The notes under the pieces are model-generated. The model searched no databases. It saw nothing but the letters and a program-made list of their open reading frames with translations, and had not been told where the DNA came from. 64,000 nt of DNA, from contig JBEKZP010000001.1 in NCBI GenBank assembly GCA_049509755.1, forward strand, positions 208,210-272,209, written 5' to 3'. Below, piece after piece: positions 1-64,000 of the stretch. The position numbers and the translations under genes were made by a program. Position 1 is the first letter of the stretch; every line of letters begins with the position of its first letter. Source of the stretch: Terriglobales bacterium. Lineage in GTDB: Bacteria; Acidobacteriota; Terriglobia; Terriglobales; Acidobacteriaceae.

Positions 1-57
1 AGTCGGTCGATCAGTCAACCGGCTAACCGACCGATTGACCAAGAGACCGAACGACCG
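1..57. repeat. Partial palindrome built from tandem short oligomers (GTCGGTC/GACCGA-type), cut by the window edge; it sits downstream of prs
   Basis: Arms agtcggtcgatcagtcaaccgg and ccgaccgattgaccaagagaccgaacgaccg are reverse-complementary runs of the same short unit. Confidence 0.4.
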
Positions 58-60
58 TTG

Positions 61-1017
61 CTACACGAACAACTTGCTCACCGAGGTCTCTTCGTGAATG
101 GACTGGATCGCGCGCGCGACCAGCCCGGCGATGGAGAGCACCTTGATCTTGGGCTCGTTCCGTCCCGCCTCGGAGAGCGGAATCGTGTTGGTCACCACCA
201 CCTGCTCAATCGGCGACTTGGAAATTCGTTCGATGGCCGGCCCCGACAGCACCGGGTGGGTGGCGCAGGCGACCACTTTGCTGGCGCCGCTTTCCACCAA
301 CGCGTTGGCCGTCTTCACCAGCGTTCCGGCGGTATCAATGATGTCGTCGAGGATGAGGCAGGAGCGGCCCTTGACGTCGCCGATCACGTGCATGACTTCC
401 GTCTCATCGATGTCGACGCGGCGTTTATCCACGATGGCGAGCGCCGAATCCATTTTCTTGGCGAAAAACCGGGCGCGCTCCACGCCGCCTGCATCCGGCG
501 AAACCACGGTCAGGTCGGGGTACGCCTTCTCCCTGAAATGACTTACCAGCACCGGCGAGGCGAACAGGTGGTCCACCGGGATGTTGAAGAAACCCTGGAT
601 CTGCGGCGCGTGCAGGTCCACGATCAGGGCGCGATCGGCGCCGGCGGTGGTCAGCAGGTCGGCGACCAGCTTGGAGCTGATGGGCGAGCGCGGCTTGTCC
701 TTGCGGTCCTGGCGCGCGTATCCGTAGTACGGAATTACCGGCGTGATGCGGCGGGCGGAGGCGCGCTTGAGCGCGTCAATCATCAGCAGCAGCTCCATCA
801 GGTGCGAATCCACCGGATGGCAGGTGGGCTGCAAAACGAAGACGTCAGCGCCGCGCACATTTTCCAGGATCTGCACGTAGTGCTCGCCGTCGGAAAAGCG
901 CGTGATCTGCGTCTGCCCGCGCGGGATACCGAGGAAGGCGCAAATCTCGTCGGCCAGCGCCGGGTTCGCCGTGCCGCAGAAAATCTTCAGCCGGTCGTCG
1001 CTGCGGCCTCGCATCGG
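61..1017 (-). CDS. prs: Ribose-phosphate pyrophosphokinase (PRPP synthetase). The ORF extends to 1158, but Met48 (1017) gives the canonical ~318-aa length
   Basis: Translation has the RLKIFCGTANPALA...VVSPDAGGVERAR...DDIIDTAGT motifs typical of Prs. The N-terminal 47 aa are low complexity. Confidence 0.9.
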   Translation of the reverse strand, partial: PMRGRSDDRLKIFCGTANPALADEICAFLGIPRGQTQITRFSDGEHYVQILENVRGADVFVLQPTCHPVDSHLMELLLMIDALKRASARRITPVIPYYGYARQDRKDKPRSPISSKLVADLLTTAGADRALIVDLHAPQIQGFFNIPVDHLFASPVLVSHFREKAYPDLTVVSPDAGGVERARFFAKKMDSALAIVDKRRVDIDETEVMHVIGDVKGRSCLILDDIIDTAGTLVKTANALVESGASKVVACATHPVLSGPAIERISKSPIEQVVVTNTIPLSEAGRNEPKIKVLSIAGLVARAIQSIHEETSVSKLFV

Positions 1018-1194
1018 CTTACGCTCCTTCGGCTGTGTGCCGGCGTCCTTCTTTTCGTGCACTGTCGTAGCCACCGTGGTTGCCATAGCATTGCTCGCTG
1101 ATGCTGTCCGCATCTCAGTGGGATCGACTGCCTGGCCCGGTTTTTGCGCGGTCTGCATGAAAGCTCTTAGCTGTTAGCCCTTGGCGATTAACTC

Positions 1195-1268
1195 TGGCTG
1201 GGCGGCCAGGATTCGAACCTGGACAAAGTGCTCCAAAGGCACTTGACCTACCATTAGTCGACCGCCCA
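1195..1268 (-). tRNA. tRNA-Gln (anticodon TTG)
   Basis: The reverse complement gives a 74-nt cloverleaf, TGGGCGGTCGACTAATGGTAGGTCAAGTGCCTTTGGAGCACTTTGTCCAGGTTCGAATCCTGGCCGCCCAGCCA, with anticodon loop CTTTGGA and a 3' CCA. Confidence 0.85.
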
Positions 1269-1276
1269 ATCCCATT

Positions 1277-1388
1277 TGGTAATTTCGTAATTGGGTAAAT
1301 TGGTAATTTTGTCGGGAACCAGGCAAACGCAAGTGTCTTCGCCGGGCCTACAAATTACCAAATTGCCAAATTACGAAATTACCAAATT
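1277..1388. repeat. AT-rich hairpin. The left arm is tandem GGTAATTT-like octamers, the spacer is GC-rich, and the right arm is tandem AAATTACC units. The right arm overlaps the ispE 3' end
   Basis: ggtaatttcgtaattgggtaaattggtaattttg is near-perfectly complementary to caaattaccaaattgccaaattacgaaattacc. The architecture matches 6738-6850, 23761-23865, 54283-54370 and 54889-54990. Confidence 0.8.
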
Positions 1389-2342
1389 CTTCCAGTATTC
1401 CTGCCGCGTCAGTGTCCTGCTCGCTCGCGCCTCAATGCCCTTGGCCTTCAGCGCGGCCGCGGCCTTCTCTGCGGCCTTCGGGCTGTCGAAAATTCCGTAC
1501 AGCGCGGAGCCGGAACCCGACAAGGAGGCGTACTTTGCGCCTTCGCGCTCCAGGACACGTTTTACCTCGCGCAGTTCGGGATACTGAGGAAAGACGACAC
1601 GTTCGAAGTCGTTTTCGATCCCGGCACGGACGAGGTCGAGAAGCGGTGTCTCGGCCTGGTCCCTGTCCTTGACAGGAACACCGGATAAGGAGCCCGCCAG
1701 CCACACAAACATCGAGTGGCTGAACACGTCTATTCTACTGGCCGCGCTCCCGGGCGTCAACGCGGCATTCTCCGACGCGGCCAGCGTGTCCCAATCGGCG
1801 AATGCTTTTGGGGTGGAGACCCCTGCGTTGGGGGTGGCAACGGTGACCGCCATAGGCGGCAATTCGGGCAGAGGCAGCACCTGCTCGCCGTGTCCGATGC
1901 CCAGCATCGTGCCCCCAACCAGGAACAGCGGGACATCGCTGCCGATCTCGGTGGCGATGTCCAGTTTGTCGTGGGCCGAAAGCGGCAGGCCCAGCTCGCG
2001 TTCCAACCCGAGCATGGTGGCCACCGCGTCGGACGATCCCGCTCCCAGGCCGCCCTGTACCGGCAGGTTTTTTTCGATCTGGATCACCACGCGCCGCTGC
2101 TGCTTGAGCGCTTTCATGACGCGCTCCGCGATCCGCCAGCAGGTGTTGGTTTCATCCCGCGGAACCTGCGGATTCTCGCAGCGGATCTCAATGCCGGCGC
2201 CCGGCCCGGCGCTGACGCGCACGCTGTCGTAAATGTCCATGGTCTGGTACACCGTGCGCAGTTCATGAAACCCGTCGGCGCGCCGCGGCCCGATGTACAG
2301 CCCGAGATTGATCTTGGCGAAGGCGCGGAGAGTGGTGGGCAT
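1371..2342 (-). CDS. ispE: 4-diphosphocytidyl-2-C-methyl-D-erythritol kinase
   Basis: GHMP-kinase signature (AKINLGL...GGLGAGSSDAVA), and the conserved ispE-tRNA-prs neighbourhood. Confidence 0.9.
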   Translation of the reverse strand: MPTTLRAFAKINLGLYIGPRRADGFHELRTVYQTMDIYDSVRVSAGPGAGIEIRCENPQVPRDETNTCWRIAERVMKALKQQRRVVIQIEKNLPVQGGLGAGSSDAVATMLGLERELGLPLSAHDKLDIATEIGSDVPLFLVGGTMLGIGHGEQVLPLPELPPMAVTVATPNAGVSTPKAFADWDTLAASENAALTPGSAASRIDVFSHSMFVWLAGSLSGVPVKDRDQAETPLLDLVRAGIENDFERVVFPQYPELREVKRVLEREGAKYASLSGSGSALYGIFDSPKAAEKAAAALKAKGIEARASRTLTRQEYWKNLVIS

Positions 2343-2650
2343 GAGGGAGCGGCAATTGTAATGCAGCGCCCTGCGCCTGAAGCCCGGCTTTTCTAAGCGC
2401 GAATGAATTTTCCCGGTAAGTACTTCCCCCGATATAACAATTGCCGGCCCGCAGCGAAGATTTACACCGCCCCGCGGGGTGCTTGGCAGTCCACCGGTGG
2501 AAAAAATGTGCTACAACGGTGGAGGCATCGGGCAACTCGCTTGGATGGAATACGAACCGAATCTCGCGCGGTCCGCCCCGCGGCATCCGGTTTGGCCAGC
2601 GAAGTGCCACGGGAACAACGATCCCTCCTTTGGAAAGGACTTAAATCGCG

Positions 2651-3199
2651 ATGTGGAAGCCCACGAACCAACCCGCCACCGGCGGGCCGACCCCGAGCCC
2701 GGAACCGCAGCGCGCGAGCGCGCCCACCTTCACGCCTCCGGCGGAGCCAACTTCCGCCGCAGCTCCCAGGACTGCCTCCATGCCTTCGCAAGACCAGGCG
2801 ACCATCGGCAAATCGCTCGTCATCAAGGGCGAAGTGACTGGCTCGGAATCGCTTTACATCGACGGCCGCGTCGAGGGATCCATTAACCTCTCCGGCAATC
2901 GCGTCACCATCGGGCGCAACGGCGTGGTCAATGCCAACATCAACGCCCGCGAAATCGTCGTTACCGGCAAGGTGCGCGGCAACCTCGTGGCCAGCGACCG
3001 TGTGGACATCCGCAACGAAGGCTCGCTGACCGGCGATGTCATCGCTCAGCGCATCTCCATCGAGGACGGCGCTTACTTCAAGGGTGGGATCGACATCCGC
3101 AAGCCCGGCCAGAAGGCCAATGGCGAGGCCAAGGATGCCGGCATGGCCGAGACCGGTACCAGCACGTCCCACGCGCCCGGCACCGGCGTGCGCGCCTAG
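2651..3199 (+). CDS. Bactofilin (DUF583 polymer-forming cytoskeletal protein) with a Pro/Ala-rich N-terminal tail. An alternative start at Met44 is possible
   Basis: Beta-helical bactofilin core (IGKSLVIKGEVTGSESLYIDGRVEGSI...VTIGRNGVVNANINAREIVVTGKVRGNLVASDRVDI). Confidence 0.8.
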   Translation: MWKPTNQPATGGPTPSPEPQRASAPTFTPPAEPTSAAAPRTASMPSQDQATIGKSLVIKGEVTGSESLYIDGRVEGSINLSGNRVTIGRNGVVNANINAREIVVTGKVRGNLVASDRVDIRNEGSLTGDVIAQRISIEDGAYFKGGIDIRKPGQKANGEAKDAGMAETGTSTSHAPGTGVRA

Positions 3200-3207
3200 G
3201 AACAGTT

Positions 3208-3278
3208 ATGAGTTGTGAGTTCTGAGTGATCGTGGGTTCGAGTGGCCGCACTCGCAACTCAGAACTCGCAACTCGGGT
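3208..3278. repeat. Hairpin of tandem GAGTTGYGAGTTCTGAG units and their complement. It overlaps the 5' end of ORF 3242
   Basis: gagttgtgagttctgagtg pairs with cactcgcaactcagaactcgcaactc. Confidence 0.7.
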
Positions 3279-3286
3279 ACTCCCCA

Positions 3287-3493
3287 ATGTTTGAAAAACT
3301 TCTCCAGTTGCTCTCCATGACCTGCCGCCACAAGCACACTTCGCAGCCCTTTGCGGCCGCGGTTTCCGCCGCGCCGGCAGCGGCCTCTGGGGAATGGGAA
3401 TCGGTGGGCGCCGGCACCGGCCACTACATCGTTTGCCTGGATTGCGGGAAGAAGTTCCCCTATGACTGGGCGAACATGCGCCGCATCGGGTGA
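3287..3493 (+). CDS. Small Cys/His-containing zinc-ribbon-like protein (~68 aa from Met16 of ORF 3242..3493). The ORF's first 15 codons are encoded by the hairpin repeat
   Basis: MTCRHKHT...YIVCLDCGKKFPYDW, with hairpin repeats on both flanks. Confidence 0.45.
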   Translation: MFEKLLQLLSMTCRHKHTSQPFAAAVSAAPAAASGEWESVGAGTGHYIVCLDCGKKFPYDWANMRRIG

Positions 3494-3555
3494 CGAGTTG
3501 CAAGTCCCGAGTCCCGAGTTGCGAGCGGGCACTCGCGACCCACGACTCGCGACTG
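3494..3555. repeat. Hairpin of CGAGTYSCGAGT-type tandem units between the small ORF and the murJ stop
   Basis: cgagttgcaagtcccgagtcccgagttgcgagcg is complementary to cactcgcgacccacgactcgcgactg. Confidence 0.6.
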
Positions 3556-3559
3556 TCTG

Positions 3560-5161
3560 TCACCTCACCCGCCTGAGCCGGCGCCACACGCCTTCCATCA
3601 TCGAAATCCCCATCCAGTGGGTCAGCAGCAGGTAGATCCCACCAAACGGCAGCAACACGCAGGGTCCGACCAGCAGCGGTGAGCGGCCCGGCAACGCGAT
3701 CTCAATTCCGTATCCGGCGGCCGCGGCCAGCAGCGCGGCGAGCCACATTTTCAGCACGCGTGCCGTGGAGTAGGGCACGGTCCCAATGCGGCTCTGCAGC
3801 GATCTGCGCAGCAGGACAAACTCGATCCACCCGGCAATGCCGGCCGACAGCGTCAATCCGGCAACTCCCCAGCGCCGGTCGATGCCGAGCAAGGGCGGCA
3901 GCGGCAGCGCGCAAAAGTAGCCCAACGCCAGCGTGAGCGCGACACGAATTACGGCGAACTTCAACGGCGTGCGCGTATCCCGCAGCGCGTAAAACGCCGA
4001 CGAGTACAGCCGACCCGAGGTCGAGGCCAGCAATCCGACCGCCGATCCCGCCAGTACTCCCCAGACGTAGGTCACGTCGCGGGCGGTGAACTGGCCGGAA
4101 CGGTAGATGGTCGCCACCACCACGTTACCCAGGAAGAGGAACGCCGCCGCCGAGGGGACCACGAAAAAAGCGATCTGCTGAAGTCCCTGCGCCAGTCGCT
4201 GCCGCAGCGCAGTGGCAATCTCCTCGGGGCTGCCCAGGGCGCTCGACATCGCAGGCAGTTCGGCGGCCGACACCGACATCCCGAACAGGCTTACCGGCAG
4301 CGCATAGAGCGTTTGCGCATAGCTGAGCGCCGCCACCGCCCCGGTGGGCAGAAAGCTGGCTAGCAGGGAATCAATGTAAGCGCTGATCTGCACCACGCCG
4401 CGGCTGACAAATACCGGGAAGAAATTCTTCACCACGCTGTGGACGTGCTCGGAACCCAACCTTTTCGGAATCCGCAGGGGACGCAGGAAGCGCAGCACGG
4501 CGGGAAGTTGCACCGCAAACTGCAGCGCGCTGCCGGCCACCGACCCCAGGGCGACCGTCACCGCCAGCCGGGGCTGGGTTTGGTGTCCGCCCTTCCACAG
4601 AAACGCGGCAATAATCGCCGCATTCCACAGGATCGGGGCGGTGTAAGAAAGCAAGAACCTGCGATGGCTGTTGAGAACGCCGAGACACCACGCCGAAAAC
4701 ACCAGCAGCCCCGCGCCCGGAAACAGGACTTGGACCAGGCGGATGGTGAGCAGCCGCTTATCGCCCGAGAAACCCGGGGCGATGGCGGCAATCAGCCATG
4801 GCGCCGCGAATACGCCCGCCACCACCAGCACGGAGGTGATCAGGAATAAAAAGACGAATGTCGCTTCCGCCGTTTCCGAGGCTTCATCGTGGCGCTGCTC
4901 GGCATTCAGCCGCGCATAAACCGGAATGAAGGAAGCGGACAGCACTCCCTCGCCGAACAGGTTCTGCAGGAAATTGGGAATGCGAAAAGCGGCGCGGAAG
5001 GCGTCGGCGGCATCGGAGTTGCCAAAGTAGTGGGCGAAGACGCGATCGCGCACCAGGCCGGCAATCCGGCTGAGGAAAATTCCCAGCGCGACGGTGGCAG
5101 CAGAGCCCCGACCCGCTGATTCCTGTTTTCCGGGCTCTGCGTTTTCCGCGGGCGTGGACAT
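3560..5161 (-). CDS. murJ: Lipid II flippase MurJ/MviN
   Basis: Polytopic membrane protein with the conserved MurJ N-terminus (LGIFLSRIAGLVRDRVFAHYFGNSDAADAFRAAFRIPNFLQNLFGEG). Confidence 0.9.
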   Translation of the reverse strand: MSTPAENAEPGKQESAGRGSAATVALGIFLSRIAGLVRDRVFAHYFGNSDAADAFRAAFRIPNFLQNLFGEGVLSASFIPVYARLNAEQRHDEASETAEATFVFLFLITSVLVVAGVFAAPWLIAAIAPGFSGDKRLLTIRLVQVLFPGAGLLVFSAWCLGVLNSHRRFLLSYTAPILWNAAIIAAFLWKGGHQTQPRLAVTVALGSVAGSALQFAVQLPAVLRFLRPLRIPKRLGSEHVHSVVKNFFPVFVSRGVVQISAYIDSLLASFLPTGAVAALSYAQTLYALPVSLFGMSVSAAELPAMSSALGSPEEIATALRQRLAQGLQQIAFFVVPSAAAFLFLGNVVVATIYRSGQFTARDVTYVWGVLAGSAVGLLASTSGRLYSSAFYALRDTRTPLKFAVIRVALTLALGYFCALPLPPLLGIDRRWGVAGLTLSAGIAGWIEFVLLRRSLQSRIGTVPYSTARVLKMWLAALLAAAAGYGIEIALPGRSPLLVGPCVLLPFGGIYLLLTHWMGISMMEGVWRRLRRVR

Positions 5162-5179
5162 CGCTAGCCGGATTGTACC

Positions 5180-5266
5180 GTGCGAGTTGCGAGTTCCGAG
5201 TTGCGGCTTGTGAGTCCCGCGGACGGTTACGCGCAGGGGACTCGGGACTCGCGACTGGCGACTCCC
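5180..5266. repeat. Hairpin of tandem GCGAGTTSC units and their complement in the murJ / MBL-rhodanese intergenic region
   Basis: gtgcgagttgcgagttccgagttgcggcttgtgagtccc ... gggactcgggactcgcgactggcgactc. Confidence 0.7.
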
Positions 5267-5301
5267 AGTGATAAGCTGTCCGTCGGGGAGGGTGGCTCGC
5301 G

Positions 5302-6678
5302 ATGCAATTCGAGCAGTTTTACCTGAACTGCCTGGCGCATGCTTCCTACCTGATCGGCTCCGGCGGAATCGCCGCCATTGTCGATCCGCAGCGCGACATC
5401 GAAATTTACCTCAAGGCCGCCGAAGAGCACGGCCTGAAGATCGCCCACATCTTCGAAACCCATCTGCACGCTGACTTCGTCTCCGGCCACAAAGAGCTGG
5501 CACAGCGTACGGGCGCAAAAATCTACATCGGTGAACGCGCCGGCGCCAAGTTCCCGCACGTAGCTCTGCGCGACGGCTTCTCGCTGCAGTTCGGCGAGGT
5601 CGAAATCCGGGCGCTGGAAACTCCCGGTCACACGCCGGAAAGCACGTGCCTGCTGGTCTTCAACCGCGAGCAGAGTTCGGAGAAACCCTGGGCCGCACTA
5701 ACCGGCGACACGTTGTTCATCGGCGACGTGGGACGCCCCGACCTCGCCGAGGGCTACACGCCGCAGCAACTGGCCGGCGCCCTCTACGACAGCCTCCACC
5801 AGAAGCTGCTGACGCTGCCGGACGATGTGCTGGTGTATCCGGCGCACGGCGCGGGCTCGTTGTGCGGCCGCAACATGCGCGCCGACCGCTTCTCCACCAT
5901 CGGCGCCGAGCGCCTCACCAACGCGGCGCTCCAGGTGAAGACCCGCGACGACTTCATCCGCGAGCTGACCACGCACCTTCCGCCGCGCCCGCAATATTTT
6001 GCCGAAGACGCGGCCATCAACCGCGAAGGCGCAGAGGCGTTGCAGAACCTGCCACCGCTGCCCGCGCTCTCGCCCGACGAGGTGCGCGAGGCGCAGGCTC
6101 ACGGCTACGTTCTGCTGGACACGCGCGCCGGCGACGAATTCGCGCGCGGCCACGTTCCGGGTTCGGTGAACATCGGGCTGGGAGGCCAGTTCGCCTCGTG
6201 GGCGGGAACGGTGCTGGGCCTTGGCGCCAGGATGATCGTCATCGCCGAATCGGACGAGAAAGCGGCGGAGGCGCGCTTGCGGCTGGCGCGCGTCGGCATT
6301 GAGCACGTCATCGGCTACCTGAAAAACGGGGTGCGCGGCTGGGAGGAGGCAGGCAATTCTCTGGAAAAGATTCCGCAGATTACGGCCGCACAGTTGCGCG
6401 ACCGCCTGGGGGAACTCACGGTGCTCGATGTGCGCCGCGAACCCGAGTGGCAGGCGGGCCACATCGAGGGTGCGCACTGGCACGCGCTCGACGACTTTCC
6501 CCGTGCCCTGCCGGAACTCGATCGCGACGCGCCCATCGCGGTGCACTGCAAGGGCGGCTACCGCAGCGTCATCGCCGCCAGCTTGCTGCGCCGCGCCGGC
6601 TTCCGCAACGTCACCGACGTGCTCGGCGGATACGATGGGTGGGTTGCGGAGTCAAAGGTTGCTGTCACCGCGAAATGA
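5302..6678 (+). CDS. MBL-fold metallo-hydrolase fused to two rhodanese domains (persulfide dioxygenase/sulfurtransferase, CstB/ETHE1-like)
   Basis: HLHADFVSGH metallo-beta-lactamase motif. The C-terminal part has two rhodanese-like segments, including the catalytic CKGGYRS. Confidence 0.75.
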   Translation: MQFEQFYLNCLAHASYLIGSGGIAAIVDPQRDIEIYLKAAEEHGLKIAHIFETHLHADFVSGHKELAQRTGAKIYIGERAGAKFPHVALRDGFSLQFGEVEIRALETPGHTPESTCLLVFNREQSSEKPWAALTGDTLFIGDVGRPDLAEGYTPQQLAGALYDSLHQKLLTLPDDVLVYPAHGAGSLCGRNMRADRFSTIGAERLTNAALQVKTRDDFIRELTTHLPPRPQYFAEDAAINREGAEALQNLPPLPALSPDEVREAQAHGYVLLDTRAGDEFARGHVPGSVNIGLGGQFASWAGTVLGLGARMIVIAESDEKAAEARLRLARVGIEHVIGYLKNGVRGWEEAGNSLEKIPQITAAQLRDRLGELTVLDVRREPEWQAGHIEGAHWHALDDFPRALPELDRDAPIAVHCKGGYRSVIAASLLRRAGFRNVTDVLGGYDGWVAESKVAVTAK

Positions 6679-6698
6679 AACCCATCCACCACGGAGGC

Positions 6699-6730
6699 AC
6701 CCCTCGGCCGCGCTCGGGGCAGGCTCCGAC
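6699..6730 (-). repeat. Copy of the dispersed ~30-nt element (GAGCCTGCCCCGAGCGCGGCCGAGGGGTG on the minus strand)
   Basis: Matches the consensus GAGCCTGCCCTGAGCGAAGTCGAAGGG. Confidence 0.7.
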
Positions 6731-6737
6731 AAGGAGC

Positions 6738-6850
6738 ATTTCGTAATTTGGTAATTGGGTAATTTAGTAATTTGCCGGTTTTCTAATTCACATCGAACGT
6801 ACTCGGGTTCAAGAATTACCAAATTAGCAACTTACGAAATTGCTAAATCT
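6738..6850. repeat. AT-rich GTAATTT-family hairpin downstream of the MBL-rhodanese gene
   Basis: tcgtaatttggtaattgggtaatttagtaatttg ... caagaattaccaaattagcaacttacgaaattgctaaatc. Confidence 0.75.
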
Positions 6851-6893
6851 CCTTCCGTGCCTCCGTGCCTCCGTGTCTCCGTGGTGAGCTTCC

Positions 6894-7655
6894 CTACTGC
6901 CCGCCGTGGTGATGCTCCATCTGCTTCTCGACCGACCAGATGGCGTCCTGCGTCTTCTCGTTGGGATAGACGTGCACCATCCAGCCGAAAATCTGCGGAC
7001 GGAACCTGCCGCCGGCGGCGGTACATTCCTGCTCGGTGGAAATGGAGCCCAGCAATCCGAACTTTGCCTTGGGCCCGAAGTATTCGCTCTCGCGGCCCCG
7101 GGGCGCGCCGCAAAAGTTCACGTGCTCGTGCCAGCGCGCGATGCTCAGCGGAACGCGCGTGTCCAGTTCGTCGGCGTTCACCCTGGCGGGCGCGGTGTAC
7201 ATCACCCCGATCAGCTTGTAACCGCCGTCATTGGTTTTCTCGTACAGCAGCGACGTCGGATGATCCGGATTCAGCCGGAACGCCGCCTCCATCGCGTACC
7301 CGGCGTTGGTGAAGTGGTACATCTTCTGCTTCCTGTTGGGCAGGAAGATGCGAAAGCCGTCGGCGAGCGCGTCGTGATAATCGGCGTAGCGCTGCATGAC
7401 GCCGTTGGCCGCCAGCACGATCTCGTCGGCGCGCTGCTGATCGCCCGGGCGCACGGGCCGCATCTCGGTCATCTTCATGTGTGGGCCCATGTCCATGTGG
7501 CGGTGGGACATGGCATGCATGGCATGGTCCATGCCATCTTCCGATTGCGATTGCGCAGGCTTCTGTTGCTCGCCCTCGGCGGACATATGTTCATGTTGCG
7601 CGGCGGCAGACGTCGTCAGCAGGCACGCCACGACAATCAGGAAATAGCGTTTCAT
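6894..7655 (-). CDS. Secreted His/Met-rich protein (candidate periplasmic metal-binding protein). The start is taken at Met17, which opens the signal peptide
   Basis: MKRYFLIVVACLLTTSAAA signal peptide followed by HEHMSAEGE...MDHAMHAMSHRHMDMGPHMKM. No family was recognised. Confidence 0.6.
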   Translation of the reverse strand: MKRYFLIVVACLLTTSAAAQHEHMSAEGEQQKPAQSQSEDGMDHAMHAMSHRHMDMGPHMKMTEMRPVRPGDQQRADEIVLAANGVMQRYADYHDALADGFRIFLPNRKQKMYHFTNAGYAMEAAFRLNPDHPTSLLYEKTNDGGYKLIGVMYTAPARVNADELDTRVPLSIARWHEHVNFCGAPRGRESEYFGPKAKFGLLGSISTEQECTAAGGRFRPQIFGWMVHVYPNEKTQDAIWSVEKQMEHHHGGQ

Positions 7656-7740
7656 CGGCTTACCCCACATCCTTAGAACCCCAATTTTAGCGCGAAGACG
7701 CAAGAGAGTGGCTGCCGGTACGTGTTGGGTTAATGGGGAT

Positions 7741-7905
7741 AAGGGCTGTGGCTGTTGAAAAACTCACTTGCCGGAAATCCGCAGAAATTAGGTCGCGTCA
7801 GGATGCCCTACAAACGATTTTCTCTGGTCGCCTAGACATTTTCTATCCCCCAAATTTGCTGTGGTTTCTGAAATCTCGAGTTTTTCAACAGCCACGGCTG
7901 TTATC
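7741..7905. mobile_element. MITE-like element: ~45-bp imperfect terminal inverted repeats with a 21-bp near-identical core (GCTGTGGCTGTTGAAAAACTC) flank a ~70-bp AT-rich core
   Basis: The left end gctgtggctgttgaaaaactcacttgccggaaatccgcagaaatt matches the reverse complement of the right end aatttgctgtggtttctgaaatctcgagtttttcaacagccacggctgtt. It lies in a low-GC pocket. Confidence 0.5.
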
Positions 7906-8024
7906 AATAGTCTGGCAGGCGCCGCACGGCAATGACATGACGAACGTGACTCAGGCCTCGTATCGCTTTCGACACGGAACCGCGGATCTCTTGGCCGCGC
8001 GAGAAGCGGACCTCGACACGAAAT

Positions 8025-8618
8025 TTAAGCGGAATGGTATGTTGCGCGATTCTTGGTCAAGCCGAGCCGGTTCTTGAACAGGGCCAAGCCTCCCACACAT
8101 AACAGGCCCACGCCGAGGAACGGCAGCGAAGCGCCTTCCGGAATCGGGACAGACGTGATGGTCAAGTTAACTGGTCCCCAGAGACTTGGATTGTCCAAGT
8201 CTTGCACGAAGAAGGGGAACGGATTGGTGACGCTTACGTGCTCAAGGAGCCATTGATCGCCGTTGGCGTTGAAGGTGATTTGGTTATGCAGAATGCTACT
8301 GGACAGTTGCCCAGTCGGGTCGACAAGGTTCGTGCATGGGGCGAACGTAATTCCCATCGCGTACTGGTTGGCGTTCGGGGCATTGCCCACGCTAAGCGTT
8401 CCTGCCAGCGAGTTGATGGTGTAAAACCCATTCGTGCCGGTCTGTGTGCACTGCGGACTTGCGTCGAAGGTTCCGCTGCCACTTATGTTCGTCACGGGCG
8501 TACTGTTCACCTGGTAGGTTTGAAACGAGAATTGAAACAGGTCTGCGTGTGCGTTGGACGGCATCAGCAGCAGCATGACGAAAATGCCCATCACCGCCAC
8601 CCGAAATTCAATTCTCAT
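8025..8618 (-). CDS. PEP-CTERM sorting-domain protein (exosortase substrate), secreted
   Basis: N-terminal signal peptide, and the C-terminal VPIPEGASLPFLGVGLLCVGGLALFKNR motif (a PEP/PEG motif followed by a TM helix and a basic tail). Confidence 0.7.
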   Translation of the reverse strand: MRIEFRVAVMGIFVMLLLMPSNAHADLFQFSFQTYQVNSTPVTNISGSGTFDASPQCTQTGTNGFYTINSLAGTLSVGNAPNANQYAMGITFAPCTNLVDPTGQLSSSILHNQITFNANGDQWLLEHVSVTNPFPFFVQDLDNPSLWGPVNLTITSVPIPEGASLPFLGVGLLCVGGLALFKNRLGLTKNRATYHSA

Positions 8619-9105
8619 AAGTCCTCTCCCTGTGCTTCTTGCACCACGACAGAAGACCTGGCAGTATCCCTGCCCAACTGCGTCTTCTTAATCAAACACC
8701 GAGCGGCTTAGGGACATACAAATCCCCTTGGCCATCATGATTTCAGCTCTGAGTTGTACCTAGGCGTGCAATTGATGTGCCATACGCTGCGAAATCCCTA
8801 AACGACTTACGCTTGGCCGACGCGTGCAGTAGCAACTTTCTTTCACAAAAAGGGAAAAGACTTGGTCCGAGCACGAGCTGGATGGCCCCGACGTACAGGT
8901 CGCATTTGCGGTGACGTAAGGATTAGGAAATCTCGCTCGGAATTACGAGTGGCGGCCCAAGTCAACCGCACCGGATGTGGACTGGTTCCGCAGCCTTACC
9001 CACTGGCGCGGATATCGGCTTGGGCGTAAGAAGTGATATGGGCTGTTCACGCCAGCTTACCCTGCAAGCCGCTTGACAGGTACAAGAACTCGGCATTGCG
9101 TTAAC

Positions 9106-9624
9106 ATGGCGAACATGAATACACCCCAACGGCAGCAATGGCTTACGCGAGCAATGGTGCTGGTCGTGGTGTTCGTGGCTGCCGTGAGTATGCACATGGA
9201 GCGGTTACGCGGGTGGGGATTCCTTGTTCTCTGCTTCGTCGTCGGGTCGATAGGAGGGTTGGGATTTGTGTGGGTAAAGGGCCGATTCCAGTTGGCTTGG
9301 AATGGGCTACCCAAAACGCGACAGGCGGTTCTCGTTGGCGCTGCTATCGCCGTCGTGCTGGTCGCAGCCTTCATCTTGAATTACGGCAGCCCGGACGCGG
9401 CTTTTAACAATTTCGTGACCGTGGGTTGCATCATTCTCGCCTTACTGCTGTGGGCCTGTATCGATTCTTATCGCGCCTTCTTGATGCCATTTGGGCGCAC
9501 TTCGCTAATCGGTAGGAACACCGACTGGATGCGAATTCATGCTAACTGTTGTGAAATCCCCTTATCACCAGTGACGGCTTTCGTGCCGTCCCTACGGGAC
9601 TCTGAAGTTCTTTTAGCCAGCTAA
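9106..9624 (+). CDS. Hypothetical integral membrane protein (4 predicted TM helices). The start is chosen at MANMN
   Basis: Hydrophobic segments VLVVVFVAAV, FLVLCFVVGSIGGLGFVWV, AVLVGAAIAVVLVAAFIL and VTVGCIILALLLWACI. No family was recognised. Confidence 0.5.
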   Translation: MANMNTPQRQQWLTRAMVLVVVFVAAVSMHMERLRGWGFLVLCFVVGSIGGLGFVWVKGRFQLAWNGLPKTRQAVLVGAAIAVVLVAAFILNYGSPDAAFNNFVTVGCIILALLLWACIDSYRAFLMPFGRTSLIGRNTDWMRIHANCCEIPLSPVTAFVPSLRDSEVLLAS

Positions 9625-9655
9625 CCCCGGGCTTACGCCCGGGGCTAGTTTCTGC
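9625..9655 (+). terminator. Rho-independent terminator candidate
   Basis: GC hairpin ccccgggcttacgcccgggg followed by the T-rich ctagtttctg, immediately after the stop of the upstream gene. Confidence 0.5.
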
Positions 9656-9762
9656 CGCCGCTACGCGGCTGGATTCGCGACTGGCGATCAATCCCATATC
9701 ACCAGCAATCCCCGTTGGTTTCCGCGCGCTGCTTAAGTTCAGTAGCTCGTGCGCGAGCCCCG

Positions 9763-9794
9763 CAGAGCCTGCCATGAGCGAAGTCGAAGGGTCA
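9763..9794 (+). repeat. Copy of the dispersed ~30-nt element
   Basis: cagagcctgccatgagcgaagtcgaagggtca. Confidence 0.7.
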
Positions 9795-9833
9795 GTGCCG
9801 GGAAAGCTCACACCAAATCTCTTCCCAGTCCCG

Positions 9834-9866
9834 TAGAGCCTGCCCTGAGCGCAGTCGAAGGGGACG
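9834..9866 (+). repeat. Copy of the dispersed ~30-nt element
   Basis: tagagcctgccctgagcgcagtcgaaggggacg. Confidence 0.7.
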
Positions 9867-9895
9867 GCACGAATGGCGTCAAATTACCCGCCGCT

Positions 9896-10705
9896 TCAAA
9901 GCCGGTTGGTCAGCGCCAGTTCTTCCAGGTTCAGCTTGCTCACTCCAGGAATCGCTTCCACGAAGCCGCGGATTTTCTTCGCCTGCCCCGGCGTGTCAAT
10001 GTCGCCCTTGACAGACACCTGGCCGCTGCGCGCCACCACCTCAAACTGCAGGTCGCAGGTGGCCGGATTCATCGCCAGGTTGGCCTTGACGCAGCTTGCC
10101 AGCGCCAGGTCCTCGATGGCTGCCTGCGTTTCGGCCGTGGGCTGAAAGCTCTTCGACTGCGCCAGCACACAGATGGCCTCGCAGGCTTCCTCCAGGTTCA
10201 TCTGCTCCAGGTTGAGCACCAGGTCGTAGAGCGACGCGTCGGCCCAATCCACGCCGTAGAGGAAGCGCGTCCACTTGCGCCGGTCGGCGTCGATGGTTTC
10301 GACGTACTCGACCGCTTCCTTGCGCTTCAAGTTCATGCGCTCCTGCACCTGGGCGATACGAAACTCCATCGGGGCAATGATCCGCGTGCGCAGAATGTGC
10401 AGTCCCTTGCCGAGGAGAAGATGGCCGGCGAGACCGTGGTAGATGGCGTCGCCGTGCCGGACGTCCTCGGCCAGCGCCGCCTGGATGAAGGCCAGGTAAA
10501 TGTACTTGGTGTGCTGCGACTGGCCGAAAAAGCTGGGCGGCTTTTCGATGGCTGTCCGCAGATCGTCCTGCGACACGCCCCATTCCGCCGCCTTGCGGAT
10601 CACCTGGTCGCGATCAATGTAGCGGTATCCGAGCCTGCGGGCGAGAGCCTCGGCCAACATCTTGCCGCCGCTGAACGATCCTCTCGATATGGTGATGATT
10701 GCCAC
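9896..10705 (-). CDS. Cytidylate-kinase-like family P-loop protein with a C-terminal BON domain. It uses a GTG start with an AAGGGGAGG RBS
   Basis: IITISRGSFSGGKMLAEALARRLGYRYIDRDQV (cytidylate kinase-like family). C-terminal VSVKGDIDTPGQAKKIRGFVEAIPGVSKL is BON-like. Confidence 0.65.
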   Translation of the reverse strand: MAIITISRGSFSGGKMLAEALARRLGYRYIDRDQVIRKAAEWGVSQDDLRTAIEKPPSFFGQSQHTKYIYLAFIQAALAEDVRHGDAIYHGLAGHLLLGKGLHILRTRIIAPMEFRIAQVQERMNLKRKEAVEYVETIDADRRKWTRFLYGVDWADASLYDLVLNLEQMNLEEACEAICVLAQSKSFQPTAETQAAIEDLALASCVKANLAMNPATCDLQFEVVARSGQVSVKGDIDTPGQAKKIRGFVEAIPGVSKLNLEELALTNRL

Positions 10706-10858
10706 GGTCGCCTCCCCTTCGCTTGCGAGCTTGCCGCGGCTGTCCCGGCGACAAGGTTCACCCCGGACAATTACCACCTGGCGCCAACAATTACGGTGAT
10801 GGGCCTCACCGTTGCGCGTGCGCCTTTTCGGGGTTACCAGATGAGAACGGCTGTGAGT

Positions 10859-11092
10859 TTATAGATGATCGTTTGCGGAATGCCGAAGGTCAGGGTCGGT
10901 GGGGATTCCCGGCCGGCTGCCCTCAAAGACGACAGTTGGCGGAAAGTAGTAGCGCTGGCCGCAACGGTCGCAGCGATAGGCTCGAATCAGGAGCAGCCGA
11001 AGGGCAACTGATTTGACAATGCCGCGCCGGCGGGAACGATGGAGCTCGCCGTCGCAGTTCGGACATTTATCGACTGGGTAGATAAGCTTCAC
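10859..11092 (-). CDS. Small zinc-ribbon protein (MJ0042-type CPxC...RCxxCG)
   Basis: KCPNCDGELHRSRRRG...YRCDRCGQRYYF. Confidence 0.45.
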   Translation of the reverse strand: MKLIYPVDKCPNCDGELHRSRRRGIVKSVALRLLLIRAYRCDRCGQRYYFPPTVVFEGSRPGIPTDPDLRHSANDHL

Positions 11093-11168
11093 TGGGAAAT
11101 AGAGTACCCGCCGGGGTGGGCAGAAACCGTGACGCGCATCACATCCGAGGCAGGCGAATCAGGGTTGT

Positions 11169-11360
11169 TCAGTGGCGCCAGGAATACAGGCGCAGCAGGC
11201 AGTCGTGGCAACTGTTCAAATGCAGCCCGAAAAACTTCAGCGCCTGCGCTGCCGGCTTTCCCGACGGCAGGCGATCAACCTTGTGGCTGCCGCAGCGAGG
11301 GCAACGCTTGATCGGCATGAACAGCGCATACACGCGATGTACGGTGATGGACTTCGCCAT
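11169..11360 (-). CDS. Small zinc-ribbon protein, paralog of 10859..11092
   Basis: RCPRCGSHKVDRLPSG...LNSCHDCLLRLY. Confidence 0.4.
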   Translation of the reverse strand: MAKSITVHRVYALFMPIKRCPRCGSHKVDRLPSGKPAAQALKFFGLHLNSCHDCLLRLYSWRH

Positions 11361-11526
11361 GCTATGTGCTCGGTGAGTCGGGGAACGTTTGCCAGATTAT
11401 CGCAAACCAGGAAGGTCCGAAATTCGGCGTTTCGGATTCGAGTTCCGCACTTCGGCCACCACAGCCGACGATAACGGCCTTGCTCTCCAGCCAGCGAATG
11501 TACCACCGTCTGGTTTGAATTGCACC

Positions 11527-11751
11527 GTGATTGGCGGTTGGAGTATTGTTTGTCTTATTCCTATACTGCAATATTTATTCTCGACTGGGCGCTGTCCGTC
11601 GTGCGGCAGCACAGACGTTGGGCGGTCGCATCGCGCCAATCGAGGAGAAATCCGCTTGTCGTGGATTCGGTTGTGGCCATTGCGCTGCAACGGTTGCGGC
11701 GCCAGGTGGATGGTGTTGAGCTGGAAAGACCCCAAGGGCCCGCCCAACTAG
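11527..11751 (+). CDS. Small zinc-ribbon protein with a hydrophobic N-terminus, the third paralog. GTG start; the start position is uncertain
   Basis: GRCPSCGSTDVGRSHRANRGEIRLSWIRLWPLRCNGCGARW. Confidence 0.35.
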   Translation: MIGGWSIVCLIPILQYLFSTGRCPSCGSTDVGRSHRANRGEIRLSWIRLWPLRCNGCGARWMVLSWKDPKGPPN

Positions 11752-11758
11752 ACCACCA

Positions 11759-13189
11759 TCAGGCTTTAGGATTGGGCAGCAACGCCGTGGCCGCCGCCTG
11801 TCCCGACGCAATGCAGTCCGGAACGCCGATGCCGCGATAGGCGTTTCCCGCCAGCTCCAGCCCCGGAATTCCGCGCCGCAATTCTTCAATCCGCCGCACG
11901 CGCGCCAGGTGCCCGCGGACGTACTGCGCCATGGCACCGCGCCAGCGGTACACGCGCGCGAAGCGGGGCGCGGCGGTGATGCCGACGATGTCACCCAGGT
12001 CCTTGGCGACGGCGGCGAACACTTCATCGTCGGGTGTATCGAGCACCGCCTCGTTTCCCCATCCGCCGATGAAGCAGCGCACCAGGCCGCGGCCGGGCGG
12101 CGCGCGGTGCGGAAACTTCACGTGCACGAAGGTGCAGGCCAGGATGCGCCGGCCCTCGCTGCGCGGAACCAGAAAACCGAATCCCGGCGGCGCGGAGGCG
12201 AGATCGCGCTGGTCGTAGCCGCAGACCACGACCATCGAGGAGCTGTAGGGAATCTGCTGCAACTCCTCCGCCAGCGGCGCGCTGATCCTTTCCAGCAGGA
12301 GTCCCGCCTGGTTCGCCGGAAGCGCCATGATGACCGCGTCGAATTCTTCCATCGAGCCCTGCTCGGGCGCGACTATCCACTTCTCGTCCTGGCGGCCGAG
12401 CGCGACCACCTTGTTCCCGGTACGCGCCGCGCCCTCGGCGAGCTGCGGCACGATGGTGTCCACCAGTTGCTGCATGCCGCCCTTCAGCGAGGTAAACAGC
12501 GGAGGCGGCGCCACACGTGCGCTGCTCGCGCCAGCGCGCACGGCTTGCTGGCGTTGCTTGCGCGCTTCGAGCATGCCGCGGCTGAGCGAGCCATAGCGCT
12601 TTTCCATTTCGACGAAGCGCGGCAACACGGCGGCGGCGCTGAGGTCGGCGGCCGCCCCACCATACACGCCGGCGAGCAGCGGGTCAGCCAGGCGCTCCAC
12701 CATCTCCGGGCCGAAATGGCGCTCTACCAACTCGGCGACGGTTTCGTCGCGCTCGCCGCCGCGCGCATTGGGTTTCTGGAAGTATTCGCGGGCGAAGCGC
12801 AGCTTGGCGCCCCACGAAAACAGCGGCGTCGAAATGATGGGCGCGATCTTGGTCGGCACCATGAACATCAGGCCATCGGGGATCGGGACCAGCCGGCCTT
12901 TGACGAGGATGTAGGTGATGCGATCGGGATCGTTGGATCCGATGAGCTGGTCGCCCAGCCCGAGCGAGCGCACGAAATCCAGGCCCCAGGATTTTTCGGT
13001 AAGGAAAGAATCAGGCCCGGCTTCGACCAGGCAATCGTCCACGCGCTCCGTGATCAGCACGCCGCCCAGCCGCGGCGCGGCCTCGAAGACAGCGTATTCA
13101 AGTTCCGCGCCCGCAGCCCGCGCGCGCTCCAGCGTAATCGCGGCGCTCAGTCCGCTGGTCCCGCCGCCGATGATGGCAATGCGCTTCAA
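11759..13189 (-). CDS. hemY: Protoporphyrinogen/coproporphyrinogen oxidase (HemY/PPOX family, FAD-dependent)
   Basis: MKRIAIIGGGTSGLSAAITL dinucleotide-binding N-terminus, a length of 476 aa, and the adjacent hemH and hemE. Confidence 0.85.
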   Translation of the reverse strand: MKRIAIIGGGTSGLSAAITLERARAAGAELEYAVFEAAPRLGGVLITERVDDCLVEAGPDSFLTEKSWGLDFVRSLGLGDQLIGSNDPDRITYILVKGRLVPIPDGLMFMVPTKIAPIISTPLFSWGAKLRFAREYFQKPNARGGERDETVAELVERHFGPEMVERLADPLLAGVYGGAAADLSAAAVLPRFVEMEKRYGSLSRGMLEARKQRQQAVRAGASSARVAPPPLFTSLKGGMQQLVDTIVPQLAEGAARTGNKVVALGRQDEKWIVAPEQGSMEEFDAVIMALPANQAGLLLERISAPLAEELQQIPYSSSMVVVCGYDQRDLASAPPGFGFLVPRSEGRRILACTFVHVKFPHRAPPGRGLVRCFIGGWGNEAVLDTPDDEVFAAVAKDLGDIVGITAAPRFARVYRWRGAMAQYVRGHLARVRRIEELRRGIPGLELAGNAYRGIGVPDCIASGQAAATALLPNPKA

Positions 13190-13202
13190 GAAAAAACCTT
13201 GG

Positions 13203-13280
13203 CCACGGATTTACACGGATACACACGGATCAACCAAAACAGATAAGAAGAAATCCGTGAGCATCCGTGAGAATCCGTGG
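13203..13280. repeat. Hairpin of tandem CACGGAT-type units and their complement between hemY and hemH
   Basis: ccacggatttacacggatacacacggat ... atccgtgagcatccgtgagaatccgtgg. Confidence 0.75.
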
Positions 13281-14297
13281 CTAGCCTTTTGATTTTATCT
13301 GCACCAGCGGTTTCGTGGGTTCCGGCTGCTCCAGGCGCGAGCGCGCAACGTCGGCAATCGCGGCCAGGAACGCAGGCGAATCGTTCAGCGACTCGGCGCG
13401 CCACAGCCGCATGCCCTGCTTCCCGGCGAACTGCCGGAAGCCGATGTCAATGTCGTACAGCACCTCGACGTGGTCGCAAACAAAACCAATCGGCTGGATG
13501 AACACGCCGCGGTGTCCTTTGGCTTGGAGCGCGAGAATCGTGTCCTCGACCGTCGGCCCGAGCCACGCGCCACCCGACATGCCCTGGCTCTGGAAGGCGA
13601 AGGTCCAGTCGTCGCCGTGGAGCGACGGGACTTCCATGGCGACCATCTCCGCGGTTTCTCTCGCCTGCTGCTCGTAAGGATCGCCGGCCTCGATGGTGCG
13701 GGTTGGAACGCTGTGCGCGGTAAAGATGATGGGCAGGCGCGCGCCCATTTCGTCACCGGCGCGTTTCCAGCCGGCTTGCAGTTTTTCGGCAAAGGCGCGG
13801 ATGAGCAGCGGGTGATCGTGCCAGTTCTCAACAAAGTCGATGGCGAAGGGCGGCTCGCCCAGCGCGCGCCGGTAAAGCCCGACGCTGGTCTGCGAGTTCT
13901 GCGGCGCCAGACAGATGACGACCGCGTTCGTGATGCCGTCTCTCGCCATTTGTTGAACCGTGTCGGCGATGAAGGGCTTCCAATTGCGCATGCCGACGTA
14001 CACCCGCGTTCGAGGGCGAACGCGCTCCAACTCGCGTTGTACGCCATTGGCCTGCTTCATGGTGATTTCCGTGAGCGGCGAGTGGCCGATGAGCCCGTAG
14101 CGATGCTTGATCTCTTCGACGACCGGCGGAGGAAGAGGGCGTCCGGCGATGTTGCGCAGGAATTCCGGGACCTCGTCAGGTGTGTCGGGATTGCCGTGGG
14201 CGAGCAGGAGGACCCCCGTCGATGGTCCCCTCGGCTTCGCTCGGGGCAGGCTCTGGTCGGCGGTCGACGGGGAATTCACTGCGCTTCGCCGAACCAT
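13281..14297 (-). CDS. hemH: Ferrochelatase. The ORF track extends to 14537, but the N-terminal 80 aa are Arg/Pro junk. The start is taken at Met81 and the true start remains uncertain (see 14226-14257)
   Basis: GVLLLAHGNPDTPDEVPEFLRNI...RYGLIGHSPL ferrochelatase N-terminus, and a characteristic length. Confidence 0.8.
   Translation of the reverse strand: MVRRSAVNSPSTADQSLPRAKPRGPSTGVLLLAHGNPDTPDEVPEFLRNIAGRPLPPPVVEEIKHRYGLIGHSPLTEITMKQANGVQRELERVRPRTRVYVGMRNWKPFIADTVQQMARDGITNAVVICLAPQNSQTSVGLYRRALGEPPFAIDFVENWHDHPLLIRAFAEKLQAGWKRAGDEMGARLPIIFTAHSVPTRTIEAGDPYEQQARETAEMVAMEVPSLHGDDWTFAFQSQGMSGGAWLGPTVEDTILALQAKGHRGVFIQPIGFVCDHVEVLYDIDIGFRQFAGKQGMRLWRAESLNDSPAFLAAIADVARSRLEQPEPTKPLVQIKSKG
14226..14257 (-). 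repeat. Copy of the dispersed ~30-nt element at the hemE/hemH junction, inside the annotated 5' end of hemH
   Basis: The minus strand reads gaccagagcctgccccgagcgaagccgaggggac (encoding DQSLPRAKPRG). Confidence 0.65.
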
Positions 14298-15349
14298 TCG
14301 ACCCTGGCGGCCGTCGCGTACTTCGCCGAATAGTGGTGCACGAAATCGCAAAGGTCCTTCACGTGGTCCACGGGTGTGTCGGGCAGAATGCCGTGGCCGA
14401 GGTTGAAAATGTGACCGGGGCGTCCGCCGGCGCGCTGCAGCACGTCTTCCGCCTGGGCGTGGATTTCCTTCTTGTTGGCGAACAGCACCACGGGATCGAG
14501 ATTGCCCTGCACGGCGCCGCCGCCGATGTTCTTCCACGCGGCATCCAGCGGGATGCGCCAGTCCACGCCGATCACGTCGGCGCCGGTTTCCTTCATCGCC
14601 GGCAGCAGCATGGCCGTGTCGGTGCCGAAATAAATCACCGGCACGCCGGCGTGCTTGACGCGCTGCACCAGTTCGGTGGTACGCGGCAGCACGAACCGCC
14701 GGTAGTCGGCGAGGCTGAGGCAGCCGACCCAGGAATCGAAGATCTGCACCACGTCGGCGCCACTGCGCGCCTGCTCGATCACGTAATCGCCGAGCACGGA
14801 GATGAGCTTGGCCATCATCTCGTCCCAGGCGTCGGGGGTGCGGTACATGAGTTTCTTGGTCTCGACGTAGTTGCGCGAGCCGCCGCCTTCGATCATGTAG
14901 CTGGCCAGGGTAAAGGGCGCGCCGCAGAAGCCGATGACCGGCAGCTTCGGCCCGAAGTGCTGCACCACCAGGCGCACCGAATCCGCAACGTAATTGAGAT
15001 CGGCGGCCAGGTCCACGCGCAGCGCGTGTACATCCGCGGCGGTGCGCACCGGCTTCTCGATCACCGGCCCTTCGCCCGCCTGGAAGTGGAATGGAATGCC
15101 CATCACTTCCAGGGGCAGCAGCAGGTCGGCAAAAATGATGGCTGCGTCCACGCCGAGGATCTCCGCCGCTTCAATGGTGACCTGCGCCGCCAGCTTGGGT
15201 GTTTTGCAGATTTCGACGATCGAGTGGTGCTTGCGCACCTCGCGGTACTCGGCCATGTAGCGGCCCGCCTGGCGCATGAACCACACCGGCGTTACCGGCG
15301 TTGGCTGGCCCTTGCAGGCACGGACAAAGTGGGATTCGGGGGCTGACAT
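14276..15349 (-). CDS. hemE: Uroporphyrinogen decarboxylase
   Basis: PVWFMRQAGRYMAEYR signature N-terminus, 357 aa. Confidence 0.9.
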   Translation of the reverse strand: MSAPESHFVRACKGQPTPVTPVWFMRQAGRYMAEYREVRKHHSIVEICKTPKLAAQVTIEAAEILGVDAAIIFADLLLPLEVMGIPFHFQAGEGPVIEKPVRTAADVHALRVDLAADLNYVADSVRLVVQHFGPKLPVIGFCGAPFTLASYMIEGGGSRNYVETKKLMYRTPDAWDEMMAKLISVLGDYVIEQARSGADVVQIFDSWVGCLSLADYRRFVLPRTTELVQRVKHAGVPVIYFGTDTAMLLPAMKETGADVIGVDWRIPLDAAWKNIGGGAVQGNLDPVVLFANKKEIHAQAEDVLQRAGGRPGHIFNLGHGILPDTPVDHVKDLCDFVHHYSAKYATAARVEWFGEAQ

Positions 15350-15373
15350 GAATCTAACAATGTAACCCAGGCG

Positions 15374-15408
15374 ACGGTTCCTTCGCTACGCTCAGGACAG
15401 GCTTTGGT
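15374..15408 (-). repeat. Diverged copy of the dispersed ~30-nt element upstream of hemE
   Basis: The minus strand reads gaccaaagcctgtcctgagcgtagcgaaggaaccg. Confidence 0.55.
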
Positions 15409-15465
15409 CGATGGTTGGCCGCAAAGGCGTTGTCGGTTTACGGTTGCTGGCGTGAACGGTCAGTC

Positions 15466-15541
15466 GGTCTGTCGGTCTCTCGGTCCATCCGTCCTGGAGT
15501 TCCCGGAGACGCATCTAGACCGATCGACCGATCGACCGAAA
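15466..15541. repeat. Hairpin of tandem CGGTC(T/A) units and their complement
   Basis: cggtcagtcggtctgtcggtctctcggtcc ... gaccgatcgaccgatcgaccgaa. Confidence 0.7.
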
Positions 15542-15703
15542 GCCTGACCGGGCAAGGGGTTTGACAGGTCTCGGGCGACGGGACTAGTGTTCAAAAATGG
15601 CTACGGCCGGGCCGAAGCGCGTGCCAGGCAGCGCAACAATCGTCCAGCACGCGGGTTACCAACATCAGCCACTTAGTCAACTGAAGTTTCCCCCTGCGGG
15701 GAG

Positions 15704-16291
15704 GTGAATATGAGAATCACGAAGGTGGCCTTAGCAGTGGCGGTATTTTTCCTGATGACCAGTGCCAGCTTCGCCCAGGCACCCGGGTGGCAGAACGATC
15801 GGGACAACCGCTGGGGCAACTGGGGATACCAGGGCGGCCAGGACAAGGCCTACGATCGCGGGGTGCGCGACGGTCGCGAAGACCGGGAGCACAGGCGCAA
15901 CTGGCATCCTCGCAATCAAGGTCAAGCGTACCTGAACGGGTACCGCGCCGGTTATGGCACGAATGAGGGTTACCGCAGCGGCAACAATGGCGGCACGTAC
16001 CGCGGTCCCAACGGGCCTTACGGCGGCAACAATCCGTACGGCGGGTACGGCGGCAACAACGGGCAGAACGTCGCTTACAACAACGGGTATCAGAGCGGCC
16101 TGTCTTACGGGACGACGGACCGCAACACCGGGCACAGCAACCGCCCAACCTACAGCAGCACCTATCAGAACGGCGACAGTGGCTATAACTCCTCCATGGG
16201 CAACAGGTCGGCGTACAAGGGTGCGTTCCAGCAAGGCTTTATGGCCGGCTACGAACGCGGCTACAGCGGCGGCGGCGGGCGGAGGTACTAG
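15704..16291 (+). CDS. Secreted Gly/Asn/Tyr/Arg-rich low-complexity protein
   Basis: Strong RBS (ggggaggtgaatATG), a signal peptide MNMRITKVALAVAVFFLMTSASFAQA, then NGGTYRGPNGPYGGNNPYGGYGGNNGQN repeats. Confidence 0.6.
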   Translation: MNMRITKVALAVAVFFLMTSASFAQAPGWQNDRDNRWGNWGYQGGQDKAYDRGVRDGREDREHRRNWHPRNQGQAYLNGYRAGYGTNEGYRSGNNGGTYRGPNGPYGGNNPYGGYGGNNGQNVAYNNGYQSGLSYGTTDRNTGHSNRPTYSSTYQNGDSGYNSSMGNRSAYKGAFQQGFMAGYERGYSGGGGRRY

Positions 16292-16326
16292 CAAGTTGTG
16301 ACTTCTGAGTTGTGAGCAAGACAAGA

Positions 16327-16357
16327 ATCGCGGGCCACGCGCCCGCGATTTTTTTAT
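16327..16357 (+). terminator. Rho-independent terminator. It also abuts the ridA stop on the opposite strand and may act bidirectionally
   Basis: atcgcgggccacgcgcccgcgat hairpin followed by TTTTTTT. Confidence 0.7.
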
Positions 16358-16740
16358 CCGACGTAGGCGTCGGCTTCGATTTCCACCAGCATCTCCGGAG
16401 AAATCAGGCGCGCGACCGCGATCATGCTGGTGGCGGGGCGGATCGCGGCGAAGAATTCACCGTGCGCTCGCCCGACCTTCTCCCAATCTTCCATGTGGAT
16501 CAGGTAAATGCGCGTGCGCACCACGTTTTCCAGGCGCGCGCCGGCCTGCCCCAGCGCCCATTCGATATTGCGCAGCGTCTGCACCGCTTGCGCGTAGGCG
16601 TCGCCTGCGCCGACGATGCCGCCGCCCGGCGTGGTGGCGGTGGTTCCCGAGACATGCACGTACGGTCCGATACGCACCGCGCGCGAATAACCGACAAGGG
16701 GTTCCCACGGCGTGCCGCTGGCAATGTTGAGCCGAGTCAT
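16354..16740 (-). CDS. ridA: RidA/YjgF family reactive-intermediate deaminase
   Basis: 128 aa with conserved RidA-family residues (PYVHVSGT...RTRIYL...AVARL...EIEADA). Confidence 0.85.
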
Positions 16741-16779
16741 ATTCAGACCTCAGAATTCTAGTTATGAACACGAAGCCCG

Positions 16780-16811
16780 TGGAGCCTGCCCTGAGCGAAG
16801 TCGAAGGGGAC
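16780..16811 (+). repeat. Copy of the dispersed ~30-nt element
   Basis: tggagcctgccctgagcgaagtcgaaggggac. Confidence 0.7.
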
Positions 16812-16820
16812 GGGTGAAAC

Positions 16821-18200
16821 TCAGCTTCTCCGCACTTGCAGCAGCGCCGCATCGAACTCCGGGACCCTGGCTGCTTCTTCCTCCCAGAACGCTTGCGACT
16901 TCATGCCTTCCAGGTACGAATCGGAATAGCCGAACCTGCTCCAGGTCTCCTGCTTGTAGCGGAAGAGCCGCTCCTTCTCCCGGCGAGGCCGGACATCGAG
17001 AATATCGGCGGAAGAGCCGCCGCGGAAGATGGCCTCGAACGATTCATGGAGCGCCGTTTCGGCCGTCATCGGCTTGCGCTTCGCCAACTCCGAGAGCACC
17101 GATGGGTAGCGATCGAAGCCATCGGTCGCGATGGTCACCACATTGTCCCTGGGCCCGAGATTGAGATGTCGCGCCAGCCGGATTGAGCCCAGGATGTTGC
17201 ACAAGCCGGAAATGCCGAAGAGGCCGTCGAACTCGCGCAGCAATCCCGCGCGCACCTGCAGCCGCTTCTCGAGGAACGCCTGCCGCTGCTGCAACAACTC
17301 GAGCCCGACGACGCAATCGTCATCATGGATCAGCATCACGTAGTCGGTGGTCAGCACGTTGTGAATGAGGGTGACCATTTTGTCGCCGATGCCCTCGATG
17401 CGATGCGTTCCGCGGCCGTTGTTGAACAGCGTGGAGCACTGGCGCGGCTCCGGCGCGCAGATGAGCGCGTCGGGAAATTGCGCCTTGATCTCGTCGCCCG
17501 CGGCCAGCGTTCCCGCCGAGCCCGGAGCTGCGACGAACGCCGCCACCTGTCCGTTCCCGTGCGCACGCGCCGCTTCCAGCGCGCTGCCGCCGGTAACGTG
17601 GCGGTGGAATCGGTAATTCGGCAACAGTTCGAACTGCGCCAGCACCTTGTTGCGCGCGTCCTTCTTGTATTCCTCGGTGCGCTCCAGCACCAGGATGACA
17701 TCGCTCTCCGACCCGGGCGTGAGGTCGAGCTTGCCGCCGTATTGCCGGATTCGCTGGTAGCGCTCGGCGCTCATCTGCTCCGGCATGATGACGATGGCGG
17801 GATAACCCTTGAGCTTGGAGATGTAGGCCACGCCGATACCGAAGTTGCCGGTCGAGGGGCCGATGATGGTGTTCTCTCCCTGATGGATCTCGCCCGCCAG
17901 TTCACCTTCCATCAGGGTCGCGTAGGCCGGGCCGACCTTGTGGCTGCCCGAGGGAAACTCGCGTCCCACGAGCACGACGATGTTGGCCTCCACGCCCGTC
18001 AGTTCCTTCGGAAGCACGACGTGGCGGATGGAATTGTCCGGCGCGCGCCAGGTGATGTTGTACAGGTTGATCGGGTCCAGCTCGTTGGCGCGCGCGGCCA
18101 ATGCCTTCTGGCGAATCGCGGGAGGCAGCGTCTCGGGATGAAGCATTTCAGAGTAGGTGGGGCCGAAGCCGGTTGCGGATTCCAGGCGGGGTGCTGGCAT
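16821..18200 (-). CDS. Fold-type II PLP-dependent enzyme (cysteine synthase/CBS-like, tryptophan synthase beta superfamily). It is the first gene of the purine-catabolism operon and occupies the slot where a YgeX-like PLP enzyme would sit
   Basis: SGSHKVGPAY (PLP-lysine) and PSTGNFGIGVAY glycine-rich loop. The exact subfamily was not resolved. Confidence 0.6.
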   Translation of the reverse strand: MPAPRLESATGFGPTYSEMLHPETLPPAIRQKALAARANELDPINLYNITWRAPDNSIRHVVLPKELTGVEANIVVLVGREFPSGSHKVGPAYATLMEGELAGEIHQGENTIIGPSTGNFGIGVAYISKLKGYPAIVIMPEQMSAERYQRIRQYGGKLDLTPGSESDVILVLERTEEYKKDARNKVLAQFELLPNYRFHRHVTGGSALEAARAHGNGQVAAFVAAPGSAGTLAAGDEIKAQFPDALICAPEPRQCSTLFNNGRGTHRIEGIGDKMVTLIHNVLTTDYVMLIHDDDCVVGLELLQQRQAFLEKRLQVRAGLLREFDGLFGISGLCNILGSIRLARHLNLGPRDNVVTIATDGFDRYPSVLSELAKRKPMTAETALHESFEAIFRGGSSADILDVRPRREKERLFRYKQETWSRFGYSDSYLEGMKSQAFWEEEAARVPEFDAALLQVRRS

Positions 18201-19546
18201 CAGAATCTTCTCCAGAGTTGGCGTGCGCAGGCGGTGGCTTTTTCGGCGACGGCGCGCTCGTCCACGTTGACGAACTGCCGGTCGCGAATGACGAAGCGGC
18301 CGTTCACCACCAGCGAATCCACCGGCGCGTGCGCAATGCCGAACAGCGCGTGGCCGAAGATGTTGTCGCTGGTGAGCGGCGTGGGCGGAAAGTAGTCATA
18401 GAGCACCAGGTCGGCGCGCGCCCCTGCTTCGATGCGTCCGATGTCCAGGTTCCAGACCTTCCGGGCGATGGTGCGATTGTTGAGCAGCGCCAGCGCGTAA
18501 GCTTCCGCGTAGGCAACGCGCGGATCGCCGGCGCGCATTTTCTGGACGTGGAAGGCGGTCTTGAACTCGTCCCACATGCGCGGGCTGTAACCGTCGGAGC
18601 CGAGGCCGACCAGCACGCCGGCTTTCACCATCTCCAGCACGCGTGCCGCTCCCACCGCGTTGTTGCAATTCGATTGCGGGTTGTGAACCACGTTGATCTG
18701 GTGGCGCGCCAGCGCCGCGATGTCGGCGCCGCTTACGTGAATGCAGTGCGCGGCCAGCGCGCGATCGTCGAGTACGCCCAGTTCATGCAGCCGGCGCACC
18801 GGAGATTTCCCGTGCTTCCTGCGGGCATCGTCGTTGTCGCTGCGGTCTTCGGAAACGTGCACGTGGAATCCGGCTTGCAGCGATTCGTTCGCTTCCACCG
18901 AGCGGCGCAGCGTGCGATCGCTCAGGGTGAAAGAAGCGTGCAGGCCGAAGCTGGCGTTCACCAGCCCGTTTGACTTGCGCGCGCGCTCGATGAAGCGGAC
19001 GTTTTCGTCGATTCCTTCCTGCGCGTTCCTCGGGCCGTTGCGGTCGGTGGTTTCGTAGCAGAGCACCCCGCGCAATCCGACCTCGCGAAAGGCACGCTCA
19101 ATCACGTCGAGGCTGCCGCTGACCGCCGATGGACTGGAATGGTGGTCCACCAGCGTGCCCACGCCGCAGCGCGCCGAATCCATCACGCCGACCAGCGCGC
19201 TGTAGTAGATGTCCTGCTGGTTGAGCGCGCGGTCGAGCCGCCACCACAGCTTTTTCAGAATTTCGGGAAAATTCTTCGGCGGCGTGCCCGGCAGCGAGAT
19301 GCCCCGCGCCAGCGTGCTGTAGAGATGGGTGTGGCAGTTGATGAGCGCGGGCATGAGCAGGCGGCCGCGCGCGTCGATCCTTTCCACGGAATCTGCACAC
19401 GCGAGGGCGCCCTTCGACAAGCTCAGGGCAGGCTGTGTGCCACACACTTCGCCAATGCTGCCGTCATCGCGCACCTCGACCGTGCCGCAATCCAGCACGC
19501 GGTTGCGCGAGTCGAGGGTCAGGATGCGGGCGTTTTCGATGATCAT
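18200..19546 (-). CDS. ssnA: SsnA-type amidohydrolase (chlorohydrolase/aminohydrolase family). The start is at MIIENARIL, with an ATGA overlap onto the carbamate kinase stop
   Basis: LINCHTHLYSTLARG...NLWWRLDRAL pattern as in E. coli SsnA. Contains an in-frame copy of the 30-nt element (TQPALSLSKGA). Confidence 0.75.
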   Translation of the reverse strand: MIIENARILTLDSRNRVLDCGTVEVRDDGSIGEVCGTQPALSLSKGALACADSVERIDARGRLLMPALINCHTHLYSTLARGISLPGTPPKNFPEILKKLWWRLDRALNQQDIYYSALVGVMDSARCGVGTLVDHHSSPSAVSGSLDVIERAFREVGLRGVLCYETTDRNGPRNAQEGIDENVRFIERARKSNGLVNASFGLHASFTLSDRTLRRSVEANESLQAGFHVHVSEDRSDNDDARRKHGKSPVRRLHELGVLDDRALAAHCIHVSGADIAALARHQINVVHNPQSNCNNAVGAARVLEMVKAGVLVGLGSDGYSPRMWDEFKTAFHVQKMRAGDPRVAYAEAYALALLNNRTIARKVWNLDIGRIEAGARADLVLYDYFPPTPLTSDNIFGHALFGIAHAPVDSLVVNGRFVIRDRQFVNVDERAVAEKATACARQLWRRF

Positions 19547-20520
19547 GGCGCGTTGAACGCGAGCGAGCGGTTGCCCCACGCGGCCACGATGTGCGTGCCG
19601 GCATTCCCCTCCACCGCTTGGGCAACTTTCTCGGTCGAGGTGATGATGCACTCCTCGCCGCCGTTCTCGATAAAATCAATCGCCGCCTCGATCTTCGGGC
19701 CCATGGAGCCGGACGGAAATTCTCCGGCTTCGAGGTAACGGCGCGCGCACTCGATCGTGATGTTCGATAGCCACTGCTGTTCCGGCTTCTGGTACGCGAT
19801 GGCGACCTGGTCCACCGACGTGACGATGATGAGCCGGTTCGCGCGCACCTGCTTGGCGAGAAGGCAGGAGGCGAGGTCCTTGTCAATGACGCCCTCGACG
19901 CCGACGAGTTTCGGGCCATCCCACGCAACCGCAATTCCGCCGCCGCCGCAAGCGACGACGATGACCCCGGCTTCGAGCATGGCGGCGATCGATTCCTTTT
20001 CCAGGATGTCGAGCGGCCGCGGCGAGGGCACCACGCGCCGCCACCGGCCTGGCTCAATCTCCTTCATGCGCCAGTGCGGCTTATCGACGCGCAGTTTCTC
20101 CAGCTCTTCCGGGGAATGAAACGACCCGACGGGCTTGGAGGGGTGCTCGAAATCAGGATCGTTGCGGTCCACCACCACTTGCGTGATCACCGTCGCACAC
20201 TCGCGGCGGATGCCTTCACGGCGGAACATCTCGTCGGCGACGCGCTGGATCATGTAGCCCATGCCGCCCTGCGAGTCGGAGACGCAGGTGTCCAGCGGCA
20301 GCGGCGGGACGCGGCGCTCGCCTTCCTCGGAACGGATGAGGATATTGCCGATCTGCGGGCCGTTGCCGTGCGTGATGACGATGCGGCGGTCGCTGTGAAA
20401 CAGCGGTACCAGGGGTTCCAGCGTTTCGGCAGTGTGCGCGAACTGCTGCGGAATGGTGCCGCGCTCACCGGGACGCGTGATGGCATTGCCACCGAGCGCG
20501 ATAACCAGGGTTTCCTTCAT
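19543..20520 (-). CDS. Carbamate kinase (YqeA/ArcC family)
   Basis: MKETLVIALGGNAI...VITHGNGPQIGN carbamate kinase N-terminus. Confidence 0.85.
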   Translation of the reverse strand: MKETLVIALGGNAITRPGERGTIPQQFAHTAETLEPLVPLFHSDRRIVITHGNGPQIGNILIRSEEGERRVPPLPLDTCVSDSQGGMGYMIQRVADEMFRREGIRRECATVITQVVVDRNDPDFEHPSKPVGSFHSPEELEKLRVDKPHWRMKEIEPGRWRRVVPSPRPLDILEKESIAAMLEAGVIVVACGGGGIAVAWDGPKLVGVEGVIDKDLASCLLAKQVRANRLIIVTSVDQVAIAYQKPEQQWLSNITIECARRYLEAGEFPSGSMGPKIEAAIDFIENGGEECIITSTEKVAQAVEGNAGTHIVAAWGNRSLAFNAP

Positions 20521-21590
20521 GCGCGTGCGGCCGCGGCCGGCTCCTCTTCGTACTCGATCTCGTGGTCAGCCATGGTCAGCGCCATGATCGATTTGCAGGT
20601 GTGCAGGCGGTTCTCCGCTTCGTCGTAAACCACGGAGTGCGGGCCGTCAATCACTTCGTCGGTGACCTCGTTGCCGCGGTCGGCCGGCAGCGGGTGCATG
20701 TAGAGCACATCGGGCTTGGCGAGCTTGAGCCGGTTGGCGTCGCAGATCCAATGCTTGTACTGGGTGGCGATGCGCAGCGACTCCTGCGGGTTCTGGCCCA
20801 TGGTGTCGAGGCAGCCCCAGCTTTTCGGGATGACGACGTCGGCCGTGCGGAAGGCGTCGTCCATGTCGTTCACGACTTCGAATTTCGTGCCGCAGCGCTG
20901 GGCGTTGTCGCGCGCCGCCTGCATGGTTTCCGGCATGAGGAAATATTCCGGCGGATGGGCCAGCGTCACATCAATGCCGAAGCGCGGCAGCAGCATGATG
21001 AGCCCTTGCGGCACCGAGAGCGGCTTGGCGTAGCTGGGCGCGTACGCCCACGAGACCGCGACCTTCAGCCCGCGCAGGTTTCGTCCGCGCTGTTCGCGCA
21101 TGGTCATCAGGTCGGCCAAAGTCTGGCAGGGATGGTCCACGTCGCACTGCATGTTGATGACCGGCACATCGGCCCAGCGCGCCACTTCGCGCATGTAGGC
21201 GTTGCCCTCGCCGGGGATGAGGTCGTGGCGGATGGCGATGCCGTGACCGTAGCGCGAGAGGATGATGCCGGTGTCCTTCGGGCTTTCGCCGTGCGAGACC
21301 TGCATCACGTCGGCGGTCAGGAAATGCGCGTGGCCGCCGAGCTGCGTGATCCCGGCTTCGAAGGAGTTGCGCGTGCGCGTGGACTTGTCGAAGAACATCA
21401 GGAAGATAGTCTGATCGGGCAGATAGCGGTGCGGAACGCGGCTCTTGAACTTGCGCTTCAGATCGGCCGAGACCGCGAGCAGGGTTTCAATCTGCGCCTC
21501 CGACCATTCCTCGGTGGTGATGTAGTCCTTACCTTTGAACAGCGCCTTATTGAGCAAGGTTGGCCCCCGTGAGTGCCGCGGCATTGGCAT
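20517..21590 (-). CDS. ygeW: YgeW-type knotted carbamoyltransferase (putative oxamate carbamoyltransferase)
   Basis: STRTR, GNAYMREV, SWAYAPSYAKPLSVPQG, TLAHPPEY and MHPLPADRG segments match E. coli YgeW closely. Confidence 0.85.
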   Translation of the reverse strand: MPMPRHSRGPTLLNKALFKGKDYITTEEWSEAQIETLLAVSADLKRKFKSRVPHRYLPDQTIFLMFFDKSTRTRNSFEAGITQLGGHAHFLTADVMQVSHGESPKDTGIILSRYGHGIAIRHDLIPGEGNAYMREVARWADVPVINMQCDVDHPCQTLADLMTMREQRGRNLRGLKVAVSWAYAPSYAKPLSVPQGLIMLLPRFGIDVTLAHPPEYFLMPETMQAARDNAQRCGTKFEVVNDMDDAFRTADVVIPKSWGCLDTMGQNPQESLRIATQYKHWICDANRLKLAKPDVLYMHPLPADRGNEVTDEVIDGPHSVVYDEAENRLHTCKSIMALTMADHEIEYEEEPAAAARA

Positions 21591-23760
21591 AGTGCGCGCG
21601 CCGCGGATTGGAAACTGCGTCCATCAGGAACTTGAGCTGCAAGTAAGGCAGCATGTCCACAGTATGCGGCGCGGCGCAGCCCGGTTTCAGTGACCAGGCT
21701 AGGACCGCGTGATCGGTAGTCCTGATTTGGATTTCCACGCTGCCGTCGTCGAAGACGGCGCGCTGCTGCTGCGCGTCCGACGTGAGCCGGTACGGCTTGC
21801 CGGCGATGGTGCCGTGAATGGTGTTGCCGCCGCTGGAAAAAGCCAGGAAGAAGCCATTGCGGCCGGCAAACTTCTGGTACGACTCCAGGCTGCCGAAGAA
21901 GCGCGGCTTCTCGATTTGCGGGCCGCCGTCCTCGGGGCAGAAGACATCGCAATTACCGCAGTCGTTGCAGGCGTCGGCGTAGTTGGCGAACTGATGCGCG
22001 CGCGCCACCTTGAATGTGCCGCCGGGCACGGGGCGCGCTTCGCCGCCCGCAAGCAACTCGTAATTGCTGTAGGCGAAGTCGGCGGCGCCGGACTCGTAGA
22101 CGAAATTGGCGTCGTTGGGGCAGACCGGAACGCACTTGTCGCAACTGATGCAGTCGTAGAGCCACAGCTTGGAGCCGATCTTGCGCGGCGCCGCCTTGTT
22201 CTTTTTCCACCGATAGCGCGGGTCGGCGGTGGTGCGCTCCACGATCGAAGGCGTGTTGAGCACGCCCGCGGCTTCCACCAGCGTGCGCTCCAGCCCGACA
22301 AGTTCGTCCTGGAGGGCGTCGGCGAGCGAATGTGGAAGCTGCGGGATACGGCCGGGAGTGAATTCGCGCTGGATATCGGCGCAGACCTCATTCAGCGCCG
22401 CGCCCGGAGTCGCGAGCCAGGCTTTCAGCCGCGCGGCGACAACGGCTTCGATGGCGGAGGCGGCGCCGGGAAAACGCTTTCCGAGCGCCGTTACCACGGA
22501 GTTGATGGCCACCTCGCCCTGGCCGGCGTAGCGGACGACAAAGTCATGAATCCGAGGCGCGCCAAGCTCGCGCATTTTCGCGCCCAGGTTTTCCAGGTAC
22601 CTGGGAAGCCGCGCGTAGCCGCCGGGGCGCAGCAGGTCGGTGCAGGTGGTGACGGGCACGAAATTCATGGCAACGGCGTTGCACACGTTGTGCTGGTCGA
22701 GGCCGGCGGAGAACGAAATGGGATACGCGGCGCCCATGTGCTCACGGAATTTCTTCACCAGGTTGAGCGTGACCACGTGCAGCGGCGGGCCGGACATGTA
22801 CATGACTTCGTCGGTGAACATCCGGCGGTGGTTCTTCACCACCAGCGTGTTGCTGAACTTGACGGCCAGGCGCTTGCCGCGGAAGCGCGCGACCCCGGCC
22901 AGGCGCGGCAGCATGGTGAGCGCGTCGGAAAACTGAAGGTCGTGCTCGAAGGCGTCGGCGGCGACCTGGATATCGCGATAGCCGAGCACGTCGTGCAGCA
23001 CATGTTTCACCTGCTCGAAGCCGAGCAGCGTGGGGTTGAGCTTGATGCAGACGTGCACATCCATCTCGGCGAGCAGAAAGGCGACGATGCCCTCGATCTC
23101 GTGCGCCGGGCAACCGTGGAAGGTGGAGAGCGTGATGGTGTCGCTGAGGCGCGTGGGGAAGGGCAGGTCGCGATAACGCGCCCACGGGCCGGTGAGGGTG
23201 GCGCGCAGTTCGTCAACGATGGCGCGCGCGTCCTTCATGCTCTCGATCCACTGGCGCACGCGCGGCGAGCGGATGCCCTCCAGGCTGTAGCCCACGCTCA
23301 TGTCGTAAATCGTGTCGGTGAAGGGGCCGGTGAATTCCTCGCCCAGCAGGCGCGAGGCTTTCAGGATCTCGATGAACATCATCGCGCCAACGTACTCGCG
23401 CAACGATTGTTCCAGCTTCAGCTCCTGCGACCACTCGACGTTGTACCCGACGTTGGTGGCGTCAATGCAGGGGCGCGGGATTTTGAGCTCGTCCATGATC
23501 TGCACCGTCTTGAGCTCGATGATGCGCGAGCCGGCGAGCCAGGAGAGAACGATGTTCTGCAACAGTTGATCGTGCGGGCCGGCGGCGGGCCCCACGGGAT
23601 TGGCGGCGCGCCGGCCATGAAACGTAACGGAAGTATCCAGGCCGCTCAGGCCGCGAAAGACCTTCGCCTTCGGCAGGTCGAAGATTTTTCCCTCGCGCTC
23701 ATATTCGAGAAATGCGCGCGTGAGCTGCAGCGGGAGCGGGATGGGGATGAGCTCGGACAT
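21547..23760 (-). CDS. ygfK: YgfK-family Fe-S oxidoreductase: an N-terminal YgfK/DHOD-like TIM-barrel region plus a C-terminal 2x[4Fe-4S] ferredoxin domain. The central FAD/NAD(P)-binding domain present in E. coli YgfK appears to be absent. Start at MSELIP; the upstream 23 codons are encoded by the hairpin repeat
   Basis: PVGPAAGPHDQLLQNIVLSWLAGSRIIELKTVQ, TLSTFHGCPAHEIE, IKLNPTLLGF, MYMSGPPLH and TDLLRPGGYARL match the E. coli YgfK N-terminal region. The ferredoxin cysteines are CISCDKCVPVCPNDAN and CNDCGNCDVFCPEDGG. It is 738 aa versus ~1030 aa in E. coli. Confidence 0.7.
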   Translation of the reverse strand: MSELIPIPLPLQLTRAFLEYEREGKIFDLPKAKVFRGLSGLDTSVTFHGRRAANPVGPAAGPHDQLLQNIVLSWLAGSRIIELKTVQIMDELKIPRPCIDATNVGYNVEWSQELKLEQSLREYVGAMMFIEILKASRLLGEEFTGPFTDTIYDMSVGYSLEGIRSPRVRQWIESMKDARAIVDELRATLTGPWARYRDLPFPTRLSDTITLSTFHGCPAHEIEGIVAFLLAEMDVHVCIKLNPTLLGFEQVKHVLHDVLGYRDIQVAADAFEHDLQFSDALTMLPRLAGVARFRGKRLAVKFSNTLVVKNHRRMFTDEVMYMSGPPLHVVTLNLVKKFREHMGAAYPISFSAGLDQHNVCNAVAMNFVPVTTCTDLLRPGGYARLPRYLENLGAKMRELGAPRIHDFVVRYAGQGEVAINSVVTALGKRFPGAASAIEAVVAARLKAWLATPGAALNEVCADIQREFTPGRIPQLPHSLADALQDELVGLERTLVEAAGVLNTPSIVERTTADPRYRWKKNKAAPRKIGSKLWLYDCISCDKCVPVCPNDANFVYESGAADFAYSNYELLAGGEARPVPGGTFKVARAHQFANYADACNDCGNCDVFCPEDGGPQIEKPRFFGSLESYQKFAGRNGFFLAFSSGGNTIHGTIAGKPYRLTSDAQQQRAVFDDGSVEIQIRTTDHAVLAWSLKPGCAAPHTVDMLPYLQLKFLMDAVSNPRRAHYANAAALTGANLAQ

Positions 23761-23865
23761 TGGGTAACTTGGTAATTGGGTAATTTCGTAATTTTGTAAT
23801 TTTCGAAACGCGCGCACGCAGCGCAACAAATTACCAAATTACCAATTTACGAAATTACAAAATTC
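23761..23865. repeat. AT-rich GTAATTT-family hairpin between ygfK-like and ygeY
   Basis: tgggtaacttggtaattgggtaatttcgtaattttgtaattttc ... caaattaccaaattaccaatttacgaaattacaaaattc. Confidence 0.8.
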
Positions 23866-23866
23866 T

Positions 23867-25117
23867 TTAACGGGCGCCCGCCTTCGCTGTCTGCTCGCGC
23901 TCCAGCGTGTGCACGAACACCAGCGGAAACGCGGCGTAGAACTGCGCCGCCTGCACCAGGTGGTCGATCGAGACACGTTCGGTGACGGCGTGCGCGTCCA
24001 CTTCGTTGCCCGGACCAAAGCCGACCGTGGGCACGCCGCACATTCCCATTGAGCCCACGCCGTTGGTGCTGAATACCCATTTGTCCACGACGGGCGCGCG
24101 GCCATGCAGCGCCTGGTACGTCTCCACCGCCGACTGCACCAGCGGATGATCCTCTTCGACCAGCCACGTCGGATAGTACTTCTCCATCGGATACACCACC
24201 CCGGTGTAGCTCGGCACCTCGTATTTCAGGATCTCGATCTCGGCGTCGCGTGCGCCGGAGAGGGCGCGAACTTCGGCAACCGCGCTCTCTTTCGTGTCGC
24301 CGGTGGTGAGCCGGCGGTCCAGGTGGATGGAGCACGCGCCCGGAACCGCGCACAGCGAGGGCGAAAGCGAGCGAATCTGCGTCACCGTAATCGTCCCCTT
24401 GCCCAGAAACTTGTCGTCGCGCAGCCGGGTGTTGAGTTGCTCGACTTCGCGCAGCAGCGTGGACATCTTGTAGATCGGGTTGTCGCCGCGCTCGGGCGCG
24501 CTGGCATGGCAGGAGCGCCCGCGGATGTGGACTTCAATCTCCATGCGCCCGCGCTGCCCGCGATAAACCTGCAGGTTCGTGGGCTCGGTGATGAGGACGC
24601 AATCGGGCTTGATGCCGTCTTCGCGCAGGATGTAGAGCCACGCCAAGCCGTCGCAATCCTCTTCCTGCACACTGCCGACGCACCACAGCGTGTAATCGCC
24701 GGCCAGTCCGAGTTCCTTGATCAGCTTGGCGCCGTAAACCATGCTGGCCATGCCGCAACGCTGGTCGCAGGCGCCGCGGCCATACACGTAGCCGTCCTCC
24801 ACCTTGCCCTGGTACGGGTCCCACTTCCATTCCTTCAGGTCGCCGACGCCGACCGTGTCGGTGTGCGAGTCCATCATGATGACGCGCTTGCCGCTCCCGA
24901 TGCGGCCGAGGATGTTGCCCATTTTGTCGATGCGGATTTCGTCGAAGCCGACCTGTTCCATTTCCCGCTTGATGCGCTGGATGACGGGCCCTTCCTGCGA
25001 ACTTTCGGCGGGAATGGCGATCAGGTCGCGCAGGAAGCGGACCATGGGCGGTTCGTACTTTTTGGCGCCGGCGGCAATGGCCGCGCGCTGCTGGCGAATG
25101 TTATCGAATGGGTTCAT
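23867..25117 (-). CDS. ygeY: YgeY-type M20 family peptidase/amidohydrolase
   Basis: MVRFLRDLIAIPAESSQEGPVIQRIKREMEQVGFDEIRIDKMGN...QEEDCDGLAWLYI...YRGQRGRMEIEV match E. coli YgeY. Confidence 0.85.
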   Translation of the reverse strand: MNPFDNIRQQRAAIAAGAKKYEPPMVRFLRDLIAIPAESSQEGPVIQRIKREMEQVGFDEIRIDKMGNILGRIGSGKRVIMMDSHTDTVGVGDLKEWKWDPYQGKVEDGYVYGRGACDQRCGMASMVYGAKLIKELGLAGDYTLWCVGSVQEEDCDGLAWLYILREDGIKPDCVLITEPTNLQVYRGQRGRMEIEVHIRGRSCHASAPERGDNPIYKMSTLLREVEQLNTRLRDDKFLGKGTITVTQIRSLSPSLCAVPGACSIHLDRRLTTGDTKESAVAEVRALSGARDAEIEILKYEVPSYTGVVYPMEKYYPTWLVEEDHPLVQSAVETYQALHGRAPVVDKWVFSTNGVGSMGMCGVPTVGFGPGNEVDAHAVTERVSIDHLVQAAQFYAAFPLVFVHTLEREQTAKAGAR

Positions 25118-25120
25118 GTC

Positions 25121-28000
25121 CTAGTCCGAAGCAACGGCCTTGCGCACGCCGCCGGCCCGCGTGGTGCGCGGTTTCTGTTTCCCTTGCTCGTGGATCGCCT
25201 TGAGCACCATCTCCGGCCGGATGGGCAACTGCCGGAAGCGGATTCCGATGGCGTGGTAAATCGCGTTGGCGATTGCCGGCGCCGGGCCGTTGATCGGTAC
25301 CTCGGCGATGGACTTCGCGCCGTAGGGCCCGAGCGGCTCCTCGGTCTCCACCAGGATGGTGGTGAGCTTGGGCATGTCTTTCGCCGAAAAAACTTTGTAG
25401 TCGAGAAAATTCGGGTTGATCATGCGGCCGGTTTCATCGAGCAGCATTTCCTCGGTGAGCGCGTAGCCCAACCCTTGCGCCACCGCGCCTTCCGCTTGTC
25501 CTTCGGCCGCCATGGGATTGATGGCAACGCCGCAATCAACCGCGGTGACCAGTTCCAGGACGCGCACCTTGCCGGTTTCGGTGTCCACCTCGACTTCGGC
25601 GAAGGTGGCGCAGAACGGCGGCGGGCTGTCGGTGTTCCAGTGCGAGGCGCCTTCCATGATCTGGACTTTGTCCTTGTACATGGCGTGGCGCGCGACATCG
25701 GCCATGCTGACGGCCTTGCGGCACTCGCAGACGGTGAACGCTTCGTTGTTGCCGAGGTTGACCTTTTCGGGCGTGACCTCGAGCAGGCGCGCGGCGACAT
25801 CGAGAATCTGCGCGCGAACTTTTTCCGCCGCTTTCTTCACCGCGCCGCCGGAAATGATAGTCGTGCTGGAGGCGTAAGCGCCGACGTCGAAGGGCGTGAA
25901 GTCGGTGTCGCCGGAGCAGACGATCATCTTGTCGAGCGTGACGCCCAGGGTTTCGGCGGCGATCTGCGCCAATACGGTGTCGGCGCCCGTGCCAAGATCG
26001 GCCGCCCCGACCTGCAGGTTGAAGGAGCCGTCTTCGTTGATCTTCAGCAGCGCGGCGGCCCAGTCCACGCCGGCGATGCCGCTGCCCTGGATGGAACACG
26101 CCACGCCGACGCCCCGGCGCAGGTGCGTCGGCTTGCCCGGCAGCGCAGTCCGTTTCCGCTCCCAATCAATCGCCTTGGCGCCGCGCTCCAGGCACCCGGG
26201 CATGCCGCAAGTCCGGATGTGGCGCGGCAGTCCTTTGCGTCCTTCGCCGAGTTCGGCGGAGAGTGCGTCGATGTCGCCCTCGCGGATCAGGTTGCGCCGC
26301 CGCAGTTCGATGGGATCCAGGCCGAGCTCGTGCGCGATCTCGTCAATCACGCTCTCCTGCGCGAAGAAGCCTTGCGGGCAGCCGTATCCGCGGAACGCGC
26401 CCGCGACCGGGCAGTTGGTGTACACCACGGTGCAGTCGAACTTCATGTTGGGCGCACGGTAGAGCGGCAGCACCTTGCTGCCGGTATTGCCCTGCACCGT
26501 CGCGGAGTGGCTGCCGTAGGCGCCGGTGGTTGCGAGCACCGACATCTGGTTGGCCACGATGGTGCCGTCGCGCTTGGCGCCGATCTTCACGCGCAAAATT
26601 TGCGGATGCCGGCTGCGCGCCATGTAGAACTCTTCCTCGCGCGTGTACTCGATCTTGACCGGACGCCGCGCGGCCAGCGCGAGCGCGCCGGTGATGTCCT
26701 CGAGCAGCATTTCCTGTTTGCCGCCGAAGCCGCCGCCGATGCGCGGCTTGATCAGCCGGACCTTCTGCACCGGCAGTTGCAGGATCATCGCCACCTGCCG
26801 GCGCGAGTGGAACGGCACCTGCGTGCTGCTGCGGATGGTGAGGCGCCCATCTTCGTCGAGCCAGGCGATGGAGACGTGCGGCTCCATCATCGCGTGCTGC
26901 TGGCGGTGGGTGCGGAATTCGCGCTCGATGACCACGTCGGCCTGGCGGAATGCCTCGTCAACGTTGCCCAGTTCTTTCTTGATGAACGCGGCGACGTTGT
27001 GCTTGGCATCGTGAATGCCGGTGGAGTCGGGTTCGTCATGGATGACCGGCGCGCCCGGCTTGGTGGCCTGCTCCATGTCGAGGATGGCGGGCAGGACCTC
27101 GTAATCCACCTTGATCAGGCGCAGCGCTTCTTCGGCGATGGCGCGCGATTCGGCGGCAACGGCCGCCACGCGGTCGCCGACGAAACGGACTTTGGAATCG
27201 AGCAAGTAAGTATCGTAAGGCGATGGTTCCGGCCAGCTCTGGCCGGCGGTGGTATGCGGCACCCGCGGAACGTCCTTGTAGGTAAGGACTGCGTGCACGC
27301 CGGGCAACGCGCGGGCCTTGCTGACGTCGATGCGCTTGATGCGCGCGTGCGCGTGCGGGCTGGGCAGGATTTTGCCGATCAGCATGCCCGGCATGTGGAC
27401 GTCGTCGGTAAAGCACGGCCGCCCGGTGACCAGCTTCACGCCATCGGGTTTCTGCAAGGAGTGCCCGACGACCAGGTGACGGCCCGCGGCGGGAGTTTCC
27501 TCGCAATGCCTGGGGCCGTTCTGCGAGACGGCCAGGACAGCCTCCACCGGCTTCTTGAAACCGGTGCAGCGGCAGAAATTGCCGGAGAGCATGTCGCGAA
27601 CTTCCTCTTCGCCGGCGTGCGGATGCTCGCGCAGCAGGGCCTTGGTGTTGAGGATCATGCCGGGTGTGCAGAAGCCGCACTGCGCCGCGCCGTGGTCGAG
27701 AAACGCCTGCTGCACGGGATCGAGCGTATCGCCGTGCGCGATCGCTTCGACGGTGGTGATCTCGCAGCCGTTCGCCTGGGCGGCAAAAACGACGCACGAG
27801 TTCACCGGCTTTTCGTTCAGCAGCACGGTGCAGCAGCCGCACTCGCCGGTTTCGCAGCCGCGCTTCACGCCGAAATAACCTTCGCGACGGAGCACATCCA
27901 GCAGCAGGTCGCCCGGAGCGATGGTCCACTCGCGGGTTTCGCCGTTGATGCGAACCTTCAGCGCAATCGAGTTCTTGCGGTGTCCGTTGCGGCCGCTCAT
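25121..28000 (-). CDS. xdhD: XdhD-type fused molybdenum hydroxylase: an N-terminal [2Fe-2S] ferredoxin-like domain plus the molybdopterin-binding large subunit
   Basis: CETGECGCCTV and GAAQCGFCTPGM [2Fe-2S] motifs followed by ~800 aa of aldehyde oxidase/xanthine dehydrogenase MoCo-binding domains. There is an ATGA overlap with ygfM. Confidence 0.85.
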   Translation of the reverse strand: MSGRNGHRKNSIALKVRINGETREWTIAPGDLLLDVLRREGYFGVKRGCETGECGCCTVLLNEKPVNSCVVFAAQANGCEITTVEAIAHGDTLDPVQQAFLDHGAAQCGFCTPGMILNTKALLREHPHAGEEEVRDMLSGNFCRCTGFKKPVEAVLAVSQNGPRHCEETPAAGRHLVVGHSLQKPDGVKLVTGRPCFTDDVHMPGMLIGKILPSPHAHARIKRIDVSKARALPGVHAVLTYKDVPRVPHTTAGQSWPEPSPYDTYLLDSKVRFVGDRVAAVAAESRAIAEEALRLIKVDYEVLPAILDMEQATKPGAPVIHDEPDSTGIHDAKHNVAAFIKKELGNVDEAFRQADVVIEREFRTHRQQHAMMEPHVSIAWLDEDGRLTIRSSTQVPFHSRRQVAMILQLPVQKVRLIKPRIGGGFGGKQEMLLEDITGALALAARRPVKIEYTREEEFYMARSRHPQILRVKIGAKRDGTIVANQMSVLATTGAYGSHSATVQGNTGSKVLPLYRAPNMKFDCTVVYTNCPVAGAFRGYGCPQGFFAQESVIDEIAHELGLDPIELRRRNLIREGDIDALSAELGEGRKGLPRHIRTCGMPGCLERGAKAIDWERKRTALPGKPTHLRRGVGVACSIQGSGIAGVDWAAALLKINEDGSFNLQVGAADLGTGADTVLAQIAAETLGVTLDKMIVCSGDTDFTPFDVGAYASSTTIISGGAVKKAAEKVRAQILDVAARLLEVTPEKVNLGNNEAFTVCECRKAVSMADVARHAMYKDKVQIMEGASHWNTDSPPPFCATFAEVEVDTETGKVRVLELVTAVDCGVAINPMAAEGQAEGAVAQGLGYALTEEMLLDETGRMINPNFLDYKVFSAKDMPKLTTILVETEEPLGPYGAKSIAEVPINGPAPAIANAIYHAIGIRFRQLPIRPEMVLKAIHEQGKQKPRTTRAGGVRKAVASD

Positions 28001-28929
28001 AGGGTGTACTCCGCTTGCTGGGCGCACGCGAGGAGAGCGCGGCGGGCCAGCACCTGGCTGATCTCGCGGCGGTACTCCGCCGAGGCGCGCTGATCGGTAA
28101 TCGGCTGGACTTCGCGCGCAACGGATTCGGCGGCGCGATCGATCAGATCGCGGGTGAGGGCTTTGTCGACGAGCAGCGCTTCAGCCTGATCCGCGCGCAT
28201 GGGGGCGGGGGCCACAGCGCCGAGCGCGAGGCGTGCCCACGCGCACGTGCCATCGCGCGCGATGCCCAGGCCGGCGGCAACATTGACCACGGCGATGTCG
28301 GTTTCGGTCCGCCCGAACTTTTGGAACGACCACCCGGCCCGGCCTTTGTTCCTGGGGACGAAGACCTGCACCAGCAGTCCACCGTTGATGCGCCGCTTCT
28401 GCGGCAAAGCGAAAAATTCGCGCAGCGTGATGCGGCGGCGGCCGTTCTTGGTTTGCACGACGACCGATGCGTCCATGGTGAGCAGCGGTGTCGCGGTATC
28501 GGCCGCGGGGGAACCGTTGGCCAGATTTCCGCCGATGGTTGCCAGGTTGCGAATCTGGATGGACCCGCAGGTGGCGGCGGCACGGGAAAGAATGCCGCCG
28601 GCGAGTCCACGTACGATCGGCGAATGTTCCAGCGCCGACATGGTGCAGGCGGCCCCGATGTCGCATCCGTTGCCGTCGCGGCGGATGTAGTCGAGGCCGA
28701 GATGCTTGACGTCAACCAGGAACCGGACGGAGCGGTCTCGCAGCAGCGCAAGATCGGTGCCGCCGGCAAGAACGCGGCCCGGGCCGCTGTGCAGCAGGCG
28801 CACCGCCTCGCGGACGCTCCTCGGCTGGTAGAAAGCTTGAATGTGGTCGAACACTGCGTTCTCCAATCTCCGCGTGAGGGGGAGCCCGGGTGAGAACTGC
28901 AAAATTGGTGAGCTAAGACAAACGGTCAA
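27997..28929 (-). CDS. ygfM: FAD-binding subunit of the molybdenum hydroxylase (YgfM / CoxM family). The start is uncertain
   Basis: AGGTDLALL...IRNLATIGGNLANGSPAADTATPLL FAD-binding motifs of the CO dehydrogenase flavoprotein family. Confidence 0.8.
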   Translation of the reverse strand: MTVCLSSPILQFSPGLPLTRRLENAVFDHIQAFYQPRSVREAVRLLHSGPGRVLAGGTDLALLRDRSVRFLVDVKHLGLDYIRRDGNGCDIGAACTMSALEHSPIVRGLAGGILSRAAATCGSIQIRNLATIGGNLANGSPAADTATPLLTMDASVVVQTKNGRRRITLREFFALPQKRRINGGLLVQVFVPRNKGRAGWSFQKFGRTETDIAVVNVAAGLGIARDGTCAWARLALGAVAPAPMRADQAEALLVDKALTRDLIDRAAESVAREVQPITDQRASAEYRREISQVLARRALLACAQQAEYTL

Positions 28930-28941
28930 TATATCAAAATA

Positions 28942-30324
28942 TCAAAGCAGCGGAGGGCGGCCAACGATTTTTGCGGCGATGCGGCGGTGACGGTGCAGGA
29001 TCGGGACAAGCGAAACCCCTTGCAGGACGCCGCCTTCCACCACCACCCGTCCCTCGATGATTAAGCTGGTTACGCGGGTGGGCGCGCATAGCAGCAGGGC
29101 GGAGAGCGCGTCCTCGGCGCCGCTGTAGCCGATGTCGCGCAAATCGAAAAGCGCGATGTCGGCGCGCTTGCCCACCGCGATGCTGCCGATGTCGTCGCGG
29201 CCAAGACAGCGCGCGCCCTCCAGGGTGGCCATGCGCAGGGCGTCGTGCACCGTGATGGCGGAAGCGCCGCGCGCCAGCCGGTTCAACAGCAATGCCTGGC
29301 GCGCCTCGGCCAGCATGTTGGAGCTGTCGTTGGACGCGCTGCCGTCCACGCCCAGCCCGACCGGCGATCCGGCGCGCTGCAACTTTTCCACCGGACAGAT
29401 CCCCGAGGCCAGGCGCATGTTCGAGGTCGGACAGTGCGCCACACCGACCCCCGCGCGGCCAAGGCGGCCACATTCGCCGGCGTTGAAATAAATTCCATGT
29501 GCTACCCAGGTGTCTTCGTGCAGCCAGCCGCAGTCGCGGAAAAAGTCCAGCGGGCGCTTGCGGAAGCACTTGCGGCAGTACTCTTCCTCGTCACGCGTCT
29601 CCGCCAGATGGGTGTGCAGGCGGATGCCGTGCCGACGGGCGAGCGCGGCGGTCTGGCGCATCAGTTCCGCGTCCACCGTGAAGGGAGAACACGGCGCGAG
29701 CGCAATGCGCAGCATCGAGCCCGGGCGCGGGTCGTGAAATTTGCGAATCACGCGTTCGGAGTCTTCCAGGATTTCGTCCGTGGTCTGCACGACAGAGTCG
29801 GGCGGCAGTCCACCGCGGCTGACGCCCACGTTCATACTGCCGCGCGTAGGATGAAAACGGATGCCGAGGCGGCGAGCCGCTCCGATTTCGGCGTCAATCA
29901 GCTTCTTCTGCCCGCGCGGAAAAAGATAATGATGATCGGTTGTCGTGGTGCAACCGCTGAGCATCAGTTCCGCCATGCCGACCAGCGCCGCCGTGTGCAC
30001 CGCTTCCTCGTCAATGCGCGCCCAGCGCGGATAAAGCGTGGTCAGCCAATCGAACAATTCGGCATTCGCGGCGGCGGTGCAGGCGCGCGTCAGCGTCTGA
30101 AACAAATGGTGATGGGTGTTGATGAGCCCCGGCACGGCGACGGCGTAGGGCGCGCGAATCGTCTTTTCAGCACGCAGGCCGGGCGGAACACGCGTGCCCA
30201 CTTTCTTGATTTCGCCGTTTTCGGCATAGACGAACGCCCCGTGCAGCAGCGCTTCTCCCTGCATCGAGACCAGGGTGTGAATGTCGCGGATGAGCAGCGA
30301 ATCGGGCGTGGGCTTCGGGCTCAT
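28942..30324 (-). CDS. Amidohydrolase of the chlorohydrolase/deaminase family (guanine or 8-oxoguanine deaminase-like). The ORF track extends to 31017 but the true start is MSPKPT at 30324
   Basis: PGLINTHHHLFQT metal-binding motif and a ~460 aa length. The upstream 230 in-frame codons are Arg/Gly junk that overlap the next gene. Confidence 0.75.
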   Translation of the reverse strand: MSPKPTPDSLLIRDIHTLVSMQGEALLHGAFVYAENGEIKKVGTRVPPGLRAEKTIRAPYAVAVPGLINTHHHLFQTLTRACTAAANAELFDWLTTLYPRWARIDEEAVHTAALVGMAELMLSGCTTTTDHHYLFPRGQKKLIDAEIGAARRLGIRFHPTRGSMNVGVSRGGLPPDSVVQTTDEILEDSERVIRKFHDPRPGSMLRIALAPCSPFTVDAELMRQTAALARRHGIRLHTHLAETRDEEEYCRKCFRKRPLDFFRDCGWLHEDTWVAHGIYFNAGECGRLGRAGVGVAHCPTSNMRLASGICPVEKLQRAGSPVGLGVDGSASNDSSNMLAEARQALLLNRLARGASAITVHDALRMATLEGARCLGRDDIGSIAVGKRADIALFDLRDIGYSGAEDALSALLLCAPTRVTSLIIEGRVVVEGGVLQGVSLVPILHRHRRIAAKIVGRPPLL

Positions 30325-31592
30325 GAGGTGGCGGCGGATTTTGCCGAGGGAATCAGGCCCTGACGCGCCAGGATCTCCTCCAGGCCGCTGCCGTCGGGCG
30401 GAACTTCGAATGGCTTGCTGACCGCCTGCTGTGCGGCGCGAATATCCTTCAGCCCACTGCCGGTCACGACTGCCAGTGCGCGAGATTTGCGCGGCACCAG
30501 GCCCTCGCTCAGCGCCCGCTTCAATCCGGCGACGGCGGTGGCGGCCGCGGGTTCGGCAAACACTCCGGTCAGATGGCCGGTGTAGCTCATGGCATCCAGG
30601 ATTTCGTCGTCGGCGACATTGATCATGGCGCCGCCGGACTCCTCGATCGCCAGCACCGCTTTTTTCCAATTGCGCGGCACTCCGACGGCGATGCTGTCGG
30701 CGATGGTGTTCGGCTCCATGGGCTTCATCGGACTGCGACTGCGAAACGCTTCGGTGACCGGAGCCGCGCCCGCCGCCTGGACTCCGAGCATGCGCGGGGT
30801 GCGCGCGATCAAGCCGATGGTTTTCAATTCGCGAAACGCTTTCCATGCGCCGGCGATGGTGCAGCCGTCGCCCACCGAGATGGCAATCCAGTCCGGCGGA
30901 TTCCACACGAGCTGTTCCGCGATCTCCAGCCCGACCGTCTTCTTGCCTTCCACCAGGTAAGGATTGACGGCGCAATTTCGGTTGTACCAGCCCCAGCGCT
31001 CGCACGATTGCTGGCACAGTTCGTAGGCCTGCTCGTAGCTGCCGCCAACGCGCAGCACGGTGGCGCCGAAGATGAGCAGTTGAGTGACCTTGGGCTCGGG
31101 CGCGCGCTGCGGCACGAAAATCGCGCTGCGCAATCCCATGCTCGCCGCCATGCCCGCCAGCGACGAGGCGGCATTGCCGGTGCTGGCGCAGGCGATGATC
31201 TTGCGGCGCTTCTCCACCGCCTTCACCACGCCGAGCGAACTGGCGCGGTCTTTCAGCGAGCCGGTGGGATTGCGGCCGTCGTCCTTGATGAACAGTTCAC
31301 GAACTCCCAAATGGCGCGCCAGCCGGCCGGCTGCGACGATCGGTGTCCATCCCACCGACAGCGATGGCAACTGCGCGCGCTCAGCAATGGGCAGCAACTC
31401 GCGGTAACGCCAGTGGCTGTGATCGGTGCGCGCCGCGAGCTTGCGGCGGGTGAGCGCCTTCCGAATGGCGCGGTAATCGTATTGCACATCGAGAATGCCG
31501 GTGATGCCGCACTGCGGACAGGTGTATCCGACGCGGGGAGAAAATTGCGAGCGGCAAAAAACGCAGACCAGCCCTGTGACGAAGTTCGGCAT
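30321..31592 (-). CDS. Threonine-synthase-like PLP enzyme with an N-terminal Cys4 zinc ribbon. Start at Met25
   Basis: CVFCRSQF...CPQCG zinc ribbon, the TGSLKDRA PLP-lysine motif and ACASTGNAASSLAGMAA. Confidence 0.7.
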   Translation of the reverse strand: MPNFVTGLVCVFCRSQFSPRVGYTCPQCGITGILDVQYDYRAIRKALTRRKLAARTDHSHWRYRELLPIAERAQLPSLSVGWTPIVAAGRLARHLGVRELFIKDDGRNPTGSLKDRASSLGVVKAVEKRRKIIACASTGNAASSLAGMAASMGLRSAIFVPQRAPEPKVTQLLIFGATVLRVGGSYEQAYELCQQSCERWGWYNRNCAVNPYLVEGKKTVGLEIAEQLVWNPPDWIAISVGDGCTIAGAWKAFRELKTIGLIARTPRMLGVQAAGAAPVTEAFRSRSPMKPMEPNTIADSIAVGVPRNWKKAVLAIEESGGAMINVADDEILDAMSYTGHLTGVFAEPAAATAVAGLKRALSEGLVPRKSRALAVVTGSGLKDIRAAQQAVSKPFEVPPDGSGLEEILARQGLIPSAKSAATS

Positions 31593-31830
31593 GGGTGAGG
31601 ATAGTGTGCGCTGCCAATATACAGCGGAATGGGGGGAGTACCGAGTGCCGAGCGGTGGTTTCAAAAGTCGGCCAGGGGGTCGGAGGTTAATCCCTCAGGG
31701 GCTAAAGCCCACTATTCTTGCGGCCTCGAGCGGCACGGCTGAAGCCGTGCCCTTCCCAAAAACCGATTATTGAAACCAGTTCTAGTACCGAGTACCGAGC
31801 TGTGCGGATGACGGGCGGAATTGGAGAGCG

Positions 31831-32454
31831 CTAGTGAGTCGATGCGCCGGACTGAGCCGCCGAAGAGGGCGCCACCGGCATGAGCCGGCCGACGGCGTGG
31901 ACCGTGATCTCAACCTTGTCGCTGACTCGCAGGAGCAGCACGCTCGGGTTCTTCATGCCCCATTGCTGGTACGGGACCACGAAGCGCAGGTCGGCGGAGA
32001 CCTGGTCGCCATTGATCTGCACCGCACCGGTGGCGGTCATGGCGTGGGTCTGGCCGTGCATCGTCATCAGCCCCTGGATTTCCAACTGCGATGCGCCTGC
32101 ACCCGGGATTTTTCCGATCACGTGCTGCGGTTGGAAGGTGATGTCGGGATACGTGGCGCTCTCCAGCACCTGCTGATGCATTTTGCGATCGCGGCCCTTG
32201 CTGCCGCTTTCGCCGGTGGTGGCGTCCACGGTCAACTGGCCGGAAGCGCCGCCGTTCTGCGCATCGAAGCGCAGGAAACCATTCTTCAAATGAAAATCGC
32301 CGTGGACGGTGTGCACCACATCGGCAAGAAGAAAATCGACGTGCGACTGCGCAGGATCAAGTTCGAACGCCAACTCCTGCGCGACGCTTGTCGCCGCGAA
32401 GCCAGCCACCGCCATGATGCATGCGGCAACCACGATTTGATAACGACGTAACAT
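31831..32454 (-). CDS. YceI-like periplasmic protein
   Basis: Signal peptide followed by the conserved YceI-family fold. No contradicting motifs were seen. Confidence 0.7.
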   Translation of the reverse strand: MLRRYQIVVAACIMAVAGFAATSVAQELAFELDPAQSHVDFLLADVVHTVHGDFHLKNGFLRFDAQNGGASGQLTVDATTGESGSKGRDRKMHQQVLESATYPDITFQPQHVIGKIPGAGASQLEIQGLMTMHGQTHAMTATGAVQINGDQVSADLRFVVPYQQWGMKNPSVLLLRVSDKVEITVHAVGRLMPVAPSSAAQSGASTH

Positions 32455-32473
32455 AGGTTCTTGCTCCGGTCGT

Positions 32474-33592
32474 TCAGGCCGTCAAAATCTCCCACCCCAA
32501 GTCCAGGAATCCGGGAATCGCAAACTTCAGCAACGAGAGTTCGCCGACGTGAACCGCCAGAAGCTGCCGGAAGAGGCTGGGTTTCGCGGCCAGCGCGCGC
32601 AACGCACGCCGGCGCACCCACGGGCGCTTGTCCATCAGCAACAGGGTGCGTCCCATGAAGTGGGGCACCCTGCGAATGTCGTCGTGCGCCGCCTGGTAGA
32701 GGGAAAGGTTGTCGGCGGCGAGCGCACGCGCGAGCGCGATGGCCTGGCGAAAACACATGGCGAGTCCCTCGCCGGTGATGGCGTCCGACGAACCGGAAGC
32801 TTCGCCGACCAGCGCGAACCGGCCGCGCGCCACCGACTTCAGCTTGCGAGTCACAGTGACCGCGCCCTTCACCTCGGTGGTGGTGTGCGCAGTTCCCAGC
32901 CGGCGGCGAAGGGCCGGAAATTCCTGCAGCGCGGAAGCGAAGTCGCCCACCGGTTGCCTGGAGAGCAGCGCGACGCAAACCTCGCGCGTCCCAATCGGAG
33001 TCACGTAGGCCTGGTTGTGCTCGCCCCAGTAAATCTCGACGTATTCGCTCCACGGCTCAATCGCGAAATGCAGCCGCACGCCGAGGCGGCGGTCGAATTC
33101 GCGTTCGCCGGTCAGCCCCGCCCAACGGCGCACCTGCGAGTTCTGGCCGTCGGCGCCGATAATCCAGCCGCACGGCACCGCTCGGCCGTCCACCAGCACC
33201 GCGCCATCGCGCACGGCCGCAACCCGCGCGCCCCACAACATGGTTACGCCGGCATCCTGCGCGCCTTGCACCAGGGCTTGATGCAGCAGAGTCCGGCGGA
33301 TGCCGACGCCGCGGCCATGCGGGAAGTCGGCTTCGACAACGCCTTGGTCACCGATAAAACGAATGCCGCGAAACGCGCCGGTGTCCAGATCGTCGAGATC
33401 GAGGCCAAGCTCGCGCAGGGCGGCGACGGAATCGGGCATCAGACCCTCGCCGCAGGCCTTGTCAATGGGCGGGCGAAACACGTCGGCAACGGTGACGTGA
33501 AACCCCTGCCGGCGCGCCGCAATGGCTGCGGCAAGTCCGGCGGGTCCACCGCCGACGACGAATACATCGGTTCGCTGGGGGACGGCCGACAT
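32474..33592 (-). CDS. FAD-dependent oxidoreductase (geranylgeranyl reductase / aromatic monooxygenase family). Start at MMSAVPQ
   Basis: DVFVVGGGPAGLAAAIAARRQG Rossmann motif, GADGQNSQVRR, and a ~372 aa length. Confidence 0.75.
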   Translation of the reverse strand: MSAVPQRTDVFVVGGGPAGLAAAIAARRQGFHVTVADVFRPPIDKACGEGLMPDSVAALRELGLDLDDLDTGAFRGIRFIGDQGVVEADFPHGRGVGIRRTLLHQALVQGAQDAGVTMLWGARVAAVRDGAVLVDGRAVPCGWIIGADGQNSQVRRWAGLTGEREFDRRLGVRLHFAIEPWSEYVEIYWGEHNQAYVTPIGTREVCVALLSRQPVGDFASALQEFPALRRRLGTAHTTTEVKGAVTVTRKLKSVARGRFALVGEASGSSDAITGEGLAMCFRQAIALARALAADNLSLYQAAHDDIRRVPHFMGRTLLLMDKRPWVRRRALRALAAKPSLFRQLLAVHVGELSLLKFAIPGFLDLGWEILTA

Positions 33593-33594
33593 CA

Positions 33595-34644
33595 TTACCA
33601 CCGCAACAGCACCACCTCGGAGCTGAATCCCGGTCCCAAGGCGGCGAGCACGCTGTAGGAACCCGGGGCGCCGCGCCGTCGTGCCAGAAAATCCTGCAGC
33701 ACGCACAACACCGATGCCGAGGAGAGATTGCCGACGCGGCGCAAGCACTCCCACGACGCATCCAGCGCGCCGTCGGGCAATTCCAGCGTGTCCTGCACCG
33801 CCTCCAGGACCTTGGGGCCGCCGGTGTGAAGGATCCAGCTGGTGATGTCCTTGCGGCTGAGGCCGTGATCGGAGAGGAAAGTATCAACGTCGGAACGCAA
33901 GTGCTCTTTCACCACCTTGGGAACATCGGGCGAGAGCACGATGCGGAAGCCTTTCTCGGAAATGTCCCACCCCATGACCTCCTCGGTATCGGGATAGAAC
34001 ACGGAACGGGTATCGACAATCTGCACGCCCGGCAGCCCGCTCTCTGCGCCCACGATCACCGCGGCGGCGGCGCCATCGCCGAACAGGCCGGTGGCAACCA
34101 GGTTGGCGGCGGAAACGTCGTCGCGGCGCCAGGTGAGCGAGCACAATTCCACGCACAGCACCACCGCAATCTGCTTGGGGAAGGCGCGCACGTAGTCGGC
34201 GGCGCGCGCGATGCCGGCCGCGCCTGCGACGCAGCCCAGGCCGAAGATCGGAACGCGCTTGATGTTGGACGACAGCCCCATGCGGTTGATCAGCTTGGCG
34301 TCCAGCGATGGGCTGGCAATGCCCGTGACCGACGCGACATAGAGCGCATGGATGTCGGAGGGAGCGATGCCCAGCGGCGTAATGGCGCGGCAAATTGCCT
34401 GGTAACCGAGCTCCTCTGCATTTTCGATCCACAGCGAGTTCGCTTTTCCCCAGGTGTCCACGCCGGCGTAGGCTTCGGTGGGCAGGACCAGGTGCCGCTG
34501 CTCCACGCCGGTGCGCGCGTGCAGGCGCTCCAGAAGCTCAGGGCGTTCGAGCCGCTCGCCCCAGTAGTCCTTCAACGCGGCGACAATCGCCGGCTGGCCG
34601 TAGACGTATTGTGGAAAGGCGCTGGCAGCGCCGGCTATTCTCAT
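33595..34644 (-). CDS. Type III polyketide synthase (chalcone/stilbene synthase family)
   Basis: Catalytic Cys in FGLGCVAGAAG, His in HTGGPKVL and Asn in GNLSSASV. 349 aa. Confidence 0.85.
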   Translation of the reverse strand: MRIAGAASAFPQYVYGQPAIVAALKDYWGERLERPELLERLHARTGVEQRHLVLPTEAYAGVDTWGKANSLWIENAEELGYQAICRAITPLGIAPSDIHALYVASVTGIASPSLDAKLINRMGLSSNIKRVPIFGLGCVAGAAGIARAADYVRAFPKQIAVVLCVELCSLTWRRDDVSAANLVATGLFGDGAAAAVIVGAESGLPGVQIVDTRSVFYPDTEEVMGWDISEKGFRIVLSPDVPKVVKEHLRSDVDTFLSDHGLSRKDITSWILHTGGPKVLEAVQDTLELPDGALDASWECLRRVGNLSSASVLCVLQDFLARRRGAPGSYSVLAALGPGFSSEVVLLRW

Positions 34645-34787
34645 TGTCCACCGGAAACGAGGAACTCACCCACACCCTTTGCGGGAGTTGTTATTTAGTG
34701 TAAACGCGAGCCGCCGGCAAAAGTTGTCGTTGGTCCCAGGTTGCTCTCCATGATCAAAAGAAGCTCGGCGCTGGCGCAGGTTACACC

Positions 34788-35621
34788 TTATTGCAGCTTC
34801 GCCAGTTCGTTCCTGTAGAGGCGATTCTGCGGGAAGTTGGCCGCCAGGTCCTGCAGCAAGGCGCGCGCGCGAATGCGGTCGTTGTCGCGCAGCGCGGCGA
34901 CGGCGAGCAGCAGGCGCGCATAGGGCAGCAGGTAATGTCCTTTATCGGCGGTGATGCGCAATTTCTCAATGCCGATTGCCTTGTCGGTCTCCGCGCCCGA
35001 GATGCGCAGGAGCCAGCGCACCGGCGCCGGTTTCAGGCTGAGCAGATAATTCTCGACGCCCACCGCCAGGTACGCGTCATAGCAGGCTGGATTGGCCGCC
35101 AACAAACGCTCTGCGATGGAGCGGCCCTCTTTCATCAACTTCAGCGCCTGGTAATCCCGCTTCTCGATCAGCGCCAGGTAATCGCCTTCCAGGCCGTACG
35201 CCAGCACGTCGGAGAACAACGCGTTGACGTCGTGAGGATCGCGCGCCAGCGCTTGTTGCGCGAGCTGGCGTGCCTTTGCCAGTTGCGATGCAAACGCCCG
35301 CTTCAATTCCGCGTTGGGAGCCGGCCGCGAACGGCTCTCGAATTTCTGGTCGTCGACGAACAGTTCGCTTTCCAGGATGTGCAGGCGGTCGAATTCGGTA
35401 AACAGGTAAGCGGCGGCGTCGGAAACCGGGCCCAGGGGATCGTCTGGATGTTCCTGCTGCCAGTTCTGGAAGGCCTTGTGCGCCTCGTCGAATTGCAGGT
35501 TGTACATGTGGCGATAGCCGGCATCCAGGGCCGGTTGCGTTTCGGCGGCGAGAAGCGGCGCCAACGCCAGGCTTGCCATGGCTGCCACTACGGCCGCGAA
35601 TTTGCGGGAACGCGTCATCAT
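34788..35621 (-). CDS. Secreted hypothetical protein (alpha-helical, TPR-like)
   Basis: Signal peptide MTRSRKFAAVVAAMASLALAPLLA. No family was recognised. Confidence 0.5.
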   Translation of the reverse strand: MMTRSRKFAAVVAAMASLALAPLLAAETQPALDAGYRHMYNLQFDEAHKAFQNWQQEHPDDPLGPVSDAAAYLFTEFDRLHILESELFVDDQKFESRSRPAPNAELKRAFASQLAKARQLAQQALARDPHDVNALFSDVLAYGLEGDYLALIEKRDYQALKLMKEGRSIAERLLAANPACYDAYLAVGVENYLLSLKPAPVRWLLRISGAETDKAIGIEKLRITADKGHYLLPYARLLLAVAALRDNDRIRARALLQDLAANFPQNRLYRNELAKLQ

Positions 35622-37026
35622 TACAAGTTCACGGCCCGGCGCGCCAGCCCCAGCGCGTCCGACCAAAACGTGCCCGAAGAATGCACCGCGTCCACCACGT
35701 CGCGCACGGCAGCCACAAATTCATCCAATTGCCATTCGGCGACCACCAGCGGGGGCGCCACCTTCAGCACCATGAAGTCATTGCCGCAGATCTGCGTCAG
35801 CATGTTCTTGTCGTTGAACAGCCGCATCACCAGCATCTGTCCGAACATGCCGGGGTGAATCTTCTTAAACGCTCGAAGGCCATGCGCAACCGCAGTTGCC
35901 GGGGCGCACTGAATTCGATGCCGCACATCAGCCCCGCGCCGCGAATTTCCTTCACCATCTCATAGCCGGACAAAGTATCGCGCAACCGGTCCCGCACGGC
36001 GGCGCCCAGGCGCTCGGCCCGCTCCGCGAGATGCTCCTGCTCCAGCACCTGCAGCGTGGCCAGACCGGCGCGCATGGCGAGCGCGTTTTCGCTGAAGGTG
36101 GATGTATGCACGATGGCGCGTTTCAGGGAGTCGTAAACCGATCCATAGACCGCCTCCGACATCAGCACCGCGCCGCTGGGAACCAAGCCGCCGCTGAGCG
36201 CTTTGGCCAGCACCACCATGTCAGGCTCGACGCCGTAGTGATGAGCGGCCAAAAACTTGCCGGTGCGGCCGAGCCCGGTTTGCACTTCGTCCAGCACGAA
36301 CAACGTACCGTGCTTGCGGCAGAGAGCTTGTGCGCGCGACAGGTAGTCGCTGCCGGGCAGGCGAATGCCGCCCTCCCCCTGAATAGGCTCGAGAATCAGG
36401 GCGGCAAATCGCCGCGTGCGCAGTTTGTCTTCCAGCGCTTCGACGTTGCCGAACCCGATCGCTTCCGTATCGGGCAGCAGCGGGCCAAAGCCATGGCGCC
36501 AGAAGGGTGCGCCCATCAGCGACAGGGCGCCGCAGGTCAGGCCGTGGAACGCGCCCTGGGCGTACAGCATCCCCGACCGGCCGGTATGCGCGCGCGCAAA
36601 CTTGATGACCGTCTCCACGCCCTCGCTGCCGGAACTGCAAAAGAAGACCTTCGACAGCCGTCCTCCGGCGCGGTCGCACAACTGCTCCGCCAATTCGCCG
36701 GCCAGTTCCGGCACGTGGCTTTGCAGCATCGCCGGCCCGGACCGAGCCAGCTCGTCGGTGAGCGCCGCGACGATGTGCGGGTGATTGTGCCCGGTGTTGT
36801 GGACGCAGTAGCCGGAAAGGAAATCAAGAATCGTGCGCCCGTCGGAGGTGTGCAACTCGGCGCCGCTGCAGCGCTGGTAGCGCACATTCATGCGCAGCAG
36901 GTCGAGCAGCTTCACCCACTGCGGATTGACGTGGCGGCGGTACGAATCGGAGTGCTGTTCAATCGATGCGTCGATGGCCGGCGCCTCGGCGGCGCTTGCT
37001 TGCTTAATTGTCATGAATCCTGCCAC
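35621..37026 (-). pseudogene. Class-III (ornithine/acetylornithine/GABA-type) aminotransferase interrupted by a -1 frameshift near 35864-35870. It may instead be an intact gene with a sequencing error
   Basis: ORF 35827..37026 carries the PLP-lysine region (LDEVQTGLGRTGK) and ends abruptly. ORF 35621..35926 in another frame carries the conserved C-terminus (KKIHPGMFGQMLVMRLF...). The two join if one A is added to the AAA run on the plus strand. Confidence 0.6.
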
Positions 37027-37142
37027 GGAAAAGATGTTTGAGAATGGAAACCCGCGGTCCGGACAAGAGTTGCGGAAAGAGAGGGCTGCCGTTGCCCGGC
37101 AGCCCCTTGTTTAACGCGAAATTAGCGGTCGTTGTGAGGTAC

Positions 37143-39164
37143 TCAGTATTGCTTCTGGGCGATGCCCACCAGCACCCGGGTGCCGTCCGACTCCAGGAAC
37201 AGCGCGTCGCTGCTATCGGCGACGTACAGGTTCATCGTAGCGGAACTGAACGCAGTTGAATTGGTCGTGAGCGTTGCCGAGCCGTGGCCCGACACTCCCA
37301 CCAGGTACGAACCTGACAGCGCGGCGGAGTGCACGAGTATGCCGTTATCGCTGATGTCCACCGAACTCGTGTTGAGCGCGCTGCCGCCGTTCGGGACCAT
37401 TTGACCGACCAGGTCCTCCTCGCCAGGAATCACGACAAAGTCAGTGCCGGTGAAATTGAAGGCGTAGATACCCTGGAACGACCCGCCGCTGAACGGCCCC
37501 AGGCTTTGGGCCAACGCCCTGCCGGCAACGACATTCGAGGTATCAATCTCCACCATGCTCAAGGCGCCGTTGATCTGCGGGTAGAACACGTAGAGCAGGG
37601 TTGAAGCGCCGACGGTCAGCGTCGCTGTGGTCCTTCCGGTAGTTGCGTCAGCCACGTTGTACGTGCCCGACACGGAGCTGGTTGTCGGAGGGGTGAAGCC
37701 GTCATTCGTATCGATTGTCCCGCTGGTGACGTTGCCGGCGCTGAGCGTGAGCACTCCACCCTCGCCGAACGCACCGCGGCTGGTGGACCCGAGGAACGCG
37801 AAGGCAAACCCGCCGCGAACGCTGGCATTGGTAAATGGACCGGCCGGCTGCTTGTAGACGTCGCCGACCAGTTGCGCGAGCAAGTCCGTCTCGACAACCT
37901 TCACATGCGTTGCGTCCACGATGTAATACACCAGGTTCTGGGTCAGAAATGTGCTGGTGACGGTCAGCGTGCCGCGGCCCGCCGCAGCGGATGGAGCGGT
38001 ATAGGTGCCGGTCAGGCTCAGGCCAGGTAACGGACTGCTGGCGTTGTTGACGTCCAGCGCGCCGCCGCTGATGACCCCGCCATTCGCGGTGAACGCGCCC
38101 GCCATCGCCAGCGATCCGGGTTTGCCGCTGCCGTTCGCGCCCGAGAGATTGAAGGAGTAATTTCCGGTGACCCCGGCCAGCGTGAATTGCGACGCATCCT
38201 GAAGCTCCAACACGCCGCTGGCGCTCTGCACTCCGGAGTCGAATCGTTCCACGAAAGCGCGGGAGTGGTTCACTACCGCCAATCGCCAAATCTCGGTGTT
38301 CGATGCATCCAATACGCTGCCACGCCCGTCCGTGCCTACGTGGTAAGTCCATCCGGGACCAATCGCTGGGCTTGATGCGACGCCACCGCTGTTGACGTCT
38401 TCCGTGCCGCCGGTGACGGTGCCGTTGCCGTCGAAGCTGATGCTGCCGGCCGCCACATAGGACGCGCCCGCATTCTGGCCGGATAAGGTGAAGGCGTATT
38501 TCCCGTTCAAAGTGCCGGGGGAGAATTGCACCGTGATCACGGCGCCGGCCGGCGGCACGCTGTTGTCTTTCGCCGCGGCGCCCAAGCTCACGTTTCCGCC
38601 CGGCGGCGGCGACGGTGGCGCGGTGTACACGCCCGCCGTGGTGATGGTTCCGCAAGCGCCCGGCACCGCGGATTGGCAGTTCAGTGTCCAATTCACCGCG
38701 ATGGGGATATTGCTCACCGTCGCCGAGAATGTCTGTATTCCGCCGGCGGGCATGGTTACCGGGTTGGGGCTGACCGTCAATGGCGTCGCAGTCGCGGGCG
38801 CGAGGATCGTCACCTGTACGGAGATCGTTACGGAGGTGTCCGCTTGCGACACCGCGGTGACGGTGACCGCGGCTGGATTCGGAACATTGCTGGGCGCGGT
38901 GAACAACCCGGTCGAGGAGATGAACCCGACCGTCGAATTGCCCCCGACGACGCCGTTCACCGACCACGACAAGGCCGTGTTCGCGGTGTTGGTGACCGTG
39001 ATCGTGAACTGCTGCGTCAACCCGGTGGTTACCGACGCCGATGTCGGCGAAATGGAGAGGGTTACCGCGGTTGTCGATGTCGAACTACTACTGCCGCCAC
39101 AAGCCGCCAGTACGGCGAGGATCAGAAACACCACAACCCCGGACAAGATGACCCGTTTCATCAA
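37143..39164 (-). CDS. Large lipoprotein with N-terminal bacterial Ig-like domains and repetitive beta-rich C-terminal modules
   Basis: Lipobox LAVLAACGG, then Thr/Ser/Val-rich repeats (TVTAVSQADTSVTISVQV, etc.). The GC content looks lower than in surrounding genes. Confidence 0.6.
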   Translation of the reverse strand: MMKRVILSGVVVFLILAVLAACGGSSSSTSTTAVTLSISPTSASVTTGLTQQFTITVTNTANTALSWSVNGVVGGNSTVGFISSTGLFTAPSNVPNPAAVTVTAVSQADTSVTISVQVTILAPATATPLTVSPNPVTMPAGGIQTFSATVSNIPIAVNWTLNCQSAVPGACGTITTAGVYTAPPSPPPGGNVSLGAAAKDNSVPPAGAVITVQFSPGTLNGKYAFTLSGQNAGASYVAAGSISFDGNGTVTGGTEDVNSGGVASSPAIGPGWTYHVGTDGRGSVLDASNTEIWRLAVVNHSRAFVERFDSGVQSASGVLELQDASQFTLAGVTGNYSFNLSGANGSGKPGSLAMAGAFTANGGVISGGALDVNNASSPLPGLSLTGTYTAPSAAAGRGTLTVTSTFLTQNLVYYIVDATHVKVVETDLLAQLVGDVYKQPAGPFTNASVRGGFAFAFLGSTSRGAFGEGGVLTLSAGNVTSGTIDTNDGFTPPTTSSVSGTYNVADATTGRTTATLTVGASTLLYVFYPQINGALSMVEIDTSNVVAGRALAQSLGPFSGGSFQGIYAFNFTGTDFVVIPGEEDLVGQMVPNGGSALNTSSVDISDNGILVHSAALSGSYLVGVSGHGSATLTTNSTAFSSATMNLYVADSSDALFLESDGTRVLVGIAQKQY

Positions 39165-39376
39165 TCACTCCTGACTAGTGCCGAAGAATGCCGATCACGT
39201 TGCGAAATGCTGGAAATGCATTATCTGCGCCCGGCTCGGTTTAATTCAAGCGGCGTGCGCTGCGCAGCATTAACCCGCCTCGATGGAGGGGGACTCGTAG
39301 GCCACTTCCTTAATCGAAACTTAATTATGCGCCATGAATCTGATGATCGACTATGCTCCACCGCAACGGGTGACGG

Positions 39377-39652
39377 ATGGCAGCCACATTGCTTACCGTT
39401 GCGCTGGTGCTTGCGGCGTACTTCCTCGGCGTCCAGCAGAGTCAGGCCATTCCCAACCTGCGCTCGCAGCACAGTCAACCGGCAGTTCGCATGCCATCGC
39501 AGCAAGTGGCGGTGACAGCACAAGGCAAGACTTTCCACCGCGCCGATTGCCCGTTCATCCAAGGTCCGGTAAAGATGGTGGACGCCCAAACTGCAGCCCA
39601 ACAAGGTTACGTTCCGGATCCCCGCTGCATGCACGAAGCGCTGGGGAAATAG
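39377..39652 (+). CDS. Small secreted protein (91 aa) with two Cys. Hypothetical
   Basis: Signal-peptide-like N-terminus MAATLLTVALVLAAYFLGVQQSQA. It is followed by a tandem GCCTTGG repeat and lies in an otherwise empty 690-bp divergent intergenic region. Confidence 0.35.
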   Translation: MAATLLTVALVLAAYFLGVQQSQAIPNLRSQHSQPAVRMPSQQVAVTAQGKTFHRADCPFIQGPVKMVDAQTAAQQGYVPDPRCMHEALGK

Positions 39653-39659
39653 GACCACG

Positions 39660-39725
39660 GTCTAGCACAACCGGCCCGCATTGCCTTGCGCCTTGGGCCT
39701 TGGGCCTTGAGCCTTGTTACCGTGT
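39660..39725. repeat. Tandem GCCTTG(G/A) heptamer repeat
   Basis: gccttgcgccttgggccttgggccttgagccttg. Confidence 0.6.
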
Positions 39726-39853
39726 CACCCCTGACACACTCGTGTCCAGCCGGACACATCCTTCCCTGAAATTATTAGCGTAACTATCACCCCATCAACA
39801 GCTTACGTTCTGGCCGCTGTTGTGCCCTATGCCTAAGCCGAGAGGCAAAGGCG

Positions 39854-40423
39854 ATGAGCAAGATCAACGGCAACTCGAACCGGATGGCGAAGGCGAAGTG
39901 GATCCTGGCGGTCCTGCTGATGGTCACCGCCGACGCTCTGGCGCAGAAACAGCAGCCCGCACGCCAGGTGCTGGTCAGCATCCCCGACCGCAAGCTCGCA
40001 GTCGTGGAAGACGGCCGCGTGCTCAAGATGTTCCCGGTTGCGGTCGGCGCCGACGACAGCCCCAGCCCCGATGGCGAGTTCCAGATCGTCAACCGCCTCA
40101 GCAACCCGACCTACTACCACCCGGGCAAGGTGATCCCCGCCGGGCCGGCCAACCCGCTGGGCTCGCGCTGGATTGGCCTGAGCCTCAAGGGATACGGCAT
40201 TCACGGCACGAACGCGCCGCGCTCCATCGGCAAGGCCGCCTCGCATGGCTGCATCCGCATGGCGAAGCGCGACCTCGAGCAGTTTTTCGAGATGGTGCGC
40301 GTGGGCGACACGGTGGTCATTCGCGCCGAGGCTGACGAACAAACGGCGCAGATTTTCAGCTCGACCGAAACGGTTGTCGCGCAGGCGGAGACGGCTTCGA
40401 ACAGTGCCGCGGACGGTCAGTAA
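39854..40423 (+). CDS. L,D-transpeptidase (YkuD domain)
   Basis: Signal peptide and the catalytic SHGCIRM motif. Confidence 0.85.
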   Translation: MSKINGNSNRMAKAKWILAVLLMVTADALAQKQQPARQVLVSIPDRKLAVVEDGRVLKMFPVAVGADDSPSPDGEFQIVNRLSNPTYYHPGKVIPAGPANPLGSRWIGLSLKGYGIHGTNAPRSIGKAASHGCIRMAKRDLEQFFEMVRVGDTVVIRAEADEQTAQIFSSTETVVAQAETASNSAADGQ

Positions 40424-40462
40424 GGATCGCGGACTACGAACTACGGACTACCGACTACGAAA
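40424..40462. repeat. Tandem CTACGRACT-type short repeat
   Basis: ggactacgaactacggactaccgactacgaaag. Confidence 0.5.
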
Positions 40463-40476
40463 GACAGGAGAACGCC

Positions 40477-40656
40477 ATGCAAGACGCAATGACAGCAACG
40501 GTGGCGGTAGCCGGGCTTTTCTTCTCGATCATGTGCGCGCTGCTGCTGGAGGAATTCATTTTCGGCGGACTGTTCCACCTGCTGCGTCCGATGCGGCGCA
40601 ATGCGGCCCGGCCGCGTCCGCAAGACGATCTTTTCGGCAACTCGGAATTGAAGTAA
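40477..40656 (+). CDS. Small single-pass membrane protein (59 aa) directly upstream of the SPFH gene. It is not in the ORF track
   Basis: An AGGAGA RBS 6 nt upstream of the ATG; MQDAMTATVAVAGLFFSIMCALLLEEFIFGGLFHLLRPMRR... Its stop lies 11 nt before the SPFH start. Confidence 0.5.
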   Translation: MQDAMTATVAVAGLFFSIMCALLLEEFIFGGLFHLLRPMRRNAARPRPQDDLFGNSELK

Positions 40657-40667
40657 CGGAGGAAGAT

Positions 40668-42116
40668 ATGCTCGCACTGAAGTATTTGCTGCTGGCCGGC
40701 GCGATCGGGATGTTCATCGCCGCGCTCGCCATCGTGGCGTACGATTTGTACGTCGAACTCCAGCACCGCCGCGGCCTCACTCGCGGCACCACCGGCTACC
40801 CTGAACCCGAACCCCTGCGCTGGCGCACCGCGGTCGCGCTGGTCGCCGTCGCCTGGGCGCCGCTGCTCATCGCCCTGAGCATCATCGTGGTCCCTAGCGG
40901 GATGGCTGGCGTGCGCGTCAGCCAGGTTATGGGGACGCGTCCCGGAACGCTCTACCCCGGCGTGCACCTGGTCAAGCCGTTCATCGATCAGGTGGAGATG
41001 TTCGACACGCGCGACCACCTCTACACCACCGGCGTAAGCAGCGAAGTCGCAAAATCCATGGACAAGAAGAAGCCCGAGCCCTTGAACGTGCAGGCGAAAG
41101 AAGGCCTGACGCTCGGACTCGCCATCACCGTGCGCTACAGCCTCGATCCCAACCGCCTCGACCACATTCAGAGCCACTTGCCGCAACCGGTGGACACCGA
41201 ACTGGTGCCGCCGGTGGTGGCCAGCGCGTGGCGCGAACTGGTGCCCAATTACACCGTGCGCGACGTCTTCTCCGCCAAGCGGGAAGAGGTCCGCCAGCGC
41301 GCGGAAAAAATCATCACCCAGAAGCTCGGTCCCGACGGCATCCGCGTCAAGGAAGTCATGCTGCGCGACATCCAGCTCCCCCCGGAGTACTCCAAAGGCC
41401 TGGAAACGCTGCTGCTGCGCGAGCAGGAGAACGACCGCATGGGCGTGGAAACCGAGATCCAGCAGAAGCAGGTGCGCATCTCCGAACTTCAGGCGGAAGC
41501 GCAAAAAGTGCGAGAAGTGAAAGGCGCCGAAGGTCAGGCCCAGGTCCGCGTGCTGCAGGCCAAGGGCGAATCCGACGCCATGCAGTACACCTTGCCGCTG
41601 AAGCAGAAGCAGATCGAGCAATCGCGCCTGGAAGCCGAAGCGCGCAAGGAAACCACCATCAAGAACGCCGAAGCCGCCGCGCAAGCCAAGGTGATTGACA
41701 GCAAGGCGGAACTGGAACGGCGCAACCTGCTCGCCGATGCCGAGGCCAACCGCATCCGCGTCACCGCCGCCGCCGACGCCGAGCGCATGAAGTCGGAAGC
41801 GCTGGTGCTCAAGCAGAATCCGCTGCTCATCAACAAGATCGTGGCCGAGCGCCTCTCCGACAAGATCCAGGTGATGATGGTTCCTTCCGACGGAAAATTC
41901 TTCTTCGCCAACGACGTGTTCCGCGGCATGGGCGCGCCGCCGCAGTCCGGCTGCGCGCATGCCTTCGGCAGAGAGGAAATGATTTCGTTGCTAACCCTAC
42001 CGGGAGCGAAAAGGGTAGGGCAACCTCAAGTGTTCTGGTCGAGGAAAGGACGAGCCAGCCCCCTGCATGATTTCACGCCGGATTCTCATTACCGCGAGGA
42101 AGTCTGTGCCTCTTGA
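40668..42116 (+). CDS. SPFH/band-7 (stomatin/flotillin-like) membrane protein with a long C-terminal coiled coil. The ORF track starts at 40245; the GGAGG RBS supports 40668
   Basis: N-terminal TM helix, an SPFH core (VRVSQVMGTRPGTLYPGVHLVKPFIDQVEMFDTRD), then E/A/K/Q-rich heptads. Confidence 0.8.
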   Translation: MLALKYLLLAGAIGMFIAALAIVAYDLYVELQHRRGLTRGTTGYPEPEPLRWRTAVALVAVAWAPLLIALSIIVVPSGMAGVRVSQVMGTRPGTLYPGVHLVKPFIDQVEMFDTRDHLYTTGVSSEVAKSMDKKKPEPLNVQAKEGLTLGLAITVRYSLDPNRLDHIQSHLPQPVDTELVPPVVASAWRELVPNYTVRDVFSAKREEVRQRAEKIITQKLGPDGIRVKEVMLRDIQLPPEYSKGLETLLLREQENDRMGVETEIQQKQVRISELQAEAQKVREVKGAEGQAQVRVLQAKGESDAMQYTLPLKQKQIEQSRLEAEARKETTIKNAEAAAQAKVIDSKAELERRNLLADAEANRIRVTAAADAERMKSEALVLKQNPLLINKIVAERLSDKIQVMMVPSDGKFFFANDVFRGMGAPPQSGCAHAFGREEMISLLTLPGAKRVGQPQVFWSRKGRASPLHDFTPDSHYREEVCAS

Positions 42117-45100
42117 GCAGTCGGTTTTTCCGACACCTCCGACGTAATCAACCCGGCGACTTCGGTCGTTTTCTTGGCGAGTCGATATGCCCAGCGTCCA
42201 TATGTGCCTTCTGCGTTCACAGCGGCAACCCATCTGTCAGCAGCAGCGCGTTTGACATCACCCAGTGGGTCGAAGCCTTTTGTTTCGACGATTACATGGA
42301 TTGGCGGGTCACTTTTCAGCCGCACGATGAAGTCGGGCATGTAGTCGTGCATCTGCCCGTTGTGAAGGTACGGGATCGCGAAGCCCAAGCCAGCATTCTT
42401 CACGAAAGCGTCCACCATCGGGTGGGTGTCTATGTAGTACGCCGCTGCCTGTTCCCACTTCGCGGTATCTGGTACTACGTAGTTCAAATGGCTATGCACA
42501 GCTTCGCGTGGTTCACGGCTCGTCCAGAAGCCCACTTCGGCAGTTGAACCGGGGCCACGGCTCGATTCGTACAGCGGAATCTCCGGCGTCTCGCCTTCGC
42601 TGGTGTCCGGGTGAATGTTCTCCGTCAGAATCTCCACCAACCAGCCGTAGTACGGCGATAGCCCCGCGTCTTTAATATCGGCAGGCGGACGTACATCGAC
42701 GTGGTCTTTGAGATAACGCTCGACGATTCGCGCAATCTGCGGGAAGAGGACGTGTGCCGGTGCTTGACACTGCGGCTGCGAGACATAGTGCTTCGTCAGT
42801 CCTGACGCAATATCGAACACGAGTTCTTGAACGCGCCGCTTCTTTCGGTACTCCTGCAAGGTAACTTTGCTGATCCGGTTCGGTCCATTAAGCGACATCC
42901 TACCCGCAGTGTTTACGCTAAGCCCCTTCGCCTCGTACTCCGGCGGAATCGAGTCGGGCGTCAGCACCAGCATGGGCACCTTGGCCCAGTCCATCGTCAC
43001 CTTGTTGCGAATGGCCTGGGTGTAGCCCTCGACGCGCGGGAAGCGAATCTCGTACTTTGCCTTCTCGGGGATCGCATGGACGTGGTAACGCTTCGGACGC
43101 GGGGTGCCGGGTGTCCGAGAGGTCGCTTTGAAGGGGATCACCTCGAACGGCACGCCAAGCACCTTCGAGACCTCTTCCGTAAACTTGCCGTTTTCGCCTA
43201 CCTCGTAACTGGCTCGCCGCAAGCCACGCCCTACCACTTGTTCGCACAGCAACTGCGACATGAACGGACGTATGCCGATAATGTGTGTGACCGTGTTGCA
43301 GTCCCAGCCCTCGGTGAGCATTCCGACGCTCACAATGCAGCGCACGTCACGTCCAGGCGGGTGAAGCGGTCGTTTCAGCTTCTTCGCCAGCTCCTCGAAG
43401 CCTTCCGGGTAGATCGGGCGTCCCTGCTTATCAGCAGGCCAGTTCGTCTTGCCAACCGTATCGAGCGTTAACCGCATCCAGCGCGATTCATCGCTCTTGG
43501 CTTCTCCCGTATCGGTTTCGTGAACTACCTTCGAATCGACGCGGATCGTGTTGATCTGCCCCTTGGCGTTCCTGAACCCCTCGATTTTCGCTGGCGGAAT
43601 TCCGGTCGGCGCTTCGTTGTTCGCCAGCCAGGCGTAGATCATTTTCGCGATCCTCGTGTTCTTGCAAACGAGGATGAAAACTGGCGGGCGTGGTTCAGTG
43701 CCACTCTTCTCCCAGTCCTCGCGTTCTTTCTCCCACTGCCCGGCCAGCATCGCAATCGGATGGTGGGCATACTTCAGGATCGCTTCGGGTTTGGCGCTGC
43801 CCTTCTTGCCCCCGCGCTCGGCTGGCGTCAGTTGCGGCTGAATCCACTGCCAGATGTTGAAATAGGCCGGATACTCCTGCCCGGTCGTATCGCGGATCGC
43901 AAGTTGGGGAATCTTCACCAGCCCGGACTCAATCGCGTCAATCAGGCCGAAGTCGCTCACAATCCACGGAAATGGCTTGTTTTGCTCCTGGCCGATTCTG
44001 CCGAGAAAATACGGTGTGGCTGAAAGATCAACACAGAAGTTAATGCCGCGCTGCTTATTGATCTTGTCCAGCCCATCTACCCAGACGGTCGCTTCGTCAC
44101 GCTCCGCCAGCCAATCATCGCGCTCGTCTTCCTCCAACTGTTCCCAGTCGTCTGGCCGTTCTTGCAAGATGCGATAGGCGTGGTGCGCCTCGTCATTCAT
44201 TACGAGAATGTTCTGCTTTCCGCCAATCTCCCGGCCCAGCACGCGATTAATCAGAGCCGTGTCGCTCTCGACATAGCGCACTGACTCGACTTTCACCTTC
44301 TTGAGATTACCTTCTTTGTCGTGCTCTTCTTCGATCACTGTGAGCAGCCCGGCTGTCACCTGTCGCTCGTAATCCTTCAGGCTAAGGTAGCGCGTGCCTC
44401 GGGCGGTCGTGCTTTTCGGACCGATGGTGATCGTCTCCCTCGTTCGCACGGGCACCCCAGCCTTCGTAACTTTCGAGCCAACTCCGCCCACCTGCACACT
44501 CTGAGGCTCGAACACGTGCCAGTTCGTCACCAGCACTTTGCCTTGCGTGAGAAGCGGCATCAGGTGCGGAGGCACCAGATCGCGAGTCCGGTAAATACTG
44601 GCCTCGCCCAGTTCGGGGTCGAGTTCACGCAGGCGGTTGCGGATGGTGACGTTTGGGCAGACGGCAAGCACTATTTCAGAGAAACGGGCGTCACTGCGGT
44701 TATTGACCTTGTTGAGAATGCTCCAAGCCGCGAGCATTCCCATTACCGCGGTCTTGCCTGCTCCAGTTGCCATCTTGCAGGCGTACCGCTGGAATCCCTG
44801 GTAGCCTTCGGCCTTCCGCTCTTCACTCGGCTCGTCGCGTGGAACGGTGATGCCTTGTAGAAAGTCTTGCCGGCCTTCAGTGATGAAGATCACGGTGAGG
44901 GCAGCTTCAAGTTGGGCGAAGAACAGCCGCTTCTCGCGACCGTCTCGTGTCCACCATTGGATTAGTTCCAGCGTGGTGCGAGTGACGCCGGGATAGCCCG
45001 CTTGCTGCCACGCCTCAAGTCGCTCTCGAACGAGGTTCACCAGCCCAAGCTCAAAGCCGTAGGGGAAATCCTTTGAAGTCCGCAGAACCGTGCCGTCAAC

Positions 45101-45277
45101 TGTCCATGCCTCACGCTGATCTTTGGGTGGGAAGATTACGGCGGGTCTTCGCTTGGAGTGCTCTGGCGAACAGGGCCTCTGTTCGGGCTGCTCACCTTCG
45201 CGGATATACCAGTACCGCGTGGGCTTCTCGAAAGGCGAGTTCAGGATCGGTTCTGATACTTCTACGTACTCGCTCAT
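42089..45277 (-). CDS. res: Type III restriction-modification system restriction subunit (Res; SF2 helicase plus nuclease)
   Basis: Walker A GAGKT and a DEAH-like VMNDEAHH in a 1062-aa protein immediately downstream of a Mod methyltransferase. Confidence 0.85.
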   Translation of the reverse strand: MSEYVEVSEPILNSPFEKPTRYWYIREGEQPEQRPCSPEHSKRRPAVIFPPKDQREAWTVDGTVLRTSKDFPYGFELGLVNLVRERLEAWQQAGYPGVTRTTLELIQWWTRDGREKRLFFAQLEAALTVIFITEGRQDFLQGITVPRDEPSEERKAEGYQGFQRYACKMATGAGKTAVMGMLAAWSILNKVNNRSDARFSEIVLAVCPNVTIRNRLRELDPELGEASIYRTRDLVPPHLMPLLTQGKVLVTNWHVFEPQSVQVGGVGSKVTKAGVPVRTRETITIGPKSTTARGTRYLSLKDYERQVTAGLLTVIEEEHDKEGNLKKVKVESVRYVESDTALINRVLGREIGGKQNILVMNDEAHHAYRILQERPDDWEQLEEDERDDWLAERDEATVWVDGLDKINKQRGINFCVDLSATPYFLGRIGQEQNKPFPWIVSDFGLIDAIESGLVKIPQLAIRDTTGQEYPAYFNIWQWIQPQLTPAERGGKKGSAKPEAILKYAHHPIAMLAGQWEKEREDWEKSGTEPRPPVFILVCKNTRIAKMIYAWLANNEAPTGIPPAKIEGFRNAKGQINTIRVDSKVVHETDTGEAKSDESRWMRLTLDTVGKTNWPADKQGRPIYPEGFEELAKKLKRPLHPPGRDVRCIVSVGMLTEGWDCNTVTHIIGIRPFMSQLLCEQVVGRGLRRASYEVGENGKFTEEVSKVLGVPFEVIPFKATSRTPGTPRPKRYHVHAIPEKAKYEIRFPRVEGYTQAIRNKVTMDWAKVPMLVLTPDSIPPEYEAKGLSVNTAGRMSLNGPNRISKVTLQEYRKKRRVQELVFDIASGLTKHYVSQPQCQAPAHVLFPQIARIVERYLKDHVDVRPPADIKDAGLSPYYGWLVEILTENIHPDTSEGETPEIPLYESSRGPGSTAEVGFWTSREPREAVHSHLNYVVPDTAKWEQAAAYYIDTHPMVDAFVKNAGLGFAIPYLHNGQMHDYMPDFIVRLKSDPPIHVIVETKGFDPLGDVKRAAADRWVAAVNAEGTYGRWAYRLAKKTTEVAGLITSEVSEKPTAQEAQTSSR

Positions 45278-48051
45278 TACTTCGCCTCTCTGAGGCTCTT
45301 TACAATCAGCAATTCGTTACCACGGTCGTCAATCACCTTGATTGCGACTTGGCCCTGCTCTCCGGTCTCAAACGGCGCACTGACGGTTCCGGCAAGATGA
45401 TCCCAAACTGTGTCCTCGTACTCGCCCTTGAGGGCTTTCTTCAAGCCCTCCCATGCACCGGTACGCGGAAAGAACGCTTGCGAAACGTGGAAGCACAGGC
45501 CGTTGTAATCAGTGTCGAGAAACCAGGCGGGCACGTCTTCAGCGTTACCGTGATGGGCTTCCATTGCAATCGGGTCGAACACATCAAGGCCCAGCAACTC
45601 GACCTCGTACTGCTGCGTCCCATTGCTCTTTCCTGCCTTGCGAACCTCGGCTTCCGGCAGGCCGCACACGCTGAAGATTTGGCTCGACCGCATGTGCTTG
45701 AGCAGGTCGCCCATCATCAGGTCAGGAGTCGCCTGCACGTAGGTTGCGGGGATGCCGACCGCTTCGGCGCATTGCTCGACTAACATGCGAGCATTGGGCT
45801 GAATAGCGAAGCCGATCACGTACAGGTGGGTATAGTTCTTGGCGTTCGCTTCCTTGGCCGCCTGATAGACCAGCTTCTCACTCACCGCGCCATTCTCGGG
45901 GCCAAAGACAAAGGCAACGGTCTTCTGCGAAAGTGGTAGTGCTTTGCCGTTTTTCTCGGCTGCCTCTTGCACCGCTTCGGCGAGCGTTGCCCTCTGGCCG
46001 GGAGCAGTTGCGTCCACCATTGCCTCAGCGGAGAGCGCAAGCGTCTTGGCAGGCGGGCGGACGTTCTTGAGAGTTACGCTCTTGTTGCCTTCCAGACGCA
46101 GCACCGGGGACTTCCGCAGAATTTCCAGCATCCGATCAACGAACGAGCCATGCCCGGTCTGTCCTTGCTGATCGCTTGCGGCTGATGTTTGAGCGCTTTC
46201 CTCGAAATCCTGTGGCGTCGGAATTGTCGCTTCGAGCGTGAACGGCCCGGTCACGCGAGTAATACCGTTCTGAATCTCCGGGCGGTCAACCAATACTTCC
46301 TCTTCGGGCGGTTCGTTGTTAGCAATCGACTTGAGCGTTACGTGAGGAACGATCCCGCCCACCTCTTCGCCCTTTGTATTCTGCTTCCGTTTGTAGACGA
46401 ACCCCGCCGCTGGCCCGCGCGACTCGTCATTGAGTCCATACCAATCGAACGTCGCCGTCAGCAAGCGCTGACGCGCAAGTGCCAGTGGAACGCGGCTTGT
46501 ATCAATGGTGATCCAGCGTCGGCCCCATTGTTCCGCGACATAGGATGTCGTTCCGCTGCCACAAGTTGGATCGAGCACAAGATCACCAGGATCGGTTGTC
46601 ATCAAGAGACAGCGTTCGATCACTCTTGGAGTTGTCTGTACAACGTACAGCTTCTGCGCGGCAAAGCCGGAAATGCCGGTGTCATCCCACATGTTTGAAA
46701 CTGGGAACACTGGGAAATCGTCCAGGAATCTCACATATCTGAGGCTGTTTCCCACGACGAAAAGCCTTCCTGCTCGCGCAAGGTTCTCCAATCCTTTCAG
46801 GTCTGATTTGAATGTTCCACGCCCCGGCGTGAACCGCTTCCCGTCAAACGCAAACTCCTTCACGTCGCCTTCCTGTGCGGGGCGCTGGCTTGTCATGTCG
46901 CCGTGTTGGAAAATATGTGAACCGGGGGGAGCTTCGAGCTTAAGACGCTCGAAAGAACCGAAATTTCTTCGCGTGCCATCTGGCAACTCAGCCCATGTGT
47001 ATTGGGTTGCGCCAGCCTCGCCGGGTTCTTTCTTCAGGTAGAGTTGCCGGTATTTCACGCGCTCTTTGTCTTTTGCGTACCACAAGAGGTAATCGCTGAC
47101 AGCCGACAGCAGATTCCCCGATGCGCTGCTTGTCTTAACGAAGGTTATAACGCCGCAAAAGTGCTCGTTCCCGAATACCTCATCCAGCAATTCTCGGACA
47201 TGGTGTAAATTCTGGTCGCTGATCTGGACGAAGATGCTGCCGGTCTCTGCGAGTAAGTCGCGAACGAGAAATAGGCGATCTCGAAGGTAATTCAGATAAG
47301 AGTGCTCGTTCAGTTCCCAGATGTCCCGGTACGCCTGCACCATCTCTGGCTCACGGGTCATGTCCTCATCATCATTGTGCTGCACGTCACGCTTGCGAAC
47401 GAACGGCTGGAAGTTCGAGCCGAACTTCACACCATACGGCGGGTCGAGGTAGATCATCTGCACTTGCCCGCCGAGGTTCTCGTACCGCAGCAGCGAGTTC
47501 ATCACCACGAGCGAGTCGCCGAGGATCATCCGGTTAACCCACTTGTCGCGGTGCTCGTAGGCGCGGAGAACCTGATCGGCAATGGAATGCTGCGGATCGC
47601 CGAACAGGTCGAACATATCCGTCTGCTTATCGCGCTTGTGACCCTTCAGTGTTTCGAGGATCGCCTTCGTCGAGAGCCGTTCATGGATGAACAGCGGCAG
47701 TGTGGGCACGTCGAACGAGATGCGCTCGGCCTTGCCCGCCCAGTTCAGGAAGGGCTTGCTCATGGCCTTCAGCTTGGCGACCGCAAACTTCGCGGTTTCC
47801 AGCGTCTCGGCTTGGAGCGCCTCACGGATTAGCGCCTCGCCCCGTTCTCGCGCCGGGTTCTGGCCATCCCATTCCAGCGCCGGGGACAGCGAGTCGTCGT
47901 AGCGGTATTTCTTGGGTTCTTTGCGCTTTTTGAACTGCGCTTGCGTGCCCACCTCTGGCCGCATCGGGCTATCAGAGGTCGGGTGCTTGTAGTTCTGGGC
48001 AGACTTGGCGTTCGCCTTGCCTCGCCTGGTGCCGGTCCTGCCGTTCGCCAT
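45277..48051 (-). CDS. mod: Type III R-M modification subunit (Mod; N6-adenine DNA methyltransferase)
   Basis: DPPYG catalytic motif (MIYLDPPYGVKFGSN) and the SAM-binding region (LVLDPTCGSGTTSYVAEQWGRRWITID). Confidence 0.85.
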   Translation of the reverse strand: MANGRTGTRRGKANAKSAQNYKHPTSDSPMRPEVGTQAQFKKRKEPKKYRYDDSLSPALEWDGQNPARERGEALIREALQAETLETAKFAVAKLKAMSKPFLNWAGKAERISFDVPTLPLFIHERLSTKAILETLKGHKRDKQTDMFDLFGDPQHSIADQVLRAYEHRDKWVNRMILGDSLVVMNSLLRYENLGGQVQMIYLDPPYGVKFGSNFQPFVRKRDVQHNDDEDMTREPEMVQAYRDIWELNEHSYLNYLRDRLFLVRDLLAETGSIFVQISDQNLHHVRELLDEVFGNEHFCGVITFVKTSSASGNLLSAVSDYLLWYAKDKERVKYRQLYLKKEPGEAGATQYTWAELPDGTRRNFGSFERLKLEAPPGSHIFQHGDMTSQRPAQEGDVKEFAFDGKRFTPGRGTFKSDLKGLENLARAGRLFVVGNSLRYVRFLDDFPVFPVSNMWDDTGISGFAAQKLYVVQTTPRVIERCLLMTTDPGDLVLDPTCGSGTTSYVAEQWGRRWITIDTSRVPLALARQRLLTATFDWYGLNDESRGPAAGFVYKRKQNTKGEEVGGIVPHVTLKSIANNEPPEEEVLVDRPEIQNGITRVTGPFTLEATIPTPQDFEESAQTSAASDQQGQTGHGSFVDRMLEILRKSPVLRLEGNKSVTLKNVRPPAKTLALSAEAMVDATAPGQRATLAEAVQEAAEKNGKALPLSQKTVAFVFGPENGAVSEKLVYQAAKEANAKNYTHLYVIGFAIQPNARMLVEQCAEAVGIPATYVQATPDLMMGDLLKHMRSSQIFSVCGLPEAEVRKAGKSNGTQQYEVELLGLDVFDPIAMEAHHGNAEDVPAWFLDTDYNGLCFHVSQAFFPRTGAWEGLKKALKGEYEDTVWDHLAGTVSAPFETGEQGQVAIKVIDDRGNELLIVKSLREAK

Positions 48052-48269
48052 CAGGAATCTCCTGCTCGAATCCGGTCCAGATTACGCGGAGTTCAAGCAA
48101 AATCCGCGTGTTGGCCGGATTTGTTCCAAAATCGGAACTGATTTTCGGAACTGGAATTAGAGGGGCTGATTCTACAACAGGCCCGTTCCGGCTCGTTCGG
48201 CGACTAGCGCACCATTCACCGCGAACGAGTCGCGTCGTTGGCGCGGATGGTTTGCGCCGGGGCAAGCGC

Positions 48270-48410
48270 GCCGCCGCCTTCGAGCGCGAGACCATCCTCG
48301 CCGAACTCAAGGCGCACCATCACCACATCACCAACACCGCCCGCGCCCTCGGCCTGGAGCGCAGCCACCTGTACAAGAAGTGCCAGCAGCTTGGCATTGA
48401 CCTGCGCTCC
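48270..48410 (+). pseudogene. Orphan Fis/NtrC-type C-terminal HTH segment without a catalytic domain. It is probably a remnant of a sigma-54-type regulator, or a degenerate small Fis-like gene
   Basis: AFERETILAELKAHHHHITNTARALGLERSHLYKKCQQLGIDL matches the Fis/NtrC HTH consensus. No AAA+ domain lies upstream, and the frame runs on for 45 nonsense codons. Confidence 0.3.
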
Positions 48411-48835
48411 GTCCGCGGCGGTTCGGCCTTGGCCCTCTTTTTCTTCTTGGTCACTCCGGGCCGGGTTTTAAGCCGAAGAGGAAGCTGCTTTTCTCCCAGC
48501 TTCGCTTGCACACTGCGCGGCAGCTTGCTGCGGATGTTCTGATACGACTCCGTAATCAGCTCGCGCATCTCGCCGTCGCGCAGAAGATCCATGCGCTCCA
48601 ATTCCACCCAATCGTGCTTGCCGATGTACGGCGCGCGCCGGATGCCCTCGATCTCCAGCAGCTCGGCGCAGCGCCCCGGGGTGCACTTCACCCAGATGCG
48701 CGGCGGCGTGTCGGCCAGCGTGACATTGACGAAGAACTTGTTGGCCACGCGAAACAGCAGACACTCACCCCATTGCAGCCCTTCGCTGGCGCCGGGAAAG
48801 GAGAGACAGTGTTTGCGGAGAGAATCTAGGTTCAT
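48320..48835 (-). CDS. MmcQ/YjbR family protein with an unusual ~50-aa basic C-terminal tail
   Basis: The N-terminal 120 aa follow the YjbR pattern (CLSFPGASEGLQWGE..LFRVANKFF...IWVKC). The tail overlaps the HTH remnant on the opposite strand. Confidence 0.6.
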   Translation of the reverse strand: MNLDSLRKHCLSFPGASEGLQWGECLLFRVANKFFVNVTLADTPPRIWVKCTPGRCAELLEIEGIRRAPYIGKHDWVELERMDLLRDGEMRELITESYQNIRSKLPRSVQAKLGEKQLPLRLKTRPGVTKKKKRAKAEPPRTERRSMPSCWHFLYRWLRSRPRARAVLVMW

Positions 48836-48842
48836 AAAAAGT

Positions 48843-48916
48843 GGCAGTGATCAGTGCTCAGTGGCCAGCAGTCAATGGCAAGAACTGGCCACTAGCCACT
48901 GACCACTGGCCACTCA

Positions 48917-48917
<1 letters not shown>
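48843..48917. repeat. Hairpin of tandem CAGTGRYCA-type units and their complement
   Basis: ggcagtgatcagtgctcagtggccag ... ctggccactagccactgaccactggccactcac. Confidence 0.7.
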
Positions 48918-50077
<1,160 letters not shown>

Positions 50078-50084
50078 AAAGGCA

Positions 50085-50135
50085 GCTCTTAGCTTTTAGC
50101 TTTTAGCTATTAGCAATTAGCGACTTCGTCCAGCA
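50085..50135. repeat. Tandem TAGCTTT-type heptamer repeat forming a partial hairpin
   Basis: agctcttagcttttagcttttagctattagcaattagc. Confidence 0.55.
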
Positions 50136-50743
50136 GCTAATCGCTTCAGTTCACAAAAAACTTGTTCCACCTGCCGTTCCGTCTCCGCGCGCGAACCCGA
50201 ATTGTCGATCACGTAATCCGCGGCGCGAATCTTTTCTTCATCCGAACGCTGCGCCGCCTGTCGCCGCTCAACCTCCTGCCGCGCCGCTTCGTCCGTGATG
50301 CCCTGGCGCTCCGCAAAGCGCGCCGCCTTCTGCTCCGGCCGGCAGGTCACCACGACGATCTTGTCGAAGCGCTTTTGTACGCCCGCTTCCAGGATCAGCG
50401 CCGCCTCCACGATGACCACCGCGTCGCGATGGCGCGCGGCCTCCTCTTTCATCCAGCGCTCCTGGTGCGCGATGACCGCCGGATGGACCAGCCGGTTCAG
50501 TTCCTCGACGCGCCCGCCGCCGAAGGCCGCCCGCGCCAGCTTCTGCCGGTCGATGGTCCCATCTTCATGGACAATGCCACCGCCGAAATGTTGCACGACT
50601 TCCCGGTACACCGGCTGCCCCGGCCGCATGAGCTGGTGCGCGATCTCGTCGGCCTTGATCAGCCTGGCCCCGCGCGCCACGAACATTTCGCCGACCGTGG
50701 ACTTGCCGCATGCCACGCCGCCGGTCAACCCCACTTTGAGCAA
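50117..50743 (-). CDS. coaE: Dephospho-CoA kinase (TTG start)
   Basis: GLTGGVACGKST P-loop, ~208 aa. Confidence 0.85.
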   Translation of the reverse strand: MLKVGLTGGVACGKSTVGEMFVARGARLIKADEIAHQLMRPGQPVYREVVQHFGGGIVHEDGTIDRQKLARAAFGGGRVEELNRLVHPAVIAHQERWMKEEAARHRDAVVIVEAALILEAGVQKRFDKIVVVTCRPEQKAARFAERQGITDEAARQEVERRQAAQRSDEEKIRAADYVIDNSGSRAETERQVEQVFCELKRLAAGRSR

Positions 50744-50786
50744 ACACTGCCTCGTTCGATAAGAGTCGTACTACGACATGATTGAA

Positions 50787-51728
50787 TTACCGCGCCGCCA
50801 TCGCCGGAACCTTGGCGCCGCGGCGCATCTTGCACGCCCGGAGCGTGTTCACCATCAGCATGGCGATGGTTAGCGGGCCGACGCCGCCGGGCACGGGCGT
50901 GATGGCGCCGGCGATTTCCGCCACGTGCGGATCCACGTCGCCTATCAACGTCGAACCCCGCTCCGCGAACGATTTCTCCCGCTTCTCGTTGCCCTTGAAA
51001 AATTTGTCGAACTCGGCGCGGTCGGTGATCTTGTTCATGCCCACGTCAATCACGGTCGCGCCCGGCCGCACGTAGTTCTTGTCGATCATGCCGGTGCGGC
51101 CCATGGCACATACCAGAATGTCGGCGCGGCGGCAGACGCCCGGCAGGTCGCGCGTCTTGGAATGGCAGATGGTCACTGTGGCGTGGTTGTTGGTCAGCAG
51201 CATTGCCGTGGGCTTGCCGACGATGTCGCTGCGGCCCACCACCACCGCTTCCGCGCCGGCGATTGGGATGTCGCTGCGCCGCAGGACTTCGATGATGCCC
51301 TCGGGAGTGCACGGCACCAGGCCCGGCCGTTGCGTCGAGAGGAACCCAACGTTGACCGGGTGGAAGCCATCCACGTCCTTCGCCGGGTCCACGGCCATGA
51401 GCACGCGCTTGGAATCCACTTGCTTGGGCAGCGGAAGCTGGACCAGGATGCCGTCGATTTCGTCGCGCGAGTTCAGGTCGTGCACCAGCGCGAGCAGTTC
51501 GTCGGTGGTGGAGGTGTCGGGCGGGGTGTGCTTCTCGCTGTAGATGCCCAGCGCCTCGCAGCTTTTCACCTTGCCGCGCACGTAGATTTCCGAGGCGGGA
51601 TTGTTGCCCACCAGGATGACCGCCAGCCCCGGCCGAATGCCGGCAGCAGTCATGCCCTTCGCCTCGTCGGCGACTTCGGCCTTGATGGCGGCGGCGATTT
51701 TTTCGCCGTCCAAAATTCTGGCAGCCAT
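50787..51728 (-). CDS. folD: Bifunctional methylenetetrahydrofolate dehydrogenase/cyclohydrolase
   Basis: ILDGEKIAAAIKAEV...AVILVGNNPASEIYVRGK...GILVQLPLP. Confidence 0.9.
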   Translation of the reverse strand: MAARILDGEKIAAAIKAEVADEAKGMTAAGIRPGLAVILVGNNPASEIYVRGKVKSCEALGIYSEKHTPPDTSTTDELLALVHDLNSRDEIDGILVQLPLPKQVDSKRVLMAVDPAKDVDGFHPVNVGFLSTQRPGLVPCTPEGIIEVLRRSDIPIAGAEAVVVGRSDIVGKPTAMLLTNNHATVTICHSKTRDLPGVCRRADILVCAMGRTGMIDKNYVRPGATVIDVGMNKITDRAEFDKFFKGNEKREKSFAERGSTLIGDVDPHVAEIAGAITPVPGGVGPLTIAMLMVNTLRACKMRRGAKVPAMAAR

Positions 51729-51800
51729 GATTCCTCACTCAGTATGAAGATAAATACAGCAGAACATTGTACTTTAGGCGCGAGGCATGCATACGCCGAT

Positions 51801-52532
51801 ATGAAGCCACAAGCGCAAGAGCGACGCATCGGGCTGGCGCGGGCGATGTCGAAGCGCGGCAGTTGCTCGCGTTCGCAGGCGAGCGAGATGATCCGCGCCG
51901 GGCGGGTGCGTCTGAACGGCAAAGTGCGGCGCGATCCGGAAACGCCGGTGCGTCTGGAACGCGATCGGATCACGCTCGACGGACAGCCGCTCCAGGCACT
52001 AGAGAAGGTCTACCTGATGCTGAACAAGCCGCGCACCGTGGTTACGACGGCATCGGACGAAGCGGGGCGGAAGACGGTGTACGCCTGCCTGCCACCGGGG
52101 CTGCCGTGGGTGGCGGCGGTGGGCCGTCTGGATATGGCGAGCGAGGGCCTGCTGCTGATGACCAACGATTCGGAGTGGGCGGCGCGGATCACGGCGCCGG
52201 AGTCGCACCTGGACAAGCGGTATCACGTGCGGGTGGGCGCGAAGGCGGAAGAGGAATTGCTTCAAAAGATGATGGCGGGCGTGGAGAGCGAGGGTGAGTG
52301 GCTGCGGGTGAAGCGGGTCGAAGTGCTGCGCCACGGAGGGCGCAATTGCTGGCTTAAGGTGGTGCTGGACGAGGGCAGGAACCGGCAGATTCGCAGGATC
52401 ATGCAGGCGCTGGGAGTGGAGGTTTTGAGGCTGGTGCGGGTAGCGATCGGGCCGGTGGAGCTGGGTGAGCTGAAAAAAGGGCAGGCGCGACGGTTAACGC
52501 CAAAAGAGAAGGCCGCGTTGGATGATTTGTGA
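51801..52532 (+). CDS. Pseudouridine synthase, RsuA/RluB family (S4 domain plus catalytic domain). The ORF track starts far upstream at 50925; the ATG at 51801 gives 243 aa
   Basis: GSCSRSQASEMIRAGRVRLNG S4 motif, and YLMLNKPRTVVTT plus GRLDMASEGLLLMTND around the catalytic Asp. Confidence 0.8.
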   Translation: MKPQAQERRIGLARAMSKRGSCSRSQASEMIRAGRVRLNGKVRRDPETPVRLERDRITLDGQPLQALEKVYLMLNKPRTVVTTASDEAGRKTVYACLPPGLPWVAAVGRLDMASEGLLLMTNDSEWAARITAPESHLDKRYHVRVGAKAEEELLQKMMAGVESEGEWLRVKRVEVLRHGGRNCWLKVVLDEGRNRQIRRIMQALGVEVLRLVRVAIGPVELGELKKGQARRLTPKEKAALDDL

Positions 52533-52605
52533 TTTAGCGATTTGTGATTTGCGGGAAGTCGTCAGTCTTCGGCGGTCAGTGCCAGTGACTGAGGACTGAA
52601 GACCA
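52533..52605. repeat. Tandem GATTTGT-type repeats followed by a CAGTGAC-type inverted repeat
   Basis: tgatttagcgatttgtgatttgcg ... agtcgtcagtcttcggcggtcagtgccagtgactgaggactgaagac. Confidence 0.55.
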
Positions 52606-52610
52606 ATGGC

Positions 52611-52787
52611 CTAGTGCCAGAAGGGGTCGCCGATGCCGGTTGGCTTGAGGGCGGAGTCGGGCGTGTCTGCCGTGGTGTTCCACTTTCCGGGCTCGGAATC
52701 GCGCTGCGGTGGCGGCGGAAAATCATCTCCTGTACAGCCGCACGGATTCAAGTTCGTGTATTCGGAATGGCAGTTGGGGCAAACCAT
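52611..52787 (-). CDS. Small zinc-ribbon protein (58 aa). It is not in the ORF track
   Basis: A GGGAGG RBS 6 nt upstream of the ATG. MVCPNCHSEYTNLNPCGCTGDDFPPPPQRD... has a CPxC...CxC cysteine cluster and is flanked by repeat elements. Confidence 0.5.
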   Translation of the reverse strand: MVCPNCHSEYTNLNPCGCTGDDFPPPPQRDSEPGKWNTTADTPDSALKPTGIGDPFWH

Positions 52788-52908
52788 GGGATCGCCTCCC
52801 TATACAGATACGAGCTTAGGGAAATCAAGGCAGGCAGGGAAATTCAAAATTTAGTTAGGCGCGATTCAGAAAAATAATGGAAGAACGGGGAAGCGGCGCC
52901 GCGGTGCA

Positions 52909-52938
52909 GCCGTTCCCTTCGACTTCGCTCAGGGTCAC
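52909..52938 (-). repeat. Copy of the dispersed ~30-nt element. The minus strand contains the exact core CCCTGAGCGAAGTCGAAGGG
   Basis: The plus strand reads gccgttcccttcgacttcgctcagggtcac. Confidence 0.7.
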
Positions 52939-53105
52939 GCTGACGCAAGCAACTGCCGGCTAACGGCAGCGCTTAAGAACGCGATGGGAAAGACCCACAT
53001 CTGCCAAAACCGGGCAGATGTGGGGCACCCGGCCACTCGGGACTCGGGTCTGGCGACTCACTTGTGGTTTAATCCTTATCTCTAATCTGAAATCCGAATC
53101 TATTC

Positions 53106-54281
53106 ATGTTCCGCTTTGTCACTGCCGGAGAGTCGCACGGAGAAGCGCTGGTGGCGGTGGTGTCGGGAGTGCCGGCCGGTGTCGCAATTGAGCAGGCATT
53201 TCTCGACCGCGAATTGTGGCGGCGCCAGCAGGGATACGGCCGCGGCGGGCGGATGAAGATCGAGCGCGACACGGCGCACATCGTCTCCGGCGTGCGGCAA
53301 GGGAAGACGATTGGGTCGCCGATCGCGATCCTGCTGGAGAACCAGGATTGGAAGAACTGGCAGGAATCGCTGCCGGTGGGCGAAGGCGATCCGGCGAAAC
53401 ATAAAAAGGTGGCGTCGCCGCGGCCGGGACACGCGGATTTGGCGGGCGCGCTGAAGTACAACTTTCCCGAGGCGCGGTACGTGCTGGAACGCTCCTCGGC
53501 ACGGGAAACGGCGGCCCGCGTGGCGGCAGGCGCGGTGGCGAAATTATTCTTGCGCGAGATCGGCATGGAAATTCTGAGCCACGTGGTCGCGGTGGGCGCG
53601 GCGTCGGTGGAACGCGAGGTGACGTGGGAAGAAATCGCGCGGCTGCACGGGCGCGACGAGGTCGTGCTCAATTGCGCCGACGCGGACGTCGAGCAGCGGA
53701 TGAAGGCGGAAGTGGAGAAGGCGATCGAGGCGCGCGACACCGTCGGCGGCGTATTCGAAGTGCGGGCGCACAACGTCCCGCCGGGACTGGGCACGTACGC
53801 GAACTGGGACGAGCGTCTGGACGGGCTGCTGGCACAGGCGGTGATGTCGCTGCCGGCGGTGAAGGCGGTGGAGATCGGCAGCGGCGTGACGGCGGCGGGC
53901 GCAATGGGATCGAGCGTGCACGACGAAATCGGCTACGCGCAGCAGGGCGGCGCCTTCACCGGCTTCACCCGCAAGTCGAACCGCGCCGGCGGCTTGGAAG
54001 GCGGCGTGTCGAACGGGCAGGACATCGTGGTGCGCGGCTATCTGAAACCGATTTCGACGCTGCGGCGCGCGCTGGAGTCAGTGGATTTCGCCACGCGCGA
54101 GCCGGTGAAGGCGGCGTATGAGCGCTCGGATGTGTGCGTGGCGCCGGCGGCGGGCGTGGCGGCGGAGGCGATGGTCGCGCTCACTCTGGCGCGCTGCGCG
54201 CTGGAAAAATTTGGCGGAGACTCGATCGGGGAGACGAAGAGGAATTTTGCGGGATATCTGGAGCAAATGAGGAGGTTCTAG
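53106..54281 (+). CDS. aroC: Chorismate synthase
   Basis: MFRFVTAGESHGEALVAVVSGVPAGV...GRSSARETAARVAAG signature. Confidence 0.9.
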   Translation: MFRFVTAGESHGEALVAVVSGVPAGVAIEQAFLDRELWRRQQGYGRGGRMKIERDTAHIVSGVRQGKTIGSPIAILLENQDWKNWQESLPVGEGDPAKHKKVASPRPGHADLAGALKYNFPEARYVLERSSARETAARVAAGAVAKLFLREIGMEILSHVVAVGAASVEREVTWEEIARLHGRDEVVLNCADADVEQRMKAEVEKAIEARDTVGGVFEVRAHNVPPGLGTYANWDERLDGLLAQAVMSLPAVKAVEIGSGVTAAGAMGSSVHDEIGYAQQGGAFTGFTRKSNRAGGLEGGVSNGQDIVVRGYLKPISTLRRALESVDFATREPVKAAYERSDVCVAPAAGVAAEAMVALTLARCALEKFGGDSIGETKRNFAGYLEQMRRF

Positions 54282-54282
54282 G

Positions 54283-54370
54283 ATTTGTAATTGGTAATTT
54301 GTAATTTGTAATTTCCGGCGCTGCCGCAGATGGTTTTCAAATTACAAATTACAAATTGCAAATTACAAAT
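54283..54370. repeat. AT-rich TTGTAAT/ATTACAA-family hairpin between aroC and def
   Basis: atttgtaattggtaatttgtaatttgtaatttcc ... caaattacaaattacaaattgcaaattacaaatc. Confidence 0.8.
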
Positions 54371-54378
54371 CAGCACGC

Positions 54379-54891
54379 ATGATCTATCCCATCGTTAAGC
54401 TCGGCGACCCGGTGCTGGACAAGCCAGCGGAGAAGGTGACGAAGTTCGACGACGAGCTGCGCAAGCTGCTCGACGACATGTTCGAGTCCATGTACGCGGC
54501 GCACGGCGTGGGCCTGGCGGCGCCACAGATCGGCATTTCCAGGCGCATCGCGGTGATCGATATCACGTTCAAGGAAGACCCGGACGCCAAGCTGGTGCTG
54601 ATCAATCCGGAGATCATCCACAAGGAAGGCCGGCACACGCAGCAGGAAGGCTGCCTCAGCCTGCCGGAGTTCCGCGAGAACGTGACGCGGCCGCGCGTGG
54701 TGACCGTGCGCGCGCAGGATGCGAAGGGAAACTGGTTCGAGAAAACCGGCGACGACCTGCTGGCGCGCGCGCTGATGCACGAGACCGATCACCTTAACGG
54801 CAAGCTGTACATCACGCACATTTCGGCGCTGAAGCGCGACCTGATCAAGCGCAAGGTGAAGAAACTCATAAAGCAGGGGGAGTGGAAGTAA
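54379..54891 (+). CDS. def: Peptide deformylase
   Basis: GVGLAAPQIG, EGCLSLP and HETDHLNG motifs. Confidence 0.9.
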   Translation: MIYPIVKLGDPVLDKPAEKVTKFDDELRKLLDDMFESMYAAHGVGLAAPQIGISRRIAVIDITFKEDPDAKLVLINPEIIHKEGRHTQQEGCLSLPEFRENVTRPRVVTVRAQDAKGNWFEKTGDDLLARALMHETDHLNGKLYITHISALKRDLIKRKVKKLIKQGEWK

Positions 54892-54990
54892 TTGGTAATT
54901 TCGTAATTTGGTAATTTTGTAATTTAACAAGTTGCAGCGCCGGTCGAGCCTCTCCAAATTACCCAATTACCAAATTACCCAATTACCAAA
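54889..54990. repeat. AT-rich GTAATTT-family hairpin between def and fmt. The right arm runs into the fmt start
   Basis: taattggtaatttcgtaatttggtaattttgtaattt ... caaattacccaattaccaaattacccaattaccaaatgg. Confidence 0.8.
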
Positions 54991-55979
54991 TGGACGTAAT
55001 CTTCTGTGGCACCCCGCAATTCGCCGTGCCCACGCTGCAGGCGCTGATGAACGCCGACGCCGGGCATCGCGTGCGCCTGGTCGTGACCCAGCCGGACCGC
55101 CCCAGCGGACGCGGCATGGAACTCAGCGCGCCACCGGTGAAGCAACTGGCGCAAAGGCTCGGCCTGGAGGTGACGCAGCCGGAAAAAATCAAAAACAATT
55201 TGGAATTTCGCGCGCGGCTGGAGGAGATCCGGCCGGAGGCGATCGTGGTGGTCGGCTACGGGCGCATCATTCCGCAATGGATGATTGACCTGCCGCCGCT
55301 GGGAAACATTAACCTGCACGGCTCGCTGCTGCCGAAATATCGCGGCGCGGCGCCGGTGCAGTGGGCGATCGCGTCGGGCGAGACCGTCACCGGCGTGACC
55401 ACCATGCGGATTGACGCCGGGCTGGACACGGGCGACATCCTGCTGCAGCGCGAGACGCCAATCGCGGCGGAGGACACGGCGGTCACGCTGGCGCCTCGGC
55501 TGGCGGAGATGGGCGCGCCGCTGATGGTGGAAACACTCGCGGGATTGAAGGCGGGTACAATCACGCCGCGCCAGCAGGACGATGCGCAAGCGACGCTGGC
55601 GCCCATTCTGAAGAAAGAAGACGGGCTGATTGATTTTCGCCGCCGCGCGCGCGAGATCTGCAACCGCCTGCGCGGGTTTCAGCCCTGGCCGGGGGCATAC
55701 ACCACGTTCCGCGACAAGAGCCTGAATGTGTGGGCGGCGATACCGGCGGAGGAGTCAGGAATCGGGAGTCAGGAGTCAGCGGTCGCGCCCGGCGAGCTGA
55801 GCGTGGACAAGGACCGGTTATTCGTCTTGTGCGGCGAGCGGACTGTGTTGGAATTGTTGACCGTGCAGCCGGAAGGGAAGAAGAGGATAGCGGCGCGGGA
55901 TTTTATTCACGGGTATCATCCGAAAACGGGGGAGCAGTTGGGAACTGAAAAACACAGAGACACAGAGGCACAGAGATAA
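54990..55979 (+). CDS. fmt: Methionyl-tRNA formyltransferase
   Basis: VIFCGTPQFAVPTLQAL...HGSLLPKYRGAAPVQWAI. The last ~10 codons are encoded by the ACAGAG repeat. Confidence 0.9.
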   Translation: MDVIFCGTPQFAVPTLQALMNADAGHRVRLVVTQPDRPSGRGMELSAPPVKQLAQRLGLEVTQPEKIKNNLEFRARLEEIRPEAIVVVGYGRIIPQWMIDLPPLGNINLHGSLLPKYRGAAPVQWAIASGETVTGVTTMRIDAGLDTGDILLQRETPIAAEDTAVTLAPRLAEMGAPLMVETLAGLKAGTITPRQQDDAQATLAPILKKEDGLIDFRRRAREICNRLRGFQPWPGAYTTFRDKSLNVWAAIPAEESGIGSQESAVAPGELSVDKDRLFVLCGERTVLELLTVQPEGKKRIAARDFIHGYHPKTGEQLGTEKHRDTEAQR

Positions 55980-56010
55980 TTTCTTCCTCTGTGTCTCTGT
56001 AACTCTGTGT
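55951..56010. repeat. Hairpin of tandem CACAGAG units and their complement. The left arm lies inside the fmt 3' coding end
   Basis: acacagagacacagaggcacagagataatttcttcctctgtgtctctgtaactctgtgt. Confidence 0.75.
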
Positions 56011-56032
56011 TCATCATTTTCTTTGGGTCACC

Positions 56033-57364
56033 ATGCCCTCTCCTGCGCGCGAAGCCGCGTTCGACATCCTGCTCCGCGTGGAGCAGCAGCAGGCGTACGC
56101 CTCCGAGCTGTTGCATTCCGATCACGTCGATAAGCTCTCTCCGCAGGATCGCAACCTTTGCACCGAACTGGTGATGGGAACTTTGCGCTGGCGCGCGAGG
56201 CTGGACCTGGGCATTGGCGCGGTGTCGTCGCAGCCGCTGGAAAAGCTCGATCCGGAGGTGCTGACAGCGCTGCGGCTGGGCGCGTACCAGATCGGGTTCC
56301 TGCGGCTGCCGGCGAGGGCGGCGGTGAATGAGAGCGTCGAACTGGTGAAGCGGGCGCGATTTCGGTACTCCGTGCCGTTCGCCAACGCCGTGCTGCGCAA
56401 GCTGGCTGAGAAGCCCAAGCTGATGGAACCGGCGCCGGGGCCGGGGCCGAAGACGGTGCTGGACGTCGCCGCGCTGCACGCCCATCCGCTGTGGCTGGTG
56501 AAGCGTTGGGCGGAGCGCTACGGCATCGAAACCGCGGACAAGATCTGCGCGTTCAACCAGCAGGTGCCCGAAACCGCGCTACGGCTGCGCGATCCGGCGG
56601 CGGAAGAGGAATTGCGGCGCGAGGGCATTGAATTGAAATCCGGCGCGCTGCTCACTTCCGCGCGGCGGGTGGTCAGGGGCGACGTGACCCACACGGCTGC
56701 GTTTCGCGCCGGGCGTGTTGCCATCCAGGACGAGACGTCGCAACTGGTGGCACTGCTGGTGGGCAGCGGCGAGCGATTGCTGGACTGTTGCGCGGCGCCG
56801 GGCGGCAAGACCGCGATCATGGCGGAGCGCAATCCCGACGCGGAGATCATCGCCGTCGACATTCATCCGCACCGGGCGGCGCTGTTGCAGGAGCGGCTGG
56901 CAGCGCTGCCCAACGTCACCGTCATGATGGCGGATGCGACCGAGCTGCCGGTCTGCGGGCTGTTCGACTGGGTGCTGGCGGACGTGCCCTGCTCCGGCAC
57001 CGGAACGCTGGCGCGCAATCCGGAGATCAAGTGGCGGCTGACGGCCGAGGACCTTGCCGATCTGCACGCGCGGCAGGTGGCCATCGTGAGCGCGACCATG
57101 CAACACGTGCGCAGCGGCGGATGCCTGATCTATTCCACCTGCTCGCTGGAGGAGGAAGAAAATGTGCAGGTGGTGGAAGAGGCATTGCAGTCGCGCGCGG
57201 ACTTCGAAATCGTGGATTGTCGTGCCGAGCTGGAGCGGTTAAAGGAATCGGGCGAGCTGGCGTGGGAGGACATCGACTCGCTCCTCGACGGGCCGTATCT
57301 GCGGACGATTCCGGGCGTGCAGCCGGGGGATGGGTTTTTCGCGGCGATGCTGGAAAAAACCTAG
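56033..57364 (+). CDS. rsmB: 16S rRNA (cytosine967-C5)-methyltransferase RsmB (Sun)
   Basis: NusB-like N-terminus and a C-terminal SAM-MTase (DCCAAPGGKT...DVPCSGTGT...IYSTCSL). The def-fmt-rsmB order is conserved. Confidence 0.85.
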   Translation: MPSPAREAAFDILLRVEQQQAYASELLHSDHVDKLSPQDRNLCTELVMGTLRWRARLDLGIGAVSSQPLEKLDPEVLTALRLGAYQIGFLRLPARAAVNESVELVKRARFRYSVPFANAVLRKLAEKPKLMEPAPGPGPKTVLDVAALHAHPLWLVKRWAERYGIETADKICAFNQQVPETALRLRDPAAEEELRREGIELKSGALLTSARRVVRGDVTHTAAFRAGRVAIQDETSQLVALLVGSGERLLDCCAAPGGKTAIMAERNPDAEIIAVDIHPHRAALLQERLAALPNVTVMMADATELPVCGLFDWVLADVPCSGTGTLARNPEIKWRLTAEDLADLHARQVAIVSATMQHVRSGGCLIYSTCSLEEEENVQVVEEALQSRADFEIVDCRAELERLKESGELAWEDIDSLLDGPYLRTIPGVQPGDGFFAAMLEKT

Positions 57365-57403
57365 CCACGGATCGCCACGGATGAACACGGATCGGATTCG
57401 TGG
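57365..57403. repeat. Tandem CACGGAT-type repeat with a partial palindrome after rsmB
   Basis: ccacggatcgccacggatgaacacggatcggattcgtgg. Confidence 0.6.
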
Positions 57404-57580
57404 AGCGCAGACGCGAGGACGTGTGTGGCACAAATGAGCTGCCGCGGGCGAGGGCGCCTGCGGCAGTCGTATTTTGGGGCACGTACACGGCAGCCCCGGC
57501 GAGGGCGCCGGGGCCTACAGGTCATTCTGAAAAATTGCCTTCCTGCGATCCGGGGTCATCTGTGGAAATCTCGTGGTTGA

Positions 57581-58306
57581 TTACTTCGCGACTTCCAGCT
57601 CAACGCTGCTGCCGGCGGCAACTTTTTGTCCCGCGGTTGGAGATTGCCTGCTCACCACGGTCGGCGCGCCGGCGTTGGTGGCTGTCAGGTCAACCGCGGC
57701 GGTGCGCACGTTGGCGAGCTTCAGGCCGGCGTCCTGGATGGCACGAGCCGCATCGGCGAGATGCCGGCCGACCAGGTTCGGCATGACGAAGGCGAGCGGC
57801 TCCGGCGGCACGGCAAACAGCATGTTCACCTTGGGCGATGCCACCCCGACAGCAGCCGGCGGCGGGCTCTGCGCGATCACCTGGTCTTCGAGCTGGCCGG
57901 GGAGGTGAGCGTAGGCGACGGTGCCGGGCTCAAGGCCGCGGCGGCGAAGATTGATCTCGGCGGCGCGGCTGCTTTGGCCGACTACGTCGGGAATCACCAC
58001 GTGCTGCGGGCCGAGGCTTTCGGCGAGCCGCACATGCCAGCCACGGCGGACCTTTTCCCCGGCAAACGGCGCCTGCGACAGGATGCGGCCTTGCGGGATG
58101 TCGGTGCTGTAGAAGCGGTTCTCGAATTCAACCAGCAACCCATTCTGCAGGGCAAGGCGTTCCGCTTGAGCGGGCGTGAGTCCGACCAGTTTCGGCACCA
58201 CGACTTCGCGTCCGTGAATGGCGACGCGCATGGCGGTCAACGCCGACGTCATGGCGACGATCAGCAACACCAGTCCGAGGAGGAGGAATCGGAAAAATCC
58301 GCGCAT
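57581..58306 (-). CDS. Membrane-anchored protein with three PASTA domains
   Basis: N-terminal TM helix, then three repeats of the VPxLVG...A...L...GL PASTA pattern. Confidence 0.7.
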   Translation of the reverse strand: MRGFFRFLLLGLVLLIVAMTSALTAMRVAIHGREVVVPKLVGLTPAQAERLALQNGLLVEFENRFYSTDIPQGRILSQAPFAGEKVRRGWHVRLAESLGPQHVVIPDVVGQSSRAAEINLRRRGLEPGTVAYAHLPGQLEDQVIAQSPPPAAVGVASPKVNMLFAVPPEPLAFVMPNLVGRHLADAARAIQDAGLKLANVRTAAVDLTATNAGAPTVVSRQSPTAGQKVAAGSSVELEVAK

Positions 58307-58419
58307 GGCTGAGGGTCACGATTGTAGCGCGGAGCGGGGTGAGTGGGGGTGGTTGGCGGCGGCCGGCGCCCGAACCTCAGTGCCAAGACTTTAGTCAGGC
58401 CCCGGCGAAGGCGCCGTGT

Positions 58420-60648
58420 CTAGTGGCTCACGGCGTCGCTGGGGCGGAAGTCGGGCGTATCCACCCTGGCGGCGTGGTTGCGCGGCAGATCGGGAGGAGG
58501 AGTGAAGTCTTCCTGGTCGCGGCCCTTGAGCGCGACCTTCATGAAGTCAATCCAGACGGGCAGGGCGGCCAGCGCGCCGCTTTCTTTTTTGCCGAGCGTC
58601 TTCTTCTCGTCGAAGCCGATCCAGACGCCGCAGGTGATGGAGGGCGAGAAGCCGACAAACCAGGCGTCGGTGAAATCGTTGGTGGTGCCGGTTTTCCCCC
58701 CGAGCGGATGCTTGAGCTTGCTGGCCTGGAAGCCGGTGCCGTGCAGCACCACCTCGCGCAGCAGGGAAGTCATGATGCGCGCGGTGCGCGAGCTGATGAC
58801 GTCTTTCACGTCGGGATAGTTCACTTCCAGGGTGCGGCCGTCGTAACCCTCGACCTTGCGGATATATCGTGGCACGACACGTACGCCGTCGTTGGGGAAG
58901 GTGGTGAAGGCGGAGGTCTGCTCCATCAGCGTCATGTCGGCGGCGCCCAGGGCAAGCGGCAGCACCGGAGGCAGCGGCGAGGTGACGCCGAACTTGCGCG
59001 TGTACTCGATGACGGTGCCGATGCCGACGCGGGCCGCGGTCTTGAGCGCCGGGATGTTGCGCGACTGCGAGATGGCGCGCCGCAGCGTGATGTTGCCCTC
59101 GAATTTTCCGTCGTAGTTGTGCGGCGAGTAGGGGCCGGACGCGGTGGAATAGGTCACGGGCGCGTCGAGGATGATGTCGTCGGGGGTGGCGCCGCCGTCA
59201 ATCGCGGCGGTGTACACGTAGGGCTTGAAGGAGGAGCCGACCTGGCGCATGGCCTGGGTGGCGCGGTTGAATTTCGATTCGTCGAAATCGCGCCCGCCGA
59301 CCATCGCCTTGATATCGCCGGTGGCGTTGTCAATGGCGAGCAGCGCGCCCTGCGCGCCCGAGTCCTGCTCGAGGGAAACCTTGGAGGGGCCGGTTTCGGA
59401 GAGCGAGACGACTTTGACGTAGGCAATGTCGCCGCGGGCGAGGATTTCATCCGGCAACTTGTGCGTGGTCCAGGCGATGTCCGCCGGCGCCAGGGTCGCC
59501 GTGTAGCGGCCGAACTTCACCGTCGCCGCGGCCTGCCTGACGTCGGCGACGAGCGCGTGCACGTAGCTGCCCGGCGCCATGGGTTCGTCCCAATCGGGGT
59601 TCTGGTATTTGTCGACGTCGAGGCCCACGGCGACCATGTTCGGCAAGTTGCCCTTCCAGCCGTGGCGGCGTTCGTAAGCGGCCAGGCCGTCGAGCAGGGC
59701 GCGGTTGGCGGCTTCCTGCATTTCCAGGTTGAGCGTGGTGTACACGCGCAGGCCGCCCTGGTGGACCTCGTCGGTGCCGTACTTCTTCTCCAGATAGCGG
59801 CGGACTTCCTCGGCGAAGTAGGGCGCCAAAGAGTTGGGGTCCTTCTGGAGGTGTAGCAGGATGGGCATGGACTTGGCGTGCGCCGCCTGGTCGGCGGTGA
59901 TCTTGCCGTCCTCCAGCATGGCGTTGATCACCAGGTTGCGGCGGCGGGCGGCGCGCTCGGGATTGTTGAGCGGTGAATAGTAGTTTGGCGCCTTGGGCAG
60001 GCCGGCCAGCAGCGCGGCTTCCTCCAGCGTCAGGTCCCTGGCCGGCTTGCTGAAATACAACAGCGAGCCGGCTTCGAAGCCGTAGGCGCCGTGCCCGAGA
60101 AAAATCTGGTTGGCGTAGAGAGCGAAGATCTGCGGCTTGGTGAAGCGCCGCTCAATCTGGATGGCCAGCATGATCTCCTGGATCTTGCGATGGAAGCGGC
60201 GCTCCGGCGTGAGGAACAGGTTGCGCGAAAGCTGCATGGTCAGCGTGGAGCCGCCCTGCGCCTTCTGGCCGAGCGCGATGTCCTTGTAGGCGGCGCCGAG
60301 AATACGCCAGAAGTTCACGCCCCAGTGTTTTTCGAAATCCTTGTCTTCGACGGAAATGATGGCGTCGCGCAGGACCTTGGGGAAATCGTCGTAACCGACC
60401 ACCACGCGCCGCTGCAGCGCGAAAGAGCCGACCACGCGCCCCTGGTCGTCGTAAAGTTCGGTGATGGTGGAAGGGTGATACCGCTGCAGTTCGCCGATCT
60501 CCGGCAGGTCGGTGGAATAGACCAGCAGCAGGCCGCCGAAGGCGCCGATCAGCGCGGACGCCAACACCAGCAGGGCGAAGACCACGCGTCCCACCAGCTT
60601 GGTTCCCGCCACTTCCACGGGCGGCAGCTCGGCATAGATCGACTTCAT
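58420..60648 (-). CDS. mrcA: Class A penicillin-binding protein (PBP1A, bifunctional glycosyltransferase/transpeptidase)
   Basis: GT51 motifs (EDKDFEKHWGV, GGSTLTMQLSRN) and transpeptidase SxxK/SxN/KTG segments (SSFKP, KTGTT). Confidence 0.85.
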   Translation of the reverse strand: MKSIYAELPPVEVAGTKLVGRVVFALLVLASALIGAFGGLLLVYSTDLPEIGELQRYHPSTITELYDDQGRVVGSFALQRRVVVGYDDFPKVLRDAIISVEDKDFEKHWGVNFWRILGAAYKDIALGQKAQGGSTLTMQLSRNLFLTPERRFHRKIQEIMLAIQIERRFTKPQIFALYANQIFLGHGAYGFEAGSLLYFSKPARDLTLEEAALLAGLPKAPNYYSPLNNPERAARRRNLVINAMLEDGKITADQAAHAKSMPILLHLQKDPNSLAPYFAEEVRRYLEKKYGTDEVHQGGLRVYTTLNLEMQEAANRALLDGLAAYERRHGWKGNLPNMVAVGLDVDKYQNPDWDEPMAPGSYVHALVADVRQAAATVKFGRYTATLAPADIAWTTHKLPDEILARGDIAYVKVVSLSETGPSKVSLEQDSGAQGALLAIDNATGDIKAMVGGRDFDESKFNRATQAMRQVGSSFKPYVYTAAIDGGATPDDIILDAPVTYSTASGPYSPHNYDGKFEGNITLRRAISQSRNIPALKTAARVGIGTVIEYTRKFGVTSPLPPVLPLALGAADMTLMEQTSAFTTFPNDGVRVVPRYIRKVEGYDGRTLEVNYPDVKDVISSRTARIMTSLLREVVLHGTGFQASKLKHPLGGKTGTTNDFTDAWFVGFSPSITCGVWIGFDEKKTLGKKESGALAALPVWIDFMKVALKGRDQEDFTPPPDLPRNHAARVDTPDFRPSDAVSH

Positions 60649-60895
60649 GGAAATTCAACGGGGCGCGAAATCAGAATAGCACGGTAAGACAACGGGGATG
60701 GTTACAAGGAGTACTCCAGAAGATTTGACTCGGCCAGCATGGCAGCAACCTTGCCGGCGGCATCGTCGGGCCCTTCCCTGGGTAGAATCATCTTGCCGTT
60801 AAAAAAGACCGGGCACAGACGCAAAGATGCGCGGTCCAGAAATGCCAGGCGCTGCAGCAGCTTGATGCCGGTGTTGCATTCGTCCGGAACCCGCC

Positions 60896-61486
60896 TCAAG
60901 AAGGTTCCTGCCCGGCGGCCTCGGCCTGCCTGACCGCGTCGCCAAAGGAAAACGTGACAGGAAGTTCCGGCAACTCGGTGACGTGCTGAACTTCCGGCGC
61001 TGGCGGCCGCGGAACCGAGCTTGGCTTGACGGCGCGGGCAAGGGACATCTTCCAGGTGGCTTCCAGGAATCCGCCGCGCTGCGGCAAGGCTTCGCAAGCC
61101 GTGGCCATAAGCTGGCGCAACGTTTCCTCGTAGCGCTTGGGAGCTTCGTCGCTCTCGAGCGCACGGTTCAAAGGCGCGTTGGCCAGATAGTCCGGCTTAC
61201 CGACCAGGAAGGCGACGAGCTGGCCCGGCCGCTCGGCTTTGATGTCGCGGCAAAGCTCCGCCGCGGCGCCGTTTTCGTGGCGCAGGTCAAACAGGACCAG
61301 ATCATAGGTGTCCGGGTGCCACAGCATGCGCGCATCGCCGATGTGATTGGCGCACACCACCTCCAGCCCGTGCTTCCGTAAGACATTGACGCGCAAATTG
61401 TTCTTGGGGCTGCGGGTTACCACCATCAACACGTGTTTCTTGACGGCAGAGAGGCTGGCTGCTCGCACCGGAGGCGGTCGTTTCAT
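60896..61486 (-). CDS. Response-regulator receiver-domain protein (stand-alone, possibly atypical). The start is uncertain
   Basis: VLMVVT...DLVLFDL...FLVGKP follows the CheY-like beta-alpha pattern with an acceptor Asp in LFDL. Confidence 0.5.
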   Translation of the reverse strand: MKRPPPVRAASLSAVKKHVLMVVTRSPKNNLRVNVLRKHGLEVVCANHIGDARMLWHPDTYDLVLFDLRHENGAAAELCRDIKAERPGQLVAFLVGKPDYLANAPLNRALESDEAPKRYEETLRQLMATACEALPQRGGFLEATWKMSLARAVKPSSVPRPPAPEVQHVTELPELPVTFSFGDAVRQAEAAGQEPS

Positions 61487-61670
61487 ACACTACACTCCTA
61501 ATGTCTTTCTGGCTGACCGGTTGTCGGACTGAAACCGTGGACGTGGCCTCGAGTTACAGGCCCTGGATCGCGAAGGCGCAAGGGTAGGATCTGGTGCGTC
61601 TCCGGCGCTGTTTTCAGTATACGCCGAGTAGCGCGGCTCCGCGGGTAATTCGCGCGCCACGCACCCAAAT

Positions 61671-61704
61671 CAGGAAAGAAAAAACCCGGCCGAGAGCGGC
61701 CGGG
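61671..61704 (-). terminator. Rho-independent terminator downstream of ctp
   Basis: On the minus strand, a cccggccgctctcggccggg hairpin followed by TTTTTTCTTTCC. Confidence 0.7.
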
Positions 61705-61733
61705 CTGCAAATTTCACGAAACATGAACGCCCG

Positions 61734-62969
61734 CTACTTGCCGGCGCTGGCGACCTTGGTGTCGCGGTTCTTCAACACCTCGATGGCGCGCTTGAGTTGC
61801 TCATCGTTCTGCAGACTCCGCTGCTTCTTAGGCTGGTCGGGCGCGCCGGAGTTGTCGTCGTCGTCCGGCAGCACGAAGTCGTCGTTGGTATCGGCGACCA
61901 GGATGTTGGGAGTAATCGCCGTGTCCTGAATCGCCTTGCCGTTGGGCGTGTAGTACTTGGCGATGGACAGGATCAGCGCCGAGCCGTCGGGGATCTCGAT
62001 CACTTTCTGCACCGAGCCGACGCCGAAAGTCTTGTCGCCCAACACGTCGCCGCGTGCGTTCTCCAGGATGGCGGCGGCCACGATCTCCGCCGGGCCGGCG
62101 GTGCCGCGATTCACCATCACCACCAGCGGCAGGCCGGTGACCACCCTGTTCAGGTCGGCGTTGAAGGTCTCGCGCGGGTAGCGCTGCCCTTGCAGATAGG
62201 CGATGATGCCGTGGTTCAGAAACAGGTTGGCGGTGGCGATGCCTTCCTGCTCGTCGCCCTCGGCGCAGTCGCGCAGGTCGAGAATGATCTTCTTCGCGCC
62301 CTTCAGTTGGTCGGCCTTGAGCTTGCTGGCGATCTCCTGCGCCTTGCCCTTATTGAAGGCGTCCACCTTGATGTAGACGATGCCGTCTTCGAAACTCTTC
62401 TCGCTGACGTCGGGAATTTTGACGGTGTTGCGGGTGATGGTGACCTTTTGCGGCTCGGCGCGCCGCGCGCGCACCACCGAGACGTTCACGTTCGACCCCG
62501 GGTCGCCCGCCAGCAGCGACTGGATTTCCGCCAGCGACATCTCGCGCGTCGTGCGCCCTTCAATGGCTTCCAAGATGTCGCTATTCTCGATGCCCGCCTT
62601 GTCGGCCGGGCCGCCGGGGATCACCGAAATCACCGCGCCGTAACCGAAGCGCTTGGAAATCGTGGCCCCGATCTGCCCTTTGGCTTCGGCCTTATGCGAT
62701 CGATACTTCTTGTATTCGGCCGGCGTCAGGTAACTGGAGTTGGGGTCGAGCGATTCCAACAGGCCGTGCAGCGCGCCGTCGGTCACCTGCGGGATGTTGG
62801 GCTCCTCCACGTATTCGCTGCGGATGCGCGACAACACCTCGCTGTAAACGCCGAGCTGGCGATAGGCGCCGTCATTCGACGCCGCGCGCACTCCCAGCCC
62901 GCCGGCGATGGTGAACAGAACGATGGCGATGGAAACCGTCAGGATTACCGCTTTGACCTTCTTGGACAT
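61734..62969 (-). CDS. ctp: Carboxyl-terminal processing protease (S41 family, Ctp/Prc) with a PDZ domain
   Basis: N-terminal TM anchor, PDZ (GAVISVIPGGPADKAGIENSDIL) and an S41 catalytic region (ILDLRDCAEGD...GTAGPAEI). Confidence 0.85.
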   Translation of the reverse strand: MSKKVKAVILTVSIAIVLFTIAGGLGVRAASNDGAYRQLGVYSEVLSRIRSEYVEEPNIPQVTDGALHGLLESLDPNSSYLTPAEYKKYRSHKAEAKGQIGATISKRFGYGAVISVIPGGPADKAGIENSDILEAIEGRTTREMSLAEIQSLLAGDPGSNVNVSVVRARRAEPQKVTITRNTVKIPDVSEKSFEDGIVYIKVDAFNKGKAQEIASKLKADQLKGAKKIILDLRDCAEGDEQEGIATANLFLNHGIIAYLQGQRYPRETFNADLNRVVTGLPLVVMVNRGTAGPAEIVAAAILENARGDVLGDKTFGVGSVQKVIEIPDGSALILSIAKYYTPNGKAIQDTAITPNILVADTNDDFVLPDDDDNSGAPDQPKKQRSLQNDEQLKRAIEVLKNRDTKVASAGK

Positions 62970-63182
62970 GAAACTCCCACGCGCTGCTGATTAGAGCCGA
63001 TTCACTGGTGAGCCAGTGCCTCACATTATACCCGTGTTTTGATGCGGGAACCCTGCCGGACGCTGCCGTTCTTTTCCACGAGGGGACATGGCCCGCAGTG
63101 AAAGTTTGACACTGTTTCCACGTGACTCTTAGAATCGTAAGTGTCCTCGTTGGCCGCGCCCCTGGGCGCGGCTTCCTATGTG

Positions 63183-63230
63183 GCGGTGTAGCTCAGGTGG
63201 CTAGAGCGAGGGTTTCATAAACCTTCAAGC
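63183..63230 (+). pseudogene. Truncated tRNA: the 5' half (acceptor 5' strand, D-arm, anticodon arm with a CAT anticodon) of a tRNA-Met/Ile(CAT). The T-arm and 3' acceptor are missing
   Basis: GGCGGTGTAGCTCAGGTGGCTAGAGCGAGGGTTTCATAAACCTTCAAG resembles elongator tRNA-Met up to the variable loop. No GTTCRA T-arm follows. Confidence 0.55.
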
Positions 63231-63499
63231 CACCTCTGCCAACCCATTGACAAGGCGACAGAAACCCTGCAACCCCAATTGTCACAGTTTCTTAGCTTGT
63301 TGTATTGAATTCAGCCGATCTGTACCGAAATGCGGAGAAATGTCGAAGGGGTCCCCACAAAAGTCCCCACAGTTCCACTGTGCCGAATTCAAACTTTTCG
63401 GCCCGGTTCTTCGAAAAGCCGACTTCCATGATAAGTCTCTGTCAAGAGGGCAAAGGCTCTCCTGACGCGCTTGGGAGGAGCACGGGAACGAACAGTGCC

Positions 63500-63775
63500 C
63501 GAGCACATCCGGTCGGACAACGGCTGATGTTTCAGATCATCGGCGCCATGGCCGAGTTCGAGCGGGCACTGATCCAAGAGCGAGTCAGGGCAGGCTTGCG
63601 GAGCGTTTGCGCAAAGGGCAAACGGCTTGGAAGGCCCCGTCGCGAAGTAGACGCGAACAGAATTGCCGCTCTACGCGCGTCAGGGACTTCCTGGCGGGCG
63701 ATCTCGCGGGAGCTAGGTGCTGGTCTCGCCACTCTGTACCGCGCGGTAGCGGGACGCAGACATGCCGGATGGTAA
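63500..63775 (+). pseudogene. C-terminal fragment of a serine recombinase (resolvase/invertase). The catalytic N-terminal domain is absent
   Basis: GQRLMFQIIGAMAEFERALIQERVRAGLRSVCAKGKRLGRPR...IAALRASGTSWRAISRELGAGLATLYR matches the resolvase dimerisation helix plus HTH. The preceding 60 codons lack the YxRVS...Q catalytic motif. Confidence 0.6.
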
Positions 63776-64000
63776 CTGCTGCGCGGGTAGTTTCCGATAA
63801 GGTGGCAAGATTTTTTCGTTCCATTTCTGGAACAAGAAGTTGACAGCAGTTACCAGTGTCTATGTCGCAGCTATCCTCCCCCTAAGGAGACTCTGATTAA
63901 GTTCTCCACTTTCCACAAGTACTCAAGCTAAAGTGCAGCCAGATGAAGCCTCACAACAAACAGAGGACACTGGCGATGATGACCGGCTTTGAGCGGTACA

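What the first reader, a model, noticed from the sequence alone, without database searches (positions are those of the whole stretch)
19406..19437. Copy of the 30-nt element inserted in-frame inside the ssnA coding sequence
Within SsnA the element is translated as ...GTQPALSLSKGA... between the conserved N-terminal beta-strand region and the HxH metal-binding motif (LINCHTH). The reading frame is preserved. A second copy lies in the annotated 5' end of hemH (14226-14257, translated DQSLPRAKPRG). Tolerated in-frame insertion of an intergenic repeat into an enzyme core is unusual and implies either a surface-loop location or a recent insertion. It also shows the element can land in coding DNA.
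Basis: partly seen in the sequence, partly recalled or inferred. Interest (0 to 1): 0.55.

Follow-up and report, generated by a model that had tools for sequence, protein, structure and literature searches.

The report
Tiny repeat inserted in-frame in ssnA
A 24-base copy of a very small, widely dispersed DNA repeat sits in-frame in the one length-variable loop of the SsnA enzyme (a second copy is in the tail of ferrochelatase), and the same unit turns up inside genes of unrelated bacteria.

Summary
ssnA (18200-19546, minus strand, 448 aa) carries a 24-nt block (19411-19434). Relatives with 95% and 82% identical proteins lack exactly this block and have intact flanks. hemH carries a second 24-nt block (14230-14253) in its translated N-terminal tail. 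There is no target duplication.

The ssnA copy is nested in a 23-nt perfect palindrome that is itself a dispersed repeat. This composite lies in the only length-variable segment of SsnA (residues 31-50). AlphaFold gives pLDDT below 50 there, upstream of the HxH motif. In other Acidobacteriota and Gemmatimonadales the same loop holds in-frame palindromes that add up to about 60 residues.

The core, GCCTGCCCTGAGC-N3-4-TCGAAGGG, occurs exactly in at least 120 metagenome contigs (36-71% GC), 45 viral contigs and a Trichlorobacter plasmid. It lies in-frame inside Pfam domains of RecJ (Patescibacteria), PriA, a protein kinase, peptidase S58 and an AMP-binding enzyme.

The best reading is a very small non-autonomous mobile repeat that survives only as multiples of three in permissive loops. 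The mobilising mechanism is unknown. In-frame repeat insertion is a known kind of event (RPE, intragenic REPs). I found no description of this 24-nt cross-phylum unit.

The parts
19411..19434 (-). 24-nt core copy (AGCCTGCCCTGAGCTTGTCGAAGG) inserted in-frame in ssnA. It turns R into QPALSLSKG (residues 38-46).
   Evidence: Exact 24-nt gap against L081, L082 and L005. The protein alignment agrees. The junction is ambiguous by 1-3 nt.
19395..19441 (-). Composite of 'hairpin A' arms (GGCACAC... / ...CCCTCGCGTGTGC) enclosing the core. It encodes C35-A51.
   Evidence: The empty form GGCACACGCGCCCTCGCGTGTGC occurs in ssnA of L081, L082 and L005. Copies also lie outside ssnA, empty at L002 12738-12761 and filled at L005 12713-12760. 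Empty form as DNA: -12.8 kcal/mol, z = -4.3.
18200..19546 (-). ssnA coding sequence (448 aa), intact.
   Evidence: NCBIfam NF005540 515 bits and TIGR03314 506 bits. Pfam Amidohydro_1. All columns invariant among the aligned homologs are present.
14230..14253 (-). 24-nt core copy (GAGCCTGCCCCGAGCGAAGCCGAG) in the translated N-terminal tail of hemH. It is the C:G stem variant, which removes the TGA that the T variant would give in this frame.
   Evidence: 24-nt gap against L081; present in L002 and L003.
13281..14279 (-). hemH coding sequence. The GTG start at 14279 overlaps the TGA of hemE (14276-14278).
   Evidence: Ferrochelatase hits. The overlapping start and stop are conserved in L002, L003, L081 and L025. 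The L081 gene call starts at the same codon.
14004..14023 (-). A separate small palindrome (CGCGTTCG-CCCT-CGAACGCG) inside hemH. It coincides with a 15-nt in-frame indel (14013-14027).
   Evidence: Present in the window and L002, absent in L081 and L003.
16782..16808 (+). Intergenic family copy flanked by CCCGT/ACGGG, just 3' of the PALP gene next to ssnA.
   Evidence: At this site L081, L002 and L005 each carry a different hairpin element.
9765..9862 (+). Two intergenic family copies (9765-9791 and 9836-9862), spaced 71 nt start to start.
6700..6726 (-). Intergenic family copy (C:G variant) just 3' of ORF 5302-6678.
15380..15403 (-). Diverged family copy upstream of hemE, also present in L081.
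52915..52942 (-). Intergenic family copy with a diverged 5' part.

Best explanation
The 24 nt at 19411-19434 are a copy of a very small (24-25 nt), non-autonomous, dispersed DNA unit with core GCCTGCCCYGAGC-N3-4-YCGARGGG. The unit was added at DNA level, without target-site duplication, into a pre-existing 23-nt palindromic repeat ('hairpin A'). That palindrome already occupied the single hypervariable loop of SsnA's N-terminal beta-sandwich.

Five of the unit's six reading frames are open, and here the net length is 24 nt. The gene therefore stays in frame and gains 8 residues (R becomes QPALSLSKG) in a disordered loop. The catalytic barrel is untouched, and the change is probably near-neutral. 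The hemH copy is a second event of the same kind, in the N-terminal tail.

Shown: the presence/absence polymorphism, the nesting, the loop location, and recurrence of the same unit in unrelated flanks and genes.

Inferred: the unit moves by an enzyme acting in trans, most plausibly on single-stranded DNA or hairpin substrates. Selection then filters copies inside genes down to multiples of three, in open frames, at permissive sites.
For: 1. Clean 24-nt indels in ssnA and hemH against L081. The two genomes are 93.5% identical over 13.9 kb, and these are the only indels of 16 nt or more inside genes.
2. The empty hairpin A is present in the most divergent member of the clade (L005, 82%), while filled alleles occur only among relatives of 89% identity or more.
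3. The same core lies in many different flanks within the window.
4. The core occurs exactly in at least 120 metagenome contigs of 36-71% GC, in 45 viral contigs and in a Trichlorobacter plasmid.
5. Some of its sites have no pre-existing repeat. In Patescibacteria RecJ most homologs read DHHLP|GEKLP, while P0121 and P0122 read DHHLPALSGVEGPGEKLP.
6. Pfam domains span the insert in RecJ, Peptidase_S58, Pkinase, AMP-binding and PriA.
7. Perfect flanking inverted repeats of 7 nt or more occur in 19% of copies against 4% of controls. For 8 nt or more the figures are 11% against 1%.
8. Stem position 4:17 covaries: T:A 42, C:G 13, T:G 2, against C:A 1 and T:C 2.
9. The insert falls in the AF2 segment with pLDDT below 50 (residues 39-51), between strands 30-36 and 56-58.
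10. All SsnA length variation lies in residues 31-50.
Against: - No mobilising gene was found. No protein family is shared by the core-bearing loci, and none was looked for genome-wide.
- The core alone is a weak hairpin (-1.6 kcal/mol, z = +0.5). It has no terminal inverted repeats and no conserved target duplication.
- Its junctions are ambiguous by 1-3 nt of G/C microhomology. That fits templated repair as well as transposition.
- Loop alleles are incongruent with the SsnA tree. Insertion and precise loss therefore cannot be polarised rigorously.
- At hemH the flanks next to the insert also differ from L081, which suggests a longer replaced patch.
Confidence: 0.6

Rival explanations
1. The block arrived by templated patch repair or gene conversion, not transposition. 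Both forms of hairpin A, with and without the core, exist as dispersed copies. The ssnA copy switched from the short to the long form by template switching or short-homology recombination with another filled copy, using the 9-10-nt arms.
For: The whole 47-52-nt composite, arms included, matches a filled copy outside ssnA at 92% (L005 12709-12760). The core sits at the same place in hairpin A at both loci. Junctions show only microhomology. At hemH the flanks differ from the empty allele as if a longer patch had been replaced. Loop alleles move between lineages by recombination.
Against: The filled copy outside ssnA carries 25 extra nt, not 24, so a 1-nt adjustment is needed. The core also occurs where no homologous arms exist, for example RecJ DHHLP|GEKLP, a kinase and PriA. 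Those sites need a true insertion route.
Confidence: 0.22
2. The filled state is ancestral for this clade, and the 'empty' alleles (L081, L082, L005, P0004, P0006) arose by precise deletion of the 24 nt.
For: Filled alleles are scattered over the SsnA tree. Mobile elements that work on single-stranded DNA can excise precisely (general knowledge of IS200/IS605).
Against: No direct repeats flank the block to mediate deletion. The empty form is a perfect, stable palindrome that also exists elsewhere as a unit. The most divergent clade member is empty. Several other loop alleles lack both the hairpin and the core.
Confidence: 0.08
3. The insert is functional. Either the 8 residues are an adaptive surface feature, or the nucleic-acid structure regulates expression of ssnA and the downstream genes.
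For: The same SsnA loop carries strong in-frame hairpins in many lineages. Stem pairing in the core is maintained.
Against: The loop is hypervariable in length and sequence, and closely related genomes do without the insert. AF2 sees no structure there. Insertion weakens rather than strengthens the local hairpin. The same unit lies in unrelated proteins in both orientations.
Confidence: 0.05
4. The match is a chance resemblance or an assembly artefact.
For: The element is short, and the ssnA copy differs from the intergenic copies by a 1-nt shorter spacer.
Against: Zero matches in shuffles and profile E = 5e-4. The identical filled allele occurs in independent assemblies from JGI, ENA and NCBI (P0001 with 29 members, P0003, P0008, L001, L083, L084).
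Confidence: 0.01

Closest known systems
Rickettsia palindromic elements (RPE), as summarised in PMC3733652
   Same: A non-coding repeat family whose copies sit in-frame inside functional protein genes, adding short peptide segments at tolerated positions.
   Different: From my own knowledge, RPEs are about 100-150 bp, clearly palindromic and confined to Rickettsia. Here the unit is 24-25 nt, a weak hairpin on its own, and is found in at least three phyla.
REP / REPIN elements and intragenic REPs (Di Nocera et al. 2013, PMC3733652; Bertels & Rainey 2011, PMC3116915)
   Same: Short and mostly extragenic, lying just 3' of genes. Sometimes nested in small palindromes (T. roseum GTAG-23 in CCGSSCC..GGSSCGG). 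Sometimes inside genes, often replication or repair genes.
   Different: No GTAG or CGTC tag and no strong palindrome. The sequence is not species-specific. No RAYT was identified.
Cyanobacterial small dispersed repeats, SDR4-6 (Elhai et al. 2008, Genome Res 18:1484; cited in PMC3116915, paper not held, so details are from memory)
   Same: Units of 21-27 nt that look mobile from presence/absence comparisons. They are found nested in other repeats, including tandem heptamer arrays.
   Different: Different sequences, described only in Nostocales. Here the host range is cross-phylum and there are documented in-frame copies inside conserved domains.
Geobacter 'multicopy nucleotide sequences' found within genes (Aklujkar et al. 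2009, PMC2700814)
   Same: Short repeat families between and within genes. They include tandem hepta- and octanucleotide arrays in inverted pairs, like those in this window.
   Different: The core sequence is not in that paper's text or held supplements. Those authors interpreted the families as regulatory sites or RNAs.
MITEs and IS200/IS605-derived palindrome-associated elements
   Same: Non-autonomous. The IS200/IS605 type also makes no target duplication and uses hairpins in single-stranded DNA.
   Different: Those elements are 70 bp or longer, with terminal inverted repeats or subterminal hairpins. This unit is 24-25 nt and has neither.

Membership tests
SsnA (NCBIfam NF005540 / TIGR03314), host gene | Whole-protein score above the curated cut-off | tested here: met
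   515.3 bits against a cut-off of 444, and 506.1 against 455.5.
SsnA (NCBIfam NF005540 / TIGR03314), host gene | Amidohydrolase HxH metal motif and an intact barrel | tested here: met
   H72 and H74, together with the other columns invariant among the aligned homologs, are present. Amidohydro_1 covers residues 64-419.
SsnA (NCBIfam NF005540 / TIGR03314), host gene | Typical neighbourhood: OTCase-like gene, carbamate kinase, PALP enzyme, M20 peptidase, Fe-S protein | tested here: met
   Gene calls of the syntenic loci L081 and L083.
REP / REPIN (RAYT-mobilised) | 20-40-nt imperfect palindrome that forms a stable hairpin | tested here: not met
   Core alone: -1.6 to -1.7 kcal/mol, z = +0.2 to +0.5. 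Only a 4-bp stem is supported, by covariation.
REP / REPIN (RAYT-mobilised) | Conserved GTAG or CGTC tetranucleotide at one end | tested here: not met
   The core starts (A/G)GA-GCCTG and ends AGGG.
REP / REPIN (RAYT-mobilised) | Mostly extragenic, close to the 3' ends of genes | tested here: met
   Five of the six window copies outside genes lie just 3' of genes or between them; the sixth (15380-15403) is upstream of hemE.
REP / REPIN (RAYT-mobilised) | A cognate RAYT (Y1 transposase) gene in the genome | not testable with these tools
   Only a 64-kb window is available. No shared protein family was found near the core-bearing loci.
RPE (Rickettsia palindromic elements) | In-frame insertion into functional ORFs | tested here: met
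   ssnA and hemH. Also RecJ, S58 peptidase, kinase, AMP-binding enzyme and PriA.
RPE (Rickettsia palindromic elements) | Palindromic unit of about 100-150 bp, restricted to Rickettsia | tested here: not met
   The unit is 24-25 nt. Hosts are Terriglobia, Trichlorobacter and Patescibacteria.
MITE | Terminal inverted repeats and a target-site duplication | tested here: not met
   No duplication at the ssnA or hemH junctions, and no terminal inverted repeats within the 24 nt.
Cyanobacterial SDR-type very small mobile repeats | Size 21-27 nt, presence/absence between close relatives, nesting in other repeats | tested here: met
   24-25 nt. Polymorphic at three loci. Nested in hairpin A and next to heptamer arrays. 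The comparison rests on my memory of the paper.
Cyanobacterial SDR-type very small mobile repeats | Sequence identity to SDR4, SDR5 or SDR6 | not testable with these tools
   The paper is not held.

The most novel reading that the evidence does not exclude
The 24-25-nt core may be an undescribed, horizontally spread, ultra-small mobile DNA unit. It is shared by Acidobacteriota, Thermodesulfobacteriota, Patescibacteria and phage contigs. It inserts without target duplication, favours hairpin loops, and returns to the same few protein loops (the SsnA loop, the RecJ DHH-LP site), repeatedly adding 8-residue segments to conserved enzymes. Its mobilising machinery is unknown.
Probability: 0.35. Interest if true: 0.8.

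Novelty: new variant of a known kind. Interest (0 to 1): 0.6.

Why it matters
In-frame repeat insertions generate protein length variation and confuse gene calling, start-codon choice and homology-based annotation. This case supplies a clean polymorphic example with empty and filled alleles.

It also defines a protein loop that has accepted in-frame palindromic DNA adding up to about 60 residues across two phyla. Such a loop is a natural permissive site.

Finally, it points to a 24-nt unit that keeps at least 21 identical bases across very different bacteria. If that unit is truly mobile, it would be among the smallest mobile DNAs known, and its mechanism is open. The peptides it encodes (PALSLSKG, PALSEVEG, PFDKLRAG, PSTSSGQA, LRQAQGR) would then explain many spurious 'hypothetical proteins' and odd inserts in metagenomic proteins.

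Tried and rejected
- Rfam, whole window at gathering thresholds and two element regions at E up to 10: no family matches the element.
- Full-text searches for the core DNA, for a related family sequence (CCTGAGCGAAGCGAAGG) and for six encoded peptides: nothing relevant. The supplements of two Geobacter genome papers also gave nothing.
- Elhai 2008 could not be read.
- Polarising insertion against deletion with an NJ tree failed. Loop alleles are scattered, which implies recombination.
- I looked for a partner gene in two ways. The inverted pair of copies in L108 flanks ordinary metabolic and regulatory genes, not a transposase. All-against-all clustering of ORFs from 165 core-bearing loci found no enriched family.
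- The idea that the core is a REP-like stable palindrome was rejected on folding energies.
- Resemblance to the hammerhead ribozyme core and to tmRNA, RNase P RNA or SRP RNA fragments was considered by eye and dropped. This was not computed.
- Fold-back copying of the adjacent local sequence was considered for the hemH 15-nt hairpin and rejected, because both arms differ from the empty allele.

Full report
**The observation.** On the minus strand, 19406-19437 reads CACAGCCTGCCCTGAGCTTGTCGAAGGGCGCC. It lies inside an ORF (18200-19546, ATG at 19546, 448 aa) that translates as ...GSIGEVCGTQPALSLSKGALACADSVERIDARGRLLMPALINCHTH.... The ORF is SsnA: NCBIfam NF005540 gives 515 bits against a cut-off of 444, TIGR03314 gives 506 bits, and Pfam Amidohydro_1 covers residues 64-419.

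**The repeat family in the window.** The core is GAGCCTGCCCYGAGC-N3-4-YCGARGGG. Further copies lie at 6700-6726(-), 9765-9791(+), 9836-9862(+), 14227-14253(-), 15380-15403(-), 16782-16808(+) and 52915-52942(-). Shuffled sequence gave no matches. The ssnA copy has a 3-nt spacer (TTG) where most window copies have 4 nt (GAAG), so fixed-length patterns miss it. A profile finds it at E = 5e-4 in 1.45 Mb.

**Is it an insertion?** The window comes from a Terriglobia (Acidobacteriota) genome or a close relative of one.
- Among the closest SsnA proteins, P0002, P0004 and P0006 (93-95% identity, 440 aa) read GT(R/P)AL where the window reads GTQPALSLSKGAL. P0001, P0003 and P0008 carry the longer form.
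- At DNA level the window reads GGCACAC[AGCCTGCCCTGAGCTTGTCGAAGG]GCGCCCTCGCGTGTGC. L081, L082 (which encode P0002) and L005 (82% identity) read GGCACACGCGCCCTCGCGTGTGC (L081 has a G in place of the C before GCGTGTGC). This is a 24-nt gap with intact flanks and no target duplication.
- Across 13.9 kb of alignable DNA, the window and L081 are 93.5% identical. The only indels of 16 nt or more inside genes are this block and a second 24-nt block in hemH.

**hemH.**
- The window reads ...CCGACCA[GAGCCTGCCCCGAGCGAAGCCGAG]GGGACC..., and L081 lacks the bracketed 24 nt. L002 and L003 carry it.
- The hemH start overlaps the hemE stop (caGTGAatt in the window, L002 and L081; ATGA in L003 and L025). No in-frame ATG, GTG or TTG lies between the element and the conserved GVLLLAHG. 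The copy is therefore translated, in the N-terminal tail, and the start should not be moved.
- In this frame the usual T variant (CCC TGA) would create a stop codon. The hemH copy is the C:G stem variant (CCC CGA ... GAG GGG), which also occurs intergenically at 6700 and in metagenomes.

**Nesting.**
- The empty ssnA site is itself a perfect 9-bp palindrome, GCACACGCG-CCCT-CGCGTGTGC, which I call hairpin A. As DNA it folds at -12.8 kcal/mol, z = -4.3.
- Hairpin A is a dispersed element. Just after the stop of the PALP gene next to ssnA, L002 has an empty copy (12738-12761, opposite orientation). L005 has a filled copy (12713-12760) with the core at the same place, adding 25 nt there.
- At that intergenic site the window has a different family copy (16782-16808), and L081 has yet another hairpin.
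- Other core copies are also embraced by locus-specific inverted repeats: CCCGT/ACGGG at 16782, CCCCGTCGA/TCGACGGGG at hemH, and 17 nt in L002 at 17966.
- The ssnA loop therefore looks like two stacked in-frame additions, hairpin A (about 27 nt, CGTRALACA) and then the core (24 nt). The first step is inferred only from the shorter loops of other lineages.

**Where in the protein?** An AlphaFold2 model built from 38 homologs (mean pLDDT 78) places residues 39-51 in the lowest-confidence segment (below 50). That segment lies between strands 30-36 and 56-58 of the N-terminal beta-sandwich and precedes strand 70-74, which carries HxH.
- In 118 full-length homologs of 67% identity or more, nearly all length variation falls in query residues 31-50. 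The block 41-50 ranges from 1 to 55 residues, while the rest is almost free of indels.
- Across 69 genomic loci, the segment from the start codon to MPALINCH ranges from 48 to 110 aa.
- The long versions are near-perfect nucleic-acid hairpins. In L034, L035, L043 and L056 (Gemmatimonadales) and in L040 (unclassified bacterium), loops built from tandem repeats fold at -44 to -69 kcal/mol. L009 reaches -75 and L063 -103.
- One such loop palindrome (GTAGGGGCACGCCATGGCGTGCCCCTAC in L011) recurs outside ssnA in L011, L006 and L014.
- This loop is thus a recurrent landing place for palindromic repeats, not only in this genome.
- Loop alleles do not follow the tree of the rest of the protein, which indicates recombination. 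The tree therefore cannot polarise gain against loss.

**The core outside this clade.**
It also occurs in 45 IMG/VR contigs.
- The spacer is GAAG in 32 copies, TTG in 26 and CTG in 24.
- Some contigs carry tandem arrays of the 24-nt unit (L093, L165).
- Perfect flanking inverted repeats of 7 nt or more occur in 19% of copies against 4% of two kinds of control. For 8 nt or more the figures are 11% against 1%.
- In looser matches, stem position 4:17 covaries: T:A 42, C:G 13, T:G 2, against C:A 1 and T:C 2. This supports a small CCCT...AGGG stem. By nearest-neighbour energies, however, the core alone is not a strong hairpin.
- Five of the six reading frames are open (read directly from the sequence).

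**The core inside other real genes.** Pfam domains span the insert in several proteins:
- RecJ DHH domain (L091)
- Peptidase_S58 (L094)
- Pkinase (L183, opposite orientation, PSTSSGQA)
- AMP-binding enzyme (L168)
- PriA 3'BD domain (L192, PFDKLRAG)

The core also lies in the MacB/FtsX linker (L186). Three tandem copies of a related variant, of which only the last is an exact core, lie in an FG-GAP protein (L122).

In the Trichlorobacter lovleyi plasmid pIAE1 the core sits in the C-terminus of an annotated transposase as EPALSVVEG.

The RecJ case is an independent replicate. The host is a Patescibacterium. Most homologs read DHHLPGEKLP, while P0121 and P0122 read DHHLPALSGVEGPGEKLP. Related inserts occur at the same site in P0130, P0143, P0186, P0207 and P0232.

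**Mechanism.**
- Shown: presence/absence at three loci, no target duplication, nesting in palindromes, recurrence in unrelated flanks and genes, and a net length of 24 nt in both genes where an empty allele is available (the RecJ insert is 8 residues, which corresponds to 24 nt).
- Inferred: a non-autonomous unit is copied in by a factor acting in trans, perhaps on hairpin or single-stranded DNA. Selection then keeps only in-frame, stop-free copies at permissive sites.
- Main rival: templated patch repair or gene conversion between dispersed filled and empty hairpins. This fits the ssnA and hemH junctions but not the naive RecJ-type sites.
- No mobilising gene was found.

**Comparison with known elements.** In-frame repeat insertion is known from Rickettsia RPEs and from intragenic REPs. 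REPs nested in small palindromes are also described (PMC3733652). Geobacter genomes have multicopy sequences inside genes (PMC2700814). Very small mobile repeats of 21-27 nt were reported in cyanobacteria (Elhai 2008; cited in PMC3116915; details from memory).

This unit fails the tests for REP (no GTAG or CGTC tag, weak palindrome, not species-specific), for MITE (no terminal inverted repeats, no target duplication) and for RPE (size, host). No Rfam family and no paper in the held library matches its sequence or its peptides.

**Verdict.** The event is an ordinary kind of event, a tolerated in-frame repeat insertion in a permissive loop. The unit involved is unusual: a 24-nt repeat found in at least three phyla that appears to be undescribed.

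Noticed in passing
window 1274-1388, 6738-6883, 23759-23864, 54283-54370, 54888-54991: AT-rich tandem arrays of 7-8-nt units (ATTTGGTA / CAAATTAC, ATTTGTA / CAAATTA), 4-5 copies each. They come in inverted pairs about 25-45 nt apart in intergenic regions of a GC-rich genome. They resemble the paired 'four tandem octanucleotide repeat' sites described in Geobacter (PMC2700814).
   Followed up: partly
window 13193-13290, 57355-57394; 3235-3541, 5181-5264, 53035-53059; 1162-1190, 50084-50126; 15457-15539: Further families of short tandem repeats forming inverted pairs (CACGGAT / ATCCGTG; ACTCGSGAC; AGCTNTTAGC; CGGTCTGT / GACCGATC). Their function is unknown.
   Followed up: no
window 9625-9670 (+): Acido-Lenti-1 RNA (Rfam RF01687, 54 bits against a gathering score of 37), about 100 nt upstream of the two adjacent repeat copies at 9765 and 9836.
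   Followed up: no
window 14004-14027 (-), inside hemH: A third in-frame indel: 15 nt (14013-14027) that complete a palindrome CGCGTTCG-CCCT-CGAACGCG. Present in the window and L002, absent in L081 and L003. Both arms differ from the empty allele.
   Followed up: partly
window + L001-L084: CCCT/AGGG is the commonest 4-nt loop among perfect hairpins of 7 bp or more (19 of 269). Examples are hairpin A, the L004 SsnA loop (CCGGCCG-CCCT-CGGCCGG), window 57493-57512, and a repeated GCGGACC-CCCT-GGTCCGC in L045.
   Followed up: partly
L034, L035, L040, L043, L056 (SsnA loop); L009, L011, L012, L014, L015, L018, L022, L030, L063: In other Acidobacteriota and Gemmatimonadales the same SsnA loop contains long in-frame palindromes, some built from tandem heptamers, adding up to about 60 residues.
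   Followed up: partly
L081 11485-11520, L003 about 16370-16400 (hemH 5' end): The HemH N-terminal tail is built from tandem heptamers (CCATCGR, 3-4 copies). The core copy in L003 sits next to this array, and its site in L081 lies within it.
   Followed up: no
L121 10877 and 3337; L101 3502; L203 1508; L184, L192, L193, L200 flanks: A related family, GTCATCC(T/C)GAGCGAAG(C)GA(A/G)GGATC, shares the CC-GAGC-GAAG-CGA-GG design with the core. This suggests a wider superfamily.
   Followed up: no
L205 1744-3111 (Trichlorobacter lovleyi pIAE1, NZ_CP058410.1): An annotated transposase next to qacEdelta1-sul1 carries the core in-frame near its C-terminus (EPALSVVEG). The plasmid has six matching places.
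   Followed up: partly
P0126, P0127, P0132, P0134, P0135, P0147, P0157 (Patescibacteria RecJ): The RecJ site right after DHHLP carries several other insert types (for example RLAEAESGGGP, LLRQGYEGQAG). It is an insertion hot spot like the SsnA loop.
   Followed up: no
window 1198-1268 (-): A tRNA gene (Rfam, 61.5 bits) lies beside one of the AT-rich inverted tandem-repeat pairs.
   Followed up: no

Follow-up and report, generated by a model that had tools for sequence, protein, structure and literature searches.

The last 0.8 kb of the window, as we call the whole stretch of 64,000 nt that was analysed, probably belongs to a mobile element: we read positions 63182-64000 as the attL, or integrase-distal end, of an integrative island that is strain-specific and has inserted in the anticodon loop of a tRNA-Met gene and displaced the 5' fragment of this gene. 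Several lines of evidence lead to this reading. The break falls exactly at the anticodon arm, an empty site exists in the sister contigs L001, L002 and L004, and the adjoining arm carries a motif as in L109; the layout is that of the island ends in L107, L109, L123, L130 and L137, of which L107 has the same 5'-fragment polarity; and a complete relative of the 5' type exists (L115), with resolvase loci lying often near tRNA genes (30 of 79). For the coordinates of the individual features, see Table 1.

On the forward strand, positions 63182-63225 read GGCGGTG TA GCTC AGGTGGCTA GAGC G AGGGT TTCATAA ACCTT and represent a tRNA-Met(CAT) gene of which only the 5' part is there: the acceptor 5' strand, the D arm and the anticodon arm with the anticodon at 63216-63218. 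After 63225 there is no resemblance to a variable loop, a T arm or a 3' acceptor strand; 63226-63260 had no similarity to the 3' part of the tRNA, and the reading of 63226-63245 as a degenerate tRNA 3' end with a deleted T arm was rejected, as the alignment scores were no better than those of shuffled sequences. ARAGORN, run over the entire window, called only the tRNA-Gln at 1195-1268 and nothing at 63182. The first-pass annotation had described this site as the 5' half of a tRNA-Met(CAT) gene without T arm and 3' acceptor, and these results bear it out. Upstream of the fragment, the promoter-like site at 63106-63135 is identical in sequence in the sister strains; judged by its sequence, it is likely the native tRNA promoter, still attached to the displaced fragment. 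Between this site and the tRNA start, at 63153-63172, lies a perfect 9-bp G+C-rich hairpin, GCCGCGCCC CT GGGCGCGGC, which is kept in all sister contigs.

An exact-sequence lookup of the neighbouring S41 peptidase gene (61734-62969, minus strand) returned 8 contigs. Three sister contigs, L001, L002 (a metagenome-assembled genome from NCBI) and L004, carry an intact tRNA-Met gene of 77 nt at the same position, in the gene order peptidase S41, intact tRNA-Met, DUF7948 gene, and their left flanks are 98-99% identical to that of the window. In L001 and L002 the DUF7948 gene region follows directly after the intact tRNA, which represents the empty site. The broken junction, on the other hand, was found 100% identical in L003 (the source-type contig, JGI 3300052918), L005 (JGI 3300044800) and L009 (ENA ERZ27250144), which are three independent assemblies made with two assembler pipelines. 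Since three sister contigs are intact and three independent assemblies are broken, the broken tRNA allele is a real strain-specific insertion.

The same data bear on the suspicion that the locus is an assembly chimera, or that a complete but unusual, T-arm-less tRNA was mis-parsed. Such an error could be suspected from the Rfam tRNA model, which matched 63182-63241 with 30.2 bits, just above the gathering score of 29, and from the contigs L005, L006 and L008, which end at or near the locus. However, a chimera is hard to reconcile with the identical junction in independent assemblies, and the Rfam match skips the T arm, being reached only when the 19-nt block of variable region and T arm is collapsed to 6 nt. 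The DNA past the junction is unlike a tRNA 3' part, ARAGORN finds no tRNA, and the sister strains carry a normal gene, so that we assign next to no probability to either error. Several contigs end inside or just after the tRNA fragment (L005 at 63307, L006 and L008 at 63210, L007 at ~63227), which suggests that intact and interrupted alleles co-occur in the samples of L005-L008. A second context for the junction, sought by k-mer logic from these contig ends, was inconsistent between contigs and was set aside.

When the window was aligned with the intact 77-nt gene of L001, L002 and L004, a check similar to one proposed with the initial description, identity extended through 63213 (canonical positions 1-31), followed by a hybrid stretch and then by unrelated sequence. 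Mismatches to the intact allele occur at 63214, 63221 and 63224 (canonical positions 32, 39 and 42), whereas TCATAA (63215-63220), CC (63222-63223) and T (63225) are kept; 9 of the 12 positions over 63214-63225, after the last fully identical base, still match (binomial estimate, p ~4e-4), and the sequences are unrelated from 63226 onwards. The fragment is the end piece of a real tRNA gene, in which divergence starts in the anticodon loop and is complete past the anticodon stem (63225). From the course of this divergence, the crossover may be placed within the anticodon loop (63214-63220). The displaced fragments of related loci end in the same part of the tRNA, at position 38 in L107, 40 in L125 and 42 in L115. 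An imperfect palindrome extends across the junction (AGGTGGCTAGA...AGGGTTT CAT AAACCTT...TCAAGCCACCT; DNA fold z = -2.5). Its reading as the site of a large serine integrase was rejected, as no such gene is present and the spacing argument is ambiguous. Exact-pattern scans of viral and genome collections yielded no matches either for the junction or for the repeat block described below.

Table 1. Features of the tRNA-Met locus; positions refer to the window unless a contig is named
Feature	Position	Strand	Remarks
Sigma-70-like promoter	63106..63135	+	TTGACA, 18-nt spacer, TAGAAT; 11/12 matches; ~46 nt upstream of tRNA start
Displaced tRNA-Met(CAT) 5' fragment	63182..63225	+	identical to 63213, 9/12 over 63214-63225
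Anticodon loop, putative core/crossover region of attachment site	63214..63220	+	first base differing from chromosomal allele: 63214
Island-derived arm, 295 nt, non-coding	63226..63520	+	G+C lower, 0.49-0.53
Double direct repeat GGGTCCCCACAAAAGTCCCCACAGT	63349..63373	+	GTCCCCACA twice, 12-nt spacing
Resolvase/invertase pseudogene	63521..63775	+	last 84 codons + stop; E-helix and HTH kept
CTAA, possible insertion target	63882..63885		adjoins repeat end; L092 copy flanked by CTAG
Insertion-sequence-like multicopy repeat, left end	63886..64000 (contig to 64010)	+	terminus GGAGACTCTGATTAAG; ORF from 63943 (MKPHNKQRTLAMMTGFERYTKKT...)
Resolvase leader hairpin in relatives	L107 9570-9640; L109 7338-7410; L117, L123, L130, L137 equivalent positions		
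Prim-Pol/PriCT_1/DUF3987 primase island	L092 140-3587; L098 112-3559		

According to the Islander database (Hudson, Lau and Williams 2015), anticodon-centred sites are used by 2083 of 3919 islands and 5' tDNA fragments are found in 159 of 3919; islands that target tRNA genes restore the target gene as a rule, and tyrosine integrases are the sole integrases known to target tRNA genes (PMC4383910). The locus resembles these islands in that a tRNA gene is broken at the anticodon loop and its end fragment stands between the native flank and foreign DNA, in that sister strains have an empty site, and in that the fragment lies upstream of where a whole tRNA is expected. It differs from typical Islander islands in an element-derived core with 3 mismatches in 12 positions and in belonging to the 5'-type minority. 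The initial description had proposed to look at the far side for the 3' end of the tRNA in a second, directly repeated copy; this expectation needs correction, since with a 5' fragment it is a complete, regenerated tRNA that is expected downstream and not a repeat of the 3' end (PMC4383910).

The following course of events would account for the locus. The attachment site of the circular element would consist of a tRNA-like 5' segment on the integrase side, a core resembling an anticodon stem-loop, and an arm in which two 12-nt-spaced direct repeats are followed by the resolvase gene. Recombination in the anticodon loop would join the chromosomal promoter and tRNA positions 1-31 to the core and arm of the element, and at the far end, beside a tyrosine integrase, a functional tRNA would be rebuilt from the 5' segment of the element and the chromosomal 3' half. 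Later, the resolvase gene would have lost its leader and the first ~128 codons, and an insertion-sequence-like element would have landed 110 nt past the stop codon. The data directly show the empty and the occupied allele, where the junction lies and that it is hybrid, the arm motif, the placement and direction of the resolvase, and its decay; the type of the integrase, the size of the island and a regenerated tRNA are what we infer here. It has to be counted against this explanation that the regenerated tRNA and the integrase, which define an Islander island, would lie beyond the 0.8 kb of island available: the source contig stops at 64010, 10 nt past the window and inside the insertion-sequence-like repeat.

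An insertion at the same site might also have proceeded without regeneration of the tRNA, leaving the gene split and inactive as long as the element is resident. This would be viable if another copy of the gene exists or if excision restores it, and there are documented precedents of elements by which the target gene is inactivated and, when they excise, restored (PMC7192596). The features of junction and arm are the same as under the boundary reading with regeneration, and only ~12 nt of tRNA-like sequence are demonstrably derived from the element. Against it, however, stand the rule that tRNA islands restore the gene (PMC4383910), which is followed by the complete relative L115, and the result of a search for a second tRNA-Met copy, which detected none within the 64-kb window. 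A tRNA with the anticodon CAT is probably needed by the cell; taken together with the persistence of the allele in three samples, this would argue for regeneration, and we regard an insertion without regeneration as improbable.

The arm that separates the tRNA fragment from the resolvase homology contains the motif GTCCCCACA in two copies, which are the sole copies in the 64-kb window and may serve as arm-type binding sites of a recombinase. The whole block GGGTCCCCACAAAAGTCCCCACAGT matched GGGTCCCTCAAAAAGTCCCCAAAGT of L109, situated at a similar offset from the tRNA fragment there, with a score of 31 versus a maximum of 30 in 1000 shuffles, and a degenerate form of the motif was present in 1 of 179 loci. 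Analogous double repeats with 12-nt spacing were observed in the arms of L107, L108, L123, L130 and L137. In the Terriglobia island ends compared here the repeat block lies ~105-190 nt away from the tRNA fragment, and the position of the block in the window fits this range. The likeness of the arms does not go further, which counts against the island-boundary reading: outside the 25-nt repeat block no significant similarity was detected between the arms of the window and L109, nor between the window arm and those of the other five relatives.

A second conserved element of the relatives is a hairpin leader of ~70 nt (GCGCGCCGTG...CACGGCGC), which directly precedes the start codon of the resolvase gene in six of them. 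In the window, 63374-63520 contains no recognisable leader hairpin, and this absence likewise counts against our explanation. The sole Rfam match of the hairpin was SymR, on the opposite strand and below threshold (32.6 bits vs 61). Searches of the arm (63226-63520) against Pfam, PHROGs and plasmid and phage collections gave no matches, and the ORFs there were equally without Pfam or PHROGs match; plasmids and phages, compared with 63212-64000 by BLAST, matched it in the conserved helix of the resolvase only. The arm was also considered as a miniature transposon, and terminal inverted repeats were not found. The initial inventory of the locus was right about the pieces of tRNA and resolvase, and it overlooked two others, the arm repeat (63349-63373) and, from 63886, the insertion-sequence-like end.

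The resolvase fragment itself lies in an ORF (63305-63775) of which only residues 68-106 match the Pfam Resolvase family (profile positions 107-144 of 145), followed by HTH_7. When full-length relatives were used as tblastn queries, only their residues ~130-209 could be aligned, to 63521-63751; what is missing is the conserved leader and, with ~128 codons, the catalytic domain that bears the nucleophilic serine. This agrees with the earlier view of a C-terminal fragment made up of dimerisation helix and HTH, as the relatives align only from residue ~130. The fragment is 72-86% identical to its relatives from Acidobacteria. Its adjacency to the tRNA fragment was correctly recognised at first, yet the distance given then, ~270 bp, has to be replaced by a measured 295 nt (plus strand) to the start of the resolvase homology. 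In the relatives the distance from the tRNA fragment to the resolvase ATG is 236-334 nt. Since the gap of 295 nt is in this range, the missing piece is the leader plus ~128 codons of the resolvase itself.

With the resolvase fragment as query, species-representative genomes yielded 79 loci in Acidobacteria, mostly in Terriglobia. The resolvase gene was full-length in 64 of the 79 copies and truncated or split in 15, and decay of this gene is therefore common. The best 120 database relatives of the fragment (P0002-P0120) are all short, with 69-168 residues, which is partly due to short contigs and frameshifts, as in L010. The closest truncated relatives (P0002, P0009, P0003 and P0011) were set aside, their contexts being unrelated to the window arm.

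A tRNA gene lay within 10 kb in 30 of the 79 resolvase loci, in 22 of these 30 upstream of the resolvase gene and on the same strand; at most resolvase loci the distance was 3.5-6.5 kb, with an integrase gene beside the tRNA. Orphan tRNA fragments were present at many of the resolvase loci. A layout that recurs in L107, L109, L123, L130 and L137 starts with a displaced, anticodon-centred tRNA fragment, from which 240-520 nt of arm lead to an inward-reading resolvase gene. In L109, L123, L130 and L137 the displaced piece is a 3' fragment on the opposite strand, which in L109 derives from tRNA-Asn. In L107, in contrast, it comprises positions 1-38 of tRNA-Lys, a 5' fragment co-directional with the resolvase gene, and the order there is a chromosomal dehydrogenase gene, the tRNA-Lys fragment, a MerR/HTH_17 gene and a full resolvase gene. 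The end of the window shares with these Terriglobia island ends the fragment, the arm with its 12-nt-spaced double repeat and the inward orientation of the resolvase; its repeat block differs very little from the one in L109, and its 5'-fragment polarity is that of L107. Unlike them, the window resolvase is without ~128 codons and the leader hairpin, its arm is not alignable with theirs outside the repeat block, and the MerR/HTH_17 gene of L107 has no counterpart in the window. The one complete relative of the 5' type is the small island of L115, where a 42-nt 5' fragment of tRNA-Leu marks one end of a 5.8-kb island and a tyrosine integrase gene ends 15 nt before a whole tRNA at the other.

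Further arrangements around tRNA genes were encountered among the related loci. The tyrosine integrase ORFs of L121 (4387-5643) and L169 (4586-5854), both on the minus strand, read through the neighbouring tRNA-Met gene in the antisense direction. The integrase C-termini (..RTRTYDLRIMRPSL) are encoded by tRNA sequence, so that the attachment site lies inside the 3' end of the integrase gene. In L099 a whole tRNA-Ser(GGA) is duplicated (3971-4060 and 13535-13624) and flanks an island of 9.5 kb with genes for a portal protein, an S49 protease, PrimPol and an integrase; a full-length resolvase gene starts 1.1 kb past the second tRNA-Ser copy, apparently in a tandem island.

The relatives clarify the role of the resolvase. 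It is an accessory gene that lacks its 5' part and not the enzyme that made the scar, because it is the usual terminal accessory gene in the islands of the relatives and because L115 has a tyrosine integrase beside the whole tRNA. Of the initial interpretation as an integration scar, the presence of mobile DNA at a tRNA gene stands, as the empty site in the sisters demonstrates, whereas the view of the resolvase as the decayed, scar-making integrase has to be given up. Like other small serine recombinases (PF00239 + HTH_7; for instance gamma-delta/Tn3 resolvase and the Hin/Gin invertases), the fragment keeps the C-terminal E-helix and HTH; unlike them, it has no catalytic domain and cannot recombine DNA, and it is not located beside a transposase gene or a recognisable res site. 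A fragment of a recombinase gene near a tRNA junction is reminiscent of elements of the SSV1/Mx8 type, with attP within int, yet here 295 nt of non-coding arm lie between the fragment and the junction. Splitting of the resolvase gene by integration in the SSV1/Mx8 manner was rejected, as in the relatives the gene is complete and equally far from the junction.

The gene order of the window could also be the result of a deletion, which counts against the boundary reading. In a conventional island the order is whole tRNA, tyrosine integrase, several kb of other DNA and resolvase. A secondary deletion that reached from tRNA position 44 into such an island would remove the integrase gene and the 3' part of the tRNA, leave a dead tRNA copy and yield the gene order seen here. 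The starting order is the common one, given the upstream, co-directional tRNA in 22 of the 30 tRNA-bearing loci, usually at a distance of 3.5-6.5 kb and adjoined by an integrase gene. L147 (9617-10270) is a clear deletion relic of an island, in which a complete tRNA-Lys is followed by an 88-residue N-terminal integrase fragment fused directly to a C-terminal resolvase fragment; the tRNA, however, is intact there. The 24-nt repeat of the tRNA 3' end at the far side in L098 is what an island of the 3' type would be expected to have, and a 16-mer resembling the anticodon arm could act as microhomology, for which we estimate ~0.2 sites per 50 kb. Yet the breakpoint coincides with the canonical anticodon-centred site, and the adjoining DNA has the layout of a terminal arm, as regards the offset of the double repeat and the distance and orientation of the resolvase, and not that of an island interior. 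Moreover, tblastn searches for an integrase remnant in 63100-64000 gave nothing significant (best E = 0.07), and the cell would have to tolerate the loss of the tRNA-Met gene. Altogether, a deletion is the main rival reading but appears unlikely to us, and we keep to the island boundary as explanation.

The far side of the locus is known from other alleles. L098, which is 100% identical to L092, originates from the same metagenome as the window contig, though the two may come from different strains. Its repeat end is followed by a Prim-Pol/DUF3987 primase gene and two small ORFs, after which come 24 nt copied from the tRNA-Met 3' end and then the DUF7948 gene. The primase island is a second type of island at the same tRNA-Met, with a T-loop-type site. 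That the far side in L098 ends in a PrimPol island and a 24-nt tRNA 3' copy makes the locus composite, and this too is to be counted against a simple boundary. In L004 (3012-3221, minus strand), 109 nt separate the intact tRNA-Met from a downstream 25-nt repeat of its 3' end. L001 and L002 have neither this repeat nor the 260 nt after it, and what L004 carries may be the smallest trace left by an island that was excised or deleted. The population contains at least four states of the locus, namely the empty site, a small remnant, the insertion of the window on the 5' side and, on the 3' side, a PrimPol island. As several allelic states occur (L098, L004 and others), the tRNA-Met gene is a polymorphic integration hot spot. 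A scan of metagenome contigs with the DUF7948 protein revealed no close relative of the species, the best match being 39% identical.

The repeat that terminates the contig starts 110 nt past the stop codon of the resolvase fragment. Its end is 92-93% identical in L092 (1-126) and L098 (1-98), where it lies next to a different gene. The copy in the window and that in L092/L098 face opposite ways in the same metagenome, and all three contigs break inside the repeat. The terminus GGAGACTCTGATTAAG resembles the inverted repeat of IS5, and the CTAA and CTAG flanks resemble IS5-type targets. Like IS5, the repeat is multicopy and has a conserved terminus in different flanks; its assignment to the IS5 family is one of resemblance only, the comparison covering 125 nt with one end and ~22-23 codons. 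The ~23 residues encoded there had no matches in Pfam, NCBIfam or by tblastn. A DUF772 transposase in L183, considered as a candidate, belongs to a different element.

One might suppose that the resolvase-type serine recombinase is not a passenger and takes part in integration and excision at tRNA anticodon loops, since in the Terriglobia island family the gene always adjoins the attachment arm and the L107 copy is preceded by a MerR/HTH_17 gene. We consider such a role very improbable. If it were true, this would be the first serine recombinase known to act at tRNA genes, and the truncated copy in the window would mark an island that is locked in place.

On its own, the finding adds little: one more island boundary at a tRNA gene, a scar of an ordinary kind in the orientation that is met less often. 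Of modest value is that it records, for uncultured Acidobacteria, the rarer polarity with a 5' fragment, reveals one tRNA-Met gene as a polymorphic hot spot and illustrates that a tRNA-like match just above the Rfam threshold can be a displaced fragment. The island family, which targets tRNA genes in soil Acidobacteria, has an outer-end signature, a 12-nt-spaced double repeat and then a resolvase gene; this signature could help to find the limits of islands in metagenome-assembled genomes with contig breaks at insertion sequences.
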